Of a stretch of DNA of 64,000 nucleotides, positions 1 to 64,000 are shown one piece after another (position 1 is the stretch's first letter; every line of letters starts with the position of its first letter). The stretch lies in contig CBDCWI010000002.1 of assembly GCA_965223325.1 (NCBI GenBank), forward strand, positions 512,001 through 576,000. Reading direction: 5' to 3'. Origin of the DNA: Candidatus Multivoradales bacterium (lineage in GTDB: Bacteria; Acidobacteriota; Thermoanaerobaculia; Multivoradales; Multivoraceae). The notes under the pieces are model-generated. The model ran no database searches. It worked only from the letters and a program-made list of their open reading frames with translations, and was not told where the DNA came from. The translations under genes were made by a program, and so were the position numbers.

Positions 1-536
1 TATGAGTACCCGAGAAAGTCTTCCTCGTAGATCGCATCCAACACCGAGACGACGGCGCGCTGAAGGATCTTGTCCTCCAACGTGGCGATGCCAAGCGGTC
101 GGAACCGCCCATCCGATTTCTCGATGTAGACGCGACGAGTCGCACTCGCCCGGTAGCTCCCACGGTGGACACGAGAGTGCAGGTCCTCGAGATTGCTCAG
201 CAAAGATTCTGCGTACTCGCTCCATGACACTCCGTCCACTCCTGCCGCTGCGTCTCGGTGCAACACGTCAAATGCGCTCCGGAGTCGCTCGACCGTGATG
301 TGGTGAAGAAGCGCTGTGAACTTCACTTCCTTGCCCCTGCGGGCGGCTTCTCGTACACGGCCCAGCGCATTGCTCGCACTCTCCATCCGGCTCTGTGTCC
401 GGGGTGCGTTTTGCTTGCCCGTGTTCCCCTTGGCCAGGCCCCTTCCCTCCACCGCCTCCGCCGCTGGTCTCCCACCGTTGTTCGACGACTTCGCAGGTAC
501 TACGGGCCTGTCTGACTTCCGCCATCCGTGCGTCAT
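1..536 (-). CDS. ltrA: Group II intron reverse transcriptase/maturase, N-terminal part (runs off window; alternative start ATG at 386)
   Basis: Manual translation (missing from the ORF track because there is no stop): ...ALGRVREAARRGKEVKFTALLHHITVERL...AAGVDGVSW...RRVYIEKSDGRFRPLGIATLEDKILQRAV...IYEEDFLGYS, matching RT0-RT2 motifs. Confidence 0.93.
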   Translation of the reverse strand, partial: MTHGWRKSDRPVVPAKSSNNGGRPAAEAVEGRGLAKGNTGKQNAPRTQSRMESASNALGRVREAARRGKEVKFTALLHHITVERLRSAFDVLHRDAAAGVDGVSWSEYAESLLSNLEDLHSRVHRGSYRASATRRVYIEKSDGRFRPLGIATLEDKILQRAVVSVLDAIYEEDFLGYS

Positions 537-891
537 CGGCTTACGGCCTCTAGCCTTCCCGATGCGGACCAGATACCCAACTGGCCAGATCGCGGATCTC
601 CCGGTTCTCGCGCATGGAGATTCCACACATGCACAGGGTCTACGACCGCGGGGAGTCGCCGCAGAGCTCGCGATAGCGCGCTACGGAGTCTCGCCTTCCG
701 CTTCGCTTGACAGCGTCGGCACTCCCAAATTCTTATTTCGCGGCTCAATACCCGGCCTGTGTGTGCCCCTGTCAACGCTTCACCGCACCCTCGCGGGAGC
801 CGGCGCATGACTCGGGGACCCTCTGGGTCGCTACCCCTTCGAGGGTGGGACTCTCTCATTCCTTTCTCCATGCCGGTTTATCCCGGCGTAT
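1..891 (-). mobile_element. Group II intron, 5' portion (domains I-IV; 3' end outside window), probably bacterial class E-like
   Basis: Minus strand reads ATACGCCGGGATAAACCGGCA from 891, followed by domain I-like sequence and an RT ORF. Candidate EBS1 loop UCAAGCG (704-710, closed by the stem 699-702/712-715) pairs with the flanking exon CGCTTGG (898-892), which fixes the boundary. The class call is inferred from the RT N-terminus. Confidence 0.88.
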
Positions 892-1526
892 CCAAGCGGT
901 CCACGGCGCGGGCCGTCTTCAACGGCATCCGCCCTGCACATGCAACCGGGTTCTGCACCACGTCTTGCGCGCGCCTTCTCACTTCGCCGCCACCGGAGCT
1001 CTAGGAAGACCGGAGGAGAGAAAGGCGACGCCGCCGTTTTCGGCCACTTTCAGGTTTTCTGGCAGCGATTCGCTGTACTACCGGAGCGTCTGCGAACGGC
1101 CAGCAACACGTCGTTACCACATCGATCCCTACTGGTCTTCTCCCCCCTTGGGTCCCCCGGAGGGGGAAAAAGGCGCAAGCGGTCCACGGCGCGGGCCGTC
1201 TTCAACGGCATCCGCCCTGCACATGCGACCGGGTACTGCACCACGTCTTGCGCGCGCCTTCTCACTTCGCCGCCACCGGAGCTCTGGGAAGACCGGAGGA
1301 GAGAAAGGCGACGCGGCCGTTTTCGGCCACTTTCAGGTTTTCTGGCAGCGATTCGCTGTACTACCGGAGCGTCTGCGAACGGCCAGCAACACGTCGTTAC
1401 CACATCGATCCCTACCGGTCTTCTCCCCCCTTGGGTCCGTACACAGGTCCGCCGGAGGGGGAAAGAGGCGCAGGCGGTCTAGTTCGCGGGCCGTCTTCTC
1501 CGACACCCGCCCTGCACTTCGCGACC
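892..1526. repeat. Tandem repeat: unit 1 ~892-1175, unit 2 1176-1470, diverged partial unit 3 from 1471
   Basis: CAAGCGGTCCACGGCGCGGGCCGTCTTCAACGGCATCCGCCCTGCACATGC occurs at 893 and 1176 and the two units are near-identical. Each ends in a TCCCCC..GGGGGA hairpin. Unit 3 starts CAGGCGGTCT. Confidence 0.92.
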
Positions 1527-1632
1527 GACCACTTCGCCACCCCAGGCGTGCGGCGTCTCACGCCCACGACACAGAATCTCTGAGACGGTTCTCCGCGCGA
1601 GCTGGGGCGGCAGACCGTTATAGAATCGAGCC

Positions 1633-1863
1633 ATGCCAAGACTGTACAAACAAGACACCGGCGAGACGCTCGGTGAGCTCACCCAGGCCCAGCTTCAGTT
1701 CCTCATCGACCAGCTCGAAGAAGAAAGCGAAGACGACCAGGACTACTACATCAACCGCCCGATGCTCGAGATTCTCGCCGAAGGGGGATGCGATCCGGCA
1801 CTCCTCGAAATGCTCACCAGGGCGCTCGGTGAGGCAGCCGGCGTGGATGTCGCCTGGGAGTAG
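1633..1863 (+). CDS. Small acidic conserved hypothetical protein (76 aa)
   Basis: Compact ORF with QLQFLIDQLEEESEDDQDYYI; TAGAAT -10-like hexamer 6 nt upstream of the ATG. Confidence 0.8.
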   Translation: MPRLYKQDTGETLGELTQAQLQFLIDQLEEESEDDQDYYINRPMLEILAEGGCDPALLEMLTRALGEAAGVDVAWE

Positions 1864-2153
1864 ATTCCCCTGACCTCGACTGAGCGCCGCCCAACCTGCC
1901 GAACGCCAGCAGCGGGACCGGTCGCTTCCGAGCCTCATAGGGCTTCGCGCACGGACTGCGTCAGGCATCCCGATTGACCTACTGAGTTGGCGATTCGTGC
2001 TGGCCTATAGTTTTGCCAGTTTTTGTAGCTAAATAGTGCTATGCTGCAGTTCCGCTGGGCCGACCCTCGTTGGCTCCCGGATCCCCTCCTTCTCAGGCGT
2101 CGCGCAAGCCGACGCTCCCTCCTCTCTTTACCGCACTGAGGGCACTCCTTCTC

Positions 2154-2552
2154 ATGTCTCGCAGCAACGGATCCAAAGCAGCCAAAGCCCCCGAGCCCAG
2201 TCAACTCGAAGCGGTCCGCGACCTTCTCTTCGGAGAAACGGCGCGCAGTATCGAAGATCGGCTCGAAGACGTCTCGGGCGACTTCAAAGCCCGCATCGCA
2301 GCACTCGAGGAACGCCTTGTTTCGGCGATCGAACGCGAGCAGGAAGCGCGCGAGGCGGACGTTTCGGACCTCCGGCGCGAGCTCGCGGCCCAGAAGAAGG
2401 ACTGGAACGCCCAGCTGAAGCAGGTGGTCAAGCAGTTCGAAATCGAGGTCACTGAGCTCGATCAGAAGAAGGCCAACCGCCACGCGGTGGCCGACGCTCT
2501 CGAACAGGTTGCCACCTCGCTGCGAGGTAAGCCTGCGAGCAAGAAGGCCTGA
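2154..2552 (+). CDS. Coiled-coil protein, first gene of the small-GTPase operon
   Basis: LEAVRDLLFGE N-terminal motif followed by a heptad-rich helical region; start placed at ATG 2154. Confidence 0.8.
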   Translation: MSRSNGSKAAKAPEPSQLEAVRDLLFGETARSIEDRLEDVSGDFKARIAALEERLVSAIEREQEAREADVSDLRRELAAQKKDWNAQLKQVVKQFEIEVTELDQKKANRHAVADALEQVATSLRGKPASKKA

Positions 2553-2567
2553 TCGGCTCCAGGACCA

Positions 2568-4322
2568 GTGCTTCAGGAGTCGCCAGCTCGGTCACACGAC
2601 CCGGCCGAACCCTCGCTCGAAGACGACCAGCAGGTTCTCGATCGTGTCAGGCACCTGCTGGTCGGCCTGGATCCCACTGAGCTCGACTCCCTGCGCCAGA
2701 CGGTCGAGGACCCCCTCGCCTTCCGCCGGCATCTCGCCCAGCACCTGGCGGGTGCCCTGGGCGACCTCCCCGACGATCGCGAGTTCACCGAGGCGGCCTT
2801 CGGGCTCTTGCACGAGAAGCTCTGGGATGAGATCGAGGAGAATCCCGATCGCCTCGGCGAGGTCGTGGGACCGGCACTCGGCCCAGCGATTGCCAAGGCC
2901 GTCCGGCTGACGGTCGATGGTTTCATCGAACGCGTAGACCAGGTCGTGCAAACGGGCCTTTCCCCGCGCGCCCTCGGCTGGCGAATCGAAGCCTGGCGCA
3001 CCGGCACTCCCTTCGCCGACATCGTGATCCGCAAGACCATGCGCTCCAAGGTCGAGCAGGTGCTCATCATCCACCGCGAGACCGGGCTCCTCCTACAGTC
3101 GATCGGTGAGGCAGACGCAGACCCCAGCCTGGTCTCTGGAATGTTGACCGCACTCAGGGACTTCGCCGCGGACGCCTTTGATACCCAGGAGAGCGACGGG
3201 CTCGACCGCATGCGAGTCGGTGACTTCACGCTATGGATCGAAGACGGAAAGCACGCCGTCATCGCCGCCGCCCTGCGCGGCGAGCCGCAGGTCGCTCTGC
3301 GCGAGGCCATGCGCTCTGCTCTCGCCGCGTTCGAAACCCAACACCGCGCCGCGCTGGTCAACTTCGACGGTGACACAGCCCCCTTCGAAAGCGCCTTCCC
3401 GGCCGCCACCGCCCTCCTTGGCGTGCACGGCGCAGTGAAAGACACAGAGCACCGAGGGACGCGTCGCATGGTCGCGGCGGTCCTGGTGCTCTTGACCGCG
3501 CTGATCGTCATCGCTGCCTTCTTCAACCATCGAGCCAAAGCGCGCTTTCTCGCCGCCGCCGAGCGGCTGGCTGCCACCCCTGGCATCGTCGTCACGGCTG
3601 CTGACTGGGATCGACGCACGATCGAAGGGCTGCGCGACCCGAGCGCCCTCGAGCCTCGGACGCTCCTCGGCGACGCGGAAGAGGGCGACGAGCCGAAGCT
3701 TTCTTTCTCACCATATTTCTCGCTCGAGCCCGAACTGCTTCTCAGGCGCGCAAAGCGCGTCCTCGCACCACCGGCAACCATCGAGCTGAGCTGGGCCGAC
3801 GAGAAGACCTTGCGCGTCCGTGGGACGGCAGACGCCGAGTTCGGGCGCCGACTGAGCGAAGAGACCGCTGCGCTGTTCGCTGGGCTCGGTGACCCAGTGA
3901 CCCTCGATCGCTCAGAGCTCGTCATCGCAGAAGAGCGAGATCTCGCGGATGCCGTCGCGGCGCTACCTTCGCTATCGATCGGTTTCGTCTTCGGAACTCT
4001 CGAGCCGCTCACCGAGCACAACCTCGACGCGCTCGATCGTAGTCTCTCCCGTATTCAGGAGCTCGCGCGCGGCATCTACGGTCGGCCCGGCGCCCTGCGG
4101 GCCATTGGCCTCGCCGCCTGGGAGGTTCAGGATCTGGACCAACCGCTATCCGCCGAGCGTTTCGAGTGGATTCGTTCCCGGGTCGACACACAGCTTCCGG
4201 AAGCGATCTTCGAGATCCGCGAAGACGGTCTCCCGCCCTCTGCCATTGCCTGTACCACCGACTGTGAACCCACACCCGGCATCCTCTTCGAGTGGCATCC
4301 GCCGCCCTCGGAACCCCAATGA
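2568..4322 (+). CDS. Single-pass membrane protein: cytoplasmic helical and longin/roadblock-like region, periplasmic degenerate OmpA/MotB-like C-terminus
   Basis: IIHRETGLLL...LVSGMLTALRDF segment; TM helix MVAAVLVLLTALIVIAAFF (~3468-3527); C-terminal ..F..GT..L...LSAER. Stop overlaps the next ATG (ATGA). Confidence 0.75.
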   Translation: MLQESPARSHDPAEPSLEDDQQVLDRVRHLLVGLDPTELDSLRQTVEDPLAFRRHLAQHLAGALGDLPDDREFTEAAFGLLHEKLWDEIEENPDRLGEVVGPALGPAIAKAVRLTVDGFIERVDQVVQTGLSPRALGWRIEAWRTGTPFADIVIRKTMRSKVEQVLIIHRETGLLLQSIGEADADPSLVSGMLTALRDFAADAFDTQESDGLDRMRVGDFTLWIEDGKHAVIAAALRGEPQVALREAMRSALAAFETQHRAALVNFDGDTAPFESAFPAATALLGVHGAVKDTEHRGTRRMVAAVLVLLTALIVIAAFFNHRAKARFLAAAERLAATPGIVVTAADWDRRTIEGLRDPSALEPRTLLGDAEEGDEPKLSFSPYFSLEPELLLRRAKRVLAPPATIELSWADEKTLRVRGTADAEFGRRLSEETAALFAGLGDPVTLDRSELVIAEERDLADAVAALPSLSIGFVFGTLEPLTEHNLDALDRSLSRIQELARGIYGRPGALRAIGLAAWEVQDLDQPLSAERFEWIRSRVDTQLPEAIFEIREDGLPPSAIACTTDCEPTPGILFEWHPPPSEPQ

Positions 4323-4837
4323 CCGCAGTCAAACGACACAAGGTGGTGATGATTGGGGTCCCCGCGGTGGGCAAGACCTCGCTCGTGCGCCGCTTCGTCG
4401 AGGGCACCTTCTCGGAACGCTACCAGTCGACGATTGGCGTGCGCATCGATAAACGTGTCGTTGAGCGACCCGAGGGAACCCACGAGCTGGTCATCTGGGA
4501 TCTCTTCGGCCCCGACGAGTTCGCCGGTATTCGGCCGAGCCACCTGCGCGGGGTATCGGGTTACCTGCTGGTCGCCGACGGCACGCAACCTTCAACGCTG
4601 CGCCGTGCCCTCGAACTGCAAAGCTGGGTGCATCTCGAGACCGACGGAGTGCCGTTTGTTCTTCTGCTCAACAAGGCCGATCTGGTCGACGACTGGGCGG
4701 TCGACGACTCCTTCGCACACTCGCTGGCAGAACTCACCTGCGAAACCATCAAAACCAGCGCAAAGACCGGCGAAGGTGTGGCGGAATCGTTCGATGCTCT
4801 GGTCCAACTGATGGGCGCGGTGAGACAGGCGTCGTGA
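4319..4837 (+). CDS. Rab/Ras-like small GTPase (Rup/Miro-like)
   Basis: G1 GVPAVGKTS, G2 STIG, G3 WDLFG, G4 NKAD, G5 TSAK; translationally coupled to both neighbours. Confidence 0.93.
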   Translation: MTAVKRHKVVMIGVPAVGKTSLVRRFVEGTFSERYQSTIGVRIDKRVVERPEGTHELVIWDLFGPDEFAGIRPSHLRGVSGYLLVADGTQPSTLRRALELQSWVHLETDGVPFVLLLNKADLVDDWAVDDSFAHSLAELTCETIKTSAKTGEGVAESFDALVQLMGAVRQAS

Positions 4838-6957
4838 AAGAGCGCCAGGCTCAGGCACTCGAAGCGTCTCTCTTCCTCGAGCGAGTCAGTGCCCATCACT
4901 ATCGACTGCCGGAGTCGATACCCGGCTGGGCCAAGCCGCTGCTCTCGGAGGGCGAGCTGCACCGGTCCGGCGAAGGAACGACTCTCGAGCTCTGTGAACC
5001 GACCAGTTTCATGGGTGCCTTCGCGAGCGAGATCGAAGAACACTGGCGGGAATCAAACGCGCCACTCGGCTCTGGGGTAGTGACCTTCAAGCAAGACCTG
5101 GGCGCGGAGGTCTATCTCGAACTGCGCGCACTCACCATCGGCAGCACCCGAGTGCTCGCCGTCGAACACATCGGCAGTAGCTACGCGGAAGCCCTGGGGG
5201 CCGCCACGGCCGGCCCACGTGCTCTCGTCAACCTCGCCCACCGCGTTCGCCACCTCGTCTTTCGACCGCGCGAGGACGAGGGCAGAACGCCGCGAGACCT
5301 CACTTTAGACCTCGATCCCGACGGTGTACCGACGGCCCTTCGCCCGCCCGGGTTCCTCGGAATCGATTTCCCGGCCACGCCGTGCGCGGACAATCCTCTG
5401 ACACGGCTACCTGCCGACTTGCGTACGCAGATCGAGCGGCACCGCCTGAAGGTTCTCGAGCACAATCAGGAGAAGGACTTTCAGTACCGGTTCCCAAACG
5501 ACCATGCCGAGCGCGGAACGCTCTACCGCCTTCTGATCGAACCGGTCGGAGACGGTGCGACGCGCCTCTTTGCCCTCGACATCACCTCTCACCACGAAGC
5601 CTTCGCCCGGGCACTGATGGCCCACGACACCGACCCGGTCACCGGGCTACCCAATCGCAACGGCATGACCCGCCGCATCGCGACGGCCATCGGTCGCAGT
5701 TCCGTCGTTTCGAAAAGCTACTGCGGCGTTCTGTTCATCGATCTCGACGGCTTCAAGGAAGTCAACGACACTCATGGCCACAAGATTGGCGACCTTCTGT
5801 TGGTGCGCGTGGCCGAGAGAATTGCCGACATCACCCGCTCCGTCGACATGGTGAGCCGCTGGGGAGGTGACGAGTTCGTCGTCCTCGTCGAAGGCCTGCA
5901 TTCCGACCGGGACGCGGCGACCGTTGCCGGCAAGATCGTGCATGCGATCGCGCAACCAATCGAAATCGAGGGGACGCAGTTCGAAGTCTCGGCCAGCGTT
6001 GGCGTCGCGGTAGCACCGGCCGACGGCGAAGACGTCGACTCTCTGCTCTCGAAGGCGGACGGTGCGATGTACAAGGCCAAGGCCAGCGGCGGACGGCGCT
6101 ACCGTCTGGCAAGTCAAGTGGAGGAGAGCCTCCTCGCCCATCGCGAGAAGGTTCGCGCTTCGTTGGTCGATGCCCTGCGCAAGAAGCAGATGACCCTCCG
6201 CCTGTGGCCACAAGGAGCGGCCACCGAAGAAGTCCTGGGCTTCGAGGTCGTCCCTTACTGGTTGCATCCAGAGCGCGGACCGATCAACCCTGCTCTGCTC
6301 TTGCGCAGCGTCAGTCGATCGCGGGACCCTCTGCATGAGGTCTCGATCTGGGCTCTTGAACGGACCGTCGCGATGCTCGAGCGGGCCGACATCAGCCTCG
6401 CTTCAGGAAGCGGCGACTTCATTTGTAGCCTGGCGCTCGGAACCGAGACTCTCGGAACTGCCTCCGCCCTGGAGAAGGTGATCGCAATCCTCGAACGCGC
6501 TCCAGACGCCCGACGCCGTCTCGAGTTCATGCTTCCTGAATCAGTCCTCGAGCTCCACGACGCACCGGTCGTCGTCGGAAGGCTGCGCGCCGCTGGAGTG
6601 CGCCTGGCCCTGGTTCTCGCCGGAAGTCGCGGTCTCGAACCCGAGTTTCTCGCCAATGCCGGCTTTTCGCGCTTCGTGGTCCACGACTCTCTGACTGAGA
6701 CGGTTCTCAAAGAACCCAAAGCGCGCGCGATCGCAGCCGGGCTCGGCGGCGTCGCCCGCGGCCTGGGTCTCGAGGTCTTGGCCCGTGGCGTCGACAGCCA
6801 GAAGCAGCTCGAGGCGATGGCCGACTGCGGCTGCACGCACTTCCAGGGCTGTCGCACGGGTCATCCGCTGTCCATCGAAGAGGTCCTCGGACGCGAGGCT
6901 CAGCTCGCGGCGGATCAGCTGTTGAACGACCCCCTGCCGAGCGACTCGAACAGCTGA
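4834..6957 (+). CDS. Diguanylate cyclase (GGDEF) with N-terminal PAS-like input region and degenerate EAL domain
   Basis: DPVTGLPNR, FIDLDGFKEVND, RSVD I-site and RWGGDEF. EAL motifs are altered (EVV; LVLAGS in place of DDFGTG; ARGVD in place of AEGVE). GTGA overlap with the GTPase stop. Confidence 0.9.
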   Translation: MKERQAQALEASLFLERVSAHHYRLPESIPGWAKPLLSEGELHRSGEGTTLELCEPTSFMGAFASEIEEHWRESNAPLGSGVVTFKQDLGAEVYLELRALTIGSTRVLAVEHIGSSYAEALGAATAGPRALVNLAHRVRHLVFRPREDEGRTPRDLTLDLDPDGVPTALRPPGFLGIDFPATPCADNPLTRLPADLRTQIERHRLKVLEHNQEKDFQYRFPNDHAERGTLYRLLIEPVGDGATRLFALDITSHHEAFARALMAHDTDPVTGLPNRNGMTRRIATAIGRSSVVSKSYCGVLFIDLDGFKEVNDTHGHKIGDLLLVRVAERIADITRSVDMVSRWGGDEFVVLVEGLHSDRDAATVAGKIVHAIAQPIEIEGTQFEVSASVGVAVAPADGEDVDSLLSKADGAMYKAKASGGRRYRLASQVEESLLAHREKVRASLVDALRKKQMTLRLWPQGAATEEVLGFEVVPYWLHPERGPINPALLLRSVSRSRDPLHEVSIWALERTVAMLERADISLASGSGDFICSLALGTETLGTASALEKVIAILERAPDARRRLEFMLPESVLELHDAPVVVGRLRAAGVRLALVLAGSRGLEPEFLANAGFSRFVVHDSLTETVLKEPKARAIAAGLGGVARGLGLEVLARGVDSQKQLEAMADCGCTHFQGCRTGHPLSIEEVLGREAQLAADQLLNDPLPSDSNS

Positions 6958-7158
6958 ACAGCTGAGAAAGACGCCGGGTGATTGCTTGGATCCCCCGCTG
7001 CGGAGAGGGGTTCTCACGAACCCATCCGCGTCCTCGAACGTCCAACGCATGAGTTCCGAACCCGTGGTCCCTCGGCACCAGACCACCCATGCATGATGAA
7101 GTAGGGGAAACTTCTCTTTCATCGAACATCGAACATCGAACCAACTGGAGTGCAGCCT

Positions 7159-8037
7159 TTGAGCGATACGTCCTACACCCCACCCAGAGTCTGGACCTGG
7201 GACGCCGAGAGCGGCGGAGCTTTCGCCAACATCAACCGACCGATCGCCGGGCCGACGCACGAGAACGAACTCCCGGTTGGCAAGCATCCGCTGCAGCTCT
7301 ACTCGTTGGCTACACCCAACGGTGTCAAGGTCACCGTCATGCTCGAGGAACTGCTCGCCACCGGCCACAGCGGCGCCGAGTACGACGCCTTCCTGATCAA
7401 CATTCGCGAGGGTGACCAGTTCTCGAGCGGCTTCGTCTCGGTCAACCCCAACTCCAAGATCCCGGCACTCTTCGATCGCAGTACCGATCCGGCCACCCGC
7501 GTCTTCGAGTCGGGCGCGATTCTGCTCTACCTGGCCGAGAAGTTCGGCGCCTTCTTGCCCACCGACCATCACGCGCGCACCGAGTGCCTGTCGTGGTTGT
7601 TCTGGCAGATGGGCAGCGCCCCCTACCTGGGAGGCGGCTTTGGCCACTTCTATGCCTACGCCCCGGAGAAGTTCGAGTACCCGATCAACCGTTTCGCGAT
7701 GGAGGTCAAGCGCCAGCTCGACGTGCTCGACCGGCACCTCAAAGACAACGAGTACATGGCCGGCACAGAGTATTCGATCGCCGATATGGCGATCTGGCCG
7801 TGGTACGGCGCGCTGGTCAAGAACGCTGTCTACGAGGCGGCCGAGTTCCTCGACACGGCGAGTTATACCCACGTCGACCGCTGGACCGAGCAGATCGGAA
7901 TGCGCCCTGCAGTTCAGCGCGGTCGAATGGTCAACCGGGGTTGGGGGCCTCCTGAAGAACAACTGCCCGAGCGCCACGACGCCTCGGACTTCGAACACCG
8001 CACCGGAGACAAGCTCGCGGAGTCCTCCGAGAGCTGA
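7159..8037 (+). CDS. yghU: Glutathione-dependent disulfide-bond oxidoreductase (GST Nu class)
   Basis: YTPPRVWTW...FANINRPIAG, SLATPNGVK, NPNSKIP, FESGAIL; TTG start 8 nt after GGAG. Confidence 0.92.
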   Translation: MSDTSYTPPRVWTWDAESGGAFANINRPIAGPTHENELPVGKHPLQLYSLATPNGVKVTVMLEELLATGHSGAEYDAFLINIREGDQFSSGFVSVNPNSKIPALFDRSTDPATRVFESGAILLYLAEKFGAFLPTDHHARTECLSWLFWQMGSAPYLGGGFGHFYAYAPEKFEYPINRFAMEVKRQLDVLDRHLKDNEYMAGTEYSIADMAIWPWYGALVKNAVYEAAEFLDTASYTHVDRWTEQIGMRPAVQRGRMVNRGWGPPEEQLPERHDASDFEHRTGDKLAESSES

Positions 8038-8120
8038 GGGCCACCCCGCCCTTGGCTCGACAGGGTGCGGTGCGGTCTATCACGTGAGCCGAAAAAACAG
8101 AGATCTAGAGGGAGCCAAGC

Positions 8121-8990
8121 ATGAAGATCGGACTCATCCCCATCAACGTCGGGCAGAGCCACGTCGACCACATGGTCGGCCTCGCCCAGCATGCCGAGAA
8201 TGTCGGGTTCGAATCTGTCTGGACGTTCGAACACACCATCGTTCCCGTCGACTACGCCTCGCGTTACCCCTACGACGCCTCAGGAAAGATGGGCGCCGAG
8301 CCAGAGACCGCGTTCATCGACCCCCTCATCGCCCTTTCCGCGGTCGCTGCCAACACCGAGCGGCTGATCCTCGCTACCGGGGTCAACATCTTGCCGCAGG
8401 CCAACCCGATCTACCTGGCAAAGCAGGCGGCCAGTCTCGACTTCGTCTCCAACGGGCGCTTTCGGCTCGGCGTCGGGATCGGCTGGCTCAGGGAAGAGTT
8501 TCACGCCCTGGGCGTACCGTTCGAGCGCCGTGGCGCACGCTTCGACGACTACATTGGCGCGATGCAGAAGATCTGGGCAGGAGACGTCGTCGAACATCAG
8601 AGCGACTTTCTCGACTGGAGTGGCTGGAAGAGCTATCCCACCCCAGTGCAGGACCCGCTCCCGGTGATCATTGGGGGCTCGAAGGGCAAGGTGTTCCAAC
8701 GCATCGCCAAGTATGGGCAGGGTTGGTACGCCCCCGCCAATGATCCTGCTCAACTCGAGCCGCTGCTCGAGCCGCTCGACGCGGCGCTCGCTGACGAGGG
8801 GCGCAGCCGCGACACGCTCGAAATCTCGGCGATGTGGGTTCCGGCTGCTGGCGGACTCGATGTGGCGCGCGCCTTTGCGGATCTCGGGGTCGAGCGTCTT
8901 GTCATTCCTCTGATGACCCTTCTCGACGACCGAAACCCCGTCGAAGCGCTGTCGAAGTTCAGCGACGACTACCTGTCGAAACTGGCCTGA
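8121..8990 (+). CDS. Luciferase-like (LLM) oxidoreductase, probably F420- or flavin-dependent
   Basis: GFESVWTFEH, DPLIALSAVAANT, LAKQAASLDFVSNGRFRLGVGIGWLREEF. Confidence 0.88.
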   Translation: MKIGLIPINVGQSHVDHMVGLAQHAENVGFESVWTFEHTIVPVDYASRYPYDASGKMGAEPETAFIDPLIALSAVAANTERLILATGVNILPQANPIYLAKQAASLDFVSNGRFRLGVGIGWLREEFHALGVPFERRGARFDDYIGAMQKIWAGDVVEHQSDFLDWSGWKSYPTPVQDPLPVIIGGSKGKVFQRIAKYGQGWYAPANDPAQLEPLLEPLDAALADEGRSRDTLEISAMWVPAAGGLDVARAFADLGVERLVIPLMTLLDDRNPVEALSKFSDDYLSKLA

Positions 8991-9005
8991 GCCGAGGAGA
9001 AAAGG

Positions 9006-9599
9006 ATGATCAAGCTCTACTGGTGCGAAAAGACCCGCGCCTCGCGGGCCGTCTGGATGTTCGAGGAGCTCGGCAAGCCCTACGAAGTCTGCCGGGTCGA
9101 CATTCGAGACAACGCGGCAGCTCATCCACCGGGCTTCGAAGAGGCCAGTCCCATGGGTAAAGTCCCCGCCATCGTCGACGGCGAGGTGGCAATGGCTGAG
9201 TCGGCGGCGATCTGCACCTACCTGGCGGACCGCTATGCCCTGGGTCGGCTGGCACCGACACTCGACGATCCGCAGCGCGGCCTCTACCTGTATTGGATGT
9301 ACTTCACGCCAGCCGTCATCGAACCGGCGATGACCGAGAAGTTCCGTAACCTCGAGCCAGATCGGCTCTCGAACGGCTGGGGCGACTTCGATTCGATGAT
9401 CGAGGTCCTCGAAAGCCGCTTTGGCAGCGGGCCGTGGATCCTGGGGGAGAAGTTCTCCGCCGCCGACGTCATGATCGGCGGCAGCGTCCTCTTCCTACGC
9501 GCCTTCAATGCCCTGCCCTCCTCCGACGTGCTCGAAGCCTACGCCGAGCGCGCCGGAAACCGGCCTGGCTACTTGAAGGCCGGCGGGCTGGACGTCTAG
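9006..9599 (+). CDS. Glutathione S-transferase family protein
   Basis: TRASRAVWMFEELG, PMGKVPAIVDG, AESAAI, FSAADV. Confidence 0.9.
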   Translation: MIKLYWCEKTRASRAVWMFEELGKPYEVCRVDIRDNAAAHPPGFEEASPMGKVPAIVDGEVAMAESAAICTYLADRYALGRLAPTLDDPQRGLYLYWMYFTPAVIEPAMTEKFRNLEPDRLSNGWGDFDSMIEVLESRFGSGPWILGEKFSAADVMIGGSVLFLRAFNALPSSDVLEAYAERAGNRPGYLKAGGLDV

Positions 9600-9687
9600 G
9601 CAGGAGGGTCCGCACGACGTATCGAGCCGCGGAACCACTGTTTGCAAGGTCCGTTCTAATCACTGGACGACGGAGGCGACTCACGCG

Positions 9688-10107
9688 ATGGCAGATCTCA
9701 AGACCAAGCGCAACAAGGCCAGCGTGGCCGCGTTCCTCAAAGGGATCGAGGACGATCAAATGCGGCGCGACGCGCGCGAGCTCGCCAAGATGATGCGCGA
9801 GATCACTGGCGCCAAGGCAGAGATGTGGGGCCCGTCGATCGTTGGCTTTGGTCGCTACCACTACGTCTACGAGAGCGGCCGCGAGGGCGACTGGATGCTG
9901 GTCGGGTTCGCACCGCGCAAGGCGGCGCTGACCCTCTACATCATGTCCGGCTTCGGTCAGTATCAGAAGCTACTCGGCAAGCTCGGCAAGCACAGGACCG
10001 GCAAGTCTTGTCTCTACATCAAGCGGCTCGACGACGTGGACCGCGGGGTTCTCGAGCGCCTCATCCGGTCCTCGGTCGAACACCTTCGGAAGACCCACCG
10101 GGCCTAG
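9688..10107 (+). CDS. DUF1801/YdhG-like protein
   Basis: MWGPSIVGFGRYHYVYESGREG, GFAPRK, GKSCLYIK. Confidence 0.85.
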   Translation: MADLKTKRNKASVAAFLKGIEDDQMRRDARELAKMMREITGAKAEMWGPSIVGFGRYHYVYESGREGDWMLVGFAPRKAALTLYIMSGFGQYQKLLGKLGKHRTGKSCLYIKRLDDVDRGVLERLIRSSVEHLRKTHRA

Positions 10108-10243
10108 GAGGGGGAAGGTCTCGTCTGCGCTCGACGCATTGTCAAATCTATATAAGCTTGAAAGCTAGTCTTACTTGTTTTTCTGTGATATAGTTCCAGG
10201 ACCGGGGAGTCCATCCCCGCCTTCCCATCCGAGGAGAACTGCC

Positions 10244-11059
10244 ATGTCCTCAGTACTTTGGCCCACACTCCGACCGGTTGGAACCACAAGCCTTCCGGTC
10301 CTACTCGTCGTTTCGTGCCTGATGGCGCTTCTTGCAGGATCACCTGCGGCTGCCCAGGAGCCGCTCCTGGCCTCGGAACGACCACGCAGCGCTCCCCTCG
10401 ACCTGCCGCCGGAAGAAGAGCTCGTCGTACGCCTCTACGAGCAGGCCCTGCGCAGCACCGTTTCGGTCTTCGGCGAGACCGATACCCACAAGGGAAACGT
10501 CATCGAGACCGTTCGCGGCCACGGCAGCGGCGTGTTGCTCGATGAACGCCACGTCCTCACCGTCGCCCACGTGGTCGCGGGCGAAGAGCGGGTGCTGGTC
10601 AAGACCGCCAACGGTCCTGAGCTCCTGGCTCACGTCGTGCGGCTCGCCGAACATGCCGACCTCGCCCTCCTGCAACTCGAGAAGGCCATCGTCGGTGCAA
10701 CGCCCGCTGTTCTCGGCGACTCCGATCGGTTGGCCATTGGTCAGCGCGTCATCGCCATCGGCAATCCCTTTGGTCTCGAGAACTCGCTTTCCGAAGGTCG
10801 CGTGAGCGGTTTCCGACGCAGTCAAGACAACGCGGTTGCTCAGCCCGAGTACATCCAGACGGACGCTGCCATCAGTTCCGGCAACAGCGGCGGGCCGCTC
10901 TTCGATTCGTCGGGCCGGGTGATTGGCATTGCCGCCAAGTTCTGGTCGGTCTCAGGAGGCTCAGAGGGCATCGGCTTCGCCGTCGCCATCAACTCGGCGC
11001 GTGAGATCTTCGACATTTCGTCGACGACGGTCGCAGCGCTCGGCGAAGAGTCGCCCTAG
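10244..11059 (+). CDS. Secreted trypsin-like (HtrA/S1C) serine protease without PDZ domain
   Basis: Signal peptide; triad TVAHVV / DLALL / GNSGGP; AIGNPFGL; GAGGAG RBS before ATG 10244. Confidence 0.88.
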   Translation: MSSVLWPTLRPVGTTSLPVLLVVSCLMALLAGSPAAAQEPLLASERPRSAPLDLPPEEELVVRLYEQALRSTVSVFGETDTHKGNVIETVRGHGSGVLLDERHVLTVAHVVAGEERVLVKTANGPELLAHVVRLAEHADLALLQLEKAIVGATPAVLGDSDRLAIGQRVIAIGNPFGLENSLSEGRVSGFRRSQDNAVAQPEYIQTDAAISSGNSGGPLFDSSGRVIGIAAKFWSVSGGSEGIGFAVAINSAREIFDISSTTVAALGEESP

Positions 11060-11104
11060 CGACGTCCTGGCAGTAGGAGGGTTGTATGGTGACGGGCATC
11101 CGCT

Positions 11105-12400
11105 ATGCCTCGAGCCCCGAAACACCGTGCCGTCCTCCATATGCTGGCGTTGGTGGTCGCCGGCGAAGCGGTCTTCGGGCTGCCTTTCGTGGTGGCACGG
11201 GTCTGGAGGCCCACCCTGCTCGACGTCTTTGGCATCACCAACTTCGAACTCGGCGCCGCGTTCTCCACCTATGGCGTGGTGGCAATGCTTTCCTACTTCC
11301 CGGGCGGCCCACTCGCCGACCGCTTCTCGGCGCGCCGTCTGCTGGCGATCGCCCTCCTCTTGACCGCCGCCGGGGGTGTGCTCTACGCCCGCATCCCGGC
11401 TCTATCGACACTCACCCTGCTTTTTGCCTTCTGGGGTGCATCGACGATTCTGTTGTTCTGGTCGCCCCTCTTGCGCGCCACCTGGCAATGGGGCGGCGAT
11501 ACCAGCCAGGGCAGAGCCTTTGGCATTCTCGACGGCGGGCGCGGCCTCTTCGCGGCTCTCCTGGCCAGCGCAACGGTTCTGATCTTCACCTTCTTTCTGC
11601 CCGGCGACCCCACCGAAGCTTCCCTGGCCGAGCGCAGCTTCGCACTCAGCAGGGTCATCCTGGTGTTCGCCGGCATGGCAGTTGTCGCAGCGCTTCTGGT
11701 GTGGCTCTGGGTGCCGGAAGAGAATCGCACCCGACGCCCGGATGCGCAACGAACGTTCTCCTGGGCCGCCGTGCCCGCGGTGCTCCGTCAGCCGGCACTC
11801 TGGCTACAGGCAGTGATCGTCGTCTGTGCCTACGTCGGATATAAGAGCACCGACGACTTTTCGCTCTATGCCCGCGACGGCTTCGGCATGAACGACGTTC
11901 AAGCCGCAACAATCGGAACGATCTCGTTCTACCTACGGCCGGTCGCAGCCCTGGCAGCTGGTCTGCTTGGCGACCGATTCGAATCCTCGCGCGTTCTGAT
12001 GTGGTCGTTCACGCTGCTGGTCATCACCAGCGGCGGGATGGGGCTCGGCCTCTTGCCCGAAGGCGCCCCGACGTTCTTCTTTGTCGCCATTGCCGCGACC
12101 TCGACTGCGATCTACGCTCTGCGCGGCGTCTACTTCGCACTCTTTCCGGAATCCTCCGTGCCCCCGGCCTACACCGGCACGGCCATCGGCCTGGTGTCGT
12201 TCGTTGGCTACACTCCGGACATCTTCATGGGCCCCCTGATGGGGTTTCTCACCGATCGCGCTCCCGGAGCGGCCGGCCACGAAGACGTCTTCGCAGTGGT
12301 TGGCGGTTTCGCCCTGGCGGGTCTTCTAGCGGCCGCCGCGTTTCGCGCCGTCACCCGCGACCGCAGCGAGGGCACGGCCGCTCAGGTCGCATCGCCCTAG
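11105..12400 (+). CDS. MFS transporter
   Basis: About 12 hydrophobic segments; GGPLADRFSARR and GLLGDRF motif-A loops. Confidence 0.9.
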   Translation: MPRAPKHRAVLHMLALVVAGEAVFGLPFVVARVWRPTLLDVFGITNFELGAAFSTYGVVAMLSYFPGGPLADRFSARRLLAIALLLTAAGGVLYARIPALSTLTLLFAFWGASTILLFWSPLLRATWQWGGDTSQGRAFGILDGGRGLFAALLASATVLIFTFFLPGDPTEASLAERSFALSRVILVFAGMAVVAALLVWLWVPEENRTRRPDAQRTFSWAAVPAVLRQPALWLQAVIVVCAYVGYKSTDDFSLYARDGFGMNDVQAATIGTISFYLRPVAALAAGLLGDRFESSRVLMWSFTLLVITSGGMGLGLLPEGAPTFFFVAIAATSTAIYALRGVYFALFPESSVPPAYTGTAIGLVSFVGYTPDIFMGPLMGFLTDRAPGAAGHEDVFAVVGGFALAGLLAAAAFRAVTRDRSEGTAAQVASP

Positions 12401-13137
12401 CTCGACGGTTCCGACGGCGGCTCTGAGAAGAGCGCCAGCGCCTCGGCGACCTGAAGCGAGACCGCCGCCTCATGCTCTGCAACCGCTACCAGCCAGGGCG
12501 GCCGCTCTTCTGGCACAACGCACACTGCGATCGGCTTCTCGTAGGGTGAAAGAAAGGCCGCCTGGCGCGCGAACATGCGAGCGTAGCCGGGCGGTCGAAC
12601 GTCTGATGAGAGCTCGAGCAACGCAAACGGATCAACGCTTTGTACTTCGGCACGCTTCGCAGTCTCTTGATCAACCAGCACGAGGGTACCGACCGGAGCG
12701 GGCTCGGGTCCGCCGCCGGCCAGGCCGCGACCGCCAGAGAGCACGGCGCCCCGCACCAGTTCGGGCCGCGAGCCCGCCACCAAAAGCGCCAGGAAGGCGC
12801 CCAGCCCATTGCCCATGACGGTCGCCGGGCCGATGACCGCGAGCGCCGCGTCGAGGTCGGCCATCAACACTTCGGCGGAGTACCCGCCGCCGGCTCCCCG
12901 TCCCGACGCGCCGTGTCCGGACAAGTCGAGGGCGAACACATCGCCGGGCCAATCCTGGCACTCCGCCGGTAGGTCCACCGGCGAGCGCCCCCCAAGGTCA
13001 TGCACCAGAAGAAGCGGATGACCGCCCCTCGAAGGCACCCTCTCGGCGAGCTGGAAGAGGGCGAGGTCCAGGCGTCCGTGGCGCACGCGCTCTGGGTTTG
13101 CGGTCTCTCTTTTTCCTTTGCTCGAGCTGCTCGCCAT
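12397..13137 (-). CDS. Alpha/beta-hydrolase-fold protein lacking the nucleophile serine
   Basis: LLLVHDLG, ALDLSGHGAS; the nucleophile elbow reads GNGLG rather than GxSxG. Confidence 0.75.
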   Translation of the reverse strand: MASSSSKGKRETANPERVRHGRLDLALFQLAERVPSRGGHPLLLVHDLGGRSPVDLPAECQDWPGDVFALDLSGHGASGRGAGGGYSAEVLMADLDAALAVIGPATVMGNGLGAFLALLVAGSRPELVRGAVLSGGRGLAGGGPEPAPVGTLVLVDQETAKRAEVQSVDPFALLELSSDVRPPGYARMFARQAAFLSPYEKPIAVCVVPEERPPWLVAVAEHEAAVSLQVAEALALFSEPPSEPSS

Positions 13138-13201
13138 CTTGCTCTTTCTACAGTCGTCGGGGACCGTCTGCTGGTAGCGAACTATAGTTGGCCCAACGGA
13201 T

Positions 13202-15925
13202 ATGTCGGGCCATACCCTCTCGAGAGACGACTCAGTCGGTCAGTACCGCATCCGCGAACGGATCGGCGCGGGCGGCATGGGCGAGGTGTTCCTGGCCACC
13301 GACCTCGGTACGGGACGCGAGGTGGCCATCAAGGCACTGCCCGACGATTGCAACGACAGTCCGGCGACCAAAGAGCGGCGCCAGGCCCGATTCAGACGGG
13401 AAGCCCGAGCCCTGGCCGCTCTCGATCACCCGGGCATCGTCACTCTCTACGAGCTCGAAGAGGCCGAAGAGCGCACCTACTTGGTCATGGAGTACGTCCG
13501 TGGGGTCACGCTCGATAGGCATCTCAGAGGGCGTTTGCCCGAGGCCGGTAGGTTCCGGGAACTCGCACTTGCGCTCTGCGATGCGATTGCCGCTGCTCAC
13601 GAGGCTGGAATCACCCATCGGGACATCAAGCCCGCAAACATCATGGTTACCCGAGACGGTCAGGTCAGGGTCCTCGACTTCGGTGTCGCCCGGTTTACCA
13701 GATCAGAGCTCGGCGACATCACCAGCGGGCTGCACTCACTCACCGTCGAAGGCGAAACACCCGGCACGCTGTCGTACATGTCGCCTGAGCAGCTGCTGGC
13801 CAAGGAGATCGGCCTGCCCTCGGACGTGTTCTCTCTCGGCGTCACCATCTATGAGATGGCGACGGGCACGCGACCGTTCGACGGCACCACTGGCCCCGAG
13901 ATCACGTCGGCGATCCTGCGTGATGAGCCGAGGCCCCTCCAGTCTCTGCGCCCCGACCTCGGCAGTTGCATCTCGGACATCATCGACCGCTGCCTGATGA
14001 AGGACCCCGGGAACCGCTTCCAGAACGCCGGCGACCTGCGAGCGGCGCTCTCTAAGGCACCGGTCGTAGCAGCTCCCTTGGAACCTCTCGTAGAGGCTTC
14101 GAATCGAGCGGGCAATCGAGGCGAGGTTGCCAGAAGGCGCGCCGGCACCGTTACCCTGGTCGCAGTCGGAGCCGTCGCACTGGTCGTGCTGGCCCTCGTG
14201 GGAGCTCGGGGAAGCGACCAGCGCGGCACGACCGGCAGCGAAACGGCTGCGGGGCTCCTTGAGCTTGGTGCAAACGTTGCACCAGGGCGCCTCTCCCACC
14301 TCGAGGGGTCAGTGCGCGGACCTCGTTTCGCTCCCGACGGTTCCTTCGTCGTCTACGAGAACATCGCCTCTCGCGAGACCTACCATGACCAGTCGGCATT
14401 GATCCTTCGCTCCCTCGATCAGGACGAGGTCACCGAGCTCGCCTCCGCTGCGGGCGGAGTCCACGCCACCCCGGCTGTGTCTCCCGACGGCCAGACCATC
14501 GCCTACACCTCGTTCAGTCGCAACAGTCCAGAGCATCTCCTCTATGCAATCGACATCAGAAGCCGCGAGAAGCGACAGTTGACCACCACGCCGGCCAGCT
14601 TTCCAGACTGGTCGCCGAGCGGCGACCACATCGTCTTCTCAACCGGCTTCTACGATCCGCCGTTCCACCGACGGGCGGGCTCGAGGCTCGCCATCCTCAA
14701 CCTGGCGACAACCAGGGTGACCCACCTCGACACCCTGGGGAAAGGCGCCGACGAACCCGCCTGGTCTCCCGACGGTCGGTGGATCGCCTTCTCCCGGACG
14801 ACGGAGCGCGGCTTCGACATCAGCGTCATCGAAGCGGACGGCGACCGCCAGCACAGACTTACCGAGCTGCCCGGCCGCCAGTCCTCGCCCGCCTGGGCCT
14901 GTGACGGCCGCTGCCTCTTCTTTCTGCACGACGAGAACACCTTCCGCTACAGCCTCTGGTCGCTCGCCTTCGATGGGTCAACCGGACGGGCGGCGAGTGA
15001 ACCCGTCAAGGTGCAAACGTCGGTCCCGATGGCGGCGGACTTTGCGATTCGAGACCTCTCGTCCCCGTCATCGCTTCGCTTCGAGCTCATGCTCACCGAC
15101 CGCGAAGAGCGCGCCGCGATGATTGCCCACCGGCTCGGGACCAACCTCGAGGTCGTCGCCACCGACGACCTGGCCCCGGGGGTGCGCATGAGCGCAGGCG
15201 CCTCGTTCAGCCCCACCGGCGCCCTCGCCTACACGGTCGGGGAGTCTCCGGCGGTGCGCCTCTATCTCCGTGGTCCGGAAGATGCCGAACCAGTGGCGCT
15301 CACTACCGGTGAGCTCGAAGCCACCAGGCCTCTCTGGACCGCAAAGAGCGACCGCATCTACTTCCAGGCGCGGCCGATCGACGAAAACGGCGTTCGTCCC
15401 GGGCGCGAAACCTGGTACGTGGAGTTGGTGGATCGATCGCTTCATGTCGTCGCGGGCAGCGCTGGGATGATTGGAGTCTCGATATCGCCCGATGAGCGTT
15501 GGCTGGCCGGGTTGATCGAGCGCGACGAGCCGGGAACCTTCGTCCTCCTCGATCTCAAAGAGCCGGAGAGCTCTCGCAGTCCCCAACGTTTCGAACCGGC
15601 AAACCCGGGCGGGCTCGCCTTCTGGTCCCCGGACAGCCGCCGCTTCCTGGTTCTCGTTGACGGTGAGTGGATGGTCTGTCGCCCAACGTCCGATTGCCAA
15701 CCTGGCGGGTTCGAAGGCGTCCCACAGTGGCACGACTCTTCGCGGGTCCTGGTGCAGCGGCCGGGAGAGCGCATGATCACCAACGTCGACACCGGACAGA
15801 TCGAGCGGTCCTTCGAGGTCAAAGACCGCCTCGTCGGACGCTACTTCCCGGTGCCCGGGGTGTTGCTCGAACACCGTTGGTTCACCGATTCGTCGCTCTG
15901 GCGCACAGAGCTCTCACCGCGCTAA
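13202..15925 (+). CDS. Membrane Ser/Thr protein kinase with C-terminal TolB/PD40-like beta-propeller
   Basis: GAGGMG, VAIK, HRDIKPAN, DFG, GTLSYMSPE; TM segment; repeated P.WSPDG motifs. Confidence 0.92.
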   Translation: MSGHTLSRDDSVGQYRIRERIGAGGMGEVFLATDLGTGREVAIKALPDDCNDSPATKERRQARFRREARALAALDHPGIVTLYELEEAEERTYLVMEYVRGVTLDRHLRGRLPEAGRFRELALALCDAIAAAHEAGITHRDIKPANIMVTRDGQVRVLDFGVARFTRSELGDITSGLHSLTVEGETPGTLSYMSPEQLLAKEIGLPSDVFSLGVTIYEMATGTRPFDGTTGPEITSAILRDEPRPLQSLRPDLGSCISDIIDRCLMKDPGNRFQNAGDLRAALSKAPVVAAPLEPLVEASNRAGNRGEVARRRAGTVTLVAVGAVALVVLALVGARGSDQRGTTGSETAAGLLELGANVAPGRLSHLEGSVRGPRFAPDGSFVVYENIASRETYHDQSALILRSLDQDEVTELASAAGGVHATPAVSPDGQTIAYTSFSRNSPEHLLYAIDIRSREKRQLTTTPASFPDWSPSGDHIVFSTGFYDPPFHRRAGSRLAILNLATTRVTHLDTLGKGADEPAWSPDGRWIAFSRTTERGFDISVIEADGDRQHRLTELPGRQSSPAWACDGRCLFFLHDENTFRYSLWSLAFDGSTGRAASEPVKVQTSVPMAADFAIRDLSSPSSLRFELMLTDREERAAMIAHRLGTNLEVVATDDLAPGVRMSAGASFSPTGALAYTVGESPAVRLYLRGPEDAEPVALTTGELEATRPLWTAKSDRIYFQARPIDENGVRPGRETWYVELVDRSLHVVAGSAGMIGVSISPDERWLAGLIERDEPGTFVLLDLKEPESSRSPQRFEPANPGGLAFWSPDSRRFLVLVDGEWMVCRPTSDCQPGGFEGVPQWHDSSRVLVQRPGERMITNVDTGQIERSFEVKDRLVGRYFPVPGVLLEHRWFTDSSLWRTELSPR

Positions 15926-16115
15926 CGCCCTGGCGCTCCGGCGCTCCGCCGTCATGTGTTCCACGCGCCCAGGCGAGGCCTCCGGCGTCTACGCCGCTGC
16001 CGTGCACCCGGAGGCGAAACGAGCAACCCCACCCAGAGAAACGAGCTCTCGAGGTCCGAGAGTCTCTGAATCTCCAGCAGAACGACGGCTGCTTCGGCCA
16101 GGCACACCGATCCCC

Positions 16116-17561
16116 TCACATGCCAAGCCGCAACATTCGCTTGCGAAGCCCTTCGCGGGTGATCCCGAGGGTGCGCGCAGCCTGGCTCTTGTTGCCACCC
16201 GACATGAGAAGGTGGGCCTCGACCAGTTGACGTTCGACCTCCTCGGGATCGGGAAGCGCTGCTCGTGGGTCGCCCCTTTGCACTTCCTCGGAAAGGTGAA
16301 CCACGTCGAGCGCCTCCTCCGGCGCCGCGACGGCCAGCATGCGCGCCACTTCGTTCTCGAGCTGACGCACGTTGCCGGGCCAGGCGAAGGTCACCAGGCG
16401 CTCTTCGAGCGCCCGAGTCAGGCGCCGGTGGCCAGCCCCCCCACCAACCAGAAAGAAGCGCACGAGCGGCAAGACATCGACGCGGCGATCCGACAATGGA
16501 GGCACTCGGCTCTTGACGGCGTTCAAGCGAAAGTACAGATCTTCGCGAAAGCGCCCCGCCTCGACCTCGGCCACCAGGTCGCGGTTGGTCGCGGTGACGA
16601 ACCGCACATCGAGGGCAACCGTCGCGTCCGAACCGACCGGCCGTACCTCACCTTCCTGGAGCACACGCAGGAGTTTCGGCTGCAGGCTGAGCGGCAGTTC
16701 CCCGACTTCGTCGAGGAAGAGGGTACCGGCATCGGCTGTCATCAGGATGCCGGCGCGGCCCCTGGAGGCGCCGGTATAGGCACCGCGCCGGTGGCCGAAG
16801 AGTTCGGCCTCGAAGAGGCCTTCTGACAGCTCGCCGCAGTTCAGGGCCACGAACGGCCCCGAGGCGCGAGCGCTCGCTGCATGCAGGGAGCGCGCGACCA
16901 ACTCCTTGCCCGCGCCCGTCGGGCCCTCGATCAGCACCGGTAGATCGGTCACGGCGACCCGTGCCAGAACTTCGAGGTCGCGTCGCCAGGCTGGATCGCG
17001 GGTTGGTTCCCCCGACCATGGAAGAGACGGTAACGGTGCACTGTGTGCCTGGTCGATCTGCGACGACAAGAGCCCGTCGGCGAGCTCAACGATCTGCTCG
17101 AAGACTGCCAGGTCATCGTCGTCGAACGGCTCCGTCTTGCCCGAACGCTCAACGTAGAGGGCACCGTGGCTGCCAGCACTGGTGCGCAGCGGTGCCACGA
17201 GTACGGAACGAATGCCGAGTGACAGAACGCTCGGAGCTTCTTGGAAACGCTCATCGACCGCCGCATCCCGAACCAGCATCGTGTCACCACGTTCGAGCGC
17301 TGCCTCGACGATGGTCGTCGACAGCCTGCCGCGGCGGCTCTCGAGATCGTCAGGCTGCCAGTTACGCAGGACGCGATAGCTCAGATCCGAGCCCTCGCGA
17401 ACCGCGAGCAGCGCGTTGTCACCCATCAGGAGTTCGAGCGCCGACGTTGCGACCTGCTCGAGACTCGCATCTCCAGCCTCGGTCGCCAGGAGCCGACGCG
17501 CGAGATCGTAGAGGCCCTGAAGGCGCGACTCGACCAAGCGAGGGCCGACGAGTGAGTTCAT
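16116..17561 (-). CDS. Sigma54-dependent transcriptional activator (GAF - AAA+ - Fis HTH)
   Basis: [60 protein letters not shown]. Start placed at ATG 17561; 17567 is also possible. Confidence 0.92.
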
Positions 17562-17629
17562 GACCATGAGTGTAGCTCGCCAAGAAGTCCTGCCACCTGC
17601 CAACCCGCCGGCATGACTGACGGAAAAAG

Positions 17630-17647
17630 CGCCAACTCGAGTTGGCG
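17630..17647. promoter_or_regulatory. Perfect 18-bp palindrome, candidate upstream activator (enhancer) site
   Basis: CGCCAACTCGAGTTGGCG, about 65 bp upstream of the -24 element; a related half-site TGCCAAC lies at 17598. Confidence 0.65.
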
Positions 17648-17710
17648 GTGTGGGCAGAAGCTCACGGGTTACTGAGAGTCTTCGCTCGTTCTCCAGGACG
17701 TTTTCGAACC

Positions 17711-17726
17711 TGGCACGGTGCCTGCT
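17711..17726 (+). promoter_or_regulatory. Sigma54 -24/-12 promoter
   Basis: TGGCACGGTGCCTGCT matches TGGCAC-N5-TTGCW with one mismatch; divergent from the activator gene. Confidence 0.85.
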
Positions 17727-17811
17727 CTAGCTCCTGACTGTCCCTCGACAACCTTCCCCTCGACAACATTCCCCTGGACCACACTTCAGGGCGAAAAGGA
17801 GTTTCACCAAC

Positions 17812-18279
17812 GTGACCAGCAACAAGAACAGCAGGATCCTCCTCGCACCTCTCGTCGCCGTCTTCGTGCTACTTCTCGCAGGCGGCCCCTCGAGCGCTCA
17901 AGAACCACCGGGCACCGAAGATATCCCCGGGCCGCTCTTGATCAACTTCGAGAAAAGCGCCATCGACCAGGGTGTCTGGAAAGGGCATGTGGCGGGAAAC
18001 CAGTACGCCAATCTGCGCTCCTACCTGATCGAGCTCGAGACGCTCGAGAAAATCTGGTTGGTCAAGTTCGACTGGGTCATCCGCGACTGGCAGAGCCCAG
18101 CGCTTTCGTTCACCGCTCGCATGGCCGGAATCCTCAACACAGAGACCGGGCGCGTCTTCATGCGCGGTGAGGTGATCGAGGGTTACAGGAAGGGCGCAGA
18201 GGTCAAAGAGGAGGGTTGGTTGATCGACGCCGACACCCTCACCTTCAAGGGCAAGATCGAGGTCTCTCCCCTTCCGTGA
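17812..18279 (+). CDS. Secreted hypothetical protein, beta-strand rich
   Basis: AAGGAG RBS, Sec signal peptide ending SSA-Q, alternating hydrophobic strands. Confidence 0.8.
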   Translation: MTSNKNSRILLAPLVAVFVLLLAGGPSSAQEPPGTEDIPGPLLINFEKSAIDQGVWKGHVAGNQYANLRSYLIELETLEKIWLVKFDWVIRDWQSPALSFTARMAGILNTETGRVFMRGEVIEGYRKGAEVKEEGWLIDADTLTFKGKIEVSPLP

Positions 18280-18334
18280 GGGCGCAGTCGCCAGGGCACC
18301 GCAGCCGGAACGCTCTGGCCGAGGCCTGAGCCTT

Positions 18335-20488
18335 CTAGGGCCGACTCTGAGCCCGGTCGATGACGTAGGCACGGACTGCCTGCGTGTCCTCCGGGCTCAG
18401 AACGTCGGCGAACGAGGCCATGCCGCGGGCCTCGAAACGACCGTCGAGTACGATCTCCTCGAAGTTGTCGAACACCGCCCTGCGTGAGTAGCGAAGGTCG
18501 CTGATCAAACCGTTCGACTCGAGCGCACCACCGTGGCAGACCGCGCAGAACTCCGAGTACAGCACTTCACCGGTCGCAATCTGCTCCGGCGAACCGAACG
18601 GCTCAGGTAGAGGTCCGGCGGCGTCGGCCTTTCGTTCGACCACCGGCATCTCGGCAGTTCCGTCGAGCCGATAGGTGAGCACCCGCCCCGGGTTGAGGTG
18701 GGTCTTGGCGATTGCCTTGGCACCGCCGCCGACACCGCCCCAGCCAGCGACCACGGTGATGTGCTGGATTTCGTCTGCCTGCCACGCGATCGGCGGTGCG
18801 ATGATGCCGACGTTCGGACTGCTCTCCCAGAGCTTCTCACCGTCGCTGGCACGGTAGGCAGAGAACTTGCCGTCGGCGGTGCCCTGGAAAATGAGATTCC
18901 CAGCCGTGGACAGCAGCCCACCGTTCGAGCGCGAGGGTTGTTCGACGCGCCACGCCTCACGGCCGGCCACCGGATCCCACGCCTGCAGAAAACCCTGCGC
19001 TTCGGGCACCTCGAAGGCAGCACGACTTGCTTCGTCGCGCGCCGTACCGAGGTTCCACGCTCCGGGTGTGTATTCGAAGTCCTTGGCCAGGCCGTAGACC
19101 GAACCGCGCCGGTGCATGGGGATGTAGACCAGGCCGGTCTGGGGGCTAAACGCCATCGGCTGCCAGTTGTGCGCCCCACCCGGACTCGGGAAGATCAGCC
19201 GCGGCTCTTCGTCGTAGTTGCCGCCCGGAAGCTCGACCGGCCGGCCGGTGGCCATATCGACATGGCTCGCCCAGGTCAGATAGCCGAACTTCTCGGCTGA
19301 CAGGAGCTCCCCGGTCTCTCGGTCGATGACGTAGAAGAAGCCGTTCTTGGGCGCCTGCATGAGCACCCGACGGAGTTTGCCGGAGATCTCGAGGTCGGCG
19401 AGGATGATGTTCTGGGTGGCCGTGTAGTCCCAGTTGTCACCGGGTGTCGTCTGGTAGTGCCATACCAGGGAGCCGTCGCTGGGTGAGAGCGCCAGAATCG
19501 ACGACAGGTACAGGTTGTCGCCGCCGCCCGGGCTCCGCCAGGCCCGCGCCCAGGGGGTGCCGTTGCCGGTGCCGACGTAGAGCAGATCGAGGTCAGGGTC
19601 GTAGGCCATGCCGTCCCAGACAGTGCCGCCACCACCGACGACCCACCACTCACCCTTCCAGGTCGACGCGGCGCGTTCCATGGCCGCGTTTTCGAAACCG
19701 TCGGCCGGATTGCCGGGCACGGTATAGAAGCGCCACAGAAGTTCGCCATCCTCGCTGTCATAGGCGGACACGTACCCACGCACACCGTACTCCGCACCCC
19801 CATTGCCGATGATCACCCGCTTGCCGATGACCCGCGGTGCACCGGTGATGGTGTACGGACGCTCACGGTCGACGGTAAGAACCTCCCAGGCGACTTCGCC
19901 GGTCGCCGCTTCGAGCTTGACCAACCGGCCATCGAGCGTCCCGAGGAAGACGTGCTCTCTTGAGATCGCTACGCCGCGGTTGACGACATCGCAACAGGCG
20001 TAGCGACCCCACTCCCCCGGCACGTCGGGATCGTAGATCCACAAGAGCTCACCGGTCATGGCGTCGAGTGCGTGCACGCCGGACCAGGGAGTGGTGACGA
20101 ACATCTGACCGTCGGCAACGATCGGCGTCGCTTCGTGACCTCTGGTACGCCCGGTGTCGTATGACCAGGCGAGCCCAAGGCGCGAGACGTTGCTCTCGTC
20201 GATCTGGGTGAGCGGCGAGTGACGTTGCTCACTGTAGTTGCGCCCATGCGTGAGCCAGCTGCCCGGTTCGTCGTCGGCAGCCAGTAGACGGGCGCCGGTG
20301 ACGCCAGACTCGGGACCGGTGGCAGCCGCCGGCTCGACGGCCGAGGGTTCTTGAGCTTCAGGTGGCGCGCAGCCGAGGAGGCCAGCGACGCCGAGGCCGA
20401 GGGCAACGGTGAGGAAGAAGGACACCCTTCCGGATGCCGAGCGGTATCGGAACAAATCGAGCTGGCGAACGCACCGATCAATCGTCAT
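18335..20488 (-). CDS. PQQ-dependent quinohemoprotein (type II) alcohol dehydrogenase, lipoprotein
   Basis: Vicinal cysteines ACCDVVNRG, GNGGAEYGVRG, NWDYTA (no lanthanide-type DxD), C-terminal CAVCH heme c motif, LLG-C lipobox. Start uncertain. Confidence 0.92.
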   Translation of the reverse strand: MTIDRCVRQLDLFRYRSASGRVSFFLTVALGLGVAGLLGCAPPEAQEPSAVEPAAATGPESGVTGARLLAADDEPGSWLTHGRNYSEQRHSPLTQIDESNVSRLGLAWSYDTGRTRGHEATPIVADGQMFVTTPWSGVHALDAMTGELLWIYDPDVPGEWGRYACCDVVNRGVAISREHVFLGTLDGRLVKLEAATGEVAWEVLTVDRERPYTITGAPRVIGKRVIIGNGGAEYGVRGYVSAYDSEDGELLWRFYTVPGNPADGFENAAMERAASTWKGEWWVVGGGGTVWDGMAYDPDLDLLYVGTGNGTPWARAWRSPGGGDNLYLSSILALSPSDGSLVWHYQTTPGDNWDYTATQNIILADLEISGKLRRVLMQAPKNGFFYVIDRETGELLSAEKFGYLTWASHVDMATGRPVELPGGNYDEEPRLIFPSPGGAHNWQPMAFSPQTGLVYIPMHRRGSVYGLAKDFEYTPGAWNLGTARDEASRAAFEVPEAQGFLQAWDPVAGREAWRVEQPSRSNGGLLSTAGNLIFQGTADGKFSAYRASDGEKLWESSPNVGIIAPPIAWQADEIQHITVVAGWGGVGGGAKAIAKTHLNPGRVLTYRLDGTAEMPVVERKADAAGPLPEPFGSPEQIATGEVLYSEFCAVCHGGALESNGLISDLRYSRRAVFDNFEEIVLDGRFEARGMASFADVLSPEDTQAVRAYVIDRAQSRP

Positions 20489-20534
20489 GACAGGTAGGCC
20501 CCCAAGGGGAAGAGTTGGTCTTCGGATGAATCGT

Positions 20535-21512
20535 CTAGGAGAGAAAGGCCAGTGTACGATCTGCGGCGCGATCGGGATGTTCAATGTGCACGAAATGTCC
20601 ACAGTCGTCCCAGACTTCGACCGGTGTTCCCGGCGGCAGATACTGAGGCACCTCAGCCGGATCGGTGCCCCAACCCATCGGCTCGTTGATCTTCCCGAGG
20701 ATCACCATCATCGGTACCCGGATGTCGGCCAGACCGCGAAGGCCCCACTCCGGGCGCCAGGGACCGGGAACCATCATCTGGACGTGGGGATCGAGCTTCC
20801 AGCGCCAACCCTCGGGCGACCAGCGGGCGCCCACCGTCACAAGGTAGCGCAACCACTCCATGCTCGAGCGGGGGTTCATCCGCAAGCGCCGTTCGGCCAG
20901 TTCGTCGAGCGTTCCGGGACGGCGCTCCCTGGTTGCCATAGCCCGCCGACTGTCGAGGTATCGCTTCAGCCAGGCGGCCCTGCCCTCGACCCGTTCTTCG
21001 AGCGCTAGACCACGACTCCGCGAGCCCGACGACGCCTTAGGCACGCCGTCGATGTTGACCAGGTGGCTGAAACGCTCTGGGCGGGCGCCCACCAGGTGCG
21101 ACAACAAACCGCCGCCTTTGGAATGACCGACTGCTCGCACCGGTCGTTGCCCGACCGAGTCGAGCGCCGCTAGCGCGTCCCGACAGTCGGCACTCCAGCT
21201 GTAAAGGGCCGCGCGCGCCGAGTCGCCGTGCCCGCGATGGTCCCAGGAAACCACGCGGTAGCCCGCCGAAGCCAGACGCGGCGCGAAGCCATCGAAGGTG
21301 CGGGCGAAGTCCGCTCCGCCATGCGCGAGGAAGATCACGGGCGCCTCCGGGTCACCCCATTCGTAGACCGCCAGGTCGACTCCCGCGCTGTCGACCCTCT
21401 GCACGCGGTCGGGGGGACGGGTTCCGGGAAAGCGGTGCTGGGCGATCGCCTCGGTCACCGCTGCCTCATCGTGCGCGTCCTCGGCACCCTCTTTCAATGT
21501 GTCGGTCCCCAT
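20535..21512 (-). CDS. Alpha/beta hydrolase
   Basis: LAHGGAD, WDHRGHGDS, GHSKGG nucleophile, GHFVHIE catalytic His. Confidence 0.88.
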   Translation of the reverse strand: MGTDTLKEGAEDAHDEAAVTEAIAQHRFPGTRPPDRVQRVDSAGVDLAVYEWGDPEAPVIFLAHGGADFARTFDGFAPRLASAGYRVVSWDHRGHGDSARAALYSWSADCRDALAALDSVGQRPVRAVGHSKGGGLLSHLVGARPERFSHLVNIDGVPKASSGSRSRGLALEERVEGRAAWLKRYLDSRRAMATRERRPGTLDELAERRLRMNPRSSMEWLRYLVTVGARWSPEGWRWKLDPHVQMMVPGPWRPEWGLRGLADIRVPMMVILGKINEPMGWGTDPAEVPQYLPPGTPVEVWDDCGHFVHIEHPDRAADRTLAFLS

Positions 21513-21597
21513 CTTCTTCTCGTGATCTTTGTTCCGCTGTCGAGCGAGCCTAGCCGAAGAGTGGTGCGCGGCCCCGTTCCAGAATAGATTGCTCGAG

Positions 21598-22722
21598 ATG
21601 AACCGTCACCCACGCCCATTCCGCCGCCCAGTTAGAAGACGTCGGCTGCACCGGCTAGCGCTTCTCTTGGCGCCCGGTCTCCTGATGCTCTCCTGCGGTC
21701 GCAACACCGAACCTCAGTCGCAGGCAACAATCAGAGGTGCGGCAATGGGTACCAGCTGGTCGGCCATCCTGATCACCGAGGAACCGCAGGACGCCTCGAC
21801 CCTGGCGAGCCTACAGGCCGCGGTGGTTCTCGAGATCGACCGACTCGAGGACATCCTCTCGACCTGGCGACCAGAATCTGATCTCTCCCGGTGGAACGAC
21901 ACCTCCTCGACTGAACCCCAACAGGTGCCGGAAGAGCTGGTCGCGGTCGTTCGTGTTGCTCTAGCGGTCGCGCAGGCCTCTGGGGGCGCGCTCGATCCAA
22001 CCGTGGCACCCGCTGTCGAGGCCTGGGGGTTCGCCGCCAGCGCACCGCAACCCACACCGCCCACCGAAGGAGGCCTGGCGCTCCTCCAGGAACGCATTGG
22101 GTTCGAGCGGGTGACGACTGGGAGTACCACGCTCTCGAAGTCGCACCCGGAGCTGACCCTCGACTTGTCGGCGATCGCCAAGGGCTGGGCCGTTGACCGG
22201 GTTTCCGACCTCCTGGTCGCGCGCGGCTACCGTGACACCCTGGTTGAGATCGGCGGCGAGCTGGTGGCCAGGGGCGAGAACGCAGCCGGCCACCCCTGGC
22301 AGTTGGCGATCGAACGACCGGTACGCAAGAGGAGCCAGCGACCAGCCGGGCTCGAACCCATCGAACGTGCGATCCATACGGTCATCGGCATGAGAGACGG
22401 TGCCCTGGCCACCTCTGGCGACTACCGCAATTGGCGAATCATCGGCGGTAAACGCGTCTCGCACACCATCGATCCACGCACCCTGCACCCGATCAGGCAT
22501 CGTCTGGCTTCGGTCAGTGTAATGGCGCAAGACTGCGCCACGGCCGACGCCTGGGCGACGGCACTCAACGTCATGGGGCCGAGACACGGCTTCGAGATGG
22601 CCAAGCACCACAAGATCGCCGCCTTCTTCCTCACCTACACGGACGACACCCGCCAGCAGGTCGAGGTCTGGCGATCACCCGAGTGGATCAGGCGAGTGGA
22701 TGAGCGAGCCGCGCAAGAGTAG
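21598..22722 (+). CDS. apbE: FAD:protein FMN transferase
   Basis: AMGT, LDPTV, DLSAIAKGWAVD, VEIGGE, ATSGDY, HTIDPRT, ADAWAT; lipobox LSC. Confidence 0.93.
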   Translation: MNRHPRPFRRPVRRRRLHRLALLLAPGLLMLSCGRNTEPQSQATIRGAAMGTSWSAILITEEPQDASTLASLQAAVVLEIDRLEDILSTWRPESDLSRWNDTSSTEPQQVPEELVAVVRVALAVAQASGGALDPTVAPAVEAWGFAASAPQPTPPTEGGLALLQERIGFERVTTGSTTLSKSHPELTLDLSAIAKGWAVDRVSDLLVARGYRDTLVEIGGELVARGENAAGHPWQLAIERPVRKRSQRPAGLEPIERAIHTVIGMRDGALATSGDYRNWRIIGGKRVSHTIDPRTLHPIRHRLASVSVMAQDCATADAWATALNVMGPRHGFEMAKHHKIAAFFLTYTDDTRQQVEVWRSPEWIRRVDERAAQE

Positions 22723-22765
22723 TGGGCTCGCCGGGGCAGCGAGGCCGCTGGTAGAATCAAACCTC

Positions 22766-22960
22766 ATGGGACTCCTTTTGATCACCATAGTTCTCATCGG
22801 CCTCCTGGTCGTCGGGATGTCCATCGGGACCATCCTCCAGGGCCGTTGTCTAAGGGGCAGCTGCGGTGGGCCCGAGGTCCTCGGACCTGACGGTGAGTCA
22901 CTTTCCTGTGCGACCTGCCCAATGAAGAAGCTGCGCGAAAACGCTGGTGAAGCTACCTGA
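22766..22960 (+). CDS. nqrM: NqrM (DUF539)-like small membrane Cys protein
   Basis: N-terminal TM, GMSIG..LRGSCGG, CATCP; lies directly after apbE as in nqr loci. Confidence 0.72.
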   Translation: MGLLLITIVLIGLLVVGMSIGTILQGRCLRGSCGGPEVLGPDGESLSCATCPMKKLRENAGEAT

Positions 22961-22988
22961 CAGCGGTCTGGCGTCGGTCCGCGTCCTG

Positions 22989-23591
22989 TCAAGCGAGCAC
23001 GTCGCGTAGCCAGTCCCGCAGCCCGTCGAGTTCACGGCGCAGAATCGTGGCGTCGGCCAGGGCCTGACTCACCAACGAGGCGCCCTGCGTACGGGCGAGA
23101 AAGTGCACCGCGAGGTTGTGCGCTTCCTTTTTCCTACCGGCAGCGCGAAACTGTGCCGCCAACCACTCGAGCTGCAGCACGAAGAGCTTCTCCGCCCAGC
23201 CCTCGAAACGCCCATCGAGCTTTTCGAGCTCCTGGTTGAGACCGCCGAGCGGACAGCCGTGTTGTGAAACGTTCTCGCAGTTGGCCGCCAGGTTGTCGAG
23301 TAGCCGCTCGACTCTCGCCCGCGGCGTGGTCGCCGTCTCCGAGTCGGCGATGATCTCGTTCACTGTGTCGAGATGGCGATCGATGACCGCCCGCACGAGC
23401 TCGTCTTTGGTTTTGAAGTAGTAGTAGACGTTGCCAAGCGGAACTCCGGAGGACTCGGCCACATTCGCCAGGGTCGTCGCCGAGTAGCCGCGACGGTGGA
23501 TTTCAGAACTCGCCGCCGCGATCAGGCGCTCCCTCTTGGTGAGCTCGCGGGTCTCGGCGCCACGTTCGCTGGCGGTGTCTGGAAGGCTCAT
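22989..23591 (-). CDS. TetR/AcrR family regulator
   Basis: GYSATTLANVAESSGVPLGNVYYYFKTKDEL HTH; GCP motif. Confidence 0.92.
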   Translation of the reverse strand: MSLPDTASERGAETRELTKRERLIAAASSEIHRRGYSATTLANVAESSGVPLGNVYYYFKTKDELVRAVIDRHLDTVNEIIADSETATTPRARVERLLDNLAANCENVSQHGCPLGGLNQELEKLDGRFEGWAEKLFVLQLEWLAAQFRAAGRKKEAHNLAVHFLARTQGASLVSQALADATILRRELDGLRDWLRDVLA

Positions 23592-23603
23592 GACAACTCT
23601 CGC

Positions 23604-24494
23604 TCAGGGACCGCTTGGAGACCCTGGAGACCATTCTAGTCTCTGTCTCTCTGACAGCCGCCACGAACCCGTCCGGCGGGCGCGCTCGAGCGGTAGACGG
23701 TAGCCGAGAGTCAGGTGCCCCATTCCGGTCCCATACTCGTTGTTGGTCCACGAGAAGAGAATCTGGTCACAGAGCACCACTCCGATCTCGACGCTCGGTG
23801 CAAGGCTCTCGATCCAGGGTTCGACGACGTCGTACTCCGCCCAACTCGCCCGCACACCGAGCATCGCCTGAAGCTCTAACCAGGTCGTCGCGTTCCAACT
23901 CCAGGCCGCGCCGAGCTCCAGCCACTGTTGATAGCCCTGCGCGATCCGCAGGTCGACCCGGGTCTCGAGCGTATGGCGGCTCGTCATCGGGAACCACTTC
24001 CTGAAGTCGAACCCGAGGACCGGGAAGTGGTCGTTGCTGGCGACGTACTCGAGGGTCACCTCGTCGTCGCCAATCGCACGATGGAGAGCGTTCTGTAGGT
24101 TCTCGCCAGCGAGGCCTCGGCCCGCCCGCACCGCGCCACCGAAGAGGTCGAGCTTCCAGTCCGAGCCGGTGAGGCGTTGGCCGAGCAACAACCACGATTC
24201 GTCGTAGCGCACTCCGGCCTCGGTGTCGGTGAACAGGTTCTCTTCGAAGGTAAGGGTTCCGCGACCGAGTCGAGCGTTGTGAATGCGGAGCTGCTCGAAG
24301 TCGATGGTCAGGCCAATCCCTCCGGTGTACAGGTCGTCGGAGCGCGAGTTACCGGCGAGGAAATCGTTCCCGGTACGCAAGTGCACCGTGTTCTGGGCCA
24401 GGAGCGGGGCTCCGACGAGAATCCCCGTCTGAAGAAGCACCGCCGCCATCAGCGATGCTGCGACCCGCGAATGCCCTGATTTGTTGATCTTCAT
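23604..24494 (-). CDS. Outer-membrane beta-barrel, LpxR (lipid A deacylase)/DUF2219-like
   Basis: Signal peptide, NDF..DDLYTGG, LQNALH motif, amphipathic strands. Start uncertain. Confidence 0.6.
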   Translation of the reverse strand: MKINKSGHSRVAASLMAAVLLQTGILVGAPLLAQNTVHLRTGNDFLAGNSRSDDLYTGGIGLTIDFEQLRIHNARLGRGTLTFEENLFTDTEAGVRYDESWLLLGQRLTGSDWKLDLFGGAVRAGRGLAGENLQNALHRAIGDDEVTLEYVASNDHFPVLGFDFRKWFPMTSRHTLETRVDLRIAQGYQQWLELGAAWSWNATTWLELQAMLGVRASWAEYDVVEPWIESLAPSVEIGVVLCDQILFSWTNNEYGTGMGHLTLGYRLPLERARRTGSWRLSERQRLEWSPGSPSGP

Positions 24495-24818
24495 CCCTAC
24501 TCCCACCAGCTGGTCTGCTTTCATGGGTATAAGCCAGTTAACTAACTCATACGGAGAAAGAACCGGGACGGTTTCATGGACCATCGAAGAAACATGAGCC
24601 TCCTCGCGCCGCCCGATCCGGTCCCGCCCCGCGGCCAAACCCACTCCGGGCGCTCGCTCCTCACTGTTTGGAACGCAGCCGACCATAAGAAACCGCCACA
24701 TCCGGTCGGGCCGGTCTGGCGCTCCTGTTCGCTCACCCGGAGGTTTCCACTAGGCTCGGCACCTTCCCCCTTTAGGGACATGTGTTCCCCATCTCCGCTA
24801 ACCACCTCGGAACCACCT

Positions 24819-25949
24819 GTGGATTCGCTGTTCTCTTTGCTCTCGACCGAAACCTGGACCTGGCTTGGCATTGTCTTCTGCCTGTCGCAGTCGGCGATGT
24901 TCTCGGGACTCAACCTGGCCTTCTTCTCGGTCGGCAGGCTACGGCTCGAGGCAGAAGCAGAGAACGGCAATCACGCGGCGCAACGCGTCCTGCGGCTCCG
25001 CGAAGACGCCAACTTTCTCCTCTGCACCATCCTGTGGGGCAACGTTTCGGTGAACGTGCTCCTTGCGCTACTGAGCGAATCCGTTCTGGCAGGAGCCGGT
25101 GCGTTCGCCTTCTCAACCATCGGTATCACCGTCTTCGGCGAGATCATGCCGCAGGCCTATTTCTCTCGCCACGCCATCCGTGTTGGCGCCCTCCTGGCAC
25201 CAGTGATCCGCCTGTACCAGGCGCTACTGTTCGTGGTCGCCAAGCCAACAGCAATCGTGCTCGATGGCTGGGTGGGTCCTGAGGGCCCCACCTTCCTCCG
25301 CGAACGCGACATGGAGGTCATTCTGCAGAAACACATTCGCGAGGCGGACTCGGAAATCGGTGCAACGGAAGGGCGCGGCGCCCTGAACTTCCTCAACCTC
25401 GACGACCGCCTGATCATCGAGGAAGGAGTGGAGATCGACCCCGAAACGGTGCACTCCTTCCCCTCCAAGCTCGACCTTCCGATGATTCCAGCGGCCGGCG
25501 ACGAGGGCGCGGTCGAGTTCATCGAGGCACTGAAGAACTGCGAGCTGAAGTGGACGATCGTCACCGACGAGACCGACATTCCGCAGTTGGTTCTCGAAAC
25601 CGACTCCTACCTGCGCGACGTGCTTTCCGGCCTACGGAATGCCGACCCGTACCGCCACTGTCATCGCCCTATCGTAGTCACCGACCCGGCAGTGACCCTC
25701 GACGAAGTGCTCGGACAGTTCGTCGTCGAGGCAGACCATGGTCAAGATCACGTCATCGATCGCGACGTGGTGATCTTCTGGAGCGATGATCGACGCCGCA
25801 TCGTGACCGGAGCTGACATTCTCGGCCGCCTTCTGCAGGGTATCGCCACGCGAACCGCCAACCGCACTGCTCCCGACTCGCCCGCGGAGGCGCAACGAGC
25901 CTTTGAACCGGATCCGGGTCGTGAGCCTCGGCTGAAGGGAAGCGCCTGA
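24819..25949 (+). CDS. DUF21/CNNM transmembrane-domain protein
   Basis: SAMFSGLNLAFFS, LLCTILWGNVSVN, FGEIMPQAYF; GTG start inferred. Confidence 0.85.
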   Translation: MDSLFSLLSTETWTWLGIVFCLSQSAMFSGLNLAFFSVGRLRLEAEAENGNHAAQRVLRLREDANFLLCTILWGNVSVNVLLALLSESVLAGAGAFAFSTIGITVFGEIMPQAYFSRHAIRVGALLAPVIRLYQALLFVVAKPTAIVLDGWVGPEGPTFLRERDMEVILQKHIREADSEIGATEGRGALNFLNLDDRLIIEEGVEIDPETVHSFPSKLDLPMIPAAGDEGAVEFIEALKNCELKWTIVTDETDIPQLVLETDSYLRDVLSGLRNADPYRHCHRPIVVTDPAVTLDEVLGQFVVEADHGQDHVIDRDVVIFWSDDRRRIVTGADILGRLLQGIATRTANRTAPDSPAEAQRAFEPDPGREPRLKGSA

Positions 25950-26004
25950 CCTGTGCTCCTCGGGGAACCCCACTCGAGTCCGGTGTGTGATCGAGAAGGG
26001 GAAC

Positions 26005-28491
26005 TCAGAGTCTCTGCTGCGGCTGCCAACCCATCGCCTGCGCAGCCTGTATTCCCTGATTGGCAAACACGATCTCTTCGCGCTCCAGCCAGAAGGCGAG
26101 CGCCCGCAGGACGCGAAACTGTGGTGCACGAACGCGCTCCTCGATGGTCGCCAGATCGGCGCCGGACCGCAGGACAGTCCACAGGTCGTTGAGCAGCATT
26201 CCGTCCGGCTCGCCACGCGGAATTGTCGGCTTGGCCACCACCGGGATCATGGGCAGGGTGCTGGCGAGGGCCATGCGTAGACCAGGTCGTGCTTCGTAGC
26301 GGCGCAGACCTTCACCGATCAAACTGTCGAGATTCTCCTTGCGGGAACTCGCTGTGTCCTTCGAAGCAATGTCTTTCGCGAGGGCGCGAAATGGCGCCTC
26401 GAAGAAGCGCCACTCACCTTGGAGTGGCTGCTCGAGCAGAGCATAGAGCGCCTCACTGCCAGTCGAACGACCGCATGCCGCGGCCAGAAAACACCCGTTC
26501 TCGAACTGCACTCGGCCGCGCAGAGCGCCGTTTCCAAGATCGAGGAAGAGCTCACCGGAACGCCCGGCCTCAAACCTCTGGAAGAGGCCGGGCAAAGCAT
26601 AGGGAGCCACCTCGCCGTGCTCCGGTTCGGCTGTCTGGGCGGCGACGGGGCTCGGCTGGTTCGAAAGCGATGCCGCGAGATCGGCCGCTGCCACCGCCAG
26701 TTCCTGGTTCCCACCAGCCCGCAGGTCGTCGAGCAGGCCGAAGACTTCCGGTGAGGGAGTGCGCTTGAGCGCCGTGAGCAGGCTGCGGACGGCCTGCGCG
26801 TCAGCCCGGGGCAGGCGCCTTACTCTACCCAGGAGGCCGGGAGCGCGGAGTCGGTTGCGAACCGCGCGCACCAGAAGCGCCACCGTCTCGGGTTCGGTCG
26901 ACAGGTTCTTGCTTCCCAGCTGGGCAAGCGGCGCCGAATAGTCGAAGCGCTCGAAGTCGGAGACGATGCGTGTGATCGCCGAACGTCGGGCCTCCGGACG
27001 GCCAGACTTGATGAGGATCTCGAGGGCGAGTACCCAGAGACGTCTGGTCTCGGCCGCCGTCTCGCAGTCGTCCACCTCGGCGAGGGCAGCCGAAAGCTCA
27101 TCCAGCTTCTCTTCGAGCAGGCCCTCGGCGAGGGCACTTCTCTGCTCGCCAAGAAACAGCACCACCTCGCGCTGGAGTTGCGTTGCCCGGTCGCAACCAC
27201 CGAAACCGGCGACCAGGCGAATCTCGGCCCGGCGCCGGGCGATCGACTGGACGTGATCGCTCTGGGTGTGGCGCACGATGTGGATCAGGTTGCGCAGCAC
27301 CCACCAGCGGAGCGGGCGCCTTCGGGTCCGCTGCGCCTGGCGGCGCAGCACCTGGAGCGCCTCGTCGCGAATGCTCTCGCCATGCATGAGTGCCAGCTCA
27401 ATGAGACGGCCACGCTCGGCGCGTCTGTCCTCTCGCGCCAGCTGCTTGATCAACGCCCGTGCGTCATAGCCAGGCACATGAGACATCAACTCACTGATCG
27501 CTATGTGCTGACGGTGGCGACGAAAGGCATTGTCAAAGGCCGCGAGCTCGATGTCACCGAGCGCCTTCCGGCGCAGCACGGCGCGCTGGCGACGATCTTC
27601 CACTGCCAGCGCCAGTACCTCGTCGGTGATGTCGAAGGCCAGGGTCGCGCGCCCGATTTCACCTCGCAGCAGGCTGGCCGCCGCCGCCTGCAGCAAGAGG
27701 TCGATGCGCGCATGTGAAAGCTGGCCTGGGAGCGAGTGACGGGCGAACCGATCGCCGATCCTGAAACCCTGATGCGCACCAACGAAGCACCGCACGACCC
27801 GGCGAACGCCGGTCGCTGTGTGATGTCTCACCCTACGCCCCCGGACTTCCCAGTCAGGCAGAGCGCCGACGAGCTCTTCTGCTACCTGCTCTTCGGTCGC
27901 TCCGAGGCGCGACAAGACCTCGCGTACGACGTCGAGCTCTCCGCGCTCGAGGGCAACACCCGCCACTTCGACCAACTTCGCCGAGGACATCGCCTGGGCA
28001 ACCGCCATCGAGAGAACCGCGGCTGGTTTGACCTCCTGAACCAGTGCCACGCCGGAAAGGAGCGCCGAGGACTGCATCGCCTCAACCGCCGAGGCGTCGA
28101 GGCCTTCGAGTTGCGCCTGCATCTGGGAGCGTCGGTCCGCTGGACAAGCGTTGACGCACATCGTCCGGACGCGACTGAGGTCGGTCGAAAAACCGCGCGC
28201 CTCGACGCGCACGAGAACCGGCAGGTGGGCGAGGTCTTCGAGAGCCTCGACAATGTACGCATCGACCGGCCGCCCACCGTGCACGGCCTTCTCGTGCGCC
28301 CACGCCAGCAGACTGCCCACCAGATCGGCCGAGTCCTCGCGCAGATCGGTCAAGAGGCGCCCTGCGGCGGCGGCGTCGCGACGAACGGCGTCTAGATAGT
28401 CTCGGAGAACGGCCCCCGTGTGAAGAGCACCTGGCTCTAGGGCGAGGGTCGAAGGGCAAGGGGAGGGCCGGCTGACGGCAGCAGAAGACAT
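26005..28491 (-). CDS. Large helical-repeat protein with C-terminal DUF4388 (PatA-N)-like domain
   Basis: HEAT-like WWVLRNLIHI; C-terminal LPGLFQRFEAGRSGELFL...GRVQFENG..GSEALYALL. GAGGA RBS before ATG 28491. Confidence 0.65.
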   Translation of the reverse strand: MSSAAVSRPSPCPSTLALEPGALHTGAVLRDYLDAVRRDAAAAGRLLTDLREDSADLVGSLLAWAHEKAVHGGRPVDAYIVEALEDLAHLPVLVRVEARGFSTDLSRVRTMCVNACPADRRSQMQAQLEGLDASAVEAMQSSALLSGVALVQEVKPAAVLSMAVAQAMSSAKLVEVAGVALERGELDVVREVLSRLGATEEQVAEELVGALPDWEVRGRRVRHHTATGVRRVVRCFVGAHQGFRIGDRFARHSLPGQLSHARIDLLLQAAAASLLRGEIGRATLAFDITDEVLALAVEDRRQRAVLRRKALGDIELAAFDNAFRRHRQHIAISELMSHVPGYDARALIKQLAREDRRAERGRLIELALMHGESIRDEALQVLRRQAQRTRRRPLRWWVLRNLIHIVRHTQSDHVQSIARRRAEIRLVAGFGGCDRATQLQREVVLFLGEQRSALAEGLLEEKLDELSAALAEVDDCETAAETRRLWVLALEILIKSGRPEARRSAITRIVSDFERFDYSAPLAQLGSKNLSTEPETVALLVRAVRNRLRAPGLLGRVRRLPRADAQAVRSLLTALKRTPSPEVFGLLDDLRAGGNQELAVAAADLAASLSNQPSPVAAQTAEPEHGEVAPYALPGLFQRFEAGRSGELFLDLGNGALRGRVQFENGCFLAAACGRSTGSEALYALLEQPLQGEWRFFEAPFRALAKDIASKDTASSRKENLDSLIGEGLRRYEARPGLRMALASTLPMIPVVAKPTIPRGEPDGMLLNDLWTVLRSGADLATIEERVRAPQFRVLRALAFWLEREEIVFANQGIQAAQAMGWQPQQRL

Positions 28492-28756
28492 CCAGGATTC
28501 CTCGCAGCAATGACAACAAAGAGGGGCACAGGTTTCACTGGGTGCACGCCTCATGCCAGCAAAACCTAGGAAATCATCGCCCGTTTTTTTCGTTACAAGA
28601 GGAATCAAGAGTGTCATGGCTCTATGAATTTCTTTTATCTCTCCCGTTCCGTATCGACTCGAAACGAGCGTTGCCGACCGGGTCGCCGCCGGAGAGGGCG
28701 ACGGACGCTCCATCGGTCGCGCGTCTTCTGCCTGCACCCGATGGTCGATCACCAAC

Positions 28757-28805
28757 CTTCACCAACCCTTAACAGAGTCTTCATAAAGACGGACTTGCGG
28801 TTCAC
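28757..28805 (+). promoter_or_regulatory. PHO-box-like 11-bp periodic direct repeats
   Basis: CTTCAC (28757), CTTAAC (28768) and CTTCAT (28779) are exactly 11 bp apart, plus GTTCAC at 28800; upstream of phosphate genes. Confidence 0.6.
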
Positions 28806-29017
28806 ATAACGGCCGAATCAGAACCTGTTCGGGCCCTTCTTCTCTAAGGAACAGACTGGAGATGAAGATCCTCCGCTGGGCCGATGAACCCGGCCCGCAC
28901 ACGAGTCTCCTAGCCACCATGACCACCAATGCGACCCTGGTTTGTCTGGTTTGTCTGGCTTCTCCGGCTGGCCCTCGTCATCGACCGCCACTCGCGGTGG
29001 TGTTCTTCTTTTCTCTC

Positions 29018-29114
29018 GCGCACGGCGGTGAGGTCACCGTGCGCAGCGAACTCGGTCGCGGAACCTTGCTTCCGCCTCACTCTGCCTTCATCCAAGGAGC
29101 CGCAGATTTCCTGA
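29018..29114 (+). pseudogene. C-terminal remnant of a sensor histidine kinase (HATPase_c tail), frameshifted
   Basis: AHGGEVTVRSELGRGT continues after a 1-nt shift (~29066) as CFRLTLPSSKEPQIS-stop; no upstream kinase sequence remains. Confidence 0.75.
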
Positions 29115-29196
29115 GATCGCCGGGTGCCACGCGGGAACACGCGAGGAAGGTGCTAAGGTCCGTCTCGCTTTCCCCTGGTCTTTACGGAATCTTCAT

Positions 29197-30393
29197 ATGA
29201 CGTCTTCTCACGGCGACTCGAAGGGGCGTGCGGCGCCCTGGGCAACCCGGCTGTTTACCGTCCTCGCGCTGCTCTACATCTTCTGTATCGGCCTGGACAT
29301 GATGGGCTTGTCCTTCAAGCTCTTCGGCAAGGGCTTTGCGCAGCAGCTTCTCACGACCACCGCGAATCCCCTGGTCGGGCTGTTCATTGGCGTCCTGGCG
29401 ACCACTCTGGTGCAGAGCTCTTCGACGACGACCTCGATCGTCGTCGGTCTGGTTGCCGCCGGCGCAATCAGTATCGAGGGCGCAATCCCCCTCATCATGG
29501 GAGCCAATATCGGCACCTCAGTGACCAACACGATCGTTTCGCTAGGTCACGCCTCGCGGCGCGAGGAGTTCCGTCGCGCGTTTGCCGGCGCGACCGTGCA
29601 CGACTTCTTCAACTGGCTGGCGGTGCTCGTCCTGCTACCGATTGAGGTCTTTTTCGGACCGATCCAGGCGATCTCGACCTGGATGACAGAGGTCCTCGAC
29701 GGGGTCGGCGGCGTGAAGCTCTTCAACCCCCTGCGTGAAGTCGTACGGCCCGCCGCCGAAGCGCTTTCGGGCCTGGTCAACGAGTCGGGGGTTCTGACCC
29801 TCCTGATCGGCATCGCCCTCTTGTTCTTCGCGCTGCGCTATCTCGTCCGCGTCCTGCGCTCGAGTTTGACCGGTGAAGCCGAACAGATTCTCCACCGCAC
29901 GCTCTTCCGCTCGGCAACTGCCGCGGTCCTTGCCGGGATCGCGGTCACCGTGATGGTTCAGTCCAGTTCGGTGACCACTTCGGCCATCGTGCCACTCGTC
30001 GGCGCCGGCGTGATTTCTCTCGAACAGCTCTTTCCGTTGACCATCGGTGCCAACATCGGCACGACGGTCACCGCGATGCTCGCTGCTCTGGCAACCGGCG
30101 AGTCGGCCGCGATTACCGTGGCGTTTTCTCACCTGACCTTCAACATCATGGGCACCCTGATCTTCTTCGTGCCTCCGCCGCTGCGCCGCGTGCCCCTGGC
30201 GATGGCCCGCTGGATGGGCGATCTCGCAGCCCGTAACCGTGCAGCGGCGGCCGCCTACGTCCTCGGCACGTTCTATGGTGTTCCTCTGCTTCTCATACTC
30301 TTGACCGGCGCGTTCGGCGACAAGCCCGACACCGCGACCACTTCGGCACCTGACACGCCAGCGGCCAGCGCGAGCGTCGATCCCACCCACTGA
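29197..30393 (+). CDS. nptA: Na+/phosphate symporter (NptA/SLC34 family)
   Basis: Two QSSS and two GANIGT signatures; AGATVHDFFN. Confidence 0.92.
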   Translation: MTSSHGDSKGRAAPWATRLFTVLALLYIFCIGLDMMGLSFKLFGKGFAQQLLTTTANPLVGLFIGVLATTLVQSSSTTTSIVVGLVAAGAISIEGAIPLIMGANIGTSVTNTIVSLGHASRREEFRRAFAGATVHDFFNWLAVLVLLPIEVFFGPIQAISTWMTEVLDGVGGVKLFNPLREVVRPAAEALSGLVNESGVLTLLIGIALLFFALRYLVRVLRSSLTGEAEQILHRTLFRSATAAVLAGIAVTVMVQSSSVTTSAIVPLVGAGVISLEQLFPLTIGANIGTTVTAMLAALATGESAAITVAFSHLTFNIMGTLIFFVPPPLRRVPLAMARWMGDLAARNRAAAAAYVLGTFYGVPLLLILLTGAFGDKPDTATTSAPDTPAASASVDPTH

Positions 30394-30402
30394 GGTATTC
30401 CC

Positions 30403-31056
30403 ATGTTCAAGAAGCTTTTTGGCGACACGGCGGGCTCGGCCCTCATCGAAGAGTCCTTCCGCGAGGTCACGACGATGATCGAGCAGTCCGAACGAATGTA
30501 CAACCACGCCATCGCGGCTCTGCTCGACAATGCGCCGCTCGAAGTCGATCTCGAAGACCTCGACGACGTCGTCGACGAAGCCGAACAACGAGTCCGGCGA
30601 CGAGTGCTCGAGCACCTCGCGATCAGGCCCGATCAGGACCTGGTCTCCTGTCTACTCCTGATGAGCCTGGTTCAAGACGGCGAACGCGTTGGCGACTTCG
30701 CCCGCGGACTTGTCGAACTCGTGCCGCTGGCGCGATCTGAGCGTGTGGGACCCTTCGCTAGCCGGCTACGCGCTGCTTCGGAGGTAACGCGCGCCCTGTT
30801 CACCGACACTCGCCGCGCCCTGGTCGACGAAAACGCCGACCTCGCGGTCCGCGTTACCGACGCGGCGCGCGAGAACAAGCGCGAGATGATCGCGCTCACT
30901 GCGGATCTCGCGGCCAGCGACGCGAGCGCCGACATGGCGGTGGTCTATTCGGGTGCAGCACGGATCTTGCGCCGCATTACCTCGCATCTGAGTAACATGT
31001 GTTCGACGGTTTCACAGCCGTTCCATCGCATTCGCCACGACGACGAAGAGGCCTGA
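30403..31056 (+). CDS. PhoU-like helical-bundle protein
   Basis: DDVVDEAE..VRRRVLEHL, DGERVGD, RRITSHLSN; follows the Na/Pi symporter. Confidence 0.8.
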   Translation: MFKKLFGDTAGSALIEESFREVTTMIEQSERMYNHAIAALLDNAPLEVDLEDLDDVVDEAEQRVRRRVLEHLAIRPDQDLVSCLLLMSLVQDGERVGDFARGLVELVPLARSERVGPFASRLRAASEVTRALFTDTRRALVDENADLAVRVTDAARENKREMIALTADLAASDASADMAVVYSGAARILRRITSHLSNMCSTVSQPFHRIRHDDEEA

Positions 31057-31135
31057 GAGCTGCCAGTGAGGGCTTGGGCTTCGTGAGGCCAGAGCCACGA
31101 GCAAACCATCTTCCAAGGGTCCTGCCCCCCGGGTC

Positions 31136-33586
31136 GTGCACCGGAAGGGGACCCGGACACCTTTCCTTCGCGGCATGGTCACTCACGACCTGGTGCGTCG
31201 AGGCCTCGCCTTCGACGACGCCTATGCCGTCGCGCACGCCGTGCGGGCGGCGCTGGCAGATCGCTCGGAGGTCACCACCTCTGAACTGCGCGACATCATC
31301 AACGCCGAGCTCGAAGTTCTGGTGCCCGGCCAGGTCGACTCCGAGCCCACCGAGCCGCAGCCACCCACGCTGGCGGTGACCTACGGCGGCGAGCGCCAGC
31401 CCTTCTCCCGCGGCCTGCTGGCGCGCAGCCTCTACGGTGCCGGGATCGACCTCGACCACGCCTACTCCCTGGTCCTCCAGATTCAGCGGCAACTGGTGTC
31501 CGAACGGGTCGAGTCGATCGACGCACACGCGCTCTCAGAGCGCATGGCCGAGATTCTCGAGGAAGAGATCGGCGAACGCGAGGCCCGGCGCTACCGGCTC
31601 ATCCGGAGGCTGCAACGGCTGCCACAACCGTTGGTGATCTACTGCGCCGGCGCCACTGGTACCGGCAAGTCGACACTTTCGCTCGAGTTGGCGCCCCTCC
31701 TGCACACCTTCCGCATCACCTCCACCGACACTATCCGTGAAGTCATGCGCATGGTGTTCTCGCCGAGCATTCTCCCGGCACTCCATCGCAGCAGCTTCGA
31801 GAGTGCCGAAGCCACGGAAAAGCTAGCGGGCGAAGAAGACGACGCCCACCTCTTGCGCTCCTACGAGGAACAAGCGATCCGCGTCTGCGTTGGCGTGCGG
31901 GCAGTGGTCGAGCGTGCGCTGGCCGAGAACCAGAACATCCTGGTCGAGGGAGTGCACCTCTTGCCATCGGTGGTGCCATTCGGTGATCTCGAGGGCGCCG
32001 CCTATCAAGAGATGATCCTGCTTACGACCCTCGACGAGGAAACGCACCGCAGTCATTTTCTCGCCCGGGGACTATCGTCGGCGCGCCAACCTGAACGCTA
32101 CCTGGAGTACTTTCCTGCTATTCGCCTCCAGCAGGAGCGCTTGATCGAACTGGCCGAAGAACGCGACATACCACTCCTCGACACCGCCGAGCGCGATCCG
32201 TTCGCACCGCGTGCCCTGCAGATGCTCTCGACCTCTCTCGAATCGAAACTGCCGTGGCTGGCAGAGGCCGAACAGGTCGAGCCACGGGCCGTCCCGGGCG
32301 TGCTGCTGATTCTCGACGGCGCTCCCGACCACCCGCTGCGAGCCCTTGGTGCCCGCACACCTCTCCAGGTAGCGGAGACCCCCAACCTCGACCGACTGGC
32401 AAAGGAAGGCATCTCAGGCCTCGCTGATCCTGTGGCGGCCGGCGTCGTACCCGACACCGCCAGCGGCAACCTGTCGATCTTTAGCCAGTCGCCGCACGCC
32501 ATGAAGCGTGGACCAATCGAAGCAATTGGTGCCAGCCTGCGGCCGTCGCAAGAGGACCCGAGAGTCCTGGTCGCAGGCGGAACGACCGCTCAGGGTGCGG
32601 TGATCGTACCGCGCGTCGACGACATCTGCCTGCGCGCGAACCTCGCCACTCTCGACGACGAAGGGCGAGTCGTCGACCGCCGTGCCGGCCGCATCCGCGA
32701 CGGAGTTGCGGAGCTGGTCGCGGCACTCAACGAGATCGAGATCGATGCTCGAGGCTTCAAGGGGGTGCAGCTACGAGTCATCGCCGCAACCGAGCATCGC
32801 ATTGCGCTGGTCCTTCGCGGGCGTCGTTTGTCACCGAGCATCCATGGCAGTGACCCCGGTCAGGCGGCGCCGCCCGGGCCGCCACTCGTTCCAGCTGCGG
32901 TCGAAGAGGGTGACCGCGAGGCCGAACGCACAGCGCGCTTCCTCCAACTCTTCGAACAGCGCGCCCGCGAAGTCCTGGCCGCCCACCCACTCAACGAGAA
33001 GCGCAAGAAGGAGGGGCTTCTGCCTGCCAACGTGATCCTCTCGCGCGGTGCTGGCCGGGTCCATCGGTTGCAGCCCATCGAGCATCACGGTCGCGAGTTG
33101 TCGCTGGCCTGCGTCGGAGGCGACCGCACCGTCCTCGGTATCGCCTCATTTCTCGGTGCCGAGGTGGTCCAGGCAGACGGTATGACCGCCAACCTCGATA
33201 CCGATCTCGACGCCAAGTTTGATCGCGCCTTCCGCCTGGCCAAAAAGCACGATCTGGTCGTCGTGCACTTCAAGGGCGCCGACATCGCGGCGCACGACCG
33301 GCGCGCCGATCTCAAGATCGAGTACCTCGAGAGGTTCGACGCTGCCCTGGGTCGCTTTCTCGAGAAGACCAGCAAGCGAAAGAAGCATCGGGTACGCGTC
33401 GCGGTGGCCTCAGACCACACCACCGTTTCTGAGACCGGTCAACACGACGCCGACCCGGTCCCAGTCGTCGTCTGGGGCCCCGGTGTCGAAAGCGATGAAG
33501 TCGAGGCCTTCGACGAAGCGTCGGCTGGAGAGGGCGCGCTCGAGAGGATCCCCCTTCAACTCCTGATCAGCCGGTTGTTCGCTTGA
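31136..33586 (+). CDS. Fusion: tandem ATP-cone + 2-phosphoglycerate-kinase-like P-loop domain + ApgM-type cofactor-independent phosphoglycerate mutase domain
   Basis: PFLRGM and PFSRGLLARSL ATP-cones; GATGTGKS, STDTIREVMR, VEGVHL; then ILDGAPD, TPNLDRLAKEG, HFKGADIAAHD, ASDH, HDADPVP metal ligands. Start may be upstream (ACG 31097). Confidence 0.82.
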   Translation: MHRKGTRTPFLRGMVTHDLVRRGLAFDDAYAVAHAVRAALADRSEVTTSELRDIINAELEVLVPGQVDSEPTEPQPPTLAVTYGGERQPFSRGLLARSLYGAGIDLDHAYSLVLQIQRQLVSERVESIDAHALSERMAEILEEEIGEREARRYRLIRRLQRLPQPLVIYCAGATGTGKSTLSLELAPLLHTFRITSTDTIREVMRMVFSPSILPALHRSSFESAEATEKLAGEEDDAHLLRSYEEQAIRVCVGVRAVVERALAENQNILVEGVHLLPSVVPFGDLEGAAYQEMILLTTLDEETHRSHFLARGLSSARQPERYLEYFPAIRLQQERLIELAEERDIPLLDTAERDPFAPRALQMLSTSLESKLPWLAEAEQVEPRAVPGVLLILDGAPDHPLRALGARTPLQVAETPNLDRLAKEGISGLADPVAAGVVPDTASGNLSIFSQSPHAMKRGPIEAIGASLRPSQEDPRVLVAGGTTAQGAVIVPRVDDICLRANLATLDDEGRVVDRRAGRIRDGVAELVAALNEIEIDARGFKGVQLRVIAATEHRIALVLRGRRLSPSIHGSDPGQAAPPGPPLVPAAVEEGDREAERTARFLQLFEQRAREVLAAHPLNEKRKKEGLLPANVILSRGAGRVHRLQPIEHHGRELSLACVGGDRTVLGIASFLGAEVVQADGMTANLDTDLDAKFDRAFRLAKKHDLVVVHFKGADIAAHDRRADLKIEYLERFDAALGRFLEKTSKRKKHRVRVAVASDHTTVSETGQHDADPVPVVVWGPGVESDEVEAFDEASAGEGALERIPLQLLISRLFA

Positions 33587-35163
33587 GTCCCCTCGGCAAG
33601 AAGGCAGAGGCCGGCTGGCCCGAGCGCGAGCGTAGAGCCAATCAACCACAGCAGGTCGGAATCATCGATCTCGGTTCGAACACCGCCCGGCTCGCGGTCT
33701 ATCGCTACATCCCCGGCACCTGGTACCGATTGACCGACTCGATTCGCGAACCGACTCGCCTCGCCGAAGGTGCCACCCGCGACGGCAAGCTCAAGCGAAA
33801 GGCCATGGAGCGCGCGCAGGCGGCGGTCGAGTTGTTCGCCGACTTCGCCGAGGCCGCCGGACTGCCGCATGTCGAAGTGCTGGCGACCAGTGCCGTTCGC
33901 GAAGCGCAGAATGGCGACGAGATGCTAGCGCGCATCGCACCCCTTGATCTTCCTCTCGCCGTTCTTTCGGGCTCCGATGAAGCGCAGCTGGGTGTCCTGG
34001 CTGTTGCCAACAGCGTCGAGTACGAGGACGCTTGGGTCATCGACCTTGGCGGCGGCAGCGTGCAGGTCTCATCGATGATCGGGCGGCGTTTCGAGCATGG
34101 CCAGGCCTACCCGCTCGGTGCGGTTCGGATGACCGAAGAAGCGCTCGGTGGTGGGCACAAGCGCATTACCAAAAAGATGGTCAAGAAGCTCGAAAGCCGG
34201 GTCTCGAAGGAGCTCTCAGACATCACCCGTCTGATGGCGGCGGACAAACGACCGATCGTCGCGCTCGGCGGTAGCGTGCGCAACCTGGCCCGCATCGTCC
34301 AGCGCCAGACCTCGAACTATCCCATCGTTCCCATCCACGGCTATCGCCTGACACGTGACGCCGTCGAGCAGCTAACGGTGCGCCTGCTCCAGATGACCGC
34401 CGCCGAGCGCGCAGCCGTGCCGGGCCTCAACCTCGATCGCGCCGACATCATTCCCGCCGCGGCACTCGTTTACCGCTGGATCTTGCGCTCCAGCGGGCGA
34501 GAACGCATCACCATTTCTGGCGACGGAATGCGCGAAGGCGCCTTCCACCGTCATTTCCTGCCTGCACCACACCTCGTTCGAGACGTGCGAACTTTCGGCG
34601 TCATGAACGTTTTCGGGCAGTACGAACAACCTCTCTCCCATACCGACAAGGTTCGTTCACTCAGTCTTTCGCTCTTCGATCAACTCGAAACACGACACCA
34701 GCTCTCGAGCTCCTGGCGAGAGATTCTCTGGGCGGCGGCCACCCTGCACGACATCGGCATGACGATCGACTATCACCGTCACCATCGTCACGGGCAAATG
34801 CTGGTCGAGGCATCTCCCCTACCCGGCTGGACCCACCGCGAACAAGCAATCATCGCTCAGCTCATCCGTCACCATCGCAAGGGTGAACCGGTCATGCAGG
34901 AACTGGCCGAGGTTCTCGATGATCAGGACTGTTCGGCGTTTCTGGTCCTGGTCACGCTCCTGCGCATCGCTGAGTCGCTCGAAAGGTCACGAACCGGGCG
35001 CGTGGCCGCAGTTCGGATCCATCTGAAGAAGAGCGCGGTGAAGATAGACGTCTTCGCTGAAGAGGAACCGGCAATCGAGATCTGGGAGGCCGGTAAGCAT
35101 GCCAGCCTCTTCGAGCGCGCGCTCGATCGACCCCTCGAGATTCGTTGGAAGGAGCCGTCCTGA
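33583..35163 (+). CDS. ppx: Ppx/GppA exopolyphosphatase with C-terminal HD domain
   Basis: IDLGSNT, ATSAVREA, IDLGGGS, GMREG, LHDIG; TTG start overlaps the previous stop. Confidence 0.9.
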   Translation: MSPLGKKAEAGWPERERRANQPQQVGIIDLGSNTARLAVYRYIPGTWYRLTDSIREPTRLAEGATRDGKLKRKAMERAQAAVELFADFAEAAGLPHVEVLATSAVREAQNGDEMLARIAPLDLPLAVLSGSDEAQLGVLAVANSVEYEDAWVIDLGGGSVQVSSMIGRRFEHGQAYPLGAVRMTEEALGGGHKRITKKMVKKLESRVSKELSDITRLMAADKRPIVALGGSVRNLARIVQRQTSNYPIVPIHGYRLTRDAVEQLTVRLLQMTAAERAAVPGLNLDRADIIPAAALVYRWILRSSGRERITISGDGMREGAFHRHFLPAPHLVRDVRTFGVMNVFGQYEQPLSHTDKVRSLSLSLFDQLETRHQLSSSWREILWAAATLHDIGMTIDYHRHHRHGQMLVEASPLPGWTHREQAIIAQLIRHHRKGEPVMQELAEVLDDQDCSAFLVLVTLLRIAESLERSRTGRVAAVRIHLKKSAVKIDVFAEEEPAIEIWEAGKHASLFERALDRPLEIRWKEPS

Positions 35164-35166
35164 CTG

Positions 35167-36483
35167 TCAGCTGCTAGAGCGTGCCGGTAGCACGCGACCT
35201 CGACACTCGCCGAAACCGATCGACTGGAAGCCAGAACGCTCGCAGCGACCCCGAAGAATCAGCTCGTCGCCGTCTTCGAGGAACGCGCGTTCCTCTCCGT
35301 TGGGGAGTTTCAGAGGTTCGCTTCCCCGACGCGTGATCTCCATCAGACTGCCAAGCGACTCTTCGCTCGCTCCCGAGACCGTTCCGGTCGCCATCAAGTC
35401 GCCAGGGTTGAGGTTGCAACCGTTCGAGCTGTGGTGGGTCACCATCTGAGCAAGTGTCCAATAGATGTCGCGAAGTGACCCGCAGCTCAAGAGATGCGGG
35501 CTGAAGTCGCCAGCACGCATCGATTCGGTTTCGAGAAAAACCTCGAGCGTCACGTCGAAGCCCGCCTGAAGCGGGTCGGCACCTTCGGTCAGGTAGGACA
35601 ACGGTTGCGGATCACCGTCCGGGCGTTCGAACTCGGGCGCCCGAAAGGGCGCCAGGGCCTCGAGGGTCACGACCCACGGCGAGACGGTGGTGGCGAAGCT
35701 CTTGCCCAGGAAGGGACCGAGGGGTTGGTACTCCCAGCCCTGTATGTCGCGGGCCGACCAATCGTTCAACAGGCACAAACCGAAAATGTGTTCTTCGGCA
35801 TGCGCCACATCGATCGGCGACCCCAGTGGGTTGCCTGGGCCAATGTAGAAGCCGACCTCGAGCTCATAGTCGAGCAAGCGAGAGGGTCCAAAACTCGGCG
35901 CATCGTCGCTCGGCGCCTTGCGCTGACCGGAAGGGCGATGAAACGGCGTTCCGCTGGCGATGACCGACGACGCGCGACCGTGGTAGCCAATCGGAATGTG
36001 CTTGTAGTTCGGAAGCAACGGATTATCGGGCCGAAACAGCTTGCCGATGTTGGTGGCGTGATAGACCGACGCATAGAAGTCGGTGTAGTCGCGGACCGAG
36101 GTTGGAACACACAGTGTTGCCGCTGCCATCGGCACCAGGCATTTCTCTACCGCTTGACGCTCTCGATCGTCGGAGAGAAGCTGCGACACGACCGCACGCA
36201 CCGCACTCCATGCCCCGGACCCGAGCGCCGCTAGAGCGTCGAGGTTGGTGCTCTGGCAGGCGGCCCGAACCTCAGGCGAGAGCGAATCAACCAGGCCGGC
36301 GTCGCAAAGTGCGGAGAGATCGACGATCTGATCACCGATCGCCACCCCGACCCCGGTGGTCATATCAGCGCCACTGGAGAAGCGGCCGAAGGGGAGGTTC
36401 TGGATCGGGAACTCAGTCTCACCGGTGGCGCTCTCGAGCCAGCTGGTGAGGCTCTGTCGATGGGTTTCATTCAGCCCCGTCAT
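35167..36483 (-). CDS. fahA: Fumarylacetoacetase
   Basis: FPIQNLPFG, DYTDFYAS..HA, PIGYHGRASS, LDYELE, NDWSARDIQ, LGPFLGKSF. Confidence 0.95.
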   Translation of the reverse strand: MTGLNETHRQSLTSWLESATGETEFPIQNLPFGRFSSGADMTTGVGVAIGDQIVDLSALCDAGLVDSLSPEVRAACQSTNLDALAALGSGAWSAVRAVVSQLLSDDRERQAVEKCLVPMAAATLCVPTSVRDYTDFYASVYHATNIGKLFRPDNPLLPNYKHIPIGYHGRASSVIASGTPFHRPSGQRKAPSDDAPSFGPSRLLDYELEVGFYIGPGNPLGSPIDVAHAEEHIFGLCLLNDWSARDIQGWEYQPLGPFLGKSFATTVSPWVVTLEALAPFRAPEFERPDGDPQPLSYLTEGADPLQAGFDVTLEVFLETESMRAGDFSPHLLSCGSLRDIYWTLAQMVTHHSSNGCNLNPGDLMATGTVSGASEESLGSLMEITRRGSEPLKLPNGEERAFLEDGDELILRGRCERSGFQSIGFGECRGRVLPARSSS

Positions 36484-36508
36484 GTCAACACTCCCCAACT
36501 CAACTCTC

Positions 36509-37501
36509 TCATTTCAGGCTCTCTTCCAGGAAGCCATGCAGCGCCTCGGCGGCGTCACGGATCACCCAGCCCATCGATTGCAGGTCGTCGACCGGCTCCT
36601 CGAAGCTACAGGAACCGAAAGAGACGAAACTCATGCGCCTCATGCGTCGCAAGTGTTCCGTGTCGAAAGCGGTGTCCCGCCAGTGAAACGCATCGCCCTC
36701 TGTTGTGAAGTTCGTGTTGTCGACATCGAGGAGAATCTCCTCGAGATCGCCGGCTTCGCCGCCTGACGCAGCCTCGGCACGCGCCGCTGCGGCGAGCAGG
36801 TTCAAGAAGCCATGCATCCGTGCACGCGGTGGATCGTTCTCGTAGGTCAAGGCCTGCTCGGCGCGCACCGGATGATGAAGGCCAGCGGTTGCCTTCCAGG
36901 GCACCCCATAGCGCTGACAGGCAGCGACAAAGCGCGCAACCTCGGTGGCGGGCGGAATCATCTCGGCGACGACGCCGCCCGTGCGCACCTTGGCCAGGCC
37001 ACCCACCTCGGCAATGGCTGCCAGCCGCGCATCGAGGTCGCTATCGACCGGCGTTTCGTAGAACACCAGAACCCCACCACGCTGGCGCTCGTGGAACAGC
37101 CGAATCTCATCGGGCTCGGCAGGCCGCACCTCGAGCGCTTGAATCCGCACCTCGCCAGCCGTCGTTTGCGATGAGAGGAGATGGAGCTCGGTCGCCAGGC
37201 TCTCGAGCCGACCCCGTGCCTCGCAGAGGTCACCACGCACGAGAACCGAGAGCGGCCAGACAGTGCCCTCGGAGAGTTCCGCGGCCTCGATGACCTCCAG
37301 CAGCTCGACGACCCGTTCGAGCGGAATGACGAAGCTACCCAACATCCAACCGAACGGCGACCGCTGATAGCGGGCGAAGCGCGTCGCCGCGTCCGGCAAC
37401 TCGAGACTGGCGGGAGGGAACAGGCCCGCGTAATCGACCAGTGACTCCAAAAGCACGCGCGACGCCGAGGCATCACGCGCCTCATCAGATCGAAGCGTCA
37501 A
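36509..37501 (-). CDS. Conserved hypothetical protein in the homogentisate operon
   Basis: DYAGLFPPA, KVRTGG, KATAGLHHP, HGFLN, FGSCSFEEP; overlaps the phhA stop and is co-oriented. Confidence 0.85.
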   Translation of the reverse strand: MTLRSDEARDASASRVLLESLVDYAGLFPPASLELPDAATRFARYQRSPFGWMLGSFVIPLERVVELLEVIEAAELSEGTVWPLSVLVRGDLCEARGRLESLATELHLLSSQTTAGEVRIQALEVRPAEPDEIRLFHERQRGGVLVFYETPVDSDLDARLAAIAEVGGLAKVRTGGVVAEMIPPATEVARFVAACQRYGVPWKATAGLHHPVRAEQALTYENDPPRARMHGFLNLLAAAARAEAASGGEAGDLEEILLDVDNTNFTTEGDAFHWRDTAFDTEHLRRMRRMSFVSFGSCSFEEPVDDLQSMGWVIRDAAEALHGFLEESLK

Positions 37502-38414
37502 GAAACGACTCCAGGTCCTCTTCGTTGATCAACGGCTCTCCCGGCGAAACGTTGTAGAGCTTGCCTTCTCTCACCCAACGATCGAGCCGATCGACCTCGT
37601 GGTAGAGGTGTTCGAAACTGTCGACGACGAACAAGAGGGGCTGCACGTGATCGATCTCGAAGTACTGGTTCACCACCCACTCCAACTTGAAGGGGTAACG
37701 TTGGACGTCGGGCGACAAGAGGCAGTACTCGATTTCTTCCGCCGAGCTCAGAAGTCCCGAACCGTAGACGCAGAGCTCCTCGGAGTCGGGGCGCTTCATC
37801 AAACCGAACTCGACTGTGAACCAGAAGAAGCGTGCCATCGCTTTGATCACCGACTCGACAGCCGCCAGGCGACGGTCGTGGTCTTCGATCTTCTGCAGGT
37901 CGATGGCCGCCGAACGCGCAACGTCACCGAAGCGCACCAGAATGTCTGAGAACACCCGGTCGGTGTGCATCGGCACGTGACCCGAGAGATCATGGAAGAT
38001 GTCGGGCTCCGGCAGGTACTCGAGCCGCTCGCCGGCACGGATGGTAATCGTGGTTGGAAACTCGCGACGCCGGAGGCAGTCGAAGAAGAGATACGCCGGA
38101 ACGTAGCCGCTGACCGGCTTCGACTCGAAGCCCGAAAGCGGCGCAAGGAACTCATTGACCTCCTCGAGACGCGGAATACGCTCCGGGTTGAGCGCCAGTC
38201 GCTCGACTCCCACCAGGAACTGTGGATGGGCGTAGCGCTTCCACTTCTCCTCGAGGGCGGCGTAGAGCCGCCGCCAGGTCTCGTGGTTCTCCTCGCTGTA
38301 GAGCTCGTAGGGCTGTTCGATGAAAAGCTCCCCGCGATTGCGCGACTCTTCGATGAAGGCGGCTTTGGTCGTGGTGAGCCCCTTCGGGGTGCTGCTGGTT
38401 GGAGAGACGGTCAT
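37485..38414 (-). CDS. phhA: Phenylalanine 4-hydroxylase
   Basis: EPDIFHDLSGHVP iron ligands, WFTVEFGL, YGSGLLSS. Confidence 0.92.
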   Translation of the reverse strand: MTVSPTSSTPKGLTTTKAAFIEESRNRGELFIEQPYELYSEENHETWRRLYAALEEKWKRYAHPQFLVGVERLALNPERIPRLEEVNEFLAPLSGFESKPVSGYVPAYLFFDCLRRREFPTTITIRAGERLEYLPEPDIFHDLSGHVPMHTDRVFSDILVRFGDVARSAAIDLQKIEDHDRRLAAVESVIKAMARFFWFTVEFGLMKRPDSEELCVYGSGLLSSAEEIEYCLLSPDVQRYPFKLEWVVNQYFEIDHVQPLLFVVDSFEHLYHEVDRLDRWVREGKLYNVSPGEPLINEEDLESFLDASI

Positions 38415-38456
38415 GCTTGACTCCTCGAGTGCATTCCTTGGACGGGTGATTGCCGC

Positions 38457-39650
38457 TCAGCCGCCGGCGACACGGTCGGCGGACTCATCCGTGTCGTGGT
38501 TCCACGACATGGCGTAGCCGGTGTCCTCCAGGGCGAGGGCGTCACGGGTGAGCTGGAGCGGACGGAAGGTGTCGACCATGACGGCCAGTTCTTCGGTTCC
38601 GGCCTTTCCGATCGAGCCCTCGTAGGTACCCGGATGAGGCCCATGCGGAATGCCGTTGGGGTGCACCGTGAACGATGCCCGTTCGATACCCTTGCGCGAC
38701 ATGAAGTCGCCCTCGACGTAGTAGAGAACCTCGTCACTGTCGACATTCGAATGGTTGTAGGGAGCGGGAATGGCTTCCGGGTGGTAGTCGAACAGGCGCG
38801 GAACGAACGAGCAGATCACGAAACCGGGGCCGTCGAAGGTCTGGTGAACCGGGGGCGGCTGATGGACGCGCCCGGTGATCGGTTCGAAGTCTTCGATGTT
38901 GAAGGCATAGGGCCACAGGTGACCGTCCCAGCCGACGACGTCGAGCGGGTGATGACCGTACTCGTAGCGGGTGATCTGGCCGCGCGCCTTGACTCGCACC
39001 TCGAAGGTTCCTTCTTCGTCGTAGGTCAAGAGTTCCTGCGGGCCGCGGATATCGCGCTCACAGAAGGGTGAGTGCTCGAGGAACTGGCCGTAGCGGTTGA
39101 GGTAGCGCTTGGGCGGCTCGATATGGCCAAACGACTCGATGTGCAACTGGCGTTGCGCCACCCCCTCGTCAGGAAGCAGCCTCCAAATGACACCCGTTGG
39201 GATCACCAGGTAGTCACCCGGGCGATAGTCCAGACGGCCGAACTGGGTCTCGAGAACCCCGGTCCCTTCGTGGATGAAGAGCGTGTCGTCGCCGTGTGCA
39301 AAGCGATACCAGTAGTCCATTGCCGCATCGGGTCGCGACGTGTAGAGAACCACGTCCTGGTTGCCCATCATCGCGACTCGCGAGGAAATCGCATCGCCGC
39401 CGGCCGGCGCTTCTGCGGCACGCAGGTGCCGATGTTTGAGTGCGCCAGCTTCCTCGTACTCGATCGCCACACTCTCCTGCCGGTCGACTTCTCGCACCCT
39501 GGTCGGCGGATGCAGGTGATACAGAATCGATTGGATTCCCGCAAAACCGTGAATGCCCATCACCTCTTCATGGTGCAGAGTGCCGTCGGGCTTTCTGAAC
39601 TGGGTATGACGTTTGTGGGGTACGTTCCCCATGCTCAGGTAGTGGGTCAT
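38457..39650 (-). CDS. hmgA: Homogentisate 1,2-dioxygenase
   Basis: KRHTQFR, HPLDVVGWDG, HQPPPVH, PYNHSNVDSDEVLYY, HGPHPG, AVMVDTF; ATG 39650 with AGGAG RBS. Confidence 0.94.
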   Translation of the reverse strand: MTHYLSMGNVPHKRHTQFRKPDGTLHHEEVMGIHGFAGIQSILYHLHPPTRVREVDRQESVAIEYEEAGALKHRHLRAAEAPAGGDAISSRVAMMGNQDVVLYTSRPDAAMDYWYRFAHGDDTLFIHEGTGVLETQFGRLDYRPGDYLVIPTGVIWRLLPDEGVAQRQLHIESFGHIEPPKRYLNRYGQFLEHSPFCERDIRGPQELLTYDEEGTFEVRVKARGQITRYEYGHHPLDVVGWDGHLWPYAFNIEDFEPITGRVHQPPPVHQTFDGPGFVICSFVPRLFDYHPEAIPAPYNHSNVDSDEVLYYVEGDFMSRKGIERASFTVHPNGIPHGPHPGTYEGSIGKAGTEELAVMVDTFRPLQLTRDALALEDTGYAMSWNHDTDESADRVAGG

Positions 39651-39690
39651 GAACTGTTCTCCTTCTGGAGTCCTGCCATCAAGAGTTCTT

Positions 39691-40791
39691 CTAGAGGTTG
39701 CCGCGCAGAGCCTGGTCGCGCTCGATGCTCTCGAAGAGCGCCTTGAAATTGCCTTCGCCGAAGCCGCGCGCTCCGTGGCGCTCGATGATCTCGTAGAACA
39801 CGGTCGGCCGATCTTCGACCGGGCGGGTGAAGATCTGCAGCAGATAGCCGTCGTCATCGCGGTCGACGAGGATGCCGAGCTCGGCGAGGTCTTCCGTCGG
39901 TTCGTCGATCTTCCCGACCCGCTCTTCGAGGTCGTCGTAGTAGGTGGTCGGAACGTAGAGAAACTCAACGCCGCGCTCGCGCATAGCGCGTACCGTCTTG
40001 ATGATGTCGTCGGTCTGGCAGGCGATGTGCTGCACGCCCGGGCCATCGTAGTAGTCGAGAAACTCTTCGATCTGCGACTTGTTGCGACCCTCGGCAGGCT
40101 CGTTGATCGGAAACTTGATCTTGCCGCTACCGTCCTGCATCACCTTCGACATCAACGCCGAGTACTCGGTCGAGATCGCCTCGTCGTCGAAGTGTGCGAG
40201 CTGCGAGAAACCGAGGCAGTTGGCGAAGAAGTCCACCCAGGCGTTCATCTTGCCGAGCTCGACGTTGCCGACCATGTGATCGATGGTGTGCAGGCCGACA
40301 CCGTTGCCGTTCTCGGTCGCACGCGGTACGAAGCCCGGCGCGAAGACGCCTTTGTACTCGCCCCGCTCGATGAACTTGATCAAGGTATCGCCGTAGGTCT
40401 TGATCGCCGACCAGCAGAGGGTCCCGTGCTCGTCGCTGTCCTCGGTCGTCTCCTGTGCCGACTCGGCGCCACGATCGGTTGCCTGTTCCCAGGAGTGCTG
40501 GGCCGAGTCGACTTCGAGCGCGATGACCTTGACGCCGTCGCCGTGGCGGGCCACGTGACGGGTGATCTCGTGGTCGGGCGAGAGCGCGGTACTCAAGACG
40601 AGGCGCACATCGCCTTGTTGCATCAGATACGAAGCGACCTCTCGCGACCCGGTTTCGAGCCCGCTATAGGCGGCCTCGGTGAAGCCGAAGCTGTGTTGGT
40701 AATACACCGACGCCTGCTTGGCGTTACCGACATAGAACTCGACGTGGTCGAAGCGCTTGATGGGAAGAAAGTCGGAATGGGATTCAGTCAT
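39691..40791 (-). CDS. hppD: 4-hydroxyphenylpyruvate dioxygenase
   Basis: DHMVGNV, GPGVQHIA, LLQIFT, FYEIIER, GFGEGNFKALFESIE. Confidence 0.95.
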   Translation of the reverse strand: MTESHSDFLPIKRFDHVEFYVGNAKQASVYYQHSFGFTEAAYSGLETGSREVASYLMQQGDVRLVLSTALSPDHEITRHVARHGDGVKVIALEVDSAQHSWEQATDRGAESAQETTEDSDEHGTLCWSAIKTYGDTLIKFIERGEYKGVFAPGFVPRATENGNGVGLHTIDHMVGNVELGKMNAWVDFFANCLGFSQLAHFDDEAISTEYSALMSKVMQDGSGKIKFPINEPAEGRNKSQIEEFLDYYDGPGVQHIACQTDDIIKTVRAMRERGVEFLYVPTTYYDDLEERVGKIDEPTEDLAELGILVDRDDDGYLLQIFTRPVEDRPTVFYEIIERHGARGFGEGNFKALFESIERDQALRGNL

Positions 40792-40842
40792 GGAAGAGAC
40801 TCCGGGATTCAGATGGAGTTGGAGCAGTTCTTGTCGAGGAGA

Positions 40843-42123
40843 TCAGTGGGTTTCCAGCTCAGCTTCGACCAGGCGGCCGAGGCGTCGCACGGCGTCTTCG
40901 AGCGCCGCCGGTTCGAGGGTCGAGAAGGAGAGGCGCATCGAGCTTTCGCCAACGCCTGGCCGTGCCGCAAAGGCGTGGCCCGGAATGAACGCGATGCCTT
41001 CGTCTTCGATCGCCTTCTCCACCAGCCGGGCCGACGACATGCAACCGCCACTAACAGTCGGCGGTAGGTCGACCCAGACGAACATGCCAGCCGTTGGCCT
41101 CGACCACACGGTGCCGGCCGGCATGTATCTCTCGAGTGCCGCGAGCATCGCGTCGCGGCGGCCGCGATAGTTCGAACGCAGCATCTCGAGCCGTTGCGAA
41201 AGCGGATGACAGTCGAGCAGGCGGCTCACTGCGCGCTGGGTCAAAGCCGAGCATTCGAGATCGACACCTTCTTTGGCGATCGACAGGCGCTCGGCGAAGC
41301 GATCGGGAACGATCATCCAACCGAGCCGCAAGGCGGGCGCGAGAATCTTCGAGAACGAGCCGAGGTAGAAGGTGTTCTCTGGATCGATGCTTTTTAGCGC
41401 CGGCGCCGCCGGGCCGTCGTAGGTCAAGAGACCGTAGGGATCGTCTTCGACAATCAAAACACCGTGCGCCCGACAGAGCTCAGCGATCGGCTGCCGACGA
41501 TCGGCAGCCAGGCTGACCCCGAGCGGGTTGTGCCCTTCAGGAATCACGTAGAGGAAACGTGGCGCGCGCCCCGTGCCGTCTTTTCTTCCCAGAGCCTGAT
41601 CGAGTGCCGCAACCGAAAGGCCCTGATCGAGATCGGTGGCAACGGTCCGCCGCAGCGCAGCGCGCGGAGCGAGCGCTTGCAGGATGCCGGTGTAGGTCAG
41701 CTCCTCTGTGACCACCGCGTCGCCCTCGTCGACGAGCGCCAGAGCGAGAAGGGCGATTCCCTGCTGGGCACCGGTGGTCAAGAGAATCTGTTCGGGCCGG
41801 CATTCGACGCCGCGCAGCGCCATCACCTCGACGATGTGAGCCAGTAGCTGCGGGTGCACCGGACCGTACTGCAGGGCGCGCCGGTCTTCGGTGAGCACCC
41901 CGGCGAATGCTTCGGCGAGTTCCGCTCCCGGAAACAAGTCGGCTGCCGGCAGGCCACCAGCCATCGACACCACCCCGGGCCGCGACACCAGCGACACCAT
42001 CGACCGCAGGATCGAGCGCTCCTGGGCAAGTAGCCAGGTCGCGAGCTCGGTCTCGGGACGCTCCATCTGTGGAGGGGTCGCGGTCAGAGTGGCGCGCGCT
42101 GTGTCGTTGCCGTGGGTTGTCAC
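40843..42123 (-). CDS. PLP-dependent class I aminotransferase (probable aromatic amino acid transaminase)
   Basis: SMAGGLPA, TGAQQG, HNPLG, EDDPY, GSFSKILAPALRLGW. Start uncertain (GTG 42123 or ATG 42066). Confidence 0.88.
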   Translation of the reverse strand: MTTHGNDTARATLTATPPQMERPETELATWLLAQERSILRSMVSLVSRPGVVSMAGGLPAADLFPGAELAEAFAGVLTEDRRALQYGPVHPQLLAHIVEVMALRGVECRPEQILLTTGAQQGIALLALALVDEGDAVVTEELTYTGILQALAPRAALRRTVATDLDQGLSVAALDQALGRKDGTGRAPRFLYVIPEGHNPLGVSLAADRRQPIAELCRAHGVLIVEDDPYGLLTYDGPAAPALKSIDPENTFYLGSFSKILAPALRLGWMIVPDRFAERLSIAKEGVDLECSALTQRAVSRLLDCHPLSQRLEMLRSNYRGRRDAMLAALERYMPAGTVWSRPTAGMFVWVDLPPTVSGGCMSSARLVEKAIEDEGIAFIPGHAFAARPGVGESSMRLSFSTLEPAALEDAVRRLGRLVEAELETH

Positions 42124-42296
42124 CGGGAAGGTCCTGGGGCGCAAGAAGCGCTGCTGGGGAGGCGATGGACGAAGGGAAAGAGATCCGAAGTGGACAGGCT
42201 GGAGTATAATCGCAACCGCTCGAGCTTTCAAGGTATCTTTTCGCTACTCTCTTCTCGAATCTCGAGTACAAACAGACCTCGACCGAGGCCGCGCAT

Positions 42297-42845
42297 ATGG
42301 TCCAGACCGCCCCCCAGTCCCCTCCCCGATCGATCCGCGAGCCGAAGCCGCCGCGTCGTCGTCTCGACGCTCTCGACCTCGAGATCCTCGACATCCTCCA
42401 GCACGACTCGAGCGTCAGTGCCGCTGAGGTTGCACGACGGGTCGAGCTCTCTCCCGCAGGCCTCCAGAAGCGCATCAAGAAACTCAGCGAGTCGGGAGTC
42501 ATCCGCCGCGAGGTCGCACTGCTCGGGCGCGAGGAGCTCGGCCTCGACCTTCTGTGCTTTGTCCAGGTCGGCCTGGCTCACCACCAACCCGACGCGGTGA
42601 CCGGCTTCCGCCGGGCGGTCGGCACCCTCCCGGCGGTGCTCGAATGCCACCACCTGACCGGTGAATTCGACTACATGCTCAAGATCGTCGCCGCCAACCA
42701 TCGCTCACTGGAGCGCTTTCTGGTCGAGAAGCTCACCCAGATCCCTGGCGTCGACAAAGTGCGAACCTCGATCGTGCTCTCCGAGGTCAAGTCCTCCACC
42801 GCCCTGCCCATGGACGCGGCGCCGCTCGCCAACCACCGGGAGTAG
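42297..42845 (+). CDS. Lrp/AsnC family regulator, divergent from the Phe/Tyr catabolic operon
   Basis: LDALDLEILDILQ HTH, ECHHLTGEFDY, VRTSIVL. Confidence 0.93.
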   Translation: MVQTAPQSPPRSIREPKPPRRRLDALDLEILDILQHDSSVSAAEVARRVELSPAGLQKRIKKLSESGVIRREVALLGREELGLDLLCFVQVGLAHHQPDAVTGFRRAVGTLPAVLECHHLTGEFDYMLKIVAANHRSLERFLVEKLTQIPGVDKVRTSIVLSEVKSSTALPMDAAPLANHRE

Positions 42846-42917
42846 CCGAACAGGGATGAGCGCCGAAGCGTCCGCTGAGTTGCCCTGGAGCCTCGGATAC
42901 AACCCATAGAGGGTTAC

Positions 42918-42946
42918 ATTGACTTATTGACTATTATTGATATCCT
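42918..42946 (+). promoter_or_regulatory. Candidate sigma70 promoter with repeated ATTGAY motifs, upstream of the giant gene
   Basis: TTGACT (42919)-16 nt-TATCCT (42941) in an AT-rich patch; ATTGAC/ATTGAC/ATTGAT at 42918, 42926, 42936. Confidence 0.45.
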
Positions 42947-42990
42947 TGTTTTCGCCGAAATCTCTTTTTTCGGCGCAAGAGAGGATGTCC

Positions 42991-45900
42991 ATGCTCGTCT
43001 ACCCTGCCCAAGTCCAACCTCGACTCTCCCGCGCCGCCGCCGCTCTGCCGCTTGCGCCCCTCGTGCTCCTGACCGCTCTGCTCCTTGCGAGTCCGGCCGC
43101 AGCTCAGCTCACTCTCCCCCACACCGAGGGTTTCGAGAGCGCCAACTCGGCGACCTACACGACAGCTCAGAATCCCGTCCCCGGTCTCACCGGGGTCGAG
43201 TTCAAGAAGACCAACAACGCCCGCCTGCGCACCGCTTATACCAGCGGCATCCGCACGGGCAGCCGCTCGATCACCATGGACAGCTCGAGCGGCTACTCAC
43301 GTGGCGACGTGATCGTCAAGCTCGACCTCTCGAACTACACCGGCGGCTGTTCGAGCGTCTCGATCGACTTCTGGTTCCGCGAGTACGCCGACGAGCCCCA
43401 CAGCACGCAGAGCGCCGGCACCAGCAACCCACCACTGGTCGGAGAAACGACCACCACTCCGGCTGACGCCAACGACTGGGTCTACATCCGCGGCTCGAAC
43501 ACAGACGATTGGGTCCTGGCCTACAACTGGGGCGCCTCGGCATCGTCGACTTTCCAGAAAGTCACTCTCAACGTCGGAACGCTTCTGAGCGGTGCATCAC
43601 CGGCACAGAGCATCTCGAGCACCACCGAGCTCATGTTCCGCTGGTACGACAACTCCGGCGTCACCGGCGATGGTGTCGCCTTCGACGACATTACGGTCAC
43701 CGAAACCAACACCTGTAGCACGCTCTCTGGCCGCGTTGGCATCGACGGCAAGTCGGGCGGCTTCGGCGTGCTCGGTTCATCCGATGCCGAGTTCCCGGCC
43801 TCCGTTCAGCTCGAGCTCCAGGACGGCGTCTGCGCCCCTGCGGTCAACTGCCCGACGACGACCACCAACAGCAGTGGTGCCTATAGCTTTCCCAACCTTC
43901 TGACCGGCACCTACACCATCGACGTTCGTGACACCGACATTCCTCTCGGCTTCGTTCTCGAGCCTGGCACGACCTCGGTCGGCGCCACCGCTGAGCCCAT
44001 GACGTCCATCTCGGTCACCAATCCGACCAACAAGACGATGAACTTCGCCTACGTGCCGACCGCGCCATCCTTGCCCTTGAAGGAAGGCTTCGAGGGCGCC
44101 GGCAATGACACCTATACGGCCTTCACCAATCGGCTGGCTGGCCTCTCGAACGTCTACTTCGGCGACGAAGACGGCACCTCAGTCGGCCGACTGCGCACCG
44201 CGGTCGGTTCGGCCTTCTACCACGGTGGCGATAACGCCGCGACCGTCGACACCACGACCGGGTCAATTGCCGACACCGAGGTCATTCTCTCCTACGACCT
44301 CTCGGCCTTCGACACCGCGACCGACACGGTGATGCTCGAGTTCTGGTGGATGGACCACGCCGACGAGAACAACTGGCCCGAGTTCGTCTCGTTCCGCGCC
44401 TCGTCGAACGCCAACTGGTCGCAGATCTACGATCGGGGCGTGAACTCTCAGGACACCTCCCCTCCAGCCAACATCGCGCCCAACGACGGTATCTGGCAGC
44501 AGGTCACCGTCGACCTGACGGCCAACCACCTCTCGCCGGTCTCGGGGGCACCAAGCAACTTCACCAAGTCATTCCAACTGCGTTTCCACCAGCGGGACAA
44601 CGCACAGACCACCTCGACCACTGGCGGCGACGGCGTCACCTGGGACGACATCTGCATCTACCTGCAGGGAGGCGCCGACTGCTCGGGTTCTGAGATTGGC
44701 AACCGCATTTGGAACGATCTCGACGGCGATGCAGTCGACGATCCGGGGGAACCTGGCATTCCGGGCCTCACCGTCACCCTGCGTGACGACGCCGGCAACC
44801 AACTCGATCAGACCACGACCGACGCCCAGGGCGCCTACAGCTTCATCACCTCGTTGACCGGCACCTTCAGAGTCGTCATCACCCCTCCGGCGGGTGCCAA
44901 CAACACTTCCGATCCCGACGGTGGCATCTGCACCAGCCAGCAGCAGCTCGGCGTTTGCGACCACGAAACCACTCTCACCATTGCCGCTCCCGGCGAGGTC
45001 CACACCGATCGCGACTTCGGCTATCTGTTCACCGGTTCGATCGCCGGTACGGTGCTCGACGATCGAGACGGCGACACGGTGGCCGATCCCGGCGAAGGCG
45101 GAATCGCCGGCCTGACCGTCGAACTGCGCCAGGGAGCGGTCGTCCATCAGGTCACCACCACCGATGCCAACGGCGACTACTCCTTCGTCAGTGTCGGCCC
45201 GGCGACCTGGACCACCGTCATCACCACCGCTCCGGCTGGCGCTACGCCAACCTTCGACCCCGACGACGCCAGCGCTCCGGTTTCGACCGCCCACCAGTCG
45301 GTCTACACCCTGCCGTTCGGCCAACAGAAGTCGGCGTACGATTTCGGCTACCAGTATCAGGGCTCGATCTCGGGTCGCCTTTGGGACGACCAGGACGCCA
45401 ACCAGGTCCAGAACGGCGCCGAGCCCGGAATCGTCGGTGCAACGTTGACGTTGAAGAACGGTGCTGACACCCACCTCATCGTCACCACCGATGCCAACGG
45501 CGACTACTCGTTCACGGCGATTCCAGGCGCAACCTGGGATGTGATCGTCACCCGCCCCCCTGGAGGTCTGGCAACCTTCGATCCCGACGCGACTCTCGAC
45601 AACCAGACGCAGATCGTCCTGGCAGCTGGCGGCACGTCGACCGCACAGAACTTCGGTTACGACATCGCACCGGCGATTGGCGGTCGGGTCTGGAACGACA
45701 CCAACCAGAACGGCATCGTCGATAGTGGCGAAGCCGGCTATGACGGAATCGACCTCGAACTGCGCGACGGCACCTGCACGCCCGGCACCAACTGCCCGGT
45801 CGAAACCACCGCCGGCGGAGGCTTCTACGAGTTCCGCGGCCTCTCCGCCGGGATCGCGTACGTCATTCTCATCGACGAGTGCACGCTACCGATCTCGGGT

Positions 45901-48900
45901 GTTCTCACCACCAGCAACGTGCCCTACAACAGGACCCTGGCAGCCAACGAGATCGTGGGTGACGCGAACTTCGGCTATCGCGCCCAGACCCTGCCGGTCG
46001 TCGAGGGCTTCGAAGGGGCTCTCGATCGGCAGGCGCAGTACACCGCCAACAGCTGTGTGCGCGGCGCACCGGGCTTCGACTTCGCTCACGACAATGTCGG
46101 CCGCCTCCGTCTACAGGCCGGCGAAGACTTCAACACCAGTCATCCGGAAGCCTGGAAGCGGGCACGCTACTACTATCGCAACGGGCTCGCCTCGGCGCTT
46201 CTCGATACCGCCACTGGCGGCCAGGTGTCACAGAACGACTTGACCCTGTCGCTCGACCTCTCCGACCTGGCGCTCGCCTCGGACGAGCTCCTCCTCGACT
46301 ACAGCGTCTTCGATCACAGCGACGAAGGAGCGGCCGGCGATAAGGTCGAGATGCGCGTCGGCACGATGGCCGCCGGTCTGTGGGTGGAAGTCGAAGACTG
46401 GGGCGCGGCTGACCGTAACGAAGTCTGGACTGACGTTGCGAACCTGAACCTCTCGCAGGTTCTGCGTGACTACAACACCGCCAACGGAACCTCCCACGAT
46501 TTCGACTCCGGCTTCCAGGTCCGCTGGCGTCAGGTCGACAACAACCCGGCGACCCAGCCCTCGTGGAGTGACGGGTTGTCGGTCGACGACATCTGGCTGC
46601 GCCTGGGTACAGGCACGGCCCACCTGGGGGGCCAGGTCTGGAAGGATCTCGACAACGACGTCACGCTCGACCCCGGCGAAGGCGCGCCGTGCCTCCTGGT
46701 CGAGCTCTATGACGACACCAACGGTAACGGAGTCCTCGACGGCGTCGAGGGGAACACCGTCCTGCGAACGAGTACCGCGGCCGCCGACGGCTCCTACGAG
46801 TTTCCGGCTCTCGCCGCCGGCGACTACCTGGTCGACATCAACTCCGACTATCTGCCCCACCAGACGAATGTAGTCGGTGCACCCTTTGCTACGACCTTGA
46901 GCGCCGGTCAGCAGGTGACCGCCAGCAACATCGAGCTTTCGGGCCGCGTTGTCCTGCCCTACTCACAGGGCTTCGAAGACGCCACGGATCGGGTCTACTT
47001 CGGCGACACGGATTGCCTCAACGGTCTGCCCGACTTTTCGTTCAGCGAGCCCGACACGCCGACTACGGTCGGCTACGGGCGCGTCAACTTCATTCACTCC
47101 GCTGCCCACGTCAAGACCGGCAACCGCGCCGCAACCCTCGACGGCGGCCCGTTCTCGAGCCTCGACGACGAGGAAGAGCTCATCCTCACCCTCGACATGA
47201 GCAACTACGACATCACCATGCCGGTCACCCTGGACTTCCAGATGATGCCGCACTCGCCGTTCGGCTCATCGTTCATGCAGGAGGCCAAGGTCTTCATCCG
47301 CGGCTCGAAGAGCGACGCCTGGCTCGAGCTCTACGACCTCGAGAACACCCGCACCACAAACGATCAGGGCACCTACAAGCTCTACAGCGCCCTCGACCTG
47401 TCCGACACGCTGTGTACGGGCGCAGGCGCTTCGTCGCCCTGCAACTCTTCCTCCCCGGTGCAAGACTTCAGCAGTTCCTTCCAGATCAAGTGGTGGGGCT
47501 CGCAGGATCTCCATGCCGAGGTGACCTACAACGATCGCCAGGGCGGCTACTCCATCGATGACATCACGATCAATGGTCCTGGCGCCTCAGTCATCGGCGA
47601 CATGATCTACAACGATCTCGACGGCGATTCCACCCGCGATGCCGGCGAGCCGGGTATCCCGGGCCTTTCGGTGCTGGTCAAAGATTCGAACGGCGACATC
47701 GCCGCCACCGACACGACCGCTGCCAACGGCTCATACCAGCTGTCGGTGTCGGGGCTTGGCAACCACACGATCGAAGTCACTCCACCAGCCGGAGCGACCC
47801 CCACCGAAGATCCCGACGGCACGGGCACGCCGAACAAGTCGGTCTACAACGTGCCCTTCCAGGGCTCCTTCACCGACGCGCAGGACTTCGGCTACCAATT
47901 CAGCGGCTCGATCGCCGGCAAAGTCTTCCAGGACGCCAACGGTAACGGCACGCAGAACGGCGTCGAGCCCGACTGGAGCGGTCTTACGGTGGAGCTTCGC
48001 CAGGGCGCTACGACCTATTTCACCACCACTACCAACGGTTCGGGAGCCTACTCCTTTACCGGCCTCAGTCCTGCTACCTGGACGGTGGTCGTTACTCGAC
48101 CTACCGGCACGATTCCAACCGTCGATCCCGATGGCATAGCGACCCCCGACGCCTACGACGTCGCACTCGCCGCATCACAGGCGGTAAGTGGCGCCACCCT
48201 CGGCTATCGCTACAACGGTTCGATCGGCGGCTACCTGTGGAGTGACGACAACCTGGACGGCGTCCAGGATCCCGGTGAGGACCCGCTCGTCGGCCTCGAA
48301 GTCGAGCTCCAGGACGGCGCCAGCAACCCGATCGGGGTCGCCCAGACCTCGGCCACCGGGGCCTACCTCTTCGAGCACCTACCGCCCAACGGCTACATCC
48401 TCCTCGTCGCCCCGCCGCCCGGCTTCCTGCCGACCTGGGACCGCGACGGGTCGCCCGACAACACGACGGCAGTGGCGCTCGGCGCCGGTCAGACTGTTCA
48501 GGACGCCGACTTCGGCTACCAGACGCCGGAACTGGTCGGTACCGTTTACCACGACGTCGATGGCAACGGCTCGTTTGGCGCCGGTGACGTGACTCTCGCC
48601 AACGTCGACCTGACCCTCCTCGGGCCGGGCTGCAACCCTTGCAGCGCGACAACCGACGGTTCAGGCGACTACCGTTTCGCCGGCATCGCGCCGTCGAACT
48701 ACTCGCTCAATGTCGACCTCGACACTGTTGTCCTGTCGGGCCAGCCGAAACCGAAGAACCCGGGCGCCCTGCCGGCCACCATAACGCTCGCTCCGGGTAG
48801 CAACACCCAGAATGTTGGCTTCGAGGCCGAGGACCTCCCCGGTGTGACATGCACCACCGACAACGACTACTACTACGACTTCACCGGCATCCAGAACATG

Positions 48901-51900
48901 ACCTACGGCAGTGGCGCCGGGCCCTTCAGCGGCACGATCATCGGCGCACCGGATTGGAAGTGGGAGACCGAAGATCAGTCGGTCCCCGGCTGGTCGTACA
49001 GCGATGGCCGCATCTTCACCGGCGAAAACGCCATCATCGATCGCGACGGCTCCGATCCGATCCAGGCGATCACCTTGCATTCGCAGGGGTGGGCCAGCAA
49101 GTGGGTGACCCTCCAGCTCGACCTGTCGCCCCTGGGCTCCTCCGACCTTCTACTCGACTTCAGCTGGACCGACCACGGCGACGACGCCACCTGGGATGAC
49201 CGACTCGAGGTGCGCGGCACGACCAGCGACCCGTGGATCCGGGTACAGAACTTCTACCCCGAGCGTAACCCCGACGATCAGTGGATCGACTTCGCAGACA
49301 TCAACCTGGCCAGCTTCCTCGAGGCCAATGGCCAGTCCCCAGGCGCGACCTTCCAGCTCCGTTTCGGCCACCGTGGACAGTATCTCGCGGCTCTCGGCAC
49401 CGGCTACGACGGCACGACGATGGACAACGTCTGTCTGCGCACCGGCAACGTTCCTGATACCGGTGATCTGATCGGCTTCGTCTTCCGCGATTACGACGCC
49501 GACGGTGAACGCGACGATGACGAGGCGCCCTACGCTGGCGTCGAGATCGAGATCACCGGCCCCGGCTGCTCTCCCTGCACGCGCACCACCGACGAAGGCG
49601 GCCGCTATACCTTCGAGGACCTGACGCTGGGAAACTACACGCTCAACGTGACCTCGGTTCCCGGCGGCGGCATCCAGACCAAGGCTCGCCGCGCGCCGAC
49701 CAATGTCGTCGTTCGCGGTGGCATCAGCACGGTTCAGGACTTCGGTTTCCAGTCGACCCTCGCCTTCACCGAAAACACGGTGATGACGGCCAAGTCAAAG
49801 GCGATCTGGTTCGTCGACCCGACCACCGGATCGGCGCGCAAGGCGACCGACACAATCGTCGAGGGGATCAACTCGCTGGCCGCGAACCCCAACAGCTGCC
49901 AGGTCTACTACGGAGTCGACAAGAGCCTCTATCGCTGGGACGTGATCTCGGACACGCACCACCTCATCAGCGATCTGGGCGTCGACTACGCCGGAACCTT
50001 TACCGGCCAGAACCTCGACTCTTCTGGGGCCACCTACTGGCCGCCAACCGACACGCTCTACCTGGGCGCCGAGGGTGGTCCAGCCGGTTCGTTCGATGCC
50101 GAAGGGATCTACAAGATCACCATGGGCTCTGGAGGTACGGCGATCACCAGCCTCACGCGGATCGATATCCAGAACATCGCCGCGACCGATCCCGAGACCC
50201 CGCATTCGCCCGTTGGCGGCTTTGGTGACTTCGTTGCCTTCGACAACGGCAGCGGCGGTGTGCGCCTCTTCGGTTCGACGCAGAACAACAACCCCAAGGA
50301 AATCTATTGGTGGACCTACGACGACGCCTCGGGAGACTACGTCCACCTGCGGACCCTTGGTGGCGGCTCCAAGATGTACCAGCTCGGTCGTACACCGAGC
50401 GGCACGATCTTCTCGGGTCAGTCCTACATCTTGCAACGCATGTCGCCGGTCGACGGCACCCTGCTCGGTGACCCGATCGAGGTTCCGGCCACCTTCCACA
50501 TCAACGACATGACCGGTTTCATCAGCGGCTGCCTGGCACAGATTGGTTCTGCCAAGCGCGTCGTCACGGGCCCCACGAACAACGGAGACGGCACCTGGAC
50601 GGTCGGCTTCCGCGTACGGGTCGAGAACCACGGCGTCTCCAACCTGTTCGACGTCCAGCTCGCCGACACCCTGGATGTCGAGTTCGGCACCCACGTTGTT
50701 GGTGTGCCGGCCGCCCCGGGTCAGTACACCGTATCGGCGGCACCGAACCTTTCCGCCACCAGCGGCGGCGCGGTGCTCACCGCCAACGCCGCTTTCGACG
50801 GCTCGGGTGACCAGAACCTCTTGACCTTGAACGGCGGTGACAGCCTGCCGATCGGCGCGACCGCGGATGTCGACTTCAGCATCCGCTTCTTCCCCGTGAC
50901 CACCAAGTCGGTGTTCTACAACCAGGTGCTGGCGGCCGCCGACACCGCCGAGAACGGCACCACCGAGGGAGAGACCGACGATCTCTCGGACAACGGTGCC
51001 GACCCCGATCCCGGTGACGGCTCGGGTGGCGCGGCCAACGACAACCCCGAGGACTCGGACGAGGACGACCCGACTCCGGTAGCCATCAACACCGGCTATG
51101 ACCTGGCAATGACCTACACGTACGTCTCGGATACGTCCCTCGACGGCATTTCGAACGACGCCCGGGCACGCTCGGGTGATGAGATCACGTTCATGGTGAC
51201 GCTCATCAACCAGGGCACCACCGCGGTGACCAACCCGGTTCTGCGCGCCTATGTCGACTCGTCGTTGTTCGCCAACTTCCGACTCGGCGACAACCCCAAC
51301 GCGGCGACTGGCGGCACGCACTCCATCCCCTACACGTGGGCGGTCTCGGGTGGCCACGGGCTGGTGACTCTCAACGGCTCACTGCCCGGTGGCGGCTCGG
51401 TCACCCTTCCCGTCACCCTGACGTTGACTTCCAACGCGCAGGGCACCAAACGCGCCTACGTCGAGGTCTACTCGGACAACGGCGCCGACGTCGACTCGAC
51501 GCCCGAGAGCGAAGAGCTCAACAACAACGGCGATCCCTTGGTCCTTGGTGTGACCGACGGCACCGGCGGCGATGAGGACGACCACGACGCCTCAGAGTTC
51601 GTCATCCCGGGCGGCGGTATCGGCGACTTCATCTGGCATGACATCAACAACAACGGCTCCCAGAACGGCTCCGAGCCGGGGATTGGTGGCGTGACGGTTC
51701 GCCTCTATCGCGACGACGGGACGACCCCGGGTGTGCTCGATGGCGGCGACACCCTCATCGCCACAACCGTCTCGGACGGCAACGGCGGCTACGCCTTCTT
51801 CGGACTCGAAGAGGCGACCTACATCGTCGATCCAGATGAGACCACCATGTCTCCGGGCTTCAGCCCGAGCTTCGGTGCGACCGGGGTCAGTGGTCCAATC

Positions 51901-54900
51901 GTCCTGGTCGCCGACACGTTCAACGACACGGTCGACTTCGGCTACACCAATGCCGGCTCGAGCGCGATCGGCGACTTCGTCTGGTACGACACCGACGGCG
52001 ACGGCGAGCAGGATCCGGGCGAAATCGGCTTCAAGAACATCGGCGTCGGGGTGACCGGGCCGGGCGGCTACAACCAGGCAACCACGACCGACTCTGCCGG
52101 CCTCTACCTGGTCACCGGTGTGACCCAGAGCGGTACCTACACGGTGACCATCAACACCGCCAGCCTGCCGGCAGGCGTCAACCCCGTGCCGACCAACCAG
52201 CCCTCGGCGAGTGCTCCCCACAACGTGCTCAACCCGCAGGACTACCTGCGCGCCGACTACGGCTTCAACGGCGGCAACCCCGGCACCATCGGCGACCTGG
52301 TCTTCCGTGACCTCGACAACGACGGCGTGCGCGACGTCGGCGAGCCGGGTATAGGCAACGTCACCGTCGACCTGACGGATGGCAGCGGAGTCCACATCGC
52401 CACCACCACCACCGCCGTCGACGGTTCCTACGACTTCTCCGGCGTTTTCCCCGGTACCTACCAGGTTGTCGTCACCGACACCAACGGTGCGCTCTTCGAC
52501 GTGCAGTTGTGTGCCGGCTCGAGCCCGACGGGCAACATCGGCCTACTGGCGGGTCAGGACTACAACGGCGCTGACTTCGGGTACTGCCCGAACGAGGAAG
52601 GCCTGATTGGCGACCTGGTCTTCCATGATCAGGACGGTGACGGGTTCTTCGATCCGGATGAGAGTGGTATCGAGCTCGTCGAGCTCGAACTGTGGCGTGA
52701 CGAGAACAACGACTGCATCCTGCAGGAAGGCTTCGACACGCTACTGCGGACGACCAAGACCGACGAAATCGGCCGCTATCGCTTCCAGGTCCTCGATACT
52801 CCCGAGGACTACCTGGTGCGTCCGATTGTCACTCAACCGGTCCTGGCACCAATGACGCAGACGATCGGCAGCATCGGCTCTGACGAGTACGGTCAGCCCT
52901 CGCCCTACTGTGCCCAGCTGACACTCGCCAGTCCCACGAGGATCGGTGCTGACTTCGGCTTCCGCACCGCCGCCGGCCTCTTGATCTCGGGCACCGTCTT
53001 CAAGGACGCCGAAGCCAACGGTGTCTACGAACCGCAGGTTTCCGACGAGCCGGTACCCAACGCCACCGTGACTCTCTACCGCGACCTCAACAGCAACGGC
53101 GAGATCGACGCCGAGGATCCGCGCTTCGGCCAGGTGATTACACCTGCCAATGGCTACTACGCCTTTACCTCACTGCCGGGCGGCACCAAGTGGATCGTCA
53201 CCTCGCAGGTGACCAACACCGTGGTCTCCGGAGGCGTACAGACCACCCAGACCACGACTGGCGGCAAAGAGCCGGTCGAACTCCAGCCAGTGCGCAACAG
53301 CACCGGTCACGACTTCGGCTACACCACCTCCCCCACCCTCGCCCTGATCACCAGCTTCAAGGCGTATGACGAGGGCGATGTGGTCGTCGAATGGACGACT
53401 TCGAGTGAGCTCGGCACCCTCGGCTTCCAGCTCTATCGCACCAGCGGTGGCGAGTGGGTGCCGGTCGGTGACTACGTCGCTTCGCCGGGTGAGCCTCTCG
53501 GCGCAACCTACCGCGTCGCTGATCCAGGCGCTTCGACATCCGGCATGCTCGAATACGCCCTGGTCGAGGTTGAACCGCGCGGCGGCAGTCGCACCTACGG
53601 CCCGTTCCAGGTCTTCGCCCAGAACGCCGGCCGCTCGGCCGGAACGGCGCTCGGCGCCACGGCGCGGCCGCGCACCGGGATCCACCTCGACCGTCAGCAG
53701 GCACGGCGCGTCGAGGCACGACGTCCGCTCGAAAACCCGAACGAGGTCGGCACCGCCCTCAAGATGACCGTCCTGGGCGGCGGGGTCTACTCGGTGAGTG
53801 CGGCGACGATCGCCGACGGTTTGGGGATTCCGCTGGATCGAGCAGAGGACTGGATTGCTCAGGGTCTGTTCCGCCTTCGCCGCGACCTGCGGGTCGTCGA
53901 CTGGTGGAGCAACGACGGTACGTCCATTCAGTTCTACGCCCCGGAGGCCAATAGCCTCTACACCGCAAACGTCGATGTCTACCTCGAGCAGCTCTCGGGC
54001 CGCACCGCCAGAGCGCAGCTCCTGCAACCGGTCGCTCCCGTCGATGGCAGTACCTTCCTCGCCAATGTGCGCCAGGAAGACGACGTCTTCGGTGCTACCG
54101 CTGCGGCACGCTCGGCGACCGAAGAATTCTGGTTCTGGCGCGTGCTCGGCACGTTCGGCAACTTCCGCTCGACCACCATCGACTTCGATCTGCGGCACCA
54201 CACCGGTGAGGGCCCCGCAAGCGTCGAGGTCTCGGTGTTCGGTGCAACCGACTCGGAACGTTTGATCGACCACAGCTTCAACCTCTTCCTCAACGATCGC
54301 TTGATCGACACGGTGGAATGGAGCGGCGCTGGTCATCGCCAGTTCGCCTTCGATGTCGCGGGCAGTGATCTGCTCGAGTACGGCAACGAGCTTCGAATCG
54401 AGGCCGAGATTCCGACTGGCATCGGAATTGGCGTCTTCTACCTCGACGCCGTCGAGATCACCCACGAACGGGATCTGATGGCCGAAAACGGGCAGCTCGA
54501 GTTCTTCGCTGACGAGCCAGTCTCGACGATCACGGGCTTTGACAGTCAGTCGGTCCAGGTTCTCGACATCACCGACCGCTACCGTCCGATTCGAATCGGC
54601 GGAGCAACGGTCGACTACCAGAACAGCTACCGCGTCACCTTCCCGCCGACGGCTGGACACACCTACCTTGCGACCGAAGCCAGCGCAGTGGAGAACGTCA
54701 CCGCGACACCCATCACGCCACTACAAACGGCGGGTGCCGAGTACGTCGTCGTCGCTCCACGTGAACTCTCCGCGGCGGCAGAACGGCTGGCAGATCTGCG
54801 CCGTGCCCGCGGTCTCACCGCCGAGGTCTACGCAGTCGAAGACATCTACGACGGCCTCTCTGGCGGCATCGAAGATCCAGAGGCCATCCACGGCTTCCTC

Positions 54901-55848
54901 GAGAACGCCTGGGTGACCTGGGATACCAAGCCGCGCTTCGTTGCGCTCGTCGGTAAGGGCACCTTCGACTACGAAGACACCAAGGGCCTCAACTCCAACC
55001 TGATTCCGCCGCCCCTCGTCGCGTCAGCCAGCGGTCTGTTCTCTGCCGACCGCATCATTGGCGACGTCGTCGGCGACGATCTCAGGCCGGAAGTTGCGGT
55101 CGGTCGCATCCCCGTTCTCACCGAGGCTGAGCTCGACGCCTACATCGACAAGCTGGCACTCTGGGAAAGCGGTCAGAACTCCGGTTCGAACCGCATCACC
55201 CTGGTCGCGGACAACCCTGACAACGCCGGTAACTTCAGCGAGACCCTCGATGTCTTAGAAGGCACTCTCCAGTCGAGCCACGAGGCCAACCGCATCGAAC
55301 TCGCCGAACTCGGCCTGGTCGAAGCCAAGAGTCGCCTCCAGGCGGCCTTCAACGAAGGGTCCTTCCTGGTCTCCTACGCCGGCCACGGCGGTCTCGACCG
55401 CATCGCGGCAGAAGGCATGATGACGCTCTCAGACCTCGGGTCACTGACCGCCAGCGGCCAGATCCCGATCGTCTCGGCGATGACCTGCACCCTCAACCGC
55501 TTCGAGGTCCCGGGCTTGACCTCGCTCGGTGAGGCGTTGGTCCTCGACCCCGACGGCGGCGCGATCGCAGTCTTCGCACCGTCGGGCCTGTCCGAGAACC
55601 TGGCAGCCCAGGACCTCGGCGAGCAACTCCTCGAGGAGATCCTCAGCGGCGGCGCCGAGACTCTCGGTGAAGCGGTCCTCGCGGGACTTCACAGTGGCGA
55701 CGTCAACCCGAAACGCCTCACCTCATACACCCTCCTCGGCGACCCGGCGCTCGTGCTTCCCGAGCAGGTGATCGATGAGGAACCCGATGTCCTGTTCGAA
55801 GACGACTTCGAAAGCGGCTCAGTAGCCAACTGGATCACCCGGCCCTGA
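42991..55848 (+). CDS. Giant secreted adhesin-like protein (~4,285 aa): MAM/cleaved-adhesin-like modules, ~16 SdrD-B-like repeats, DUF11-like domains, C-terminal peptidase C25 (gingipain/PorU-like)
   Basis: Signal peptide ..SPAAA-Q; repeated IGD.(V/I)W.D.DGDG..DPGEPGI; C25 motifs EYVVVAP, VAVGRIP, YAGHGG (His 55384), MTC (Cys 55486), LLGDP; GAGG RBS before ATG 42991. Confidence 0.9.
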   Translation: MLVYPAQVQPRLSRAAAALPLAPLVLLTALLLASPAAAQLTLPHTEGFESANSATYTTAQNPVPGLTGVEFKKTNNARLRTAYTSGIRTGSRSITMDSSSGYSRGDVIVKLDLSNYTGGCSSVSIDFWFREYADEPHSTQSAGTSNPPLVGETTTTPADANDWVYIRGSNTDDWVLAYNWGASASSTFQKVTLNVGTLLSGASPAQSISSTTELMFRWYDNSGVTGDGVAFDDITVTETNTCSTLSGRVGIDGKSGGFGVLGSSDAEFPASVQLELQDGVCAPAVNCPTTTTNSSGAYSFPNLLTGTYTIDVRDTDIPLGFVLEPGTTSVGATAEPMTSISVTNPTNKTMNFAYVPTAPSLPLKEGFEGAGNDTYTAFTNRLAGLSNVYFGDEDGTSVGRLRTAVGSAFYHGGDNAATVDTTTGSIADTEVILSYDLSAFDTATDTVMLEFWWMDHADENNWPEFVSFRASSNANWSQIYDRGVNSQDTSPPANIAPNDGIWQQVTVDLTANHLSPVSGAPSNFTKSFQLRFHQRDNAQTTSTTGGDGVTWDDICIYLQGGADCSGSEIGNRIWNDLDGDAVDDPGEPGIPGLTVTLRDDAGNQLDQTTTDAQGAYSFITSLTGTFRVVITPPAGANNTSDPDGGICTSQQQLGVCDHETTLTIAAPGEVHTDRDFGYLFTGSIAGTVLDDRDGDTVADPGEGGIAGLTVELRQGAVVHQVTTTDANGDYSFVSVGPATWTTVITTAPAGATPTFDPDDASAPVSTAHQSVYTLPFGQQKSAYDFGYQYQGSISGRLWDDQDANQVQNGAEPGIVGATLTLKNGADTHLIVTTDANGDYSFTAIPGATWDVIVTRPPGGLATFDPDATLDNQTQIVLAAGGTSTAQNFGYDIAPAIGGRVWNDTNQNGIVDSGEAGYDGIDLELRDGTCTPGTNCPVETTAGGGFYEFRGLSAGIAYVILIDECTLPISGVLTTSNVPYNRTLAANEIVGDANFGYRAQTLPVVEGFEGALDRQAQYTANSCVRGAPGFDFAHDNVGRLRLQAGEDFNTSHPEAWKRARYYYRNGLASALLDTATGGQVSQNDLTLSLDLSDLALASDELLLDYSVFDHSDEGAAGDKVEMRVGTMAAGLWVEVEDWGAADRNEVWTDVANLNLSQVLRDYNTANGTSHDFDSGFQVRWRQVDNNPATQPSWSDGLSVDDIWLRLGTGTAHLGGQVWKDLDNDVTLDPGEGAPCLLVELYDDTNGNGVLDGVEGNTVLRTSTAAADGSYEFPALAAGDYLVDINSDYLPHQTNVVGAPFATTLSAGQQVTASNIELSGRVVLPYSQGFEDATDRVYFGDTDCLNGLPDFSFSEPDTPTTVGYGRVNFIHSAAHVKTGNRAATLDGGPFSSLDDEEELILTLDMSNYDITMPVTLDFQMMPHSPFGSSFMQEAKVFIRGSKSDAWLELYDLENTRTTNDQGTYKLYSALDLSDTLCTGAGASSPCNSSSPVQDFSSSFQIKWWGSQDLHAEVTYNDRQGGYSIDDITINGPGASVIGDMIYNDLDGDSTRDAGEPGIPGLSVLVKDSNGDIAATDTTAANGSYQLSVSGLGNHTIEVTPPAGATPTEDPDGTGTPNKSVYNVPFQGSFTDAQDFGYQFSGSIAGKVFQDANGNGTQNGVEPDWSGLTVELRQGATTYFTTTTNGSGAYSFTGLSPATWTVVVTRPTGTIPTVDPDGIATPDAYDVALAASQAVSGATLGYRYNGSIGGYLWSDDNLDGVQDPGEDPLVGLEVELQDGASNPIGVAQTSATGAYLFEHLPPNGYILLVAPPPGFLPTWDRDGSPDNTTAVALGAGQTVQDADFGYQTPELVGTVYHDVDGNGSFGAGDVTLANVDLTLLGPGCNPCSATTDGSGDYRFAGIAPSNYSLNVDLDTVVLSGQPKPKNPGALPATITLAPGSNTQNVGFEAEDLPGVTCTTDNDYYYDFTGIQNMTYGSGAGPFSGTIIGAPDWKWETEDQSVPGWSYSDGRIFTGENAIIDRDGSDPIQAITLHSQGWASKWVTLQLDLSPLGSSDLLLDFSWTDHGDDATWDDRLEVRGTTSDPWIRVQNFYPERNPDDQWIDFADINLASFLEANGQSPGATFQLRFGHRGQYLAALGTGYDGTTMDNVCLRTGNVPDTGDLIGFVFRDYDADGERDDDEAPYAGVEIEITGPGCSPCTRTTDEGGRYTFEDLTLGNYTLNVTSVPGGGIQTKARRAPTNVVVRGGISTVQDFGFQSTLAFTENTVMTAKSKAIWFVDPTTGSARKATDTIVEGINSLAANPNSCQVYYGVDKSLYRWDVISDTHHLISDLGVDYAGTFTGQNLDSSGATYWPPTDTLYLGAEGGPAGSFDAEGIYKITMGSGGTAITSLTRIDIQNIAATDPETPHSPVGGFGDFVAFDNGSGGVRLFGSTQNNNPKEIYWWTYDDASGDYVHLRTLGGGSKMYQLGRTPSGTIFSGQSYILQRMSPVDGTLLGDPIEVPATFHINDMTGFISGCLAQIGSAKRVVTGPTNNGDGTWTVGFRVRVENHGVSNLFDVQLADTLDVEFGTHVVGVPAAPGQYTVSAAPNLSATSGGAVLTANAAFDGSGDQNLLTLNGGDSLPIGATADVDFSIRFFPVTTKSVFYNQVLAAADTAENGTTEGETDDLSDNGADPDPGDGSGGAANDNPEDSDEDDPTPVAINTGYDLAMTYTYVSDTSLDGISNDARARSGDEITFMVTLINQGTTAVTNPVLRAYVDSSLFANFRLGDNPNAATGGTHSIPYTWAVSGGHGLVTLNGSLPGGGSVTLPVTLTLTSNAQGTKRAYVEVYSDNGADVDSTPESEELNNNGDPLVLGVTDGTGGDEDDHDASEFVIPGGGIGDFIWHDINNNGSQNGSEPGIGGVTVRLYRDDGTTPGVLDGGDTLIATTVSDGNGGYAFFGLEEATYIVDPDETTMSPGFSPSFGATGVSGPIVLVADTFNDTVDFGYTNAGSSAIGDFVWYDTDGDGEQDPGEIGFKNIGVGVTGPGGYNQATTTDSAGLYLVTGVTQSGTYTVTINTASLPAGVNPVPTNQPSASAPHNVLNPQDYLRADYGFNGGNPGTIGDLVFRDLDNDGVRDVGEPGIGNVTVDLTDGSGVHIATTTTAVDGSYDFSGVFPGTYQVVVTDTNGALFDVQLCAGSSPTGNIGLLAGQDYNGADFGYCPNEEGLIGDLVFHDQDGDGFFDPDESGIELVELELWRDENNDCILQEGFDTLLRTTKTDEIGRYRFQVLDTPEDYLVRPIVTQPVLAPMTQTIGSIGSDEYGQPSPYCAQLTLASPTRIGADFGFRTAAGLLISGTVFKDAEANGVYEPQVSDEPVPNATVTLYRDLNSNGEIDAEDPRFGQVITPANGYYAFTSLPGGTKWIVTSQVTNTVVSGGVQTTQTTTGGKEPVELQPVRNSTGHDFGYTTSPTLALITSFKAYDEGDVVVEWTTSSELGTLGFQLYRTSGGEWVPVGDYVASPGEPLGATYRVADPGASTSGMLEYALVEVEPRGGSRTYGPFQVFAQNAGRSAGTALGATARPRTGIHLDRQQARRVEARRPLENPNEVGTALKMTVLGGGVYSVSAATIADGLGIPLDRAEDWIAQGLFRLRRDLRVVDWWSNDGTSIQFYAPEANSLYTANVDVYLEQLSGRTARAQLLQPVAPVDGSTFLANVRQEDDVFGATAAARSATEEFWFWRVLGTFGNFRSTTIDFDLRHHTGEGPASVEVSVFGATDSERLIDHSFNLFLNDRLIDTVEWSGAGHRQFAFDVAGSDLLEYGNELRIEAEIPTGIGIGVFYLDAVEITHERDLMAENGQLEFFADEPVSTITGFDSQSVQVLDITDRYRPIRIGGATVDYQNSYRVTFPPTAGHTYLATEASAVENVTATPITPLQTAGAEYVVVAPRELSAAAERLADLRRARGLTAEVYAVEDIYDGLSGGIEDPEAIHGFLENAWVTWDTKPRFVALVGKGTFDYEDTKGLNSNLIPPPLVASASGLFSADRIIGDVVGDDLRPEVAVGRIPVLTEAELDAYIDKLALWESGQNSGSNRITLVADNPDNAGNFSETLDVLEGTLQSSHEANRIELAELGLVEAKSRLQAAFNEGSFLVSYAGHGGLDRIAAEGMMTLSDLGSLTASGQIPIVSAMTCTLNRFEVPGLTSLGEALVLDPDGGAIAVFAPSGLSENLAAQDLGEQLLEEILSGGAETLGEAVLAGLHSGDVNPKRLTSYTLLGDPALVLPEQVIDEEPDVLFEDDFESGSVANWITRP

Positions 55849-55908
55849 TCTTCGGGCTCGGAACGAAGGAGTTCGCGGATCGATACAGGCAAACCCAAAC
55901 GCAACACA

Positions 55909-56735
55909 AACCAGAAGGACGGGGCTCGATCGTTGTCCTTGCCGCTTCTTGGTTGATCGACGTGAGGTTGGTCTGGGGATGGTTGGGGTTGGTTTGGGGT
56001 TGTTGGAGAGGTCGGGGTGGATCGGCCGTGCGGGCGGGCGATGGGCGGCGGTCCAGGGCACGGCGACGCTTCGGCAGACTGCGAAAGATTGCGCCGCCTG
56101 CGCTCGACGGCCGCGAATCGGCGCTTCGCCTGCGATGGCGATACAAGTTCGGCCGTCGAGAGCACCCTGGACCGCCGCCCATGCGCCCGCCCGCACTCTC
56201 GCGCTACCAAAGTCGTGAGGACCTACCGCCCGACCGGGGCGAATCGGCATCGGGACGGACAAGGATCTCGCTTAGGGCGGGGGGTACGATGGCCGAAACG
56301 TCTGTGGGCTTAGGAAACGGCGTAGAAAAGGCGTAGAAAAGTGTCTGACACCTTCGCGACCTTCGCGAAGGGCGAAGGCCGTCGCTACAACCAAAAGGGC
56401 GAAGGCCGCGATCGTTGTCCTTGCCGCTTCTTGCGACGGCCGCGAATCGGCGCTTCGCCTGCGATGGCGATACAAGTTCGGCCGTCGAGAGCACCCTGGA
56501 CCGCCGCCCATGCGCCCGCCCGCACTCTCGCGCTACCAAAGTCGTTAGGACCTACCGCCCGACCGGGGCGAATCGGCATCGGGACGGACAAGGATCTCGC
56601 TTAGGGCGGGGGGTGTGCTGGCTGAAACGTCTTTGGGCTTAGGAGGCGGAGCAGGAAAGTGTCTGACACCTTTCGGGAGGCCGAAACGGCGTAGAAAAGG
56701 CGTAGAAAAGGCGTAGGAAAGTGTCTGACACTTTT
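55909..56735. repeat. Composite intergenic repeat cluster with direct and nested inverted repeats
   Basis: ~210-bp direct repeat 56105-56314 / 56434-56644; 25-bp repeat at 55927 / 56409; inverted repeat 56028-56058 / 56165-56196; three AAAGTGTCTGACACYTT palindromes; GGCGTAGAAAA tandem units. Confidence 0.9.
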
Positions 56736-56777
56736 GGGGAGGCCGCGCTGGGGCGATGGCTTGCTGGCGGTGTGGTT

Positions 56778-57359
56778 CTAGCCGCCTTCTAGGGGGACTT
56801 CGGGCAGGAACGTTCCGACGAGCGCCAGTAGGAAGAGGAGCCCGCCCAGGGCCAGGGCGAGCCAGTTGCCTACGCTCCAGCGCCGCAGAGCGCTGAGGTC
56901 GTGGCCGCGCTTCTCCTCGATGGCTGCCGCGGTCTTGTCGACGACGACCAGTGGGATGAAGCTGAGAAACCCGAGTAGCCACCATGGGTCGGGTAGCTGG
57001 ATGAGAGCGGAGAGCGCCAGGTAGAGAACACCCAGCAGACCGGGTGAGAGCGTAGGACCGAGACCTTCTGCCTCGGCTCGATCGCGGATTCTGGCGACAA
57101 GGCTGAAGAACCAGAGCGGGCCGAAGAAGGCACGCCAGAAGGGCCACATCTGAAGGCCGGTGGAGGCCTTGATGTGGGACCAGTTCTTGTAGAGCCACCA
57201 GATCTGGTAGAGGTTGAAGGTCGCCAGTGAGAGAACGATCAGGTTGAGTGGGCCAACCGCGAAGAGGGTTGGTGCGCCTGAGGACGCAGTCCCCTCGAGT
57301 TCAACTTCGGCGGCCGGCGGCTGGTAGGGATTGGACGGGTTCTGATCGGCCGCGGTCAT
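56778..57359 (-). CDS. Hypothetical membrane protein (DUF4234-like)
   Basis: NPYQPP N-terminal motif, LSLATFNLYQIWWLYKNW, several TM helices; GGAGG RBS. Confidence 0.75.
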   Translation of the reverse strand: MTAADQNPSNPYQPPAAEVELEGTASSGAPTLFAVGPLNLIVLSLATFNLYQIWWLYKNWSHIKASTGLQMWPFWRAFFGPLWFFSLVARIRDRAEAEGLGPTLSPGLLGVLYLALSALIQLPDPWWLLGFLSFIPLVVVDKTAAAIEEKRGHDLSALRRWSVGNWLALALGGLLFLLALVGTFLPEVPLEGG

Positions 57360-57662
57360 GGATGTGCCTCCAGTCTCGAGGGCCAGCGCAGCCACTCGGG
57401 GTTGTAAGGGCGGGCCAGGACATCGTAGGAGCGGAGCCTACCCTCCACCCTCGCCACTCTAGGCGAGGTCCGCGTCCGGCCACATTTCGCCCCCCATCCA
57501 TTGCCACCACCGCCAATCAACAAGGCGCCAGGACGGCGATTGGGCGCCCCTCGTCTGGCGAGTCGTGCTTGGAGCGGTCCTCGACCGGTCGGATTCGCTA
57601 TGACTCGGAGTTGGTATGTTGCCGATCCTCACCCTTCGAACCAACAGGAGACGCTCCCCACC

Positions 57663-59234
57663 ATGAACGGCGCCGAAAAACTCATGCAAACTGCCGTCGC
57701 TGGCGGGGTCGAGGTCATGTTCACCAACCCCGGCACGACAGAGATGCTGCTGGTCGCAGCGCTCGACACCGTTCCCGGGATGAAGAGCGTGCTGGCGTTG
57801 TTTGAGGGAGTCGTGACCGGAGCGGCTGACGGTTACGGCCGTATGGCCGATCAACCCGCGATGACCCTTCTCCACCTCGGTCCCGGCTTCGCCAACGGCA
57901 TCGCCAACCTCCACAATGCGCGTCGCGCCCGCAGTCCAGTGGTCAATCTCATCGGCCATCATGCAACCTGGATTCGCAACTACGATCCGCCGCTCAACAG
58001 CGACGTCGAAACCCTCGCCGCGCCAGTCTCGGCCTGGCAACGCACCAACGCCTGCGCCAACGAGATTTCGCGTGACACCGCCGACGCAATCGCCGCTGCC
58101 CGCCAGCTGCCCGGCCAGGTCGCCACCCTGGTGGTTCCCGGGGACAGCCAGTGGGACGAACCCCTCGACGAAGCGGTCGTCGCAGTGCCGGGGCCGGCAG
58201 GCCGCGGCGTTGCGGACGCAACGGTCGCCCACGCCCGTGCCGCACTCGGCCAGCACAAGAAGTCCCTCCTGCTCCTCGGCCAGGGCGGACTTCGTGACAA
58301 GGGCTTGCGAGCGGCCGGCAGGATCGCCGCCACCACCGGCTGCACCTTGATGAGCGAAACCTTTCCCCGCCGTATGGAGAGAGGGCCCGACCTGCCGGCG
58401 CTCTTGCGCCTGCCGTACTTCCCGGAACAGGCAACAGAGGTACTCAGCGAATACGACCACATCGTCCTCGCCGGCGCAGCCTCACCGGTCTCGTTCTTCG
58501 GCTACGAAGACGGCCAGACTTCGCTGGTTCCCGAGGGTGTCGAAGTCACCGTACTCGCCCAGCCTACCGACGACACCGCCGACGCCCTCACGACCCTCGC
58601 GATGGCGATGGATGCCAAAGACTCTTTTGCCACGCCCGGGTTACAGCTGCCGCCGCGCCCGGAAGGACCAATCTCCGCTACCGCGATTGCGCAGGCGGTC
58701 GTCAACACACTGCCGGACAACGCCATCGTGATCGACGAAGGGGTCACCTCCGCCGGTGCTGTGTACCCAGTTTCGGCGACTGCCCCGCCGCACTCGTACC
58801 TCTCGCTCACCGGCGGTGCCATCGGCTGGGGTATGCCCAGCGGTACCGGTGCCGCGATTGCCTGCCCTGACCGCAAGGTCCTGGTGCTCGAAGGGGACGG
58901 CTCGGGTCTCTACACCTGCCAGGCGCTGTGGACGCAGGCTCGCGAAGGTCTCGACATCGTCAACCTGGTGTTCAACAACAGCGTCTATCGCATTCTCCAG
59001 GTCGAGCTCATGCGCGCGGGGGTTGCAGAACCTGGCCCGCAGGCCTTGTCGCTGACCGACCTCTCGAGGCCCGCGATCAGCTGGGTTTCGCTCTCAGAGA
59101 GCATGGGAGTGCCGGCCGTGCGGGTCGAAACCGCTGAGGCCCTGACCGTCGCCCTGGAACGTGGCTTTGCTTCAGAGGGTCCAATGACCATCGAGGTGAT
59201 GATGCCCGGAAGCGGAGCGATCTCCGCGCCATAA
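57663..59234 (+). CDS. ThDP-dependent enzyme, acetolactate synthase large subunit-like
   Basis: MNGAE, NPGTTE, LFEGVVTGAADGY, TLLHLGPG, GDGS..NN ThDP motif. Confidence 0.9.
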   Translation: MNGAEKLMQTAVAGGVEVMFTNPGTTEMLLVAALDTVPGMKSVLALFEGVVTGAADGYGRMADQPAMTLLHLGPGFANGIANLHNARRARSPVVNLIGHHATWIRNYDPPLNSDVETLAAPVSAWQRTNACANEISRDTADAIAAARQLPGQVATLVVPGDSQWDEPLDEAVVAVPGPAGRGVADATVAHARAALGQHKKSLLLLGQGGLRDKGLRAAGRIAATTGCTLMSETFPRRMERGPDLPALLRLPYFPEQATEVLSEYDHIVLAGAASPVSFFGYEDGQTSLVPEGVEVTVLAQPTDDTADALTTLAMAMDAKDSFATPGLQLPPRPEGPISATAIAQAVVNTLPDNAIVIDEGVTSAGAVYPVSATAPPHSYLSLTGGAIGWGMPSGTGAAIACPDRKVLVLEGDGSGLYTCQALWTQAREGLDIVNLVFNNSVYRILQVELMRAGVAEPGPQALSLTDLSRPAISWVSLSESMGVPAVRVETAEALTVALERGFASEGPMTIEVMMPGSGAISAP

Positions 59235-59337
59235 GCGGCGGAAACCTCGCTCTTTTCGCTGCGTACCAGAAGGTGCCGACCCTGCCTACGGAGTCACACA
59301 AGGGCCCGTGAGCAATTCGACTTCAGGAGAGAACCGC

Positions 59338-61785
59338 GTGTCTGATCTTCTTCGCGACCTCAAGTACTCAGCCCGCCTACTGCAAAAGCGCCCAACGTTC
59401 GCTCTGATCGCGATCGTTTCTCTGGCGCTCGGGATCGGTGCCAACACCCTGATCTTCAGCCTCGTCAACGAGCTCTTTATCAAGGCCTTGCCGGTCGAAG
59501 AGCCAGGCGAAGTGGCCGCGGTCTTCGCCACCGATGAGCGCATTCCAGGCATGATGCAGATGTCGCACCTGAACTGGGTCGACCTGCGGGATCAGAACGA
59601 GGTCTTCGAAGACTACGCCGGCTACGCTTTCGCCCCCCTTTCGGTGGTCTCTGGTTCTCGCGACCCTGTGTTCCAGTTCGGCCTCCTGGTCTCGGGCAAC
59701 TACTTCGACACCCTCGGAGTGCGTGCCGTTCACGGTCGAACCTTCCAGCCCGACGAAGATCTCGTCCCCGGTGAGCGGCCCGTCGCGGTCGTTGGCCACA
59801 CCTTCTTCGAACGCCAGCTCGGAGGAGATCCCGGCGTCGTTGGCAAAGAGCTATCTGTCAACGGTCGTTCGTTTACCATTGTCGGCGTTCTTCCCGAAGG
59901 CTTCCAGGGGATCAACGTCGGTGTCGAGCCGGGCGTCTACATCCCCTTCGCTATGAACGCCGCGATCCTGCCCGATGCGGAACTGAACTGGTTCGATGAA
60001 CGGCGCGGCTTGTTTATCAACGGGGTCGGCCGGCTGCGCACGGGTACCGACCTCGACGCGGCGCGCGCCAACATCACCGTCGTCGGAGAGCGCCTTGGAG
60101 AGGCCTATCCCGACGATAACGACGGCCGCAACTTCGACTTGATGCCGGTCAACGAAGCCTCCATCGTGCCGCAAGTTCGCGGCGGACTGGTCGCCGGCAC
60201 CACCATGCTGATGGCGACCGTTGGCCTGGTGCTGTTGATCGCCTGCGTCAACGTCGCCAACCTGCTCCTGGCGCGCGCCACCGAACGACGTCGCGAGATC
60301 GCCATGCGCCTGGCGCTTGGCGTGTCACGTGCACGCCTGGTGCGCCAACTCCTCACCGAGAGTGTGATGGTCGCGCTACTCGGCGGAACCCTGGGCATTG
60401 CGCTGGCGTTTCTCGGGCGCAAGACGCTCCTGGCGCTTCTGCCCGCGTTGCCCTTCGGCGGCAACCTGACCTTGAAACTCGCCTTCGATCTTCCGGTCCT
60501 CTTGTTCACCCTCACCCTCGCCGTTTTGACCGGCCTCCTGTTTGGCCTGGTGCCCGCGATCCAGTCTTCGAAGCCCGAACTCGTCGCGGCACTCAAGGAC
60601 CAGGACGCCGGCGGCGGTGGCGCACAGCGCTTCAACCTACGCAATGCTCTGGTCGTCGCCCAGCTCGCTTTGTCGCTCGTCGCTCTGCTCGGCGCCGGGC
60701 TCTTTCTGCGCAGCATGACCGCAGCCCAGCAGCTCGATCTCGGCTTCGACCCCGATTCCCTGGTGGCGATCACCCACGACGTAGGCCTGGCGGGGTACGA
60801 CCAGGCGCGCGGCGAGGGCTTTCACCAGCAGGTCATCGAGCGCGTCGAGGCGTTGCCCGGCGTCGAACGCGCTGCTCTGGCCACCGCCGGTCCCCTGCAG
60901 GGCAGCATCATGCGGTCAGTGTTGATGCCTGGAGCCGACAGCGATCAGGAGCGTACCTTCGTGCAGGTCAATACGGTCGGCCCTGGCTATTTCGAAACCG
61001 TAGGCATTCCGGTCGTCGATGGCCGTCCGTTTTCAGCCATCGACCGTGCCGACGCCCAGCCGGCGGTGATCGTCAACGAAACCATGGCGGAACGCTTCTG
61101 GCCCAACGAATCGGCCGTCGGCAAGACCTTTCGGTTCTTCGGTCAGGATGAGATGGTCGTCGTCGGAACCGCCAAAGACATCAAGTACAACACTCCGGGT
61201 GAAGACCCACAGCCCTACGCCTATCGCCCCCTCGGGCAGTCGTACGCCACCACGATGACCCTGATCGCCCGCACCGAACGCGAGCCCGAGTCGGTCATCG
61301 CCAGCCTCGAGCAGGAGATGCGCGCTATGGACCCAGCGCTACCGCTGATCAACGTCAGCACGGTTCCCGATCTGCTCAGTGCGGCCCTTTTCGCGCCGCG
61401 TTTCGCCGCCGGCTTCCTCAGCATCCTCGGCGGCCTGGCTCTGGTGCTGGCGGCGATTGGCATCTACGGAGTCATGTCGTACGCCGTGAGCAGGCGCCAG
61501 CGCGAGCTCGGCATTCGTGTCGCCCTCGGCGCTGACCGCAATGAGATTCTGGGACTGGTCTTCAAACAGGGGCTGGCCTTGACCACCGTCGGCCTGGTCC
61601 TTGGCCTGGTGATCGCCTTCGCCAGCACGCGGCTCCTTGCCAGTCTCTTGTTCGTCAGCCCCACCGATCCCGTCGCCTTCATTGGAACCGCGGTCGTACT
61701 GCTCGCGGTTGCCTCGGCCGCGGTGCTCGTTCCAGCGCTGCACGCCATGAGGCTCGACCCTATTCGGGTCCTGCGCGCCGACTGA
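59338..61785 (+). CDS. Duplicated MacB/FtsX-type ABC permease (ADOP-like orphan permease)
   Basis: DLKYSARLL, LALGIGAN, LLIACVNVANLLLAR..RRREIAMRLALG, GIYGVMSY..RELGIRVALGA; no adjacent ATPase gene. Confidence 0.9.
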   Translation: MSDLLRDLKYSARLLQKRPTFALIAIVSLALGIGANTLIFSLVNELFIKALPVEEPGEVAAVFATDERIPGMMQMSHLNWVDLRDQNEVFEDYAGYAFAPLSVVSGSRDPVFQFGLLVSGNYFDTLGVRAVHGRTFQPDEDLVPGERPVAVVGHTFFERQLGGDPGVVGKELSVNGRSFTIVGVLPEGFQGINVGVEPGVYIPFAMNAAILPDAELNWFDERRGLFINGVGRLRTGTDLDAARANITVVGERLGEAYPDDNDGRNFDLMPVNEASIVPQVRGGLVAGTTMLMATVGLVLLIACVNVANLLLARATERRREIAMRLALGVSRARLVRQLLTESVMVALLGGTLGIALAFLGRKTLLALLPALPFGGNLTLKLAFDLPVLLFTLTLAVLTGLLFGLVPAIQSSKPELVAALKDQDAGGGGAQRFNLRNALVVAQLALSLVALLGAGLFLRSMTAAQQLDLGFDPDSLVAITHDVGLAGYDQARGEGFHQQVIERVEALPGVERAALATAGPLQGSIMRSVLMPGADSDQERTFVQVNTVGPGYFETVGIPVVDGRPFSAIDRADAQPAVIVNETMAERFWPNESAVGKTFRFFGQDEMVVVGTAKDIKYNTPGEDPQPYAYRPLGQSYATTMTLIARTEREPESVIASLEQEMRAMDPALPLINVSTVPDLLSAALFAPRFAAGFLSILGGLALVLAAIGIYGVMSYAVSRRQRELGIRVALGADRNEILGLVFKQGLALTTVGLVLGLVIAFASTRLLASLLFVSPTDPVAFIGTAVVLLAVASAAVLVPALHAMRLDPIRVLRAD

Positions 61786-61792
61786 AAATCGC

Positions 61793-62242
61793 TCAGCTTC
61801 CGGCGGGCTCAGAAAGAGCGCCGTAAACGCTGAAGTCGAGGCACAGCCCGAGGGCCGCGGCGCGCCGGCTGCGGGCGGCGTCGAGTCGGAACGCGGCCAC
61901 GGTTTCGGTCGAAACCAGGCACGAAAGGCAGGGCTCGATGTTGCGGTCGGCGAGTTCAGAAACCGCCGCGGCGCGCTCCTCGAGCTTGGCGAGCCAGTAG
62001 TCGATCTGCGCCTCGAGGCCGTGTTTCTCGACCTCTGCCGGCGGCCACCGTTGCCAGCTGCCGGTAGGTCTGAGCAGGTTCAGCTGGATGGGAGTCTCAG
62101 GATCAGCACGGTCTCCAACCGCCAGAGGATCGAACCGCTCGCTGGCGCTGTGCGGCGCAAAGCCGATGCGTTCCGTGACCTCGGCGGGCACCAGGGTCTC
62201 ACCCCGGAAACGCAAGACGACGCTGCCGCGGTAGCTACTCAT
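61793..62242 (-). CDS. DUF4279-like hypothetical protein
   Basis: LRFRGETLVPAEVTERIGFAP N-terminus and AALGLCLDFSVY C-terminus. Confidence 0.6.
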   Translation of the reverse strand: MSSYRGSVVLRFRGETLVPAEVTERIGFAPHSASERFDPLAVGDRADPETPIQLNLLRPTGSWQRWPPAEVEKHGLEAQIDYWLAKLEERAAAVSELADRNIEPCLSCLVSTETVAAFRLDAARSRRAAALGLCLDFSVYGALSEPAGS

Positions 62243-62316
62243 GAGGTGGGAGCTGGAGGAGACCGAAGCGAGCGAATCGCTTCGCCAGAACGAGGCTTAC
62301 GTACCACGCGTCGCAC

Positions 62317-63072
62317 TCAGCCGCCACGCTCCATCGAGTGGGCCAGTTCGGCGACCCAGGTCCGCAGGTCTCCACCCGGGACTTGCGCCGCAAGCACTCG
62401 CTTGGTCGCCGCATGGGGCCCCGGCGGGTGCGACGCGAGCTCGGTCGCCAGGGCCAACGCGCGCGCTTTCACCTCGCCGTCTGGCACGACCTCGGCCACC
62501 AGACCCATCTCGGCCAATCGGTTCGCGGGCACCCGACGCGCCATCATCACCAACTCGCGCGCCCGCGCTGCGCCCACGTCGAGCGTCAACCAGGCGAGGT
62601 TGAGCGGTGCGGTCATTCCGAGCAGGGCTTCGGAAACGTGGAGGTAGGAACTCTCCCCCGCTACCCTCAGGTCACAGGCGAGGGCCAGGCCGGAGCCACC
62701 GGCAATTGCATAGCGCTCGAGTGCGCACACCACCGGGATCGCACTTTCACGCAGCGCCAGGTGTAGCTCGAGCCACCGACCCTTGAACCGCGCCCGCCAC
62801 GGCTGCGGTGGGTCCTCCCTGAAGGCGTCGAGATCGAGCCCCGCGCAGAAAGAATCTCCCGCTCCTTGCAGTACCAGGGCGCGCACCGTGCCATTGGTCT
62901 CGAAGGTACGCACCGCCTCGAGTACACCTTCGACCAGCGGCCCGGTCAGTGCGTTGCGTCGTTCGGGACGACAGAGAGTCACGACGCCGACCAGGCCCAC
63001 CGTCTTGACCTCGACCGGGGGCGGCTGGTCTTCACCTGTCACGGGTTTCTGCGCTTGCGCCATCTGCTGCAT
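62317..63072 (-). CDS. Enoyl-CoA hydratase/isomerase (crotonase) family
   Basis: RPERRNAL, SFCAGLDL, AIAGGSGLALACD, SEALLG. Start uncertain. Confidence 0.88.
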   Translation of the reverse strand: MQQMAQAQKPVTGEDQPPPVEVKTVGLVGVVTLCRPERRNALTGPLVEGVLEAVRTFETNGTVRALVLQGAGDSFCAGLDLDAFREDPPQPWRARFKGRWLELHLALRESAIPVVCALERYAIAGGSGLALACDLRVAGESSYLHVSEALLGMTAPLNLAWLTLDVGAARARELVMMARRVPANRLAEMGLVAEVVPDGEVKARALALATELASHPPGPHAATKRVLAAQVPGGDLRTWVAELAHSMERGG

Positions 63073-63202
63073 CCCTCGACTCGTGTGCTGAGGTCTGTGT
63101 GGAGAGTGTACGTCGTGGACGCGACCCACCCCAACTCTGGAGCGCCGGATCATAGAATCCGGCTACTTCGCTCCTGTGGGGAGTTCCACCGAAAGGACGA
63201 TC

Positions 63203-64000
63203 ATGAGCCTCGCCAACGACTTCACCAGCTACCGCCCCGATCTCGATCCCCAGACCGGGCCGATTCCCCTACCGGCGGAAGTCGACAGCTTTAGCCACAT
63301 TCCCGGAGAGATCGGTCCGCCGCTTGTCGGCCACACGCTGGCCTTCGTGCGCGACCCCGAGAAGCTCACCCGCACCATGCGCGCGCGCCATGGGCGCAAT
63401 TTCAAGATCCGGCTCTTCGGCTACCCCACCCTGATCGTCGGCGACCCGGACTCGGTCAAGGCCGTTCTCCTCGACCAGGAGCGCAACTTCTCGAGCCGCT
63501 GGGGCTGGCATCACGCGATTGGAGAACTCTTCGCTCGCGGGCTCATGCTGCGCGACTTCGACGACCACCGCCTGCACCGCCACATCATGCAGCAGGCGTT
63601 TCGCGCCGATGCGATGAGCGGCTACGTCGACCGTATGAATCCGCTCATCGACAAGCGCCTCGCCGATTGGGCAGAGCTGGGGCCGCGGGTCAAGTTCTAC
63701 GAGGTCATCAAGCAGCTGACCCTCGACCTCGCAGCCGACGTCTTCATCGGCGTCAAACTCGGTCCCGAGGCTGACCAGTTGAATCGCGCCTTCATCGATT
63801 CGGTCAAGGCCTCGATCGCGCTGGTCAAGCGTGAAGTGCCCGGCCTGGCCTACGCCCGCGGCATGAAGGGCCGGCGCCTGCTCGAGCGCTTCTTCGCCGA
63901 ACGAGTTGCCAAACGTCGAGAAGGTGATGGGTCCGACATGTTCAGCGAGTTCTGCCGAGCGACCTCAGAAGACGGCGAGACCTACGCCGATCGCGACATC
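63203..64000 (+). CDS. Cytochrome P450, N-terminal part (runs off window; CYP136-like)
   Basis: Manual translation: MSLANDF...PGEIGPPLVGHTL...GLMLRDFDDHRLHRHIMQQAF...KQLTLDLAADVF...DMFSEFC; AAAGGA RBS. The heme Cys motif is not in the window. Confidence 0.85.
   Translation, partial: MSLANDFTSYRPDLDPQTGPIPLPAEVDSFSHIPGEIGPPLVGHTLAFVRDPEKLTRTMRARHGRNFKIRLFGYPTLIVGDPDSVKAVLLDQERNFSSRWGWHHAIGELFARGLMLRDFDDHRLHRHIMQQAFRADAMSGYVDRMNPLIDKRLADWAELGPRVKFYEVIKQLTLDLAADVFIGVKLGPEADQLNRAFIDSVKASIALVKREVPGLAYARGMKGRRLLERFFAERVAKRREGDGSDMFSEFCRATSEDGETYADRDI

Follow-up and report, generated by a model that had tools for sequence, protein, structure and literature searches.

Closest described systems

The 2-phosphoglycerate kinase (2PGK) of Methanothermus fervidus (COG2074; NF003259, NF008994) consists of an ATP-cone followed by a P-loop kinase. 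The 2PGK literature that we found concerns archaea or plants and contains no assayed bacterial member. For a methanogen, a role in storing carbon and phosphate has been discussed for cDPG, the product formed from 2,3-DPG (PMC1224877). The plant homologue Lpa1/OsPGK1, as far as the available portions of the two papers go, controls seed phytate and total phosphorus (PMC4844318) and has been proposed to be an InsP1 kinase (PMC4844318, PMC4844270). A search of the literature outside subscription journals listed no paper joining 2PGK with bacterial polyphosphate or the Pho regulon; the papers listed dealt, judged by title, with plants or unrelated subjects, and those on ATP-cone and polyphosphate jointly were likewise unrelated. 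Bacterial sensing and buffering of cytoplasmic phosphate and ATP are understood only in part.

The window (the whole 64,000-nucleotide stretch of DNA that was analyzed) contains an operon whose third gene encodes a fusion of an ATP-cone, a 2PGK-like kinase and an ApgM-like mutase. The fusion shares with the M. fervidus enzyme the order of ATP-cone and P-loop kinase, together with the motifs GxxGxGKS, STDxIR, LHxSSF, EGVHLxP, and RYL..F..IR; it differs in its sub-cut-off scores, an extra cone-like module and the fused mutase, as well as in its setting, i.e., a bacterium without known cDPG and neighboring genes for Pi and polyphosphate metabolism. Its mutase half resembles the archaeal ApgM PH0037 (PDB 2zkt; TIGR00306) in fold, metal ligands and the RxN/DRRAGR cap, but has Thr instead of the Ser nucleophile, with the following D-T-A-H replaced by A-S-G-N, is fused to a kinase, and belongs to a Thr clade without a characterized member. 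Like the fusion kinase, Lpa1/OsPGK1 is a 2PGK-family kinase tied genetically to phosphorus storage, according to the available text (PMC4844318, PMC4844270); unlike it, the plant protein belongs to a eukaryote and is a proposed inositol monophosphate kinase, for which that text mentions no mutase partner. Finally, 6-phosphofructo-2-kinase/fructose-2,6-bisphosphatase (PFK-2/FBPase-2) also joins a P-loop small-molecule kinase to a phosphoryl-transfer domain acting on the same metabolite family, but its second domain is a histidine phosphatase and it has no ATP-cone; the likeness is an analogy of logic only.

Organization of the operon

The operon comprises four genes:

29197..30393, + strand, nptA, NptA-type Na+/Pi cotransporter, 398 aa (PF02690, Na_Pi_cotrans, E 4e-40, two stretches)
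30403..31056, + strand, PhoU-like protein with a single PhoU domain, 217 aa (PF01895, E 5e-11)
31136..33586, + strand, fusion protein, 816 aa: cone-like module, ATP-cone, 2PGK-like P-loop kinase, Thr-type ApgM-like mutase
33583..35163, + strand, exopolyphosphatase (Ppx/GppA family, long form with domain III), 526 aa (PF02541, E 2e-45; PF21447, E 3e-28)

The preliminary description of this DNA had given the same gene order, co-oriented and closely spaced, and this was borne out: the genes are separated by 9 and 79 nt, and the last two overlap by 4 nt (TTGA). The start of ppx, TTG 33583, is the sole in-frame ATG, GTG or TTG ahead of the conserved Ppx N-terminus, while the fusion may start at GTG 31136 or at ATG 31175, the latter being the start annotated in the database (803 aa). 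With the NCBIfam models, NptA scored 239.6 bits against TIGR01013 and 119.4 bits against NF037997 (over its cut-off of 50), and Ppx reached 250 bits against TIGR03706, under the cut-off of 307. The PhoU-like protein scored 43.9 bits against the full-PhoU model TIGR02135 (cut-off 130) and is a second, divergent paralogue, the canonical two-domain PhoU being encoded elsewhere, in the pst locus.

YjbB of E. coli and Salmonella presumably carries PhoU domains besides its Na/Pi cotransporter family part, and NptA with the PhoU-like protein resemble such a transporter divided between two genes; among the models, however, the NptA/SLC34-type TIGR01013 fits best, and transport might run in either direction. 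YjbB is described as exporting Pi, and its overproduction as lowering the polyphosphate level (PMC7980370).

Distribution of the fusion

The fusion gene is real, widespread and conserved. An architecture search for the fusion and its neighborhood, which the preliminary description had seen in this one stretch of DNA, showed it not to be unique: of 41 related genomes, 32 encode it in a single open frame, several of these being closed chromosomes, it is likewise present in metagenomes, and phosphate genes recur beside it. The best 120 of 603 matches are all 790-850 aa long, with 52-100% identity. Bacteria of soils and sediments supply hundreds of family members, at present labeled as ordinary glycolytic mutases. 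In a phylum-wide sample, 12 of 151 genomes carried the fusion and 134 had no match at E <= 1e-60. The idea that an assembly or gene-calling error joined two adjacent genes can practically be dismissed, since the one-frame recurrence across relatives and the phylum sample refutes it and the whole protein gave a confident single-chain AlphaFold2 model (mean pLDDT 90.6, pTM 0.85); no evidence for an artefact was found, and a single relative (G038) has the first cone in a different frame.

ATP-cone and kinase half

The following parts of the fusion were distinguished:

31136-31321, + strand, shorter cone-like module, residues 1-62 (repeated secondary-structure pattern in the model)
31364..31621, + strand, ATP-cone, residues 77-162 (PF03477 at residues 85-160, E 9e-8)
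31622..32260, + strand, P-loop kinase domain, residues 163-375 (NF003259, NF008994)
31649-31672, + strand, Walker A, G172-S179, P-loop of the kinase domain
32297..33583, + strand, ApgM-like metalloenzyme domain, residues 388-816 (Metalloenzyme + PhosphMutase, 388-805; PDB 2zkt, E 1e-61)
32456-32458, + strand, T441 codon, nucleophile position (HMMER alignment to 2zkt)

Two ATP-cones had been claimed for the N-terminus. The second is a genuine one, its model superimposing on the NrdB ATP-cone 5olk with Z 11.4 and an rmsd of 1.9 A over 85 residues; the first is merely cone-like, with the hairpin-plus-helices pattern repeated in the model, no ATP-cone call by Pfam, and an N-terminus that appears shortened in comparison with homologues.

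The kinase half scored 249.4 against NF003259 (cut-off 343; residues 86-352) and 259.3 against NF008994 (cut-off 603; residues 4-376), and thus misses both 2PGK equivalog cut-offs by a wide margin. It keeps the family-invariant residues G172, G177, K178, S179, D198, R201, R205, Q246, R260, E264, H274, R311, and R317. Over 25 diverse 2PGK-family members, including that of the window, S91, P165, G172, G175, G177, K178, D198, R201, R205, P214, S219, Q246, R260, E264, G272, V273, P277, R311, and I329 are invariant; most of these and all P-loop and catalytic residues are retained in at least 127 of 128 aligned fusions. The nearest folds to the kinase domain are gluconokinases (Z 15.6, 14.5, and 14.4), with the PFK-2 kinase domain (1bif, 5hr5) below them at Z 11.4-11.6. 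No His_Phos_1 (histidine-phosphatase) domain was found in the fusion by the Pfam search.

Mutase half and the housekeeping mutase

The mutase half scored 312.4 against TIGR00306 (cut-off 320), a marginal result, as a 22-residue insert interrupts the match; with NF003104 it scored 336.9, short of the cut-off of 489. The insert (approximately residues 474-494) is specific to the window, being present in one of 70 aligned sequences, and has pLDDT < 50. A Foldseek search placed the mutase model on 2zkt_B (E 1e-29, TM 0.85 normalized to the target), with further matches to phosphopentomutases and alkaline phosphatase. Residues D394, D716, H720, D760, H761, H770, R500, N502, and D514-R519 (the RxN...DRRAGR cap domain) align to 2zkt and are conserved. 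Among them, D394, D514-R519, D716, H720, D760, H761, and H770 are, like T441, conserved over the 128 fusions; by analogy with iPGM structures, we take the metal-binding ones to be ligands of a two-metal site.

The preliminary description had read PDTASGN in place of the PGSDTAH of ApgM as indicating a Thr nucleophile. As HMMER aligns the query vpdTasgnlsif to pagSdtahlsif of 2zkt, T441 occupies the position of the Ser in the solved ApgM, which agrees with that assignment; Thr is not, however, a peculiarity of the fusion, for a large Thr-type ApgM clade exists. One Thr member (L076) passes the ApgM equivalog NF003104, so a Ser nucleophile may not be strictly defining for ApgM. T441 is kept in 128 of 128 aligned fusions, and the P-loop, the kinase-family Arg/His residues, DRRAGR and all five metal ligands are retained in no fewer than 127 of them; judging from this conservation, both enzyme halves look active and under selection.

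Source annotations name the protein "2,3-bisphosphoglycerate-independent phosphoglycerate mutase", and a search of the source genome found no GpmI and no clear GpmA, which would suit a glycolytic cofactor-independent phosphoglycerate mutase with a regulatory N-terminus and an inactive kinase. We nevertheless regard such a role as very improbable, because the genome encodes a separate Ser-type ApgM paralogue that passes its equivalog (NF003160, 497.4 versus a cut-off of 468), most relatives have an apparent counterpart of this paralogue (a second ApgM-like match that is weaker and shares 30-37% identity with the mutase half of the fusion), Walker A and the kinase-family invariants are kept in nearly all fusions, as counted above, and most genomes of the phylum sample manage without a fusion match. 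It is probably the separate paralogue that serves glycolysis.

Coupling of kinase and mutase and the predicted substrate

Kinase and mutase also occur as separate adjacent genes, in both orders (L098, L106, L113, L116, L139, L140, and L141). In a distant relative (L141), the split operon has the order NptA-PhoU-Ppx-mutase-CBS-kinase, and its kinase passes the 2PGK equivalog NF003259 (348.1 versus 343). The same cut-off is passed by the kinase of L107 (353.6), which adjoins a GpmI-type mutase (TIGR01307, 319.3 versus 330.65), and the kinase of L076 lies near the ApgM passing NF003104 (495.6 versus 489). The mutase partners of these kinases are therefore of three kinds: fused or adjacent Thr-type ApgM-like proteins, an equivalog-passing ApgM, and a GpmI-type enzyme. 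ATP-cones are found in all forms, and CBS-pair proteins stand beside the split L141, L107, and L076. In a quick IQ-TREE analysis of the mutases, the fusions fell in at least three places, and one all-Thr group of 50 rows held every fused or kinase-adjacent mutase (SH-aLRT 86 for the key split), with four Thr/Ser label changes on the tree compared with 32 in shuffles. These comparisons of sequences support a coupling of kinase and mutase across fused and split forms, and the equivalog-passing kinases, the mutase partners and a kinase fold closest to those of sugar-acid kinases lend indirect support to the prediction of a phosphoglycerate as the substrate.

The same architecture might act on another phosphorylated hydroxy acid or polyol, on which the mutase domain would rearrange or transfer phosphate, and the metabolite related to phosphate would then be a product other than 2,3-bisphosphoglycerate (2,3-BPG); candidates are inositol phosphate, as proposed for plant Lpa1, glycerate, phosphoglycolate, and phospholactate. 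Both halves score under their equivalog cut-offs, the match lists include relatives with other substrates (the NCBIfam mevalonate-3-phosphate 5-kinase NF008996 for the fusion, a 2PGK relative, and PhpG, NF038358, and a proposed homoserine kinase, TIGR02535, for its mutase half), and the three PDB matches to the mutase half are all Ser-type, leaving the Thr clade without a solved or assayed member among them. The plant precedent points the same way, OsPGK1 being a proposed InsP1 kinase that controls phosphorus storage in the available text (PMC4844318, PMC4844270). Against this, kinases from the same context (L141, L107) pass the 2PGK cut-off, the kinase partners include a GpmI-type mutase and a cut-off-passing ApgM, and R500, N502, and DRRAGR, common to the solved ApgM, are invariant. 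We consider a different substrate unlikely, yet far from negligible.

Linkage to phosphate and polyphosphate genes

The linkage to Pi uptake and polyphosphate genes, claimed from this locus, recurs: NptA, PhoU, Ppx, PPK1, CHAD or Pst genes were present within 4.5 kb in 24 of 47 other kinase-mutase loci and in none of 14 ordinary ApgM loci. The query set of phosphate genes covers 0.9% of the source genome, and the 14 control loci came from a contig search with the fusion protein, which also returned one fused relative. The arrangements differ (NptA-PhoU-fusion; Ppx-CHAD-ParA-fusion; pstSCAB-fusion; PPK1 divergent from a SixA-like gene and the fusion), and PhoR/PhoB-like genes are adjacent at L040, L053, and L055. 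The remaining 23 loci, including those of the best-sampled genus (L034, L035), contain no phosphate gene, several of them having short flanks. Among the split pairs, L139 and L140 adjoin RsbW/STAS genes, and L098 and L106 adjoin genes for MoaE and biotin carboxylase, with no phosphate genes in either case. The recurrent context points to a possible, hitherto undescribed link of a glycolytic intermediate with phosphate balance.

The sequences themselves show the architecture, the coupling of kinase with mutase, the phosphate-gene linkage and the preservation of the two active sites; the substrates, product, flux direction, cone ligand, Pho control and physiological role are our inferences. Our preferred reading, held with a little less than even confidence, is an ATP-gated synthase leading from 3-phosphoglycerate through 2-phosphoglycerate to 2,3-BPG and serving phosphate homeostasis as a sink or buffer. 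The ApgM-type metallo-mutase domain, with its Thr nucleophile, would convert 3-phosphoglycerate into 2-phosphoglycerate, which the 2PGK-type P-loop domain would phosphorylate with ATP to 2,3-BPG, the one or two N-terminal ATP-cone modules gating the reaction by adenylate level. The gene would be co-transcribed with those for the Na/Pi cotransporter, the PhoU-like regulator and the exopolyphosphatase under a Pho-box-like upstream operator, and the enzyme would therefore act when Pi flux changes, transferring phosphate from ATP to a stable pool of a small organic compound that would work alongside polyphosphate or replace it. One would not readily expect a phosphate sink in an operon for Pi scavenging, and we know of no established use for 2,3-BPG in bacteria. 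If 2,3-BPG is made, this would be an ATP-dependent route to the metabolite outside archaea and red blood cells, and phosphate homeostasis would gain a new participant in the fusion. Because the biochemistry of Lpa1, a target in the breeding of low-phytate crops, is not yet settled, the bacterial enzyme could offer a tractable model of it.

The neighborhoods also bear on a kinase/phosphatase switch in the manner of PFK-2/FBPase-2, setting the level of a signal metabolite: the bisphosphate formed by the kinase would probably be 2,3-BPG, the Thr-type domain of the alkaline phosphatase superfamily would remove or pass on a phosphate, and the ATP-cones would choose the winning activity, the metabolite reporting energy and Pi status to polyphosphate or Pho components. 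A small SixA-like His_Phos_1 gene, of the superfamily to which the FBPase-2 domain belongs, lies directly 5' of the fusion in 8 of the 47 other loci (not in the window), and HAD phosphatases are neighbors at L030 and L146. The PhoR/PhoB-like neighbors, the recurring energy-sensing partners (ATP-cones, CBS-pair proteins), the PFK-2 kinase fold and the phosphopentomutase and alkaline phosphatase matches of the mutase model are likewise compatible with it. Nevertheless, the substrate-cap domain and the Arg cluster are those of true mutases, the PFK-2 likeness is weaker than that to gluconokinases and common to many P-loop kinases, and no receptor for the signal was identified. We regard the switch as rather improbable.

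Building on the preferred synthesis of 2,3-BPG, one may imagine bacterial phosphate/energy signaling or buffering on this compound or a close relative, with the ATP-cone-gated, Pho-controlled kinase-mutase setting polyphosphate and cytoplasmic Pi together with PPK1, PPX, CHAD proteins and Pi transporters. We consider this broader scheme speculative and on the whole unlikely; if true, it would be a prokaryotic counterpart of the eukaryotic inositol-pyrophosphate logic and a relative of the unexplained phosphorus-storage role of Lpa1.

Region upstream of nptA

Two features were distinguished upstream of nptA:

28757..28811, + strand, Pho-box-like phased repeats CTTCAC N5 CTTAAC N5 CTTCAT N16 GTTCAC, 386-440 nt 5' of the nptA start
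28991..29065, + strand, relic of the 3'-end of a PhoR-like histidine kinase gene, 25 aa, within the nptA leader

The 6.69-Mb genome was searched with the three-unit pattern STTMAY-N5-STTMAY-N5-STTMAY, allowing at most one mismatch. This resulted in five matches, barely more than the three for the reversed control pattern, and the site upstream of nptA was the only perfect one. The remaining matches precede a Porin_O_P gene by 65 nt and pstS by 88 nt, each counted twice because that region is duplicated. The pattern is suggestive, though not proof, of a Pho-box-like site common to the nptA, pstS and phosphate-porin promoters. The two-unit pattern was not above control (24 matches genome-wide versus 23), and its single match in the window was equaled in 26 of 100 shuffles. 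Across 538 kb of sequence, representing 46 loci from other species, neither the three-unit pattern nor its control gave a match; the operator, if real, would be specific to the source species.

The sigma-70 promoter scan gave no sites, and seven terminator-like sites were found against 4.8 expected, all weak and within coding sequence. The ORF at 28862-29200 (112 aa) was rejected as a real gene and read as a gene relic, because it has no Pfam match and its similarity to PhoR is confined to 25 aa at the end of that protein; in a pairwise BLASTP comparison (E 4e-6), these 25 residues were 64% identical to residues 400-424 of the PhoR-like kinase encoded in the same genome. An Rfam search of the 440-nt nptA leader at E <= 1 gave no riboswitch or other RNA match; the only Rfam match of the window is a group II intron, located far from the operon.

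Organization of the operon and its upstream region

The kinase-mutase fusion lies within a set of four co-oriented ORFs, preceded by a phased repeat.

Features of the operon (window coordinates, strand, description)
28757-28811, +, Pho-box-like phased repeat (three-unit pattern matching)
29197-30393, +, Na/Pi cotransporter gene, nptA (PF02690, E 4e-40)
30403-31056, +, single-PhoU-domain protein (43.9 vs 130 bits on the full-PhoU model, far below)
31136-33586, +, kinase-mutase fusion, 816 aa (ORF and domain matches)
33583-35163, +, long Ppx/GppA exopolyphosphatase gene, ppx (domain matches)

The successive ORFs are separated by 9 nt and 79 nt and the last two overlap by 4 nt (TTGA), so the gene order, common orientation and close spacing given in the preliminary description were recovered. 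The ppx gene starts with TTG at 33583, the sole usable start ahead of the conserved Ppx N-terminus, and is the last gene of the unit, because the next one, encoding fumarylacetoacetase, converges on it. These two genes abut directly (window 35163-35167), and in the congener G001 ppk1 is located between them (L028:2028-4283). No PPK1 was found in the source genome, either by the Pfam search or by tblastn with PPK1 of relatives, which looks like a clean loss of ppk1; three PPK2 domains are encoded elsewhere in this genome.

Across the genome, only the first three units of the repeat (28757-28784) match the pattern STTMAY-N5-STTMAY-N5-STTMAY perfectly. With up to 1 mismatch allowed there are four further matches, at two sites that each occur twice, one 65 nt upstream of a phosphate-selective porin gene and the other 88 nt upstream of pstS. 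As the reversed control gave 3 genome matches, the two-unit version was not above the control in the genome, and the loci of relatives contained no match to the three-unit pattern, Pho control of the operon is only suggested.

Several other elements were recorded in this part of the genome. The nominal start of a 916-aa ORF (26005-28755, minus strand), divergent from nptA and with zero matches in the Pfam search, abuts the repeats. ORF 28862-29200 contains a tandem GGTTTGTCT x2 (28940-28957) and a 25-aa stretch (28991-29065, plus strand) with 64% identity to the ATPase motif at the C-terminus of the genome's PhoR-like kinase; this stretch probably represents a degraded piece of phoR within the leader of nptA. 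Outside the window, an identical locus with oprP-like, pstSCAB, phoU, phoB and phoR genes is present in inverted orientation on two contigs of the source genome (G000 C1:2091600-2100000 and C2:4536100-4543200), so that either the locus is truly duplicated close to contig ends or the contigs overlap in the assembly. The sole Rfam match within the window is a group II intron RNA domain (RF02005, 636-854, minus strand, 180.6 bits vs a gathering score of 49).

Architecture of the fusion protein

The AlphaFold2 single-chain model of the whole fusion is confident (pLDDT 90.6, pTM 0.85). Two ATP-cones had been proposed for its N-terminal part; one of them (Pfam, residues 85-160) is well supported, with the model of residues 77-162 superposing on the NrdB cone 5olk (Z 11.4, rmsd 1.9 A), while the first (residues 1-62) is weaker than stated and can be described as cone-like only. 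These modules are followed by a P-loop kinase, which matches both NCBIfam 2-phosphoglycerate kinase (2PGK) models with scores under their cut-offs, and by a C-terminal ApgM-type metalloenzyme domain; both halves fall short of the curated family cut-offs. The mutase half is structurally closest to the solved ApgM 2zkt_B (TM 0.85), with GpmI-type mutases and phosphopentomutases as the next matches. In the HMMER alignment, T441 of its PDTASGN motif falls on the Ser of AGSDTAH in 2zkt, which bears out the proposed replacement of the ApgM Ser by Thr. The mutase cap region contains a Gly/Ala/Val-rich insert of 22 residues (window 32555-32620, residues about 474-494), which is the sole region predicted as disordered in the model and is present in only 1 of 70 aligned fusions, the window protein itself.

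The closest folds to the kinase model are gluconokinases (Z 15.6, 14.5 and 14.4), followed by NMP, shikimate and dephospho-CoA kinases. The PFK-2 kinase domain gave Z 11.4-11.6.

Distribution and conservation

A word-index search returned 603 relatives, of which the 120 best, 790-850 aa long without exception, show 52-100% identity across 98% or more of the query and are named in their sources phosphoglycerate mutase, ATP-cone protein or hypothetical (Acidobacteriota and Thermoanaerobaculia assemblies). The fusion is a single open frame in 32 of 41 genomes that share the genus, family or order of the source genome; the remaining ones have pieces at contig ends (2), only a mutase-half match of 32-34% identity (5) or no match (2). 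Of 151 genomes sampled evenly across the phylum, 12 encode the fusion, 3 have the kinase and the mutase as separate neighbouring genes, and 2 have only the kinase; one of these last two, G088, is unpublished, and no other result depends on it. The fusion is a real, conserved gene, and the suspicion of an assembly artefact or a one-off can be set aside. The exhaustive search also revealed a second fused clade at ~37% identity, together with ApgM-like proteins (43-46%) and two-cone kinases (33-38%) that stand alone. In one genome (G038:C2:841265-843632, locus L045) the first cone-like module is out of frame with the rest, possible causes being a frameshift, a split gene or an error in sequencing.

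Thr occupies the T441 position in all 128 aligned fused sequences. Kept in at least 127 of them are Walker A G172, G177, K178 and S179; the kinase-family residues D198, R201, R205, Q246, R260, E264, H274, R311 and R317; the cap-domain residues R500, N502 and D514-R519; and the mutase residues D394, D716, H720, D760, H761 and H770, which align to 2zkt and correspond to the metal ligands of iPGM structures. Judging by their residues, both halves look catalytically competent.

Coupling of kinase and mutase

In a tree of 98 mutase domains (a quick search; SH-aLRT of the key split 86), all fused or kinase-adjacent mutases fall into one 50-row group, in which every row has Thr, and the second ApgM of the source genome falls on the Ser-type side. 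The Thr/Ser label requires 4 changes on this tree vs about 32 in shuffles. Fused forms stand at no fewer than three separate positions, and adjacent separate kinase and mutase genes occur in both orders (L098, L106, L113, L116, L139, L140 and L141). As far as sequences can tell, the kinase and the mutase belong together. GTDVGHL-like motifs are widespread among standalone proteins, and one Thr-type protein scores above the ApgM equivalog cut-off, so Thr marks a large ApgM-like subfamily, not the window fusion alone.

Phosphate-related gene neighbourhoods

NptA, PhoU, Ppx, PPK1, CHAD or Pst genes were found within 4.5 kb in 24 of the 47 other kinase-mutase loci, a count based on a single query set and threshold, with several negative loci having short flanks and with L061 and L147, both counted, looking like the same organism. 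The query set covers 0.9% of the source genome, its own locus included, and among 14 ordinary ApgM loci searched likewise none had a gene of this set and none had the kinase. The neighbourhood search confirmed that the phosphate link is recurrent around kinase-mutase genes. The NptA-PhoU-fusion arrangement is shared with the congener locus L028, where Ppx and PPK1 are also present. Elsewhere, PPK1 is divergent from a SixA-like gene and the fusion (L031, L047, L054, L056, L057, L142, L143), the fusion follows pstS-phoU-pstCAB (L061/L147; also L031, L032, L046) or adjoins PhoR/PhoB-like pairs (L040, L053, L055), and the orders Ppx-CHAD-ParA-fusion (L051) and, without Ppx, CHAD-ParA-SixA-like-fusion (L030) occur. 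As these arrangements differ, simple inherited synteny is argued against. The most telling case is L141: here a distantly related genome of 2.1 Mb has the order NptA-PhoU-Ppx-mutase-CBS-kinase, which represents the gene set of the operon in unfused form.

Outside the phylum the link is weaker: Ppx is directly upstream of standalone kinases in 5 of 63 metagenome loci, the other neighbours being ParA-like, RsbW/STAS, CBS or unrelated genes. One lineage of standalone two-cone kinases (L084:4024-5163, L130:3666-4769 and some 30 other metagenome loci) is divergent from a ParA-like ATPase with a glycogen-binding AMPK1_CBM module, with MerR, M48 peptidase and MoxR/VWA genes nearby and Ppx immediately upstream in 5. 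At L102:5071-5959, L139:8498-9338 and L140:8509-9337, the kinase or the kinase-mutase pair is immediately preceded by genes for an RsbW-like anti-sigma kinase and for STAS proteins, which hints at a link to stress partner-switching.

Proposed substrate and role

The kinases of L141 (the split operon) and L107 exceed the 2PGK equivalog cut-off of 343 (348.1 and 353.6, respectively). A GpmI-type mutase gene adjoins that of the L107 kinase, and an ApgM above its equivalog cut-off is encoded near the L076 kinase; GpmI-type mutases form a family distinct from ApgM with the same substrates. These scores and mutase partners, together with the invariant cap residues shared with ApgM, indirectly favour phosphoglycerate as the probable substrate. 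Co-occurrence of COG2074 and COG3635 in Thermus and Deinococcus was noted earlier in a comparative study (PMC1274311). It is rather unlikely that the fusion acts on a substrate other than phosphoglycerate.

We regard a PFK-2/FBPase-2-like kinase/phosphatase switch as an unlikely role for the fusion. A merely glycolytic role is hardly credible: a separate ApgM paralogue (C2:3772913-3774163) scores above the NF003160 cut-off (497.4 vs 468), and the fusion is thus predicted not to be the housekeeping mutase. GpmI was not found in the genome, and GpmA gave no clear match there.

The likeliest working of the fusion is a phosphate sink or buffer making 2,3-BPG from 3PG. The mutase domain would convert 3PG to 2PG on its Thr-metal site and the kinase domain would phosphorylate 2PG with ATP to 2,3-BPG on its P-loop site, with the ATP-cones gating the conversion; such an ATP-dependent sink would be turned on alongside Pi import and polyphosphate breakdown. 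As precedents, the literature discusses cDPG as a store of carbon and phosphate (PMC1224877), describes a plant 2PGK homologue as controlling seed phosphorus (PMC4844318) and links YjbB of the Na/Pi family to polyphosphate and to the export of Pi (PMC7980370). No report joining the 2PGK family with bacterial polyphosphate or the Pho regulon was found in the open-access literature. The domains are already known; no description of the fusion, of its Thr-type partner clade or of its phosphate context was found in that literature.

Small CBS-pair proteins are encoded beside unfused kinase or mutase genes (L141:7245-7712, L107:5560-5988, L076:6120-6635) and may represent a second adenylate-sensing partner.

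Follow-up and report, generated by a model that had tools for sequence, protein, structure and literature searches.

The gene at positions 42991-55848 of the forward strand of the window (the whole 64,000-nucleotide stretch of Candidatus Multivoradales DNA analysed) encodes a 4,285-aa protein in which an adhesin-like passenger is followed by a junction domain, a PorU-like C25 peptidase module, and an acidic tail; all features given below lie on the + strand. The protein belongs to the C25 family and is PorU-like, being neither PorU nor a gingipain, and it is a member of a large multi-phylum family, not a singleton. We consider the chances evenly balanced that the gene is a fused cargo-signal-sortase cassette, which would cleave itself in cis near Thr3449 and transfer or release its adhesin. 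The idea of a cis sortase, raised in a preliminary description made from the DNA letters, gains indirect support from the junction domain and from split cassettes found in relatives of the host.

The reading frame is open throughout, its length and coordinates are as first described, and an identical protein is present in a public protein collection; alternative in-frame starts lie upstream of 42991 (ATG at 42985 and TTG at 42937). The predicted Sec signal peptide (aa 1-38, 42991-43104), with an AAA/Q cleavage site read from the sequence, was recovered by hydropathy as the sole strongly hydrophobic stretch of the protein (19-aa mean hydropathy of 2.28 at aa 15), in line with the signal peptide claimed beforehand. 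An assembly artefact as the source of the fusion was ruled out by the eight paralogues in the genome and 134 homologues. The neighbouring genes were also ruled out as parts of the system, the flanks being devoted to aromatic amino-acid catabolism, an Lrp regulator, and a TPP enzyme. Our search of the locus with the single sequence gave no matches, and a homologue search of the protein, in which 1,468 candidates were scored, returned seven proteins, none of them named. Two parts of the protein, the junction domain (aa 3447-3545) and the conserved acidic tail (aa 4266-4285), had been missed in the preliminary description.

The variable passenger opens with the first of five homologous jelly-roll-like modules (module 1, aa 39-239, 43105-43707), counted with a self-built profile; the others (module 2, aa 358-559, 44062-44667; module 3, aa 998-1206, 45982-46608; module 4, aa 1319-1530, 46945-47580; module 5, aa 1946-2152, 48826-49446) are 25-35% identical to it. 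The motifs that had been read by eye hold, four of the five modules starting with LPxxE/QGFE and all five ending in D(D/N)(I/V), while the jelly-roll label itself is a reading of the sequence. No PDB entry matched the modules by sequence, and in the Atlas their nearest clusters are unnamed, followed by Cleaved_Adhesin at 0.91, a likeness that is a lead only. SdrD-B-like repeats 1-11 (43717-49767) are interleaved with modules 2-5, and repeats 12-16 (51613-53328) close the passenger; the count of 16 by a self-built profile, matched by 16 stretches of Pfam SdrD_B over four pieces, agrees with the approximately 16 repeats reported earlier, and the DxDxD motifs suggest that these B-type repeats may bind calcium. 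Between the two sets of repeats lies the block at aa 2260-2520 (49768-50550), which had been called propeller-like. That label was not confirmed: the block has no Pfam match, no internal repeat, and no homologue among the genome's own ORFs or the stored proteins. It is followed by two beta-rich blocks (50551-51606), and of the several DUF11-like domains proposed here one stands, the second block (aa 2721-2838; Pfam PF01345, E 4.7e-7, and also TIGR01451), while the block before it lacks a Pfam match.

The conserved part of the protein is a module of ~840 residues made up of the junction domain, PorU-like N-terminal domains, and the C25 peptidase. A linker (53626-53751), ranging from 45 to 154 aa with a median of 58 in 65 sequences, leads to the PorU-like N-terminal domains (aa 3588-3914, 53752-54732), which were delimited by alignment with PorU 6ZA2. 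They contain the LKMTV (aa 3590) and GGVYSV (aa 3597) motifs from which a PorU-like N-region had been proposed, as well as a CBM6/35/36-like jelly roll at about aa 3688-3828 (CBM matches at Z 10-11 by VIA-align), and PorU does align through them. The C25 catalytic domain (aa 3915-4260, 54733-55770) is identified by Pfam, motif alignment, and fold, matching the full profile 1-374 of PF01364 (clan CD) at 231.9 bits against a cut-off of 23 (E 1.8e-68). Its catalytic residues, His4132 at 55384 and Cys4166 at 55486, are exactly those named beforehand and line up with the GHG motif and the C motif in PorU and RgpB. Among 65 sequences at about 35% identity, His is kept in all 65 and Cys in 64, a conservation that speaks against an inactive peptidase in a purely structural module and leaves that reading barely credible.

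The PorU resemblance noted at the outset runs through the whole length of the module, both by sequence and by Foldseek. PorU ranks first by sequence (E 1.1e-34, against 6e-14 for RgpB and 1e-5 for Kgp) and also first in Foldseek, over about 800 columns as compared to about 370 for the gingipains. In VIA-align, latent PorU (Z 18.0, 549 aligned, rmsd 6.2) falls below RgpB (Z 38.6, rmsd 2.2, 318 aligned) and Kgp (Z 35.1), which align over the catalytic domain. N-terminal domains, C25 catalytic domain, and His/Cys dyad are thus shared with PorU, and an Ig-like domain stands straight after the cargo, where PorU substrates carry their CTD. The enzyme differs from PorU, however, in being fused behind its cargo and in lacking the PorU C-terminal domains that end in a type A CTD, as the protein stops about 25 aa past the catalytic domain. 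That no T9SS CTD is evident holds up, since the TIGR04183 model, which does detect the CTD of true PorU, gave no match at the C-end. Nor does anything in the PorU alignment correspond to the junction domain, residues 37-789 of PorU 6ZA2 aligning with model residues 162-835, i.e., only after it (a whole-model fold search barely probes this domain). Likewise, the NCBIfam PorU model (NF033707) scores 210 bits, short of its cut-off of 420 and of the 1170 reached by true PorU, and the PorU2 model (NF052324) 114 bits against 450. In an unrooted C25 tree of 50 rows, the fused proteins (35 rows, support 95/85), the stand-alone C25 proteins of relatives (11 rows, 100/100), and PorU (2 rows, 100/100) are all separate, with the stand-alone group on PorU's side. 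The phylogeny that had been suggested for placing the domain between PorU and the gingipains is thus answered in part: the fused family forms its own clade apart from the two PorU rows, in a tree without Rgp or Kgp rows.

The gingipains RgpB and Kgp (PDB 1CVR, 4IEF, 4RBM) share the catalytic fold and likewise join a protease to adhesin modules within a single polypeptide, and the jelly-roll-like modules lean towards Cleaved_Adhesin. In gingipains, in contrast, the prodomain and catalytic domain come first, then the adhesins, and the CTD last, an order which is reversed here, with the CTD absent; only the catalytic domain aligns and the sequence score is lower. There is also no clear equivalent of RgpB Asp163, the S1 aspartate for Arg/Lys specificity (PMC4357240). 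The profile alignment places a conserved Phe4082/Ser4083 at this position, in a loop where alignments can shift, and residue 4085 is Asp in 39 of the 65 family sequences and Thr in the 4,285-aa protein. The very good fit of the catalytic domain to active gingipains (Z 38.6, rmsd 2.2), the existence of membrane-anchored members, and the cleaved-adhesin leaning of the passenger, as in gingipain protease-adhesin polyproteins, would suit a general extracellular protease carried on a stalk of adhesin modules and used to feed or to remodel the matrix, with the junction as just its first structural domain. We consider this unlikely, as it leaves unexplained the PorU-type N-terminal domains, the near-invariant Thr at the cargo boundary, and a free strand tag on small unrelated proteins that is tied to a strand-less domain beside C25 (see below).

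The junction domain (aa 3447-3545, 53329-53625), a candidate sorting signal, is an all-beta sandwich of ~100 aa that opens the conserved module. It was found in 134/134 homologue representatives with enough upstream sequence (those among the best 150 in which 560 aa or more precede the C25 domain, the 16 shorter ones being uncounted), lying 470-587 aa before the catalytic domain. Among relatives, it occurs in 23/23 genomes with C25 and in 0/17 without it at a cut of E<1e-8, one C25-free genome having a weaker profile match at 1.2e-5. Conservation is at most 0.85 bit upstream and jumps to 3.9 bit at Thr3449 (53335-53337), the first residue of the domain, which is kept in 64/65 sequences and in 95% of 141. 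An AlphaFold model of aa 3424-4260 built with 65 sequences (pLDDT 92.1, pTM 0.92) has its first 23 residues disordered and becomes ordered from Pro3448/Thr3449. The first strand of the domain (aa 3448-3459, 53332-53367), defined by conservation and by the onset of order in the model, is where, or just before which, the cleavage zone is predicted. The model predicts that junction domain and peptidase form one unit, the high pTM being read as placement of the domain against the peptidase, though it does not fix the docking place, and covariation between the two (MI-APC, 205 rows, Neff 188) was at noise level (best z 4.3), the pair Leu3450-Glu4202 (z 4.0, rank 49) being at most a lead. No NCBIfam family matches the domain, no Pfam family is shared among its members, and a sequence search of the PDB gave only non-significant titin FN3 matches. 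In the Atlas, it lies next to unnamed clusters and, less closely (0.88), to Bacteroidota proteins that also carry a T9SS CTD.

In relatives, we found a split form of the same arrangement. C25 also occurs there as a protein of its own, about 790-950 aa long (1,243 aa in one case as read), and among 12 regions fetched, 11 carried a stand-alone C25 gene and one a fused gene. The next downstream gene in 9 of the 11 stand-alone regions encodes a small exported junction domain, in which the profile match starts at position 8-22, i.e., after or late in the first strand, and about 6/10 of these strand-less copies carry lipoprotein-like signal peptides (by eye). Secreted proteins encoded near the stand-alone C25 end in P-V-E-L-x-x-F-x-I-D/E, a sequence that lines up with strand 1 of the fused domain. 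In its strict form, this tag pattern was found in 10/40 relatives with 0 control matches, and in 10/13 relatives with the small strand-less domain as against 0/27 others, these genomes being kin and not independent samples. When 200 genomes from the phylum were sampled, tags were present in two of them, one of which (G194) had not been seen before. In G194, which has five tags, a C25 gene is immediately followed by one for a lipoprotein-like strand-less domain (E 7.7e-41), whereas its family member G174 lacks both the tag and the small domain and has a fused gene only. The genome of the 4,285-aa protein contains no tag, small strand-less domain, or stand-alone C25 as separate genes. When compared with the fused first strand, 11/13 tags fall in the top 5% of the background and 6/13 in the top 1%, the tags having been selected with V, L, and F already fixed in the pattern; in the tags a Thr is followed by Pro, and that Thr is not invariant. 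Sequence and gene context together suggest that the tag completes the strand-less domain by strand complementation, and the first strand of the fused domain may be the counterpart of the free PVELxxFxIE tag, their likeness being modest. Donor-strand systems such as the type V pili of Bacteroidia offer a parallel, in that a C-terminal strand would complete a partner beta-sandwich in the split form with a C25 enzyme nearby; they involve another fold and other partners, however, and in the 4,285-aa protein strand and acceptor are one continuous domain. As the fused and stand-alone families are separate clades and the latter falls on PorU's side, the split form is a cousin and not a direct ancestor.

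For PorU itself, cleavage just before a folded Ig-like signal domain is described, with the cargo passed to A-LPS or other amines, or released (PMC10202324, PMC4804311). In the mechanism we favour, the junction domain would, after export, hold the cargo end against the peptidase, and the Cys4166/His4132 dyad would cleave the chain near Thr3449, either at strand 1 of the junction or immediately before it; the acyl-enzyme would then hand the cargo over to an amine at the cell surface as acceptor, or else to water, which would amount to release. Most simply, the completed junction domain would serve as the signal, with the enzyme acting where the cargo ends. Through fusion the reaction would become cis and the gene self-sufficient, whereas in the split form the cargo would supply the first strand, and the acidic tail would serve as a separate address label. 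We put cleavage at roughly an even chance and, should cleavage occur, transfer to an acceptor is the somewhat more probable outcome. A tentative, broader proposal is that of a portable one-gene system, in which a PorU-like sortase would cut in cis and covalently anchor any cargo fused before the Thr strand to the surface or matrix without a T9SS, while in split relatives a ten-residue donor strand would recruit cargo via a strand-less adaptor.

The same structural data could be read in another way, with the junction as a docking or latency unit that stays bound uncut. In the split form, tagged cargo would then be held on a lipoprotein by non-covalent binding, and the enzyme would act in trans, e.g., by cross-linking neighbouring fibres or matrix. 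The predicted single ordered unit of junction and peptidase would fit this, the lipoprotein-like signals on about 6/10 strand-less copies mean that strand complementation alone could anchor the cargo, and gingipains and PorU are both described as kept latent by extra elements (PMC10202324, PMC4357240). The fused form is already covalently tethered, however, yet strand and Thr are conserved, and no trans substrate is evident; we regard this alternative as rather improbable. A point in favour of the cis-sortase reading is that some large surface proteins are autoprocessed by caspase-like domains (PMC3482391). Parallels exist in clan CD: in MARTX toxins the CPD (family C80) is likewise a clan CD domain within a very large secreted protein and cleaves the polypeptide to which it belongs (PMC4357240, PMC3482391). 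GPI transamidase and OaAEP1, which are cut-and-transfer enzymes, are among the fold matches (Z 9.6 and 10.4, respectively). Such autoprocessing domains and transamidases nevertheless belong to other families, no toxin domain was found in the adhesin-like cargo, and a dedicated signal domain accompanies the enzyme here.

The acidic tail (aa 4266-4285, 55786-55845), of the type L-F-x-D-[DG]-F-E-S-G-x4-W, was delimited by a motif count in the genome, where it stands at the C-end of 84-87 ORFs as against 2-5 internal matches. A hydrophobic N-terminal stretch is present in 43/61 of the longer tail ORFs as compared to 1,287/4,218 of other ORFs. The tail is present on seven of the eight C25 paralogues, much as PorU itself bears a CTD, and tail and C25 co-occur among relatives (20/23 C25-positive vs 2/17 C25-negative genomes), so that the eight fusions could be conceived as sortases that act in trans on the approximately 85 proteins ending in an acidic F-x-D-x-F-E tail. 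The correlation is not strict, however, the tail being found without C25 in G006 and G008 and C25 without the tail in G004, G031, and G034; only 11 of the best 150 representatives have it, 10 of the relatives lacking both tail and C25 come from one genus, and eight giant, differently loaded copies would be an odd design for a housekeeping sortase. We hold this explanation to be very unlikely. The same figures (11/150 representatives and the tail/C25 mismatches among relatives) rule out the tail as an obligatory signal of the module, and we treat it as a lineage-specific address that is separate from the module.

The host genome (6.69 Mb, 98.2% complete) contains eight C25 genes, in all of which the domain, with both His and Cys, is at the C-end of proteins of 1.35-4.6 kaa that carry different cargoes; C25 is present in 23/40 relatives. 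PorV was not found in this genome, either by a family search whose control was positive or by tblastn with a real PorV, and searches for SprA, GldM, GldN, and the CTD, whose positive controls were silent, gave no genome matches, a further difference from PorU. A Bacteroidota host with a T9SS was ruled out by the taxa of related loci together with the absence of T9SS matches. The setting outside Bacteroidota and outside T9SS that the preliminary description had claimed is therefore upheld, with related loci mostly from Acidobacteriota and no T9SS part found, the control being positive for PorV only. The search it had called for, covering both T9SS and T2SS, yielded no porV, sprA, GldM, or GldN and did yield a T2SS-like cluster. 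Two secretins are encoded, one in what we take, from sequence and gene order, to be a pilMNOPQ-like operon and the other in that presumed T2SS-like cluster. Export by Sec and a non-T9SS route is likely, and the T2SS-like cluster is possibly the route taken by the 4,285-aa protein.

With the module profile, 9,822 representatives were found at E<=1e-30, a count which will include PorU-type proteins. The distance from the last C25 motif to the C-end is no more than 15 aa in 103 of the 150 best representatives and no more than 45 aa in 140, and His and Cys were both found in 149. The passengers of homologues reach 5,374 aa, with ice-binding, RTX-type, and DUF11 domains among them. In the best 80 of 165 confirmed stretches, 66/79 related loci are titled Acidobacteriota or its sub-taxa, mostly Thermoanaerobaculia, and the remaining 13/79 come from Nitrospirota, Chloroflexota, Verrucomicrobiota, Kiritimatiellia, Lentisphaerae, CSSED10-310, and Pseudomonadota; a host within Thermoanaerobaculia is accordingly probable. 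Such a patchy spread over phyla fits a cis gene that would be self-sufficient. The absence of PorV and the presence of family members in Chloroflexota mean that A-LPS cannot be the acceptor in general. One family member has a MYXO-CTERM anchor above the cut-off, which would make re-anchoring redundant in it, while others carry other endings; separate membrane anchors of this kind weaken self-anchoring as the sole purpose of the module.

No earlier description of such a C25 cargo-sortase system was found in the open literature searched, and large tables in supplements and subscription papers may name these proteins. Nor was a C25 sortase other than PorU, which is tied to the Bacteroidota T9SS, found in the literature searched. 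The split cassette of tag, strand-less domain, and C25 is undescribed, and so is the proposed sorting route, in a genome without a detectable type IX secretion system. The thousands of C25 sequences outside a T9SS setting are usually read as degradative gingipains. As cargo, candidate signal domain, and PorU-like enzyme are found in one chain, with Thr3449 at the boundary, the role of such non-T9SS C25 proteins becomes testable. PMC11285876 treats the recognition of a folded signal domain by a PorU-type enzyme as unresolved, and the fused protein would provide a simple model for it. In essence, the cassette would explain how uncultured Acidobacteriota and other bacteria display giant adhesins and, if the proposal is true, it would amount to a new way of anchoring proteins in cis, present in at least eight phyla, and might provide a self-ligating tag.

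In our analysis of loci from outside the genome, we found small secreted proteins with a C-terminal PVELxxFxIE tag, encoded by open frames of 160-330 aa (L108:6123-7597 (-), L104:7839-8753 (+), and L112-L123); for several of the tagged genes, a stand-alone C25 gene is no more than 10 kb away. Directly 3' of tag-bearing genes are genes for exported proteins of 476-517 aa with a divergent strand-less junction domain at the C-terminus (L107:5050-6477 (-) and L108:4538-6088 (-)). In L105:7970-11117 (+), a stand-alone C25 is flanked on each side by one strand-less junction-domain gene. Another stand-alone C25, Haur_5106 (L124:13504-16077 (+)), which forms a long branch in the C25 tree, is carried by plasmid pHAU01 of Herpetosiphon aurantiacus, a cultured Chloroflexota strain, and adjoins VirB4-like genes; the junction domain was found neither in Haur_5106 nor in the three neighbours examined. 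Among members of the C25-module family, the C25 domain of P0069, P0143, P0146, P0017, and P0008 is followed by longer C-terminal extensions (125-978 aa), of which one kind is common to P0069 and P0143; these are possibly other lineage-specific sorting domains.

Within the window, the genes at 29197-42845 look ordinary and unrelated to the 4,285-aa adhesin-like protein: they comprise a phosphate/polyphosphate operon (Na/Pi cotransporter, PhoU, a mutase fusion, and Ppx) as well as genes for the catabolism of aromatic amino acids, accompanied by an Lrp regulator. The segment 636-854 (-) matches RF02005, the model for group II intron domains D1-D4, with 180.6 bits.

On contig C2 of the same genome (G000), a T2SS-like cluster with secretin, ATPase, platform protein, and pseudopilin-like genes (3237113-3249046) is a candidate export route, and a pilMNOPQ-like operon is located at 3876790-3882572. 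Two secreted proteins of 6,044 and 3,698 aa are encoded in tandem, followed by RHS-core-like fragments (2026280-2055507 (-)); the first of the two proteins has a hydrophobic tail at its C-terminus. The acidic C-terminal tail of the adhesin-like protein (window 55786-55845), which by eye resembles the first strand of its own jelly-roll-like modules, is also borne by about 85 ORFs across the genome, on otherwise unrelated secreted proteins. Since four acidic-tail proteins have twin-arginine-like N-termini, the tail seems to be common to Sec and Tat cargo.
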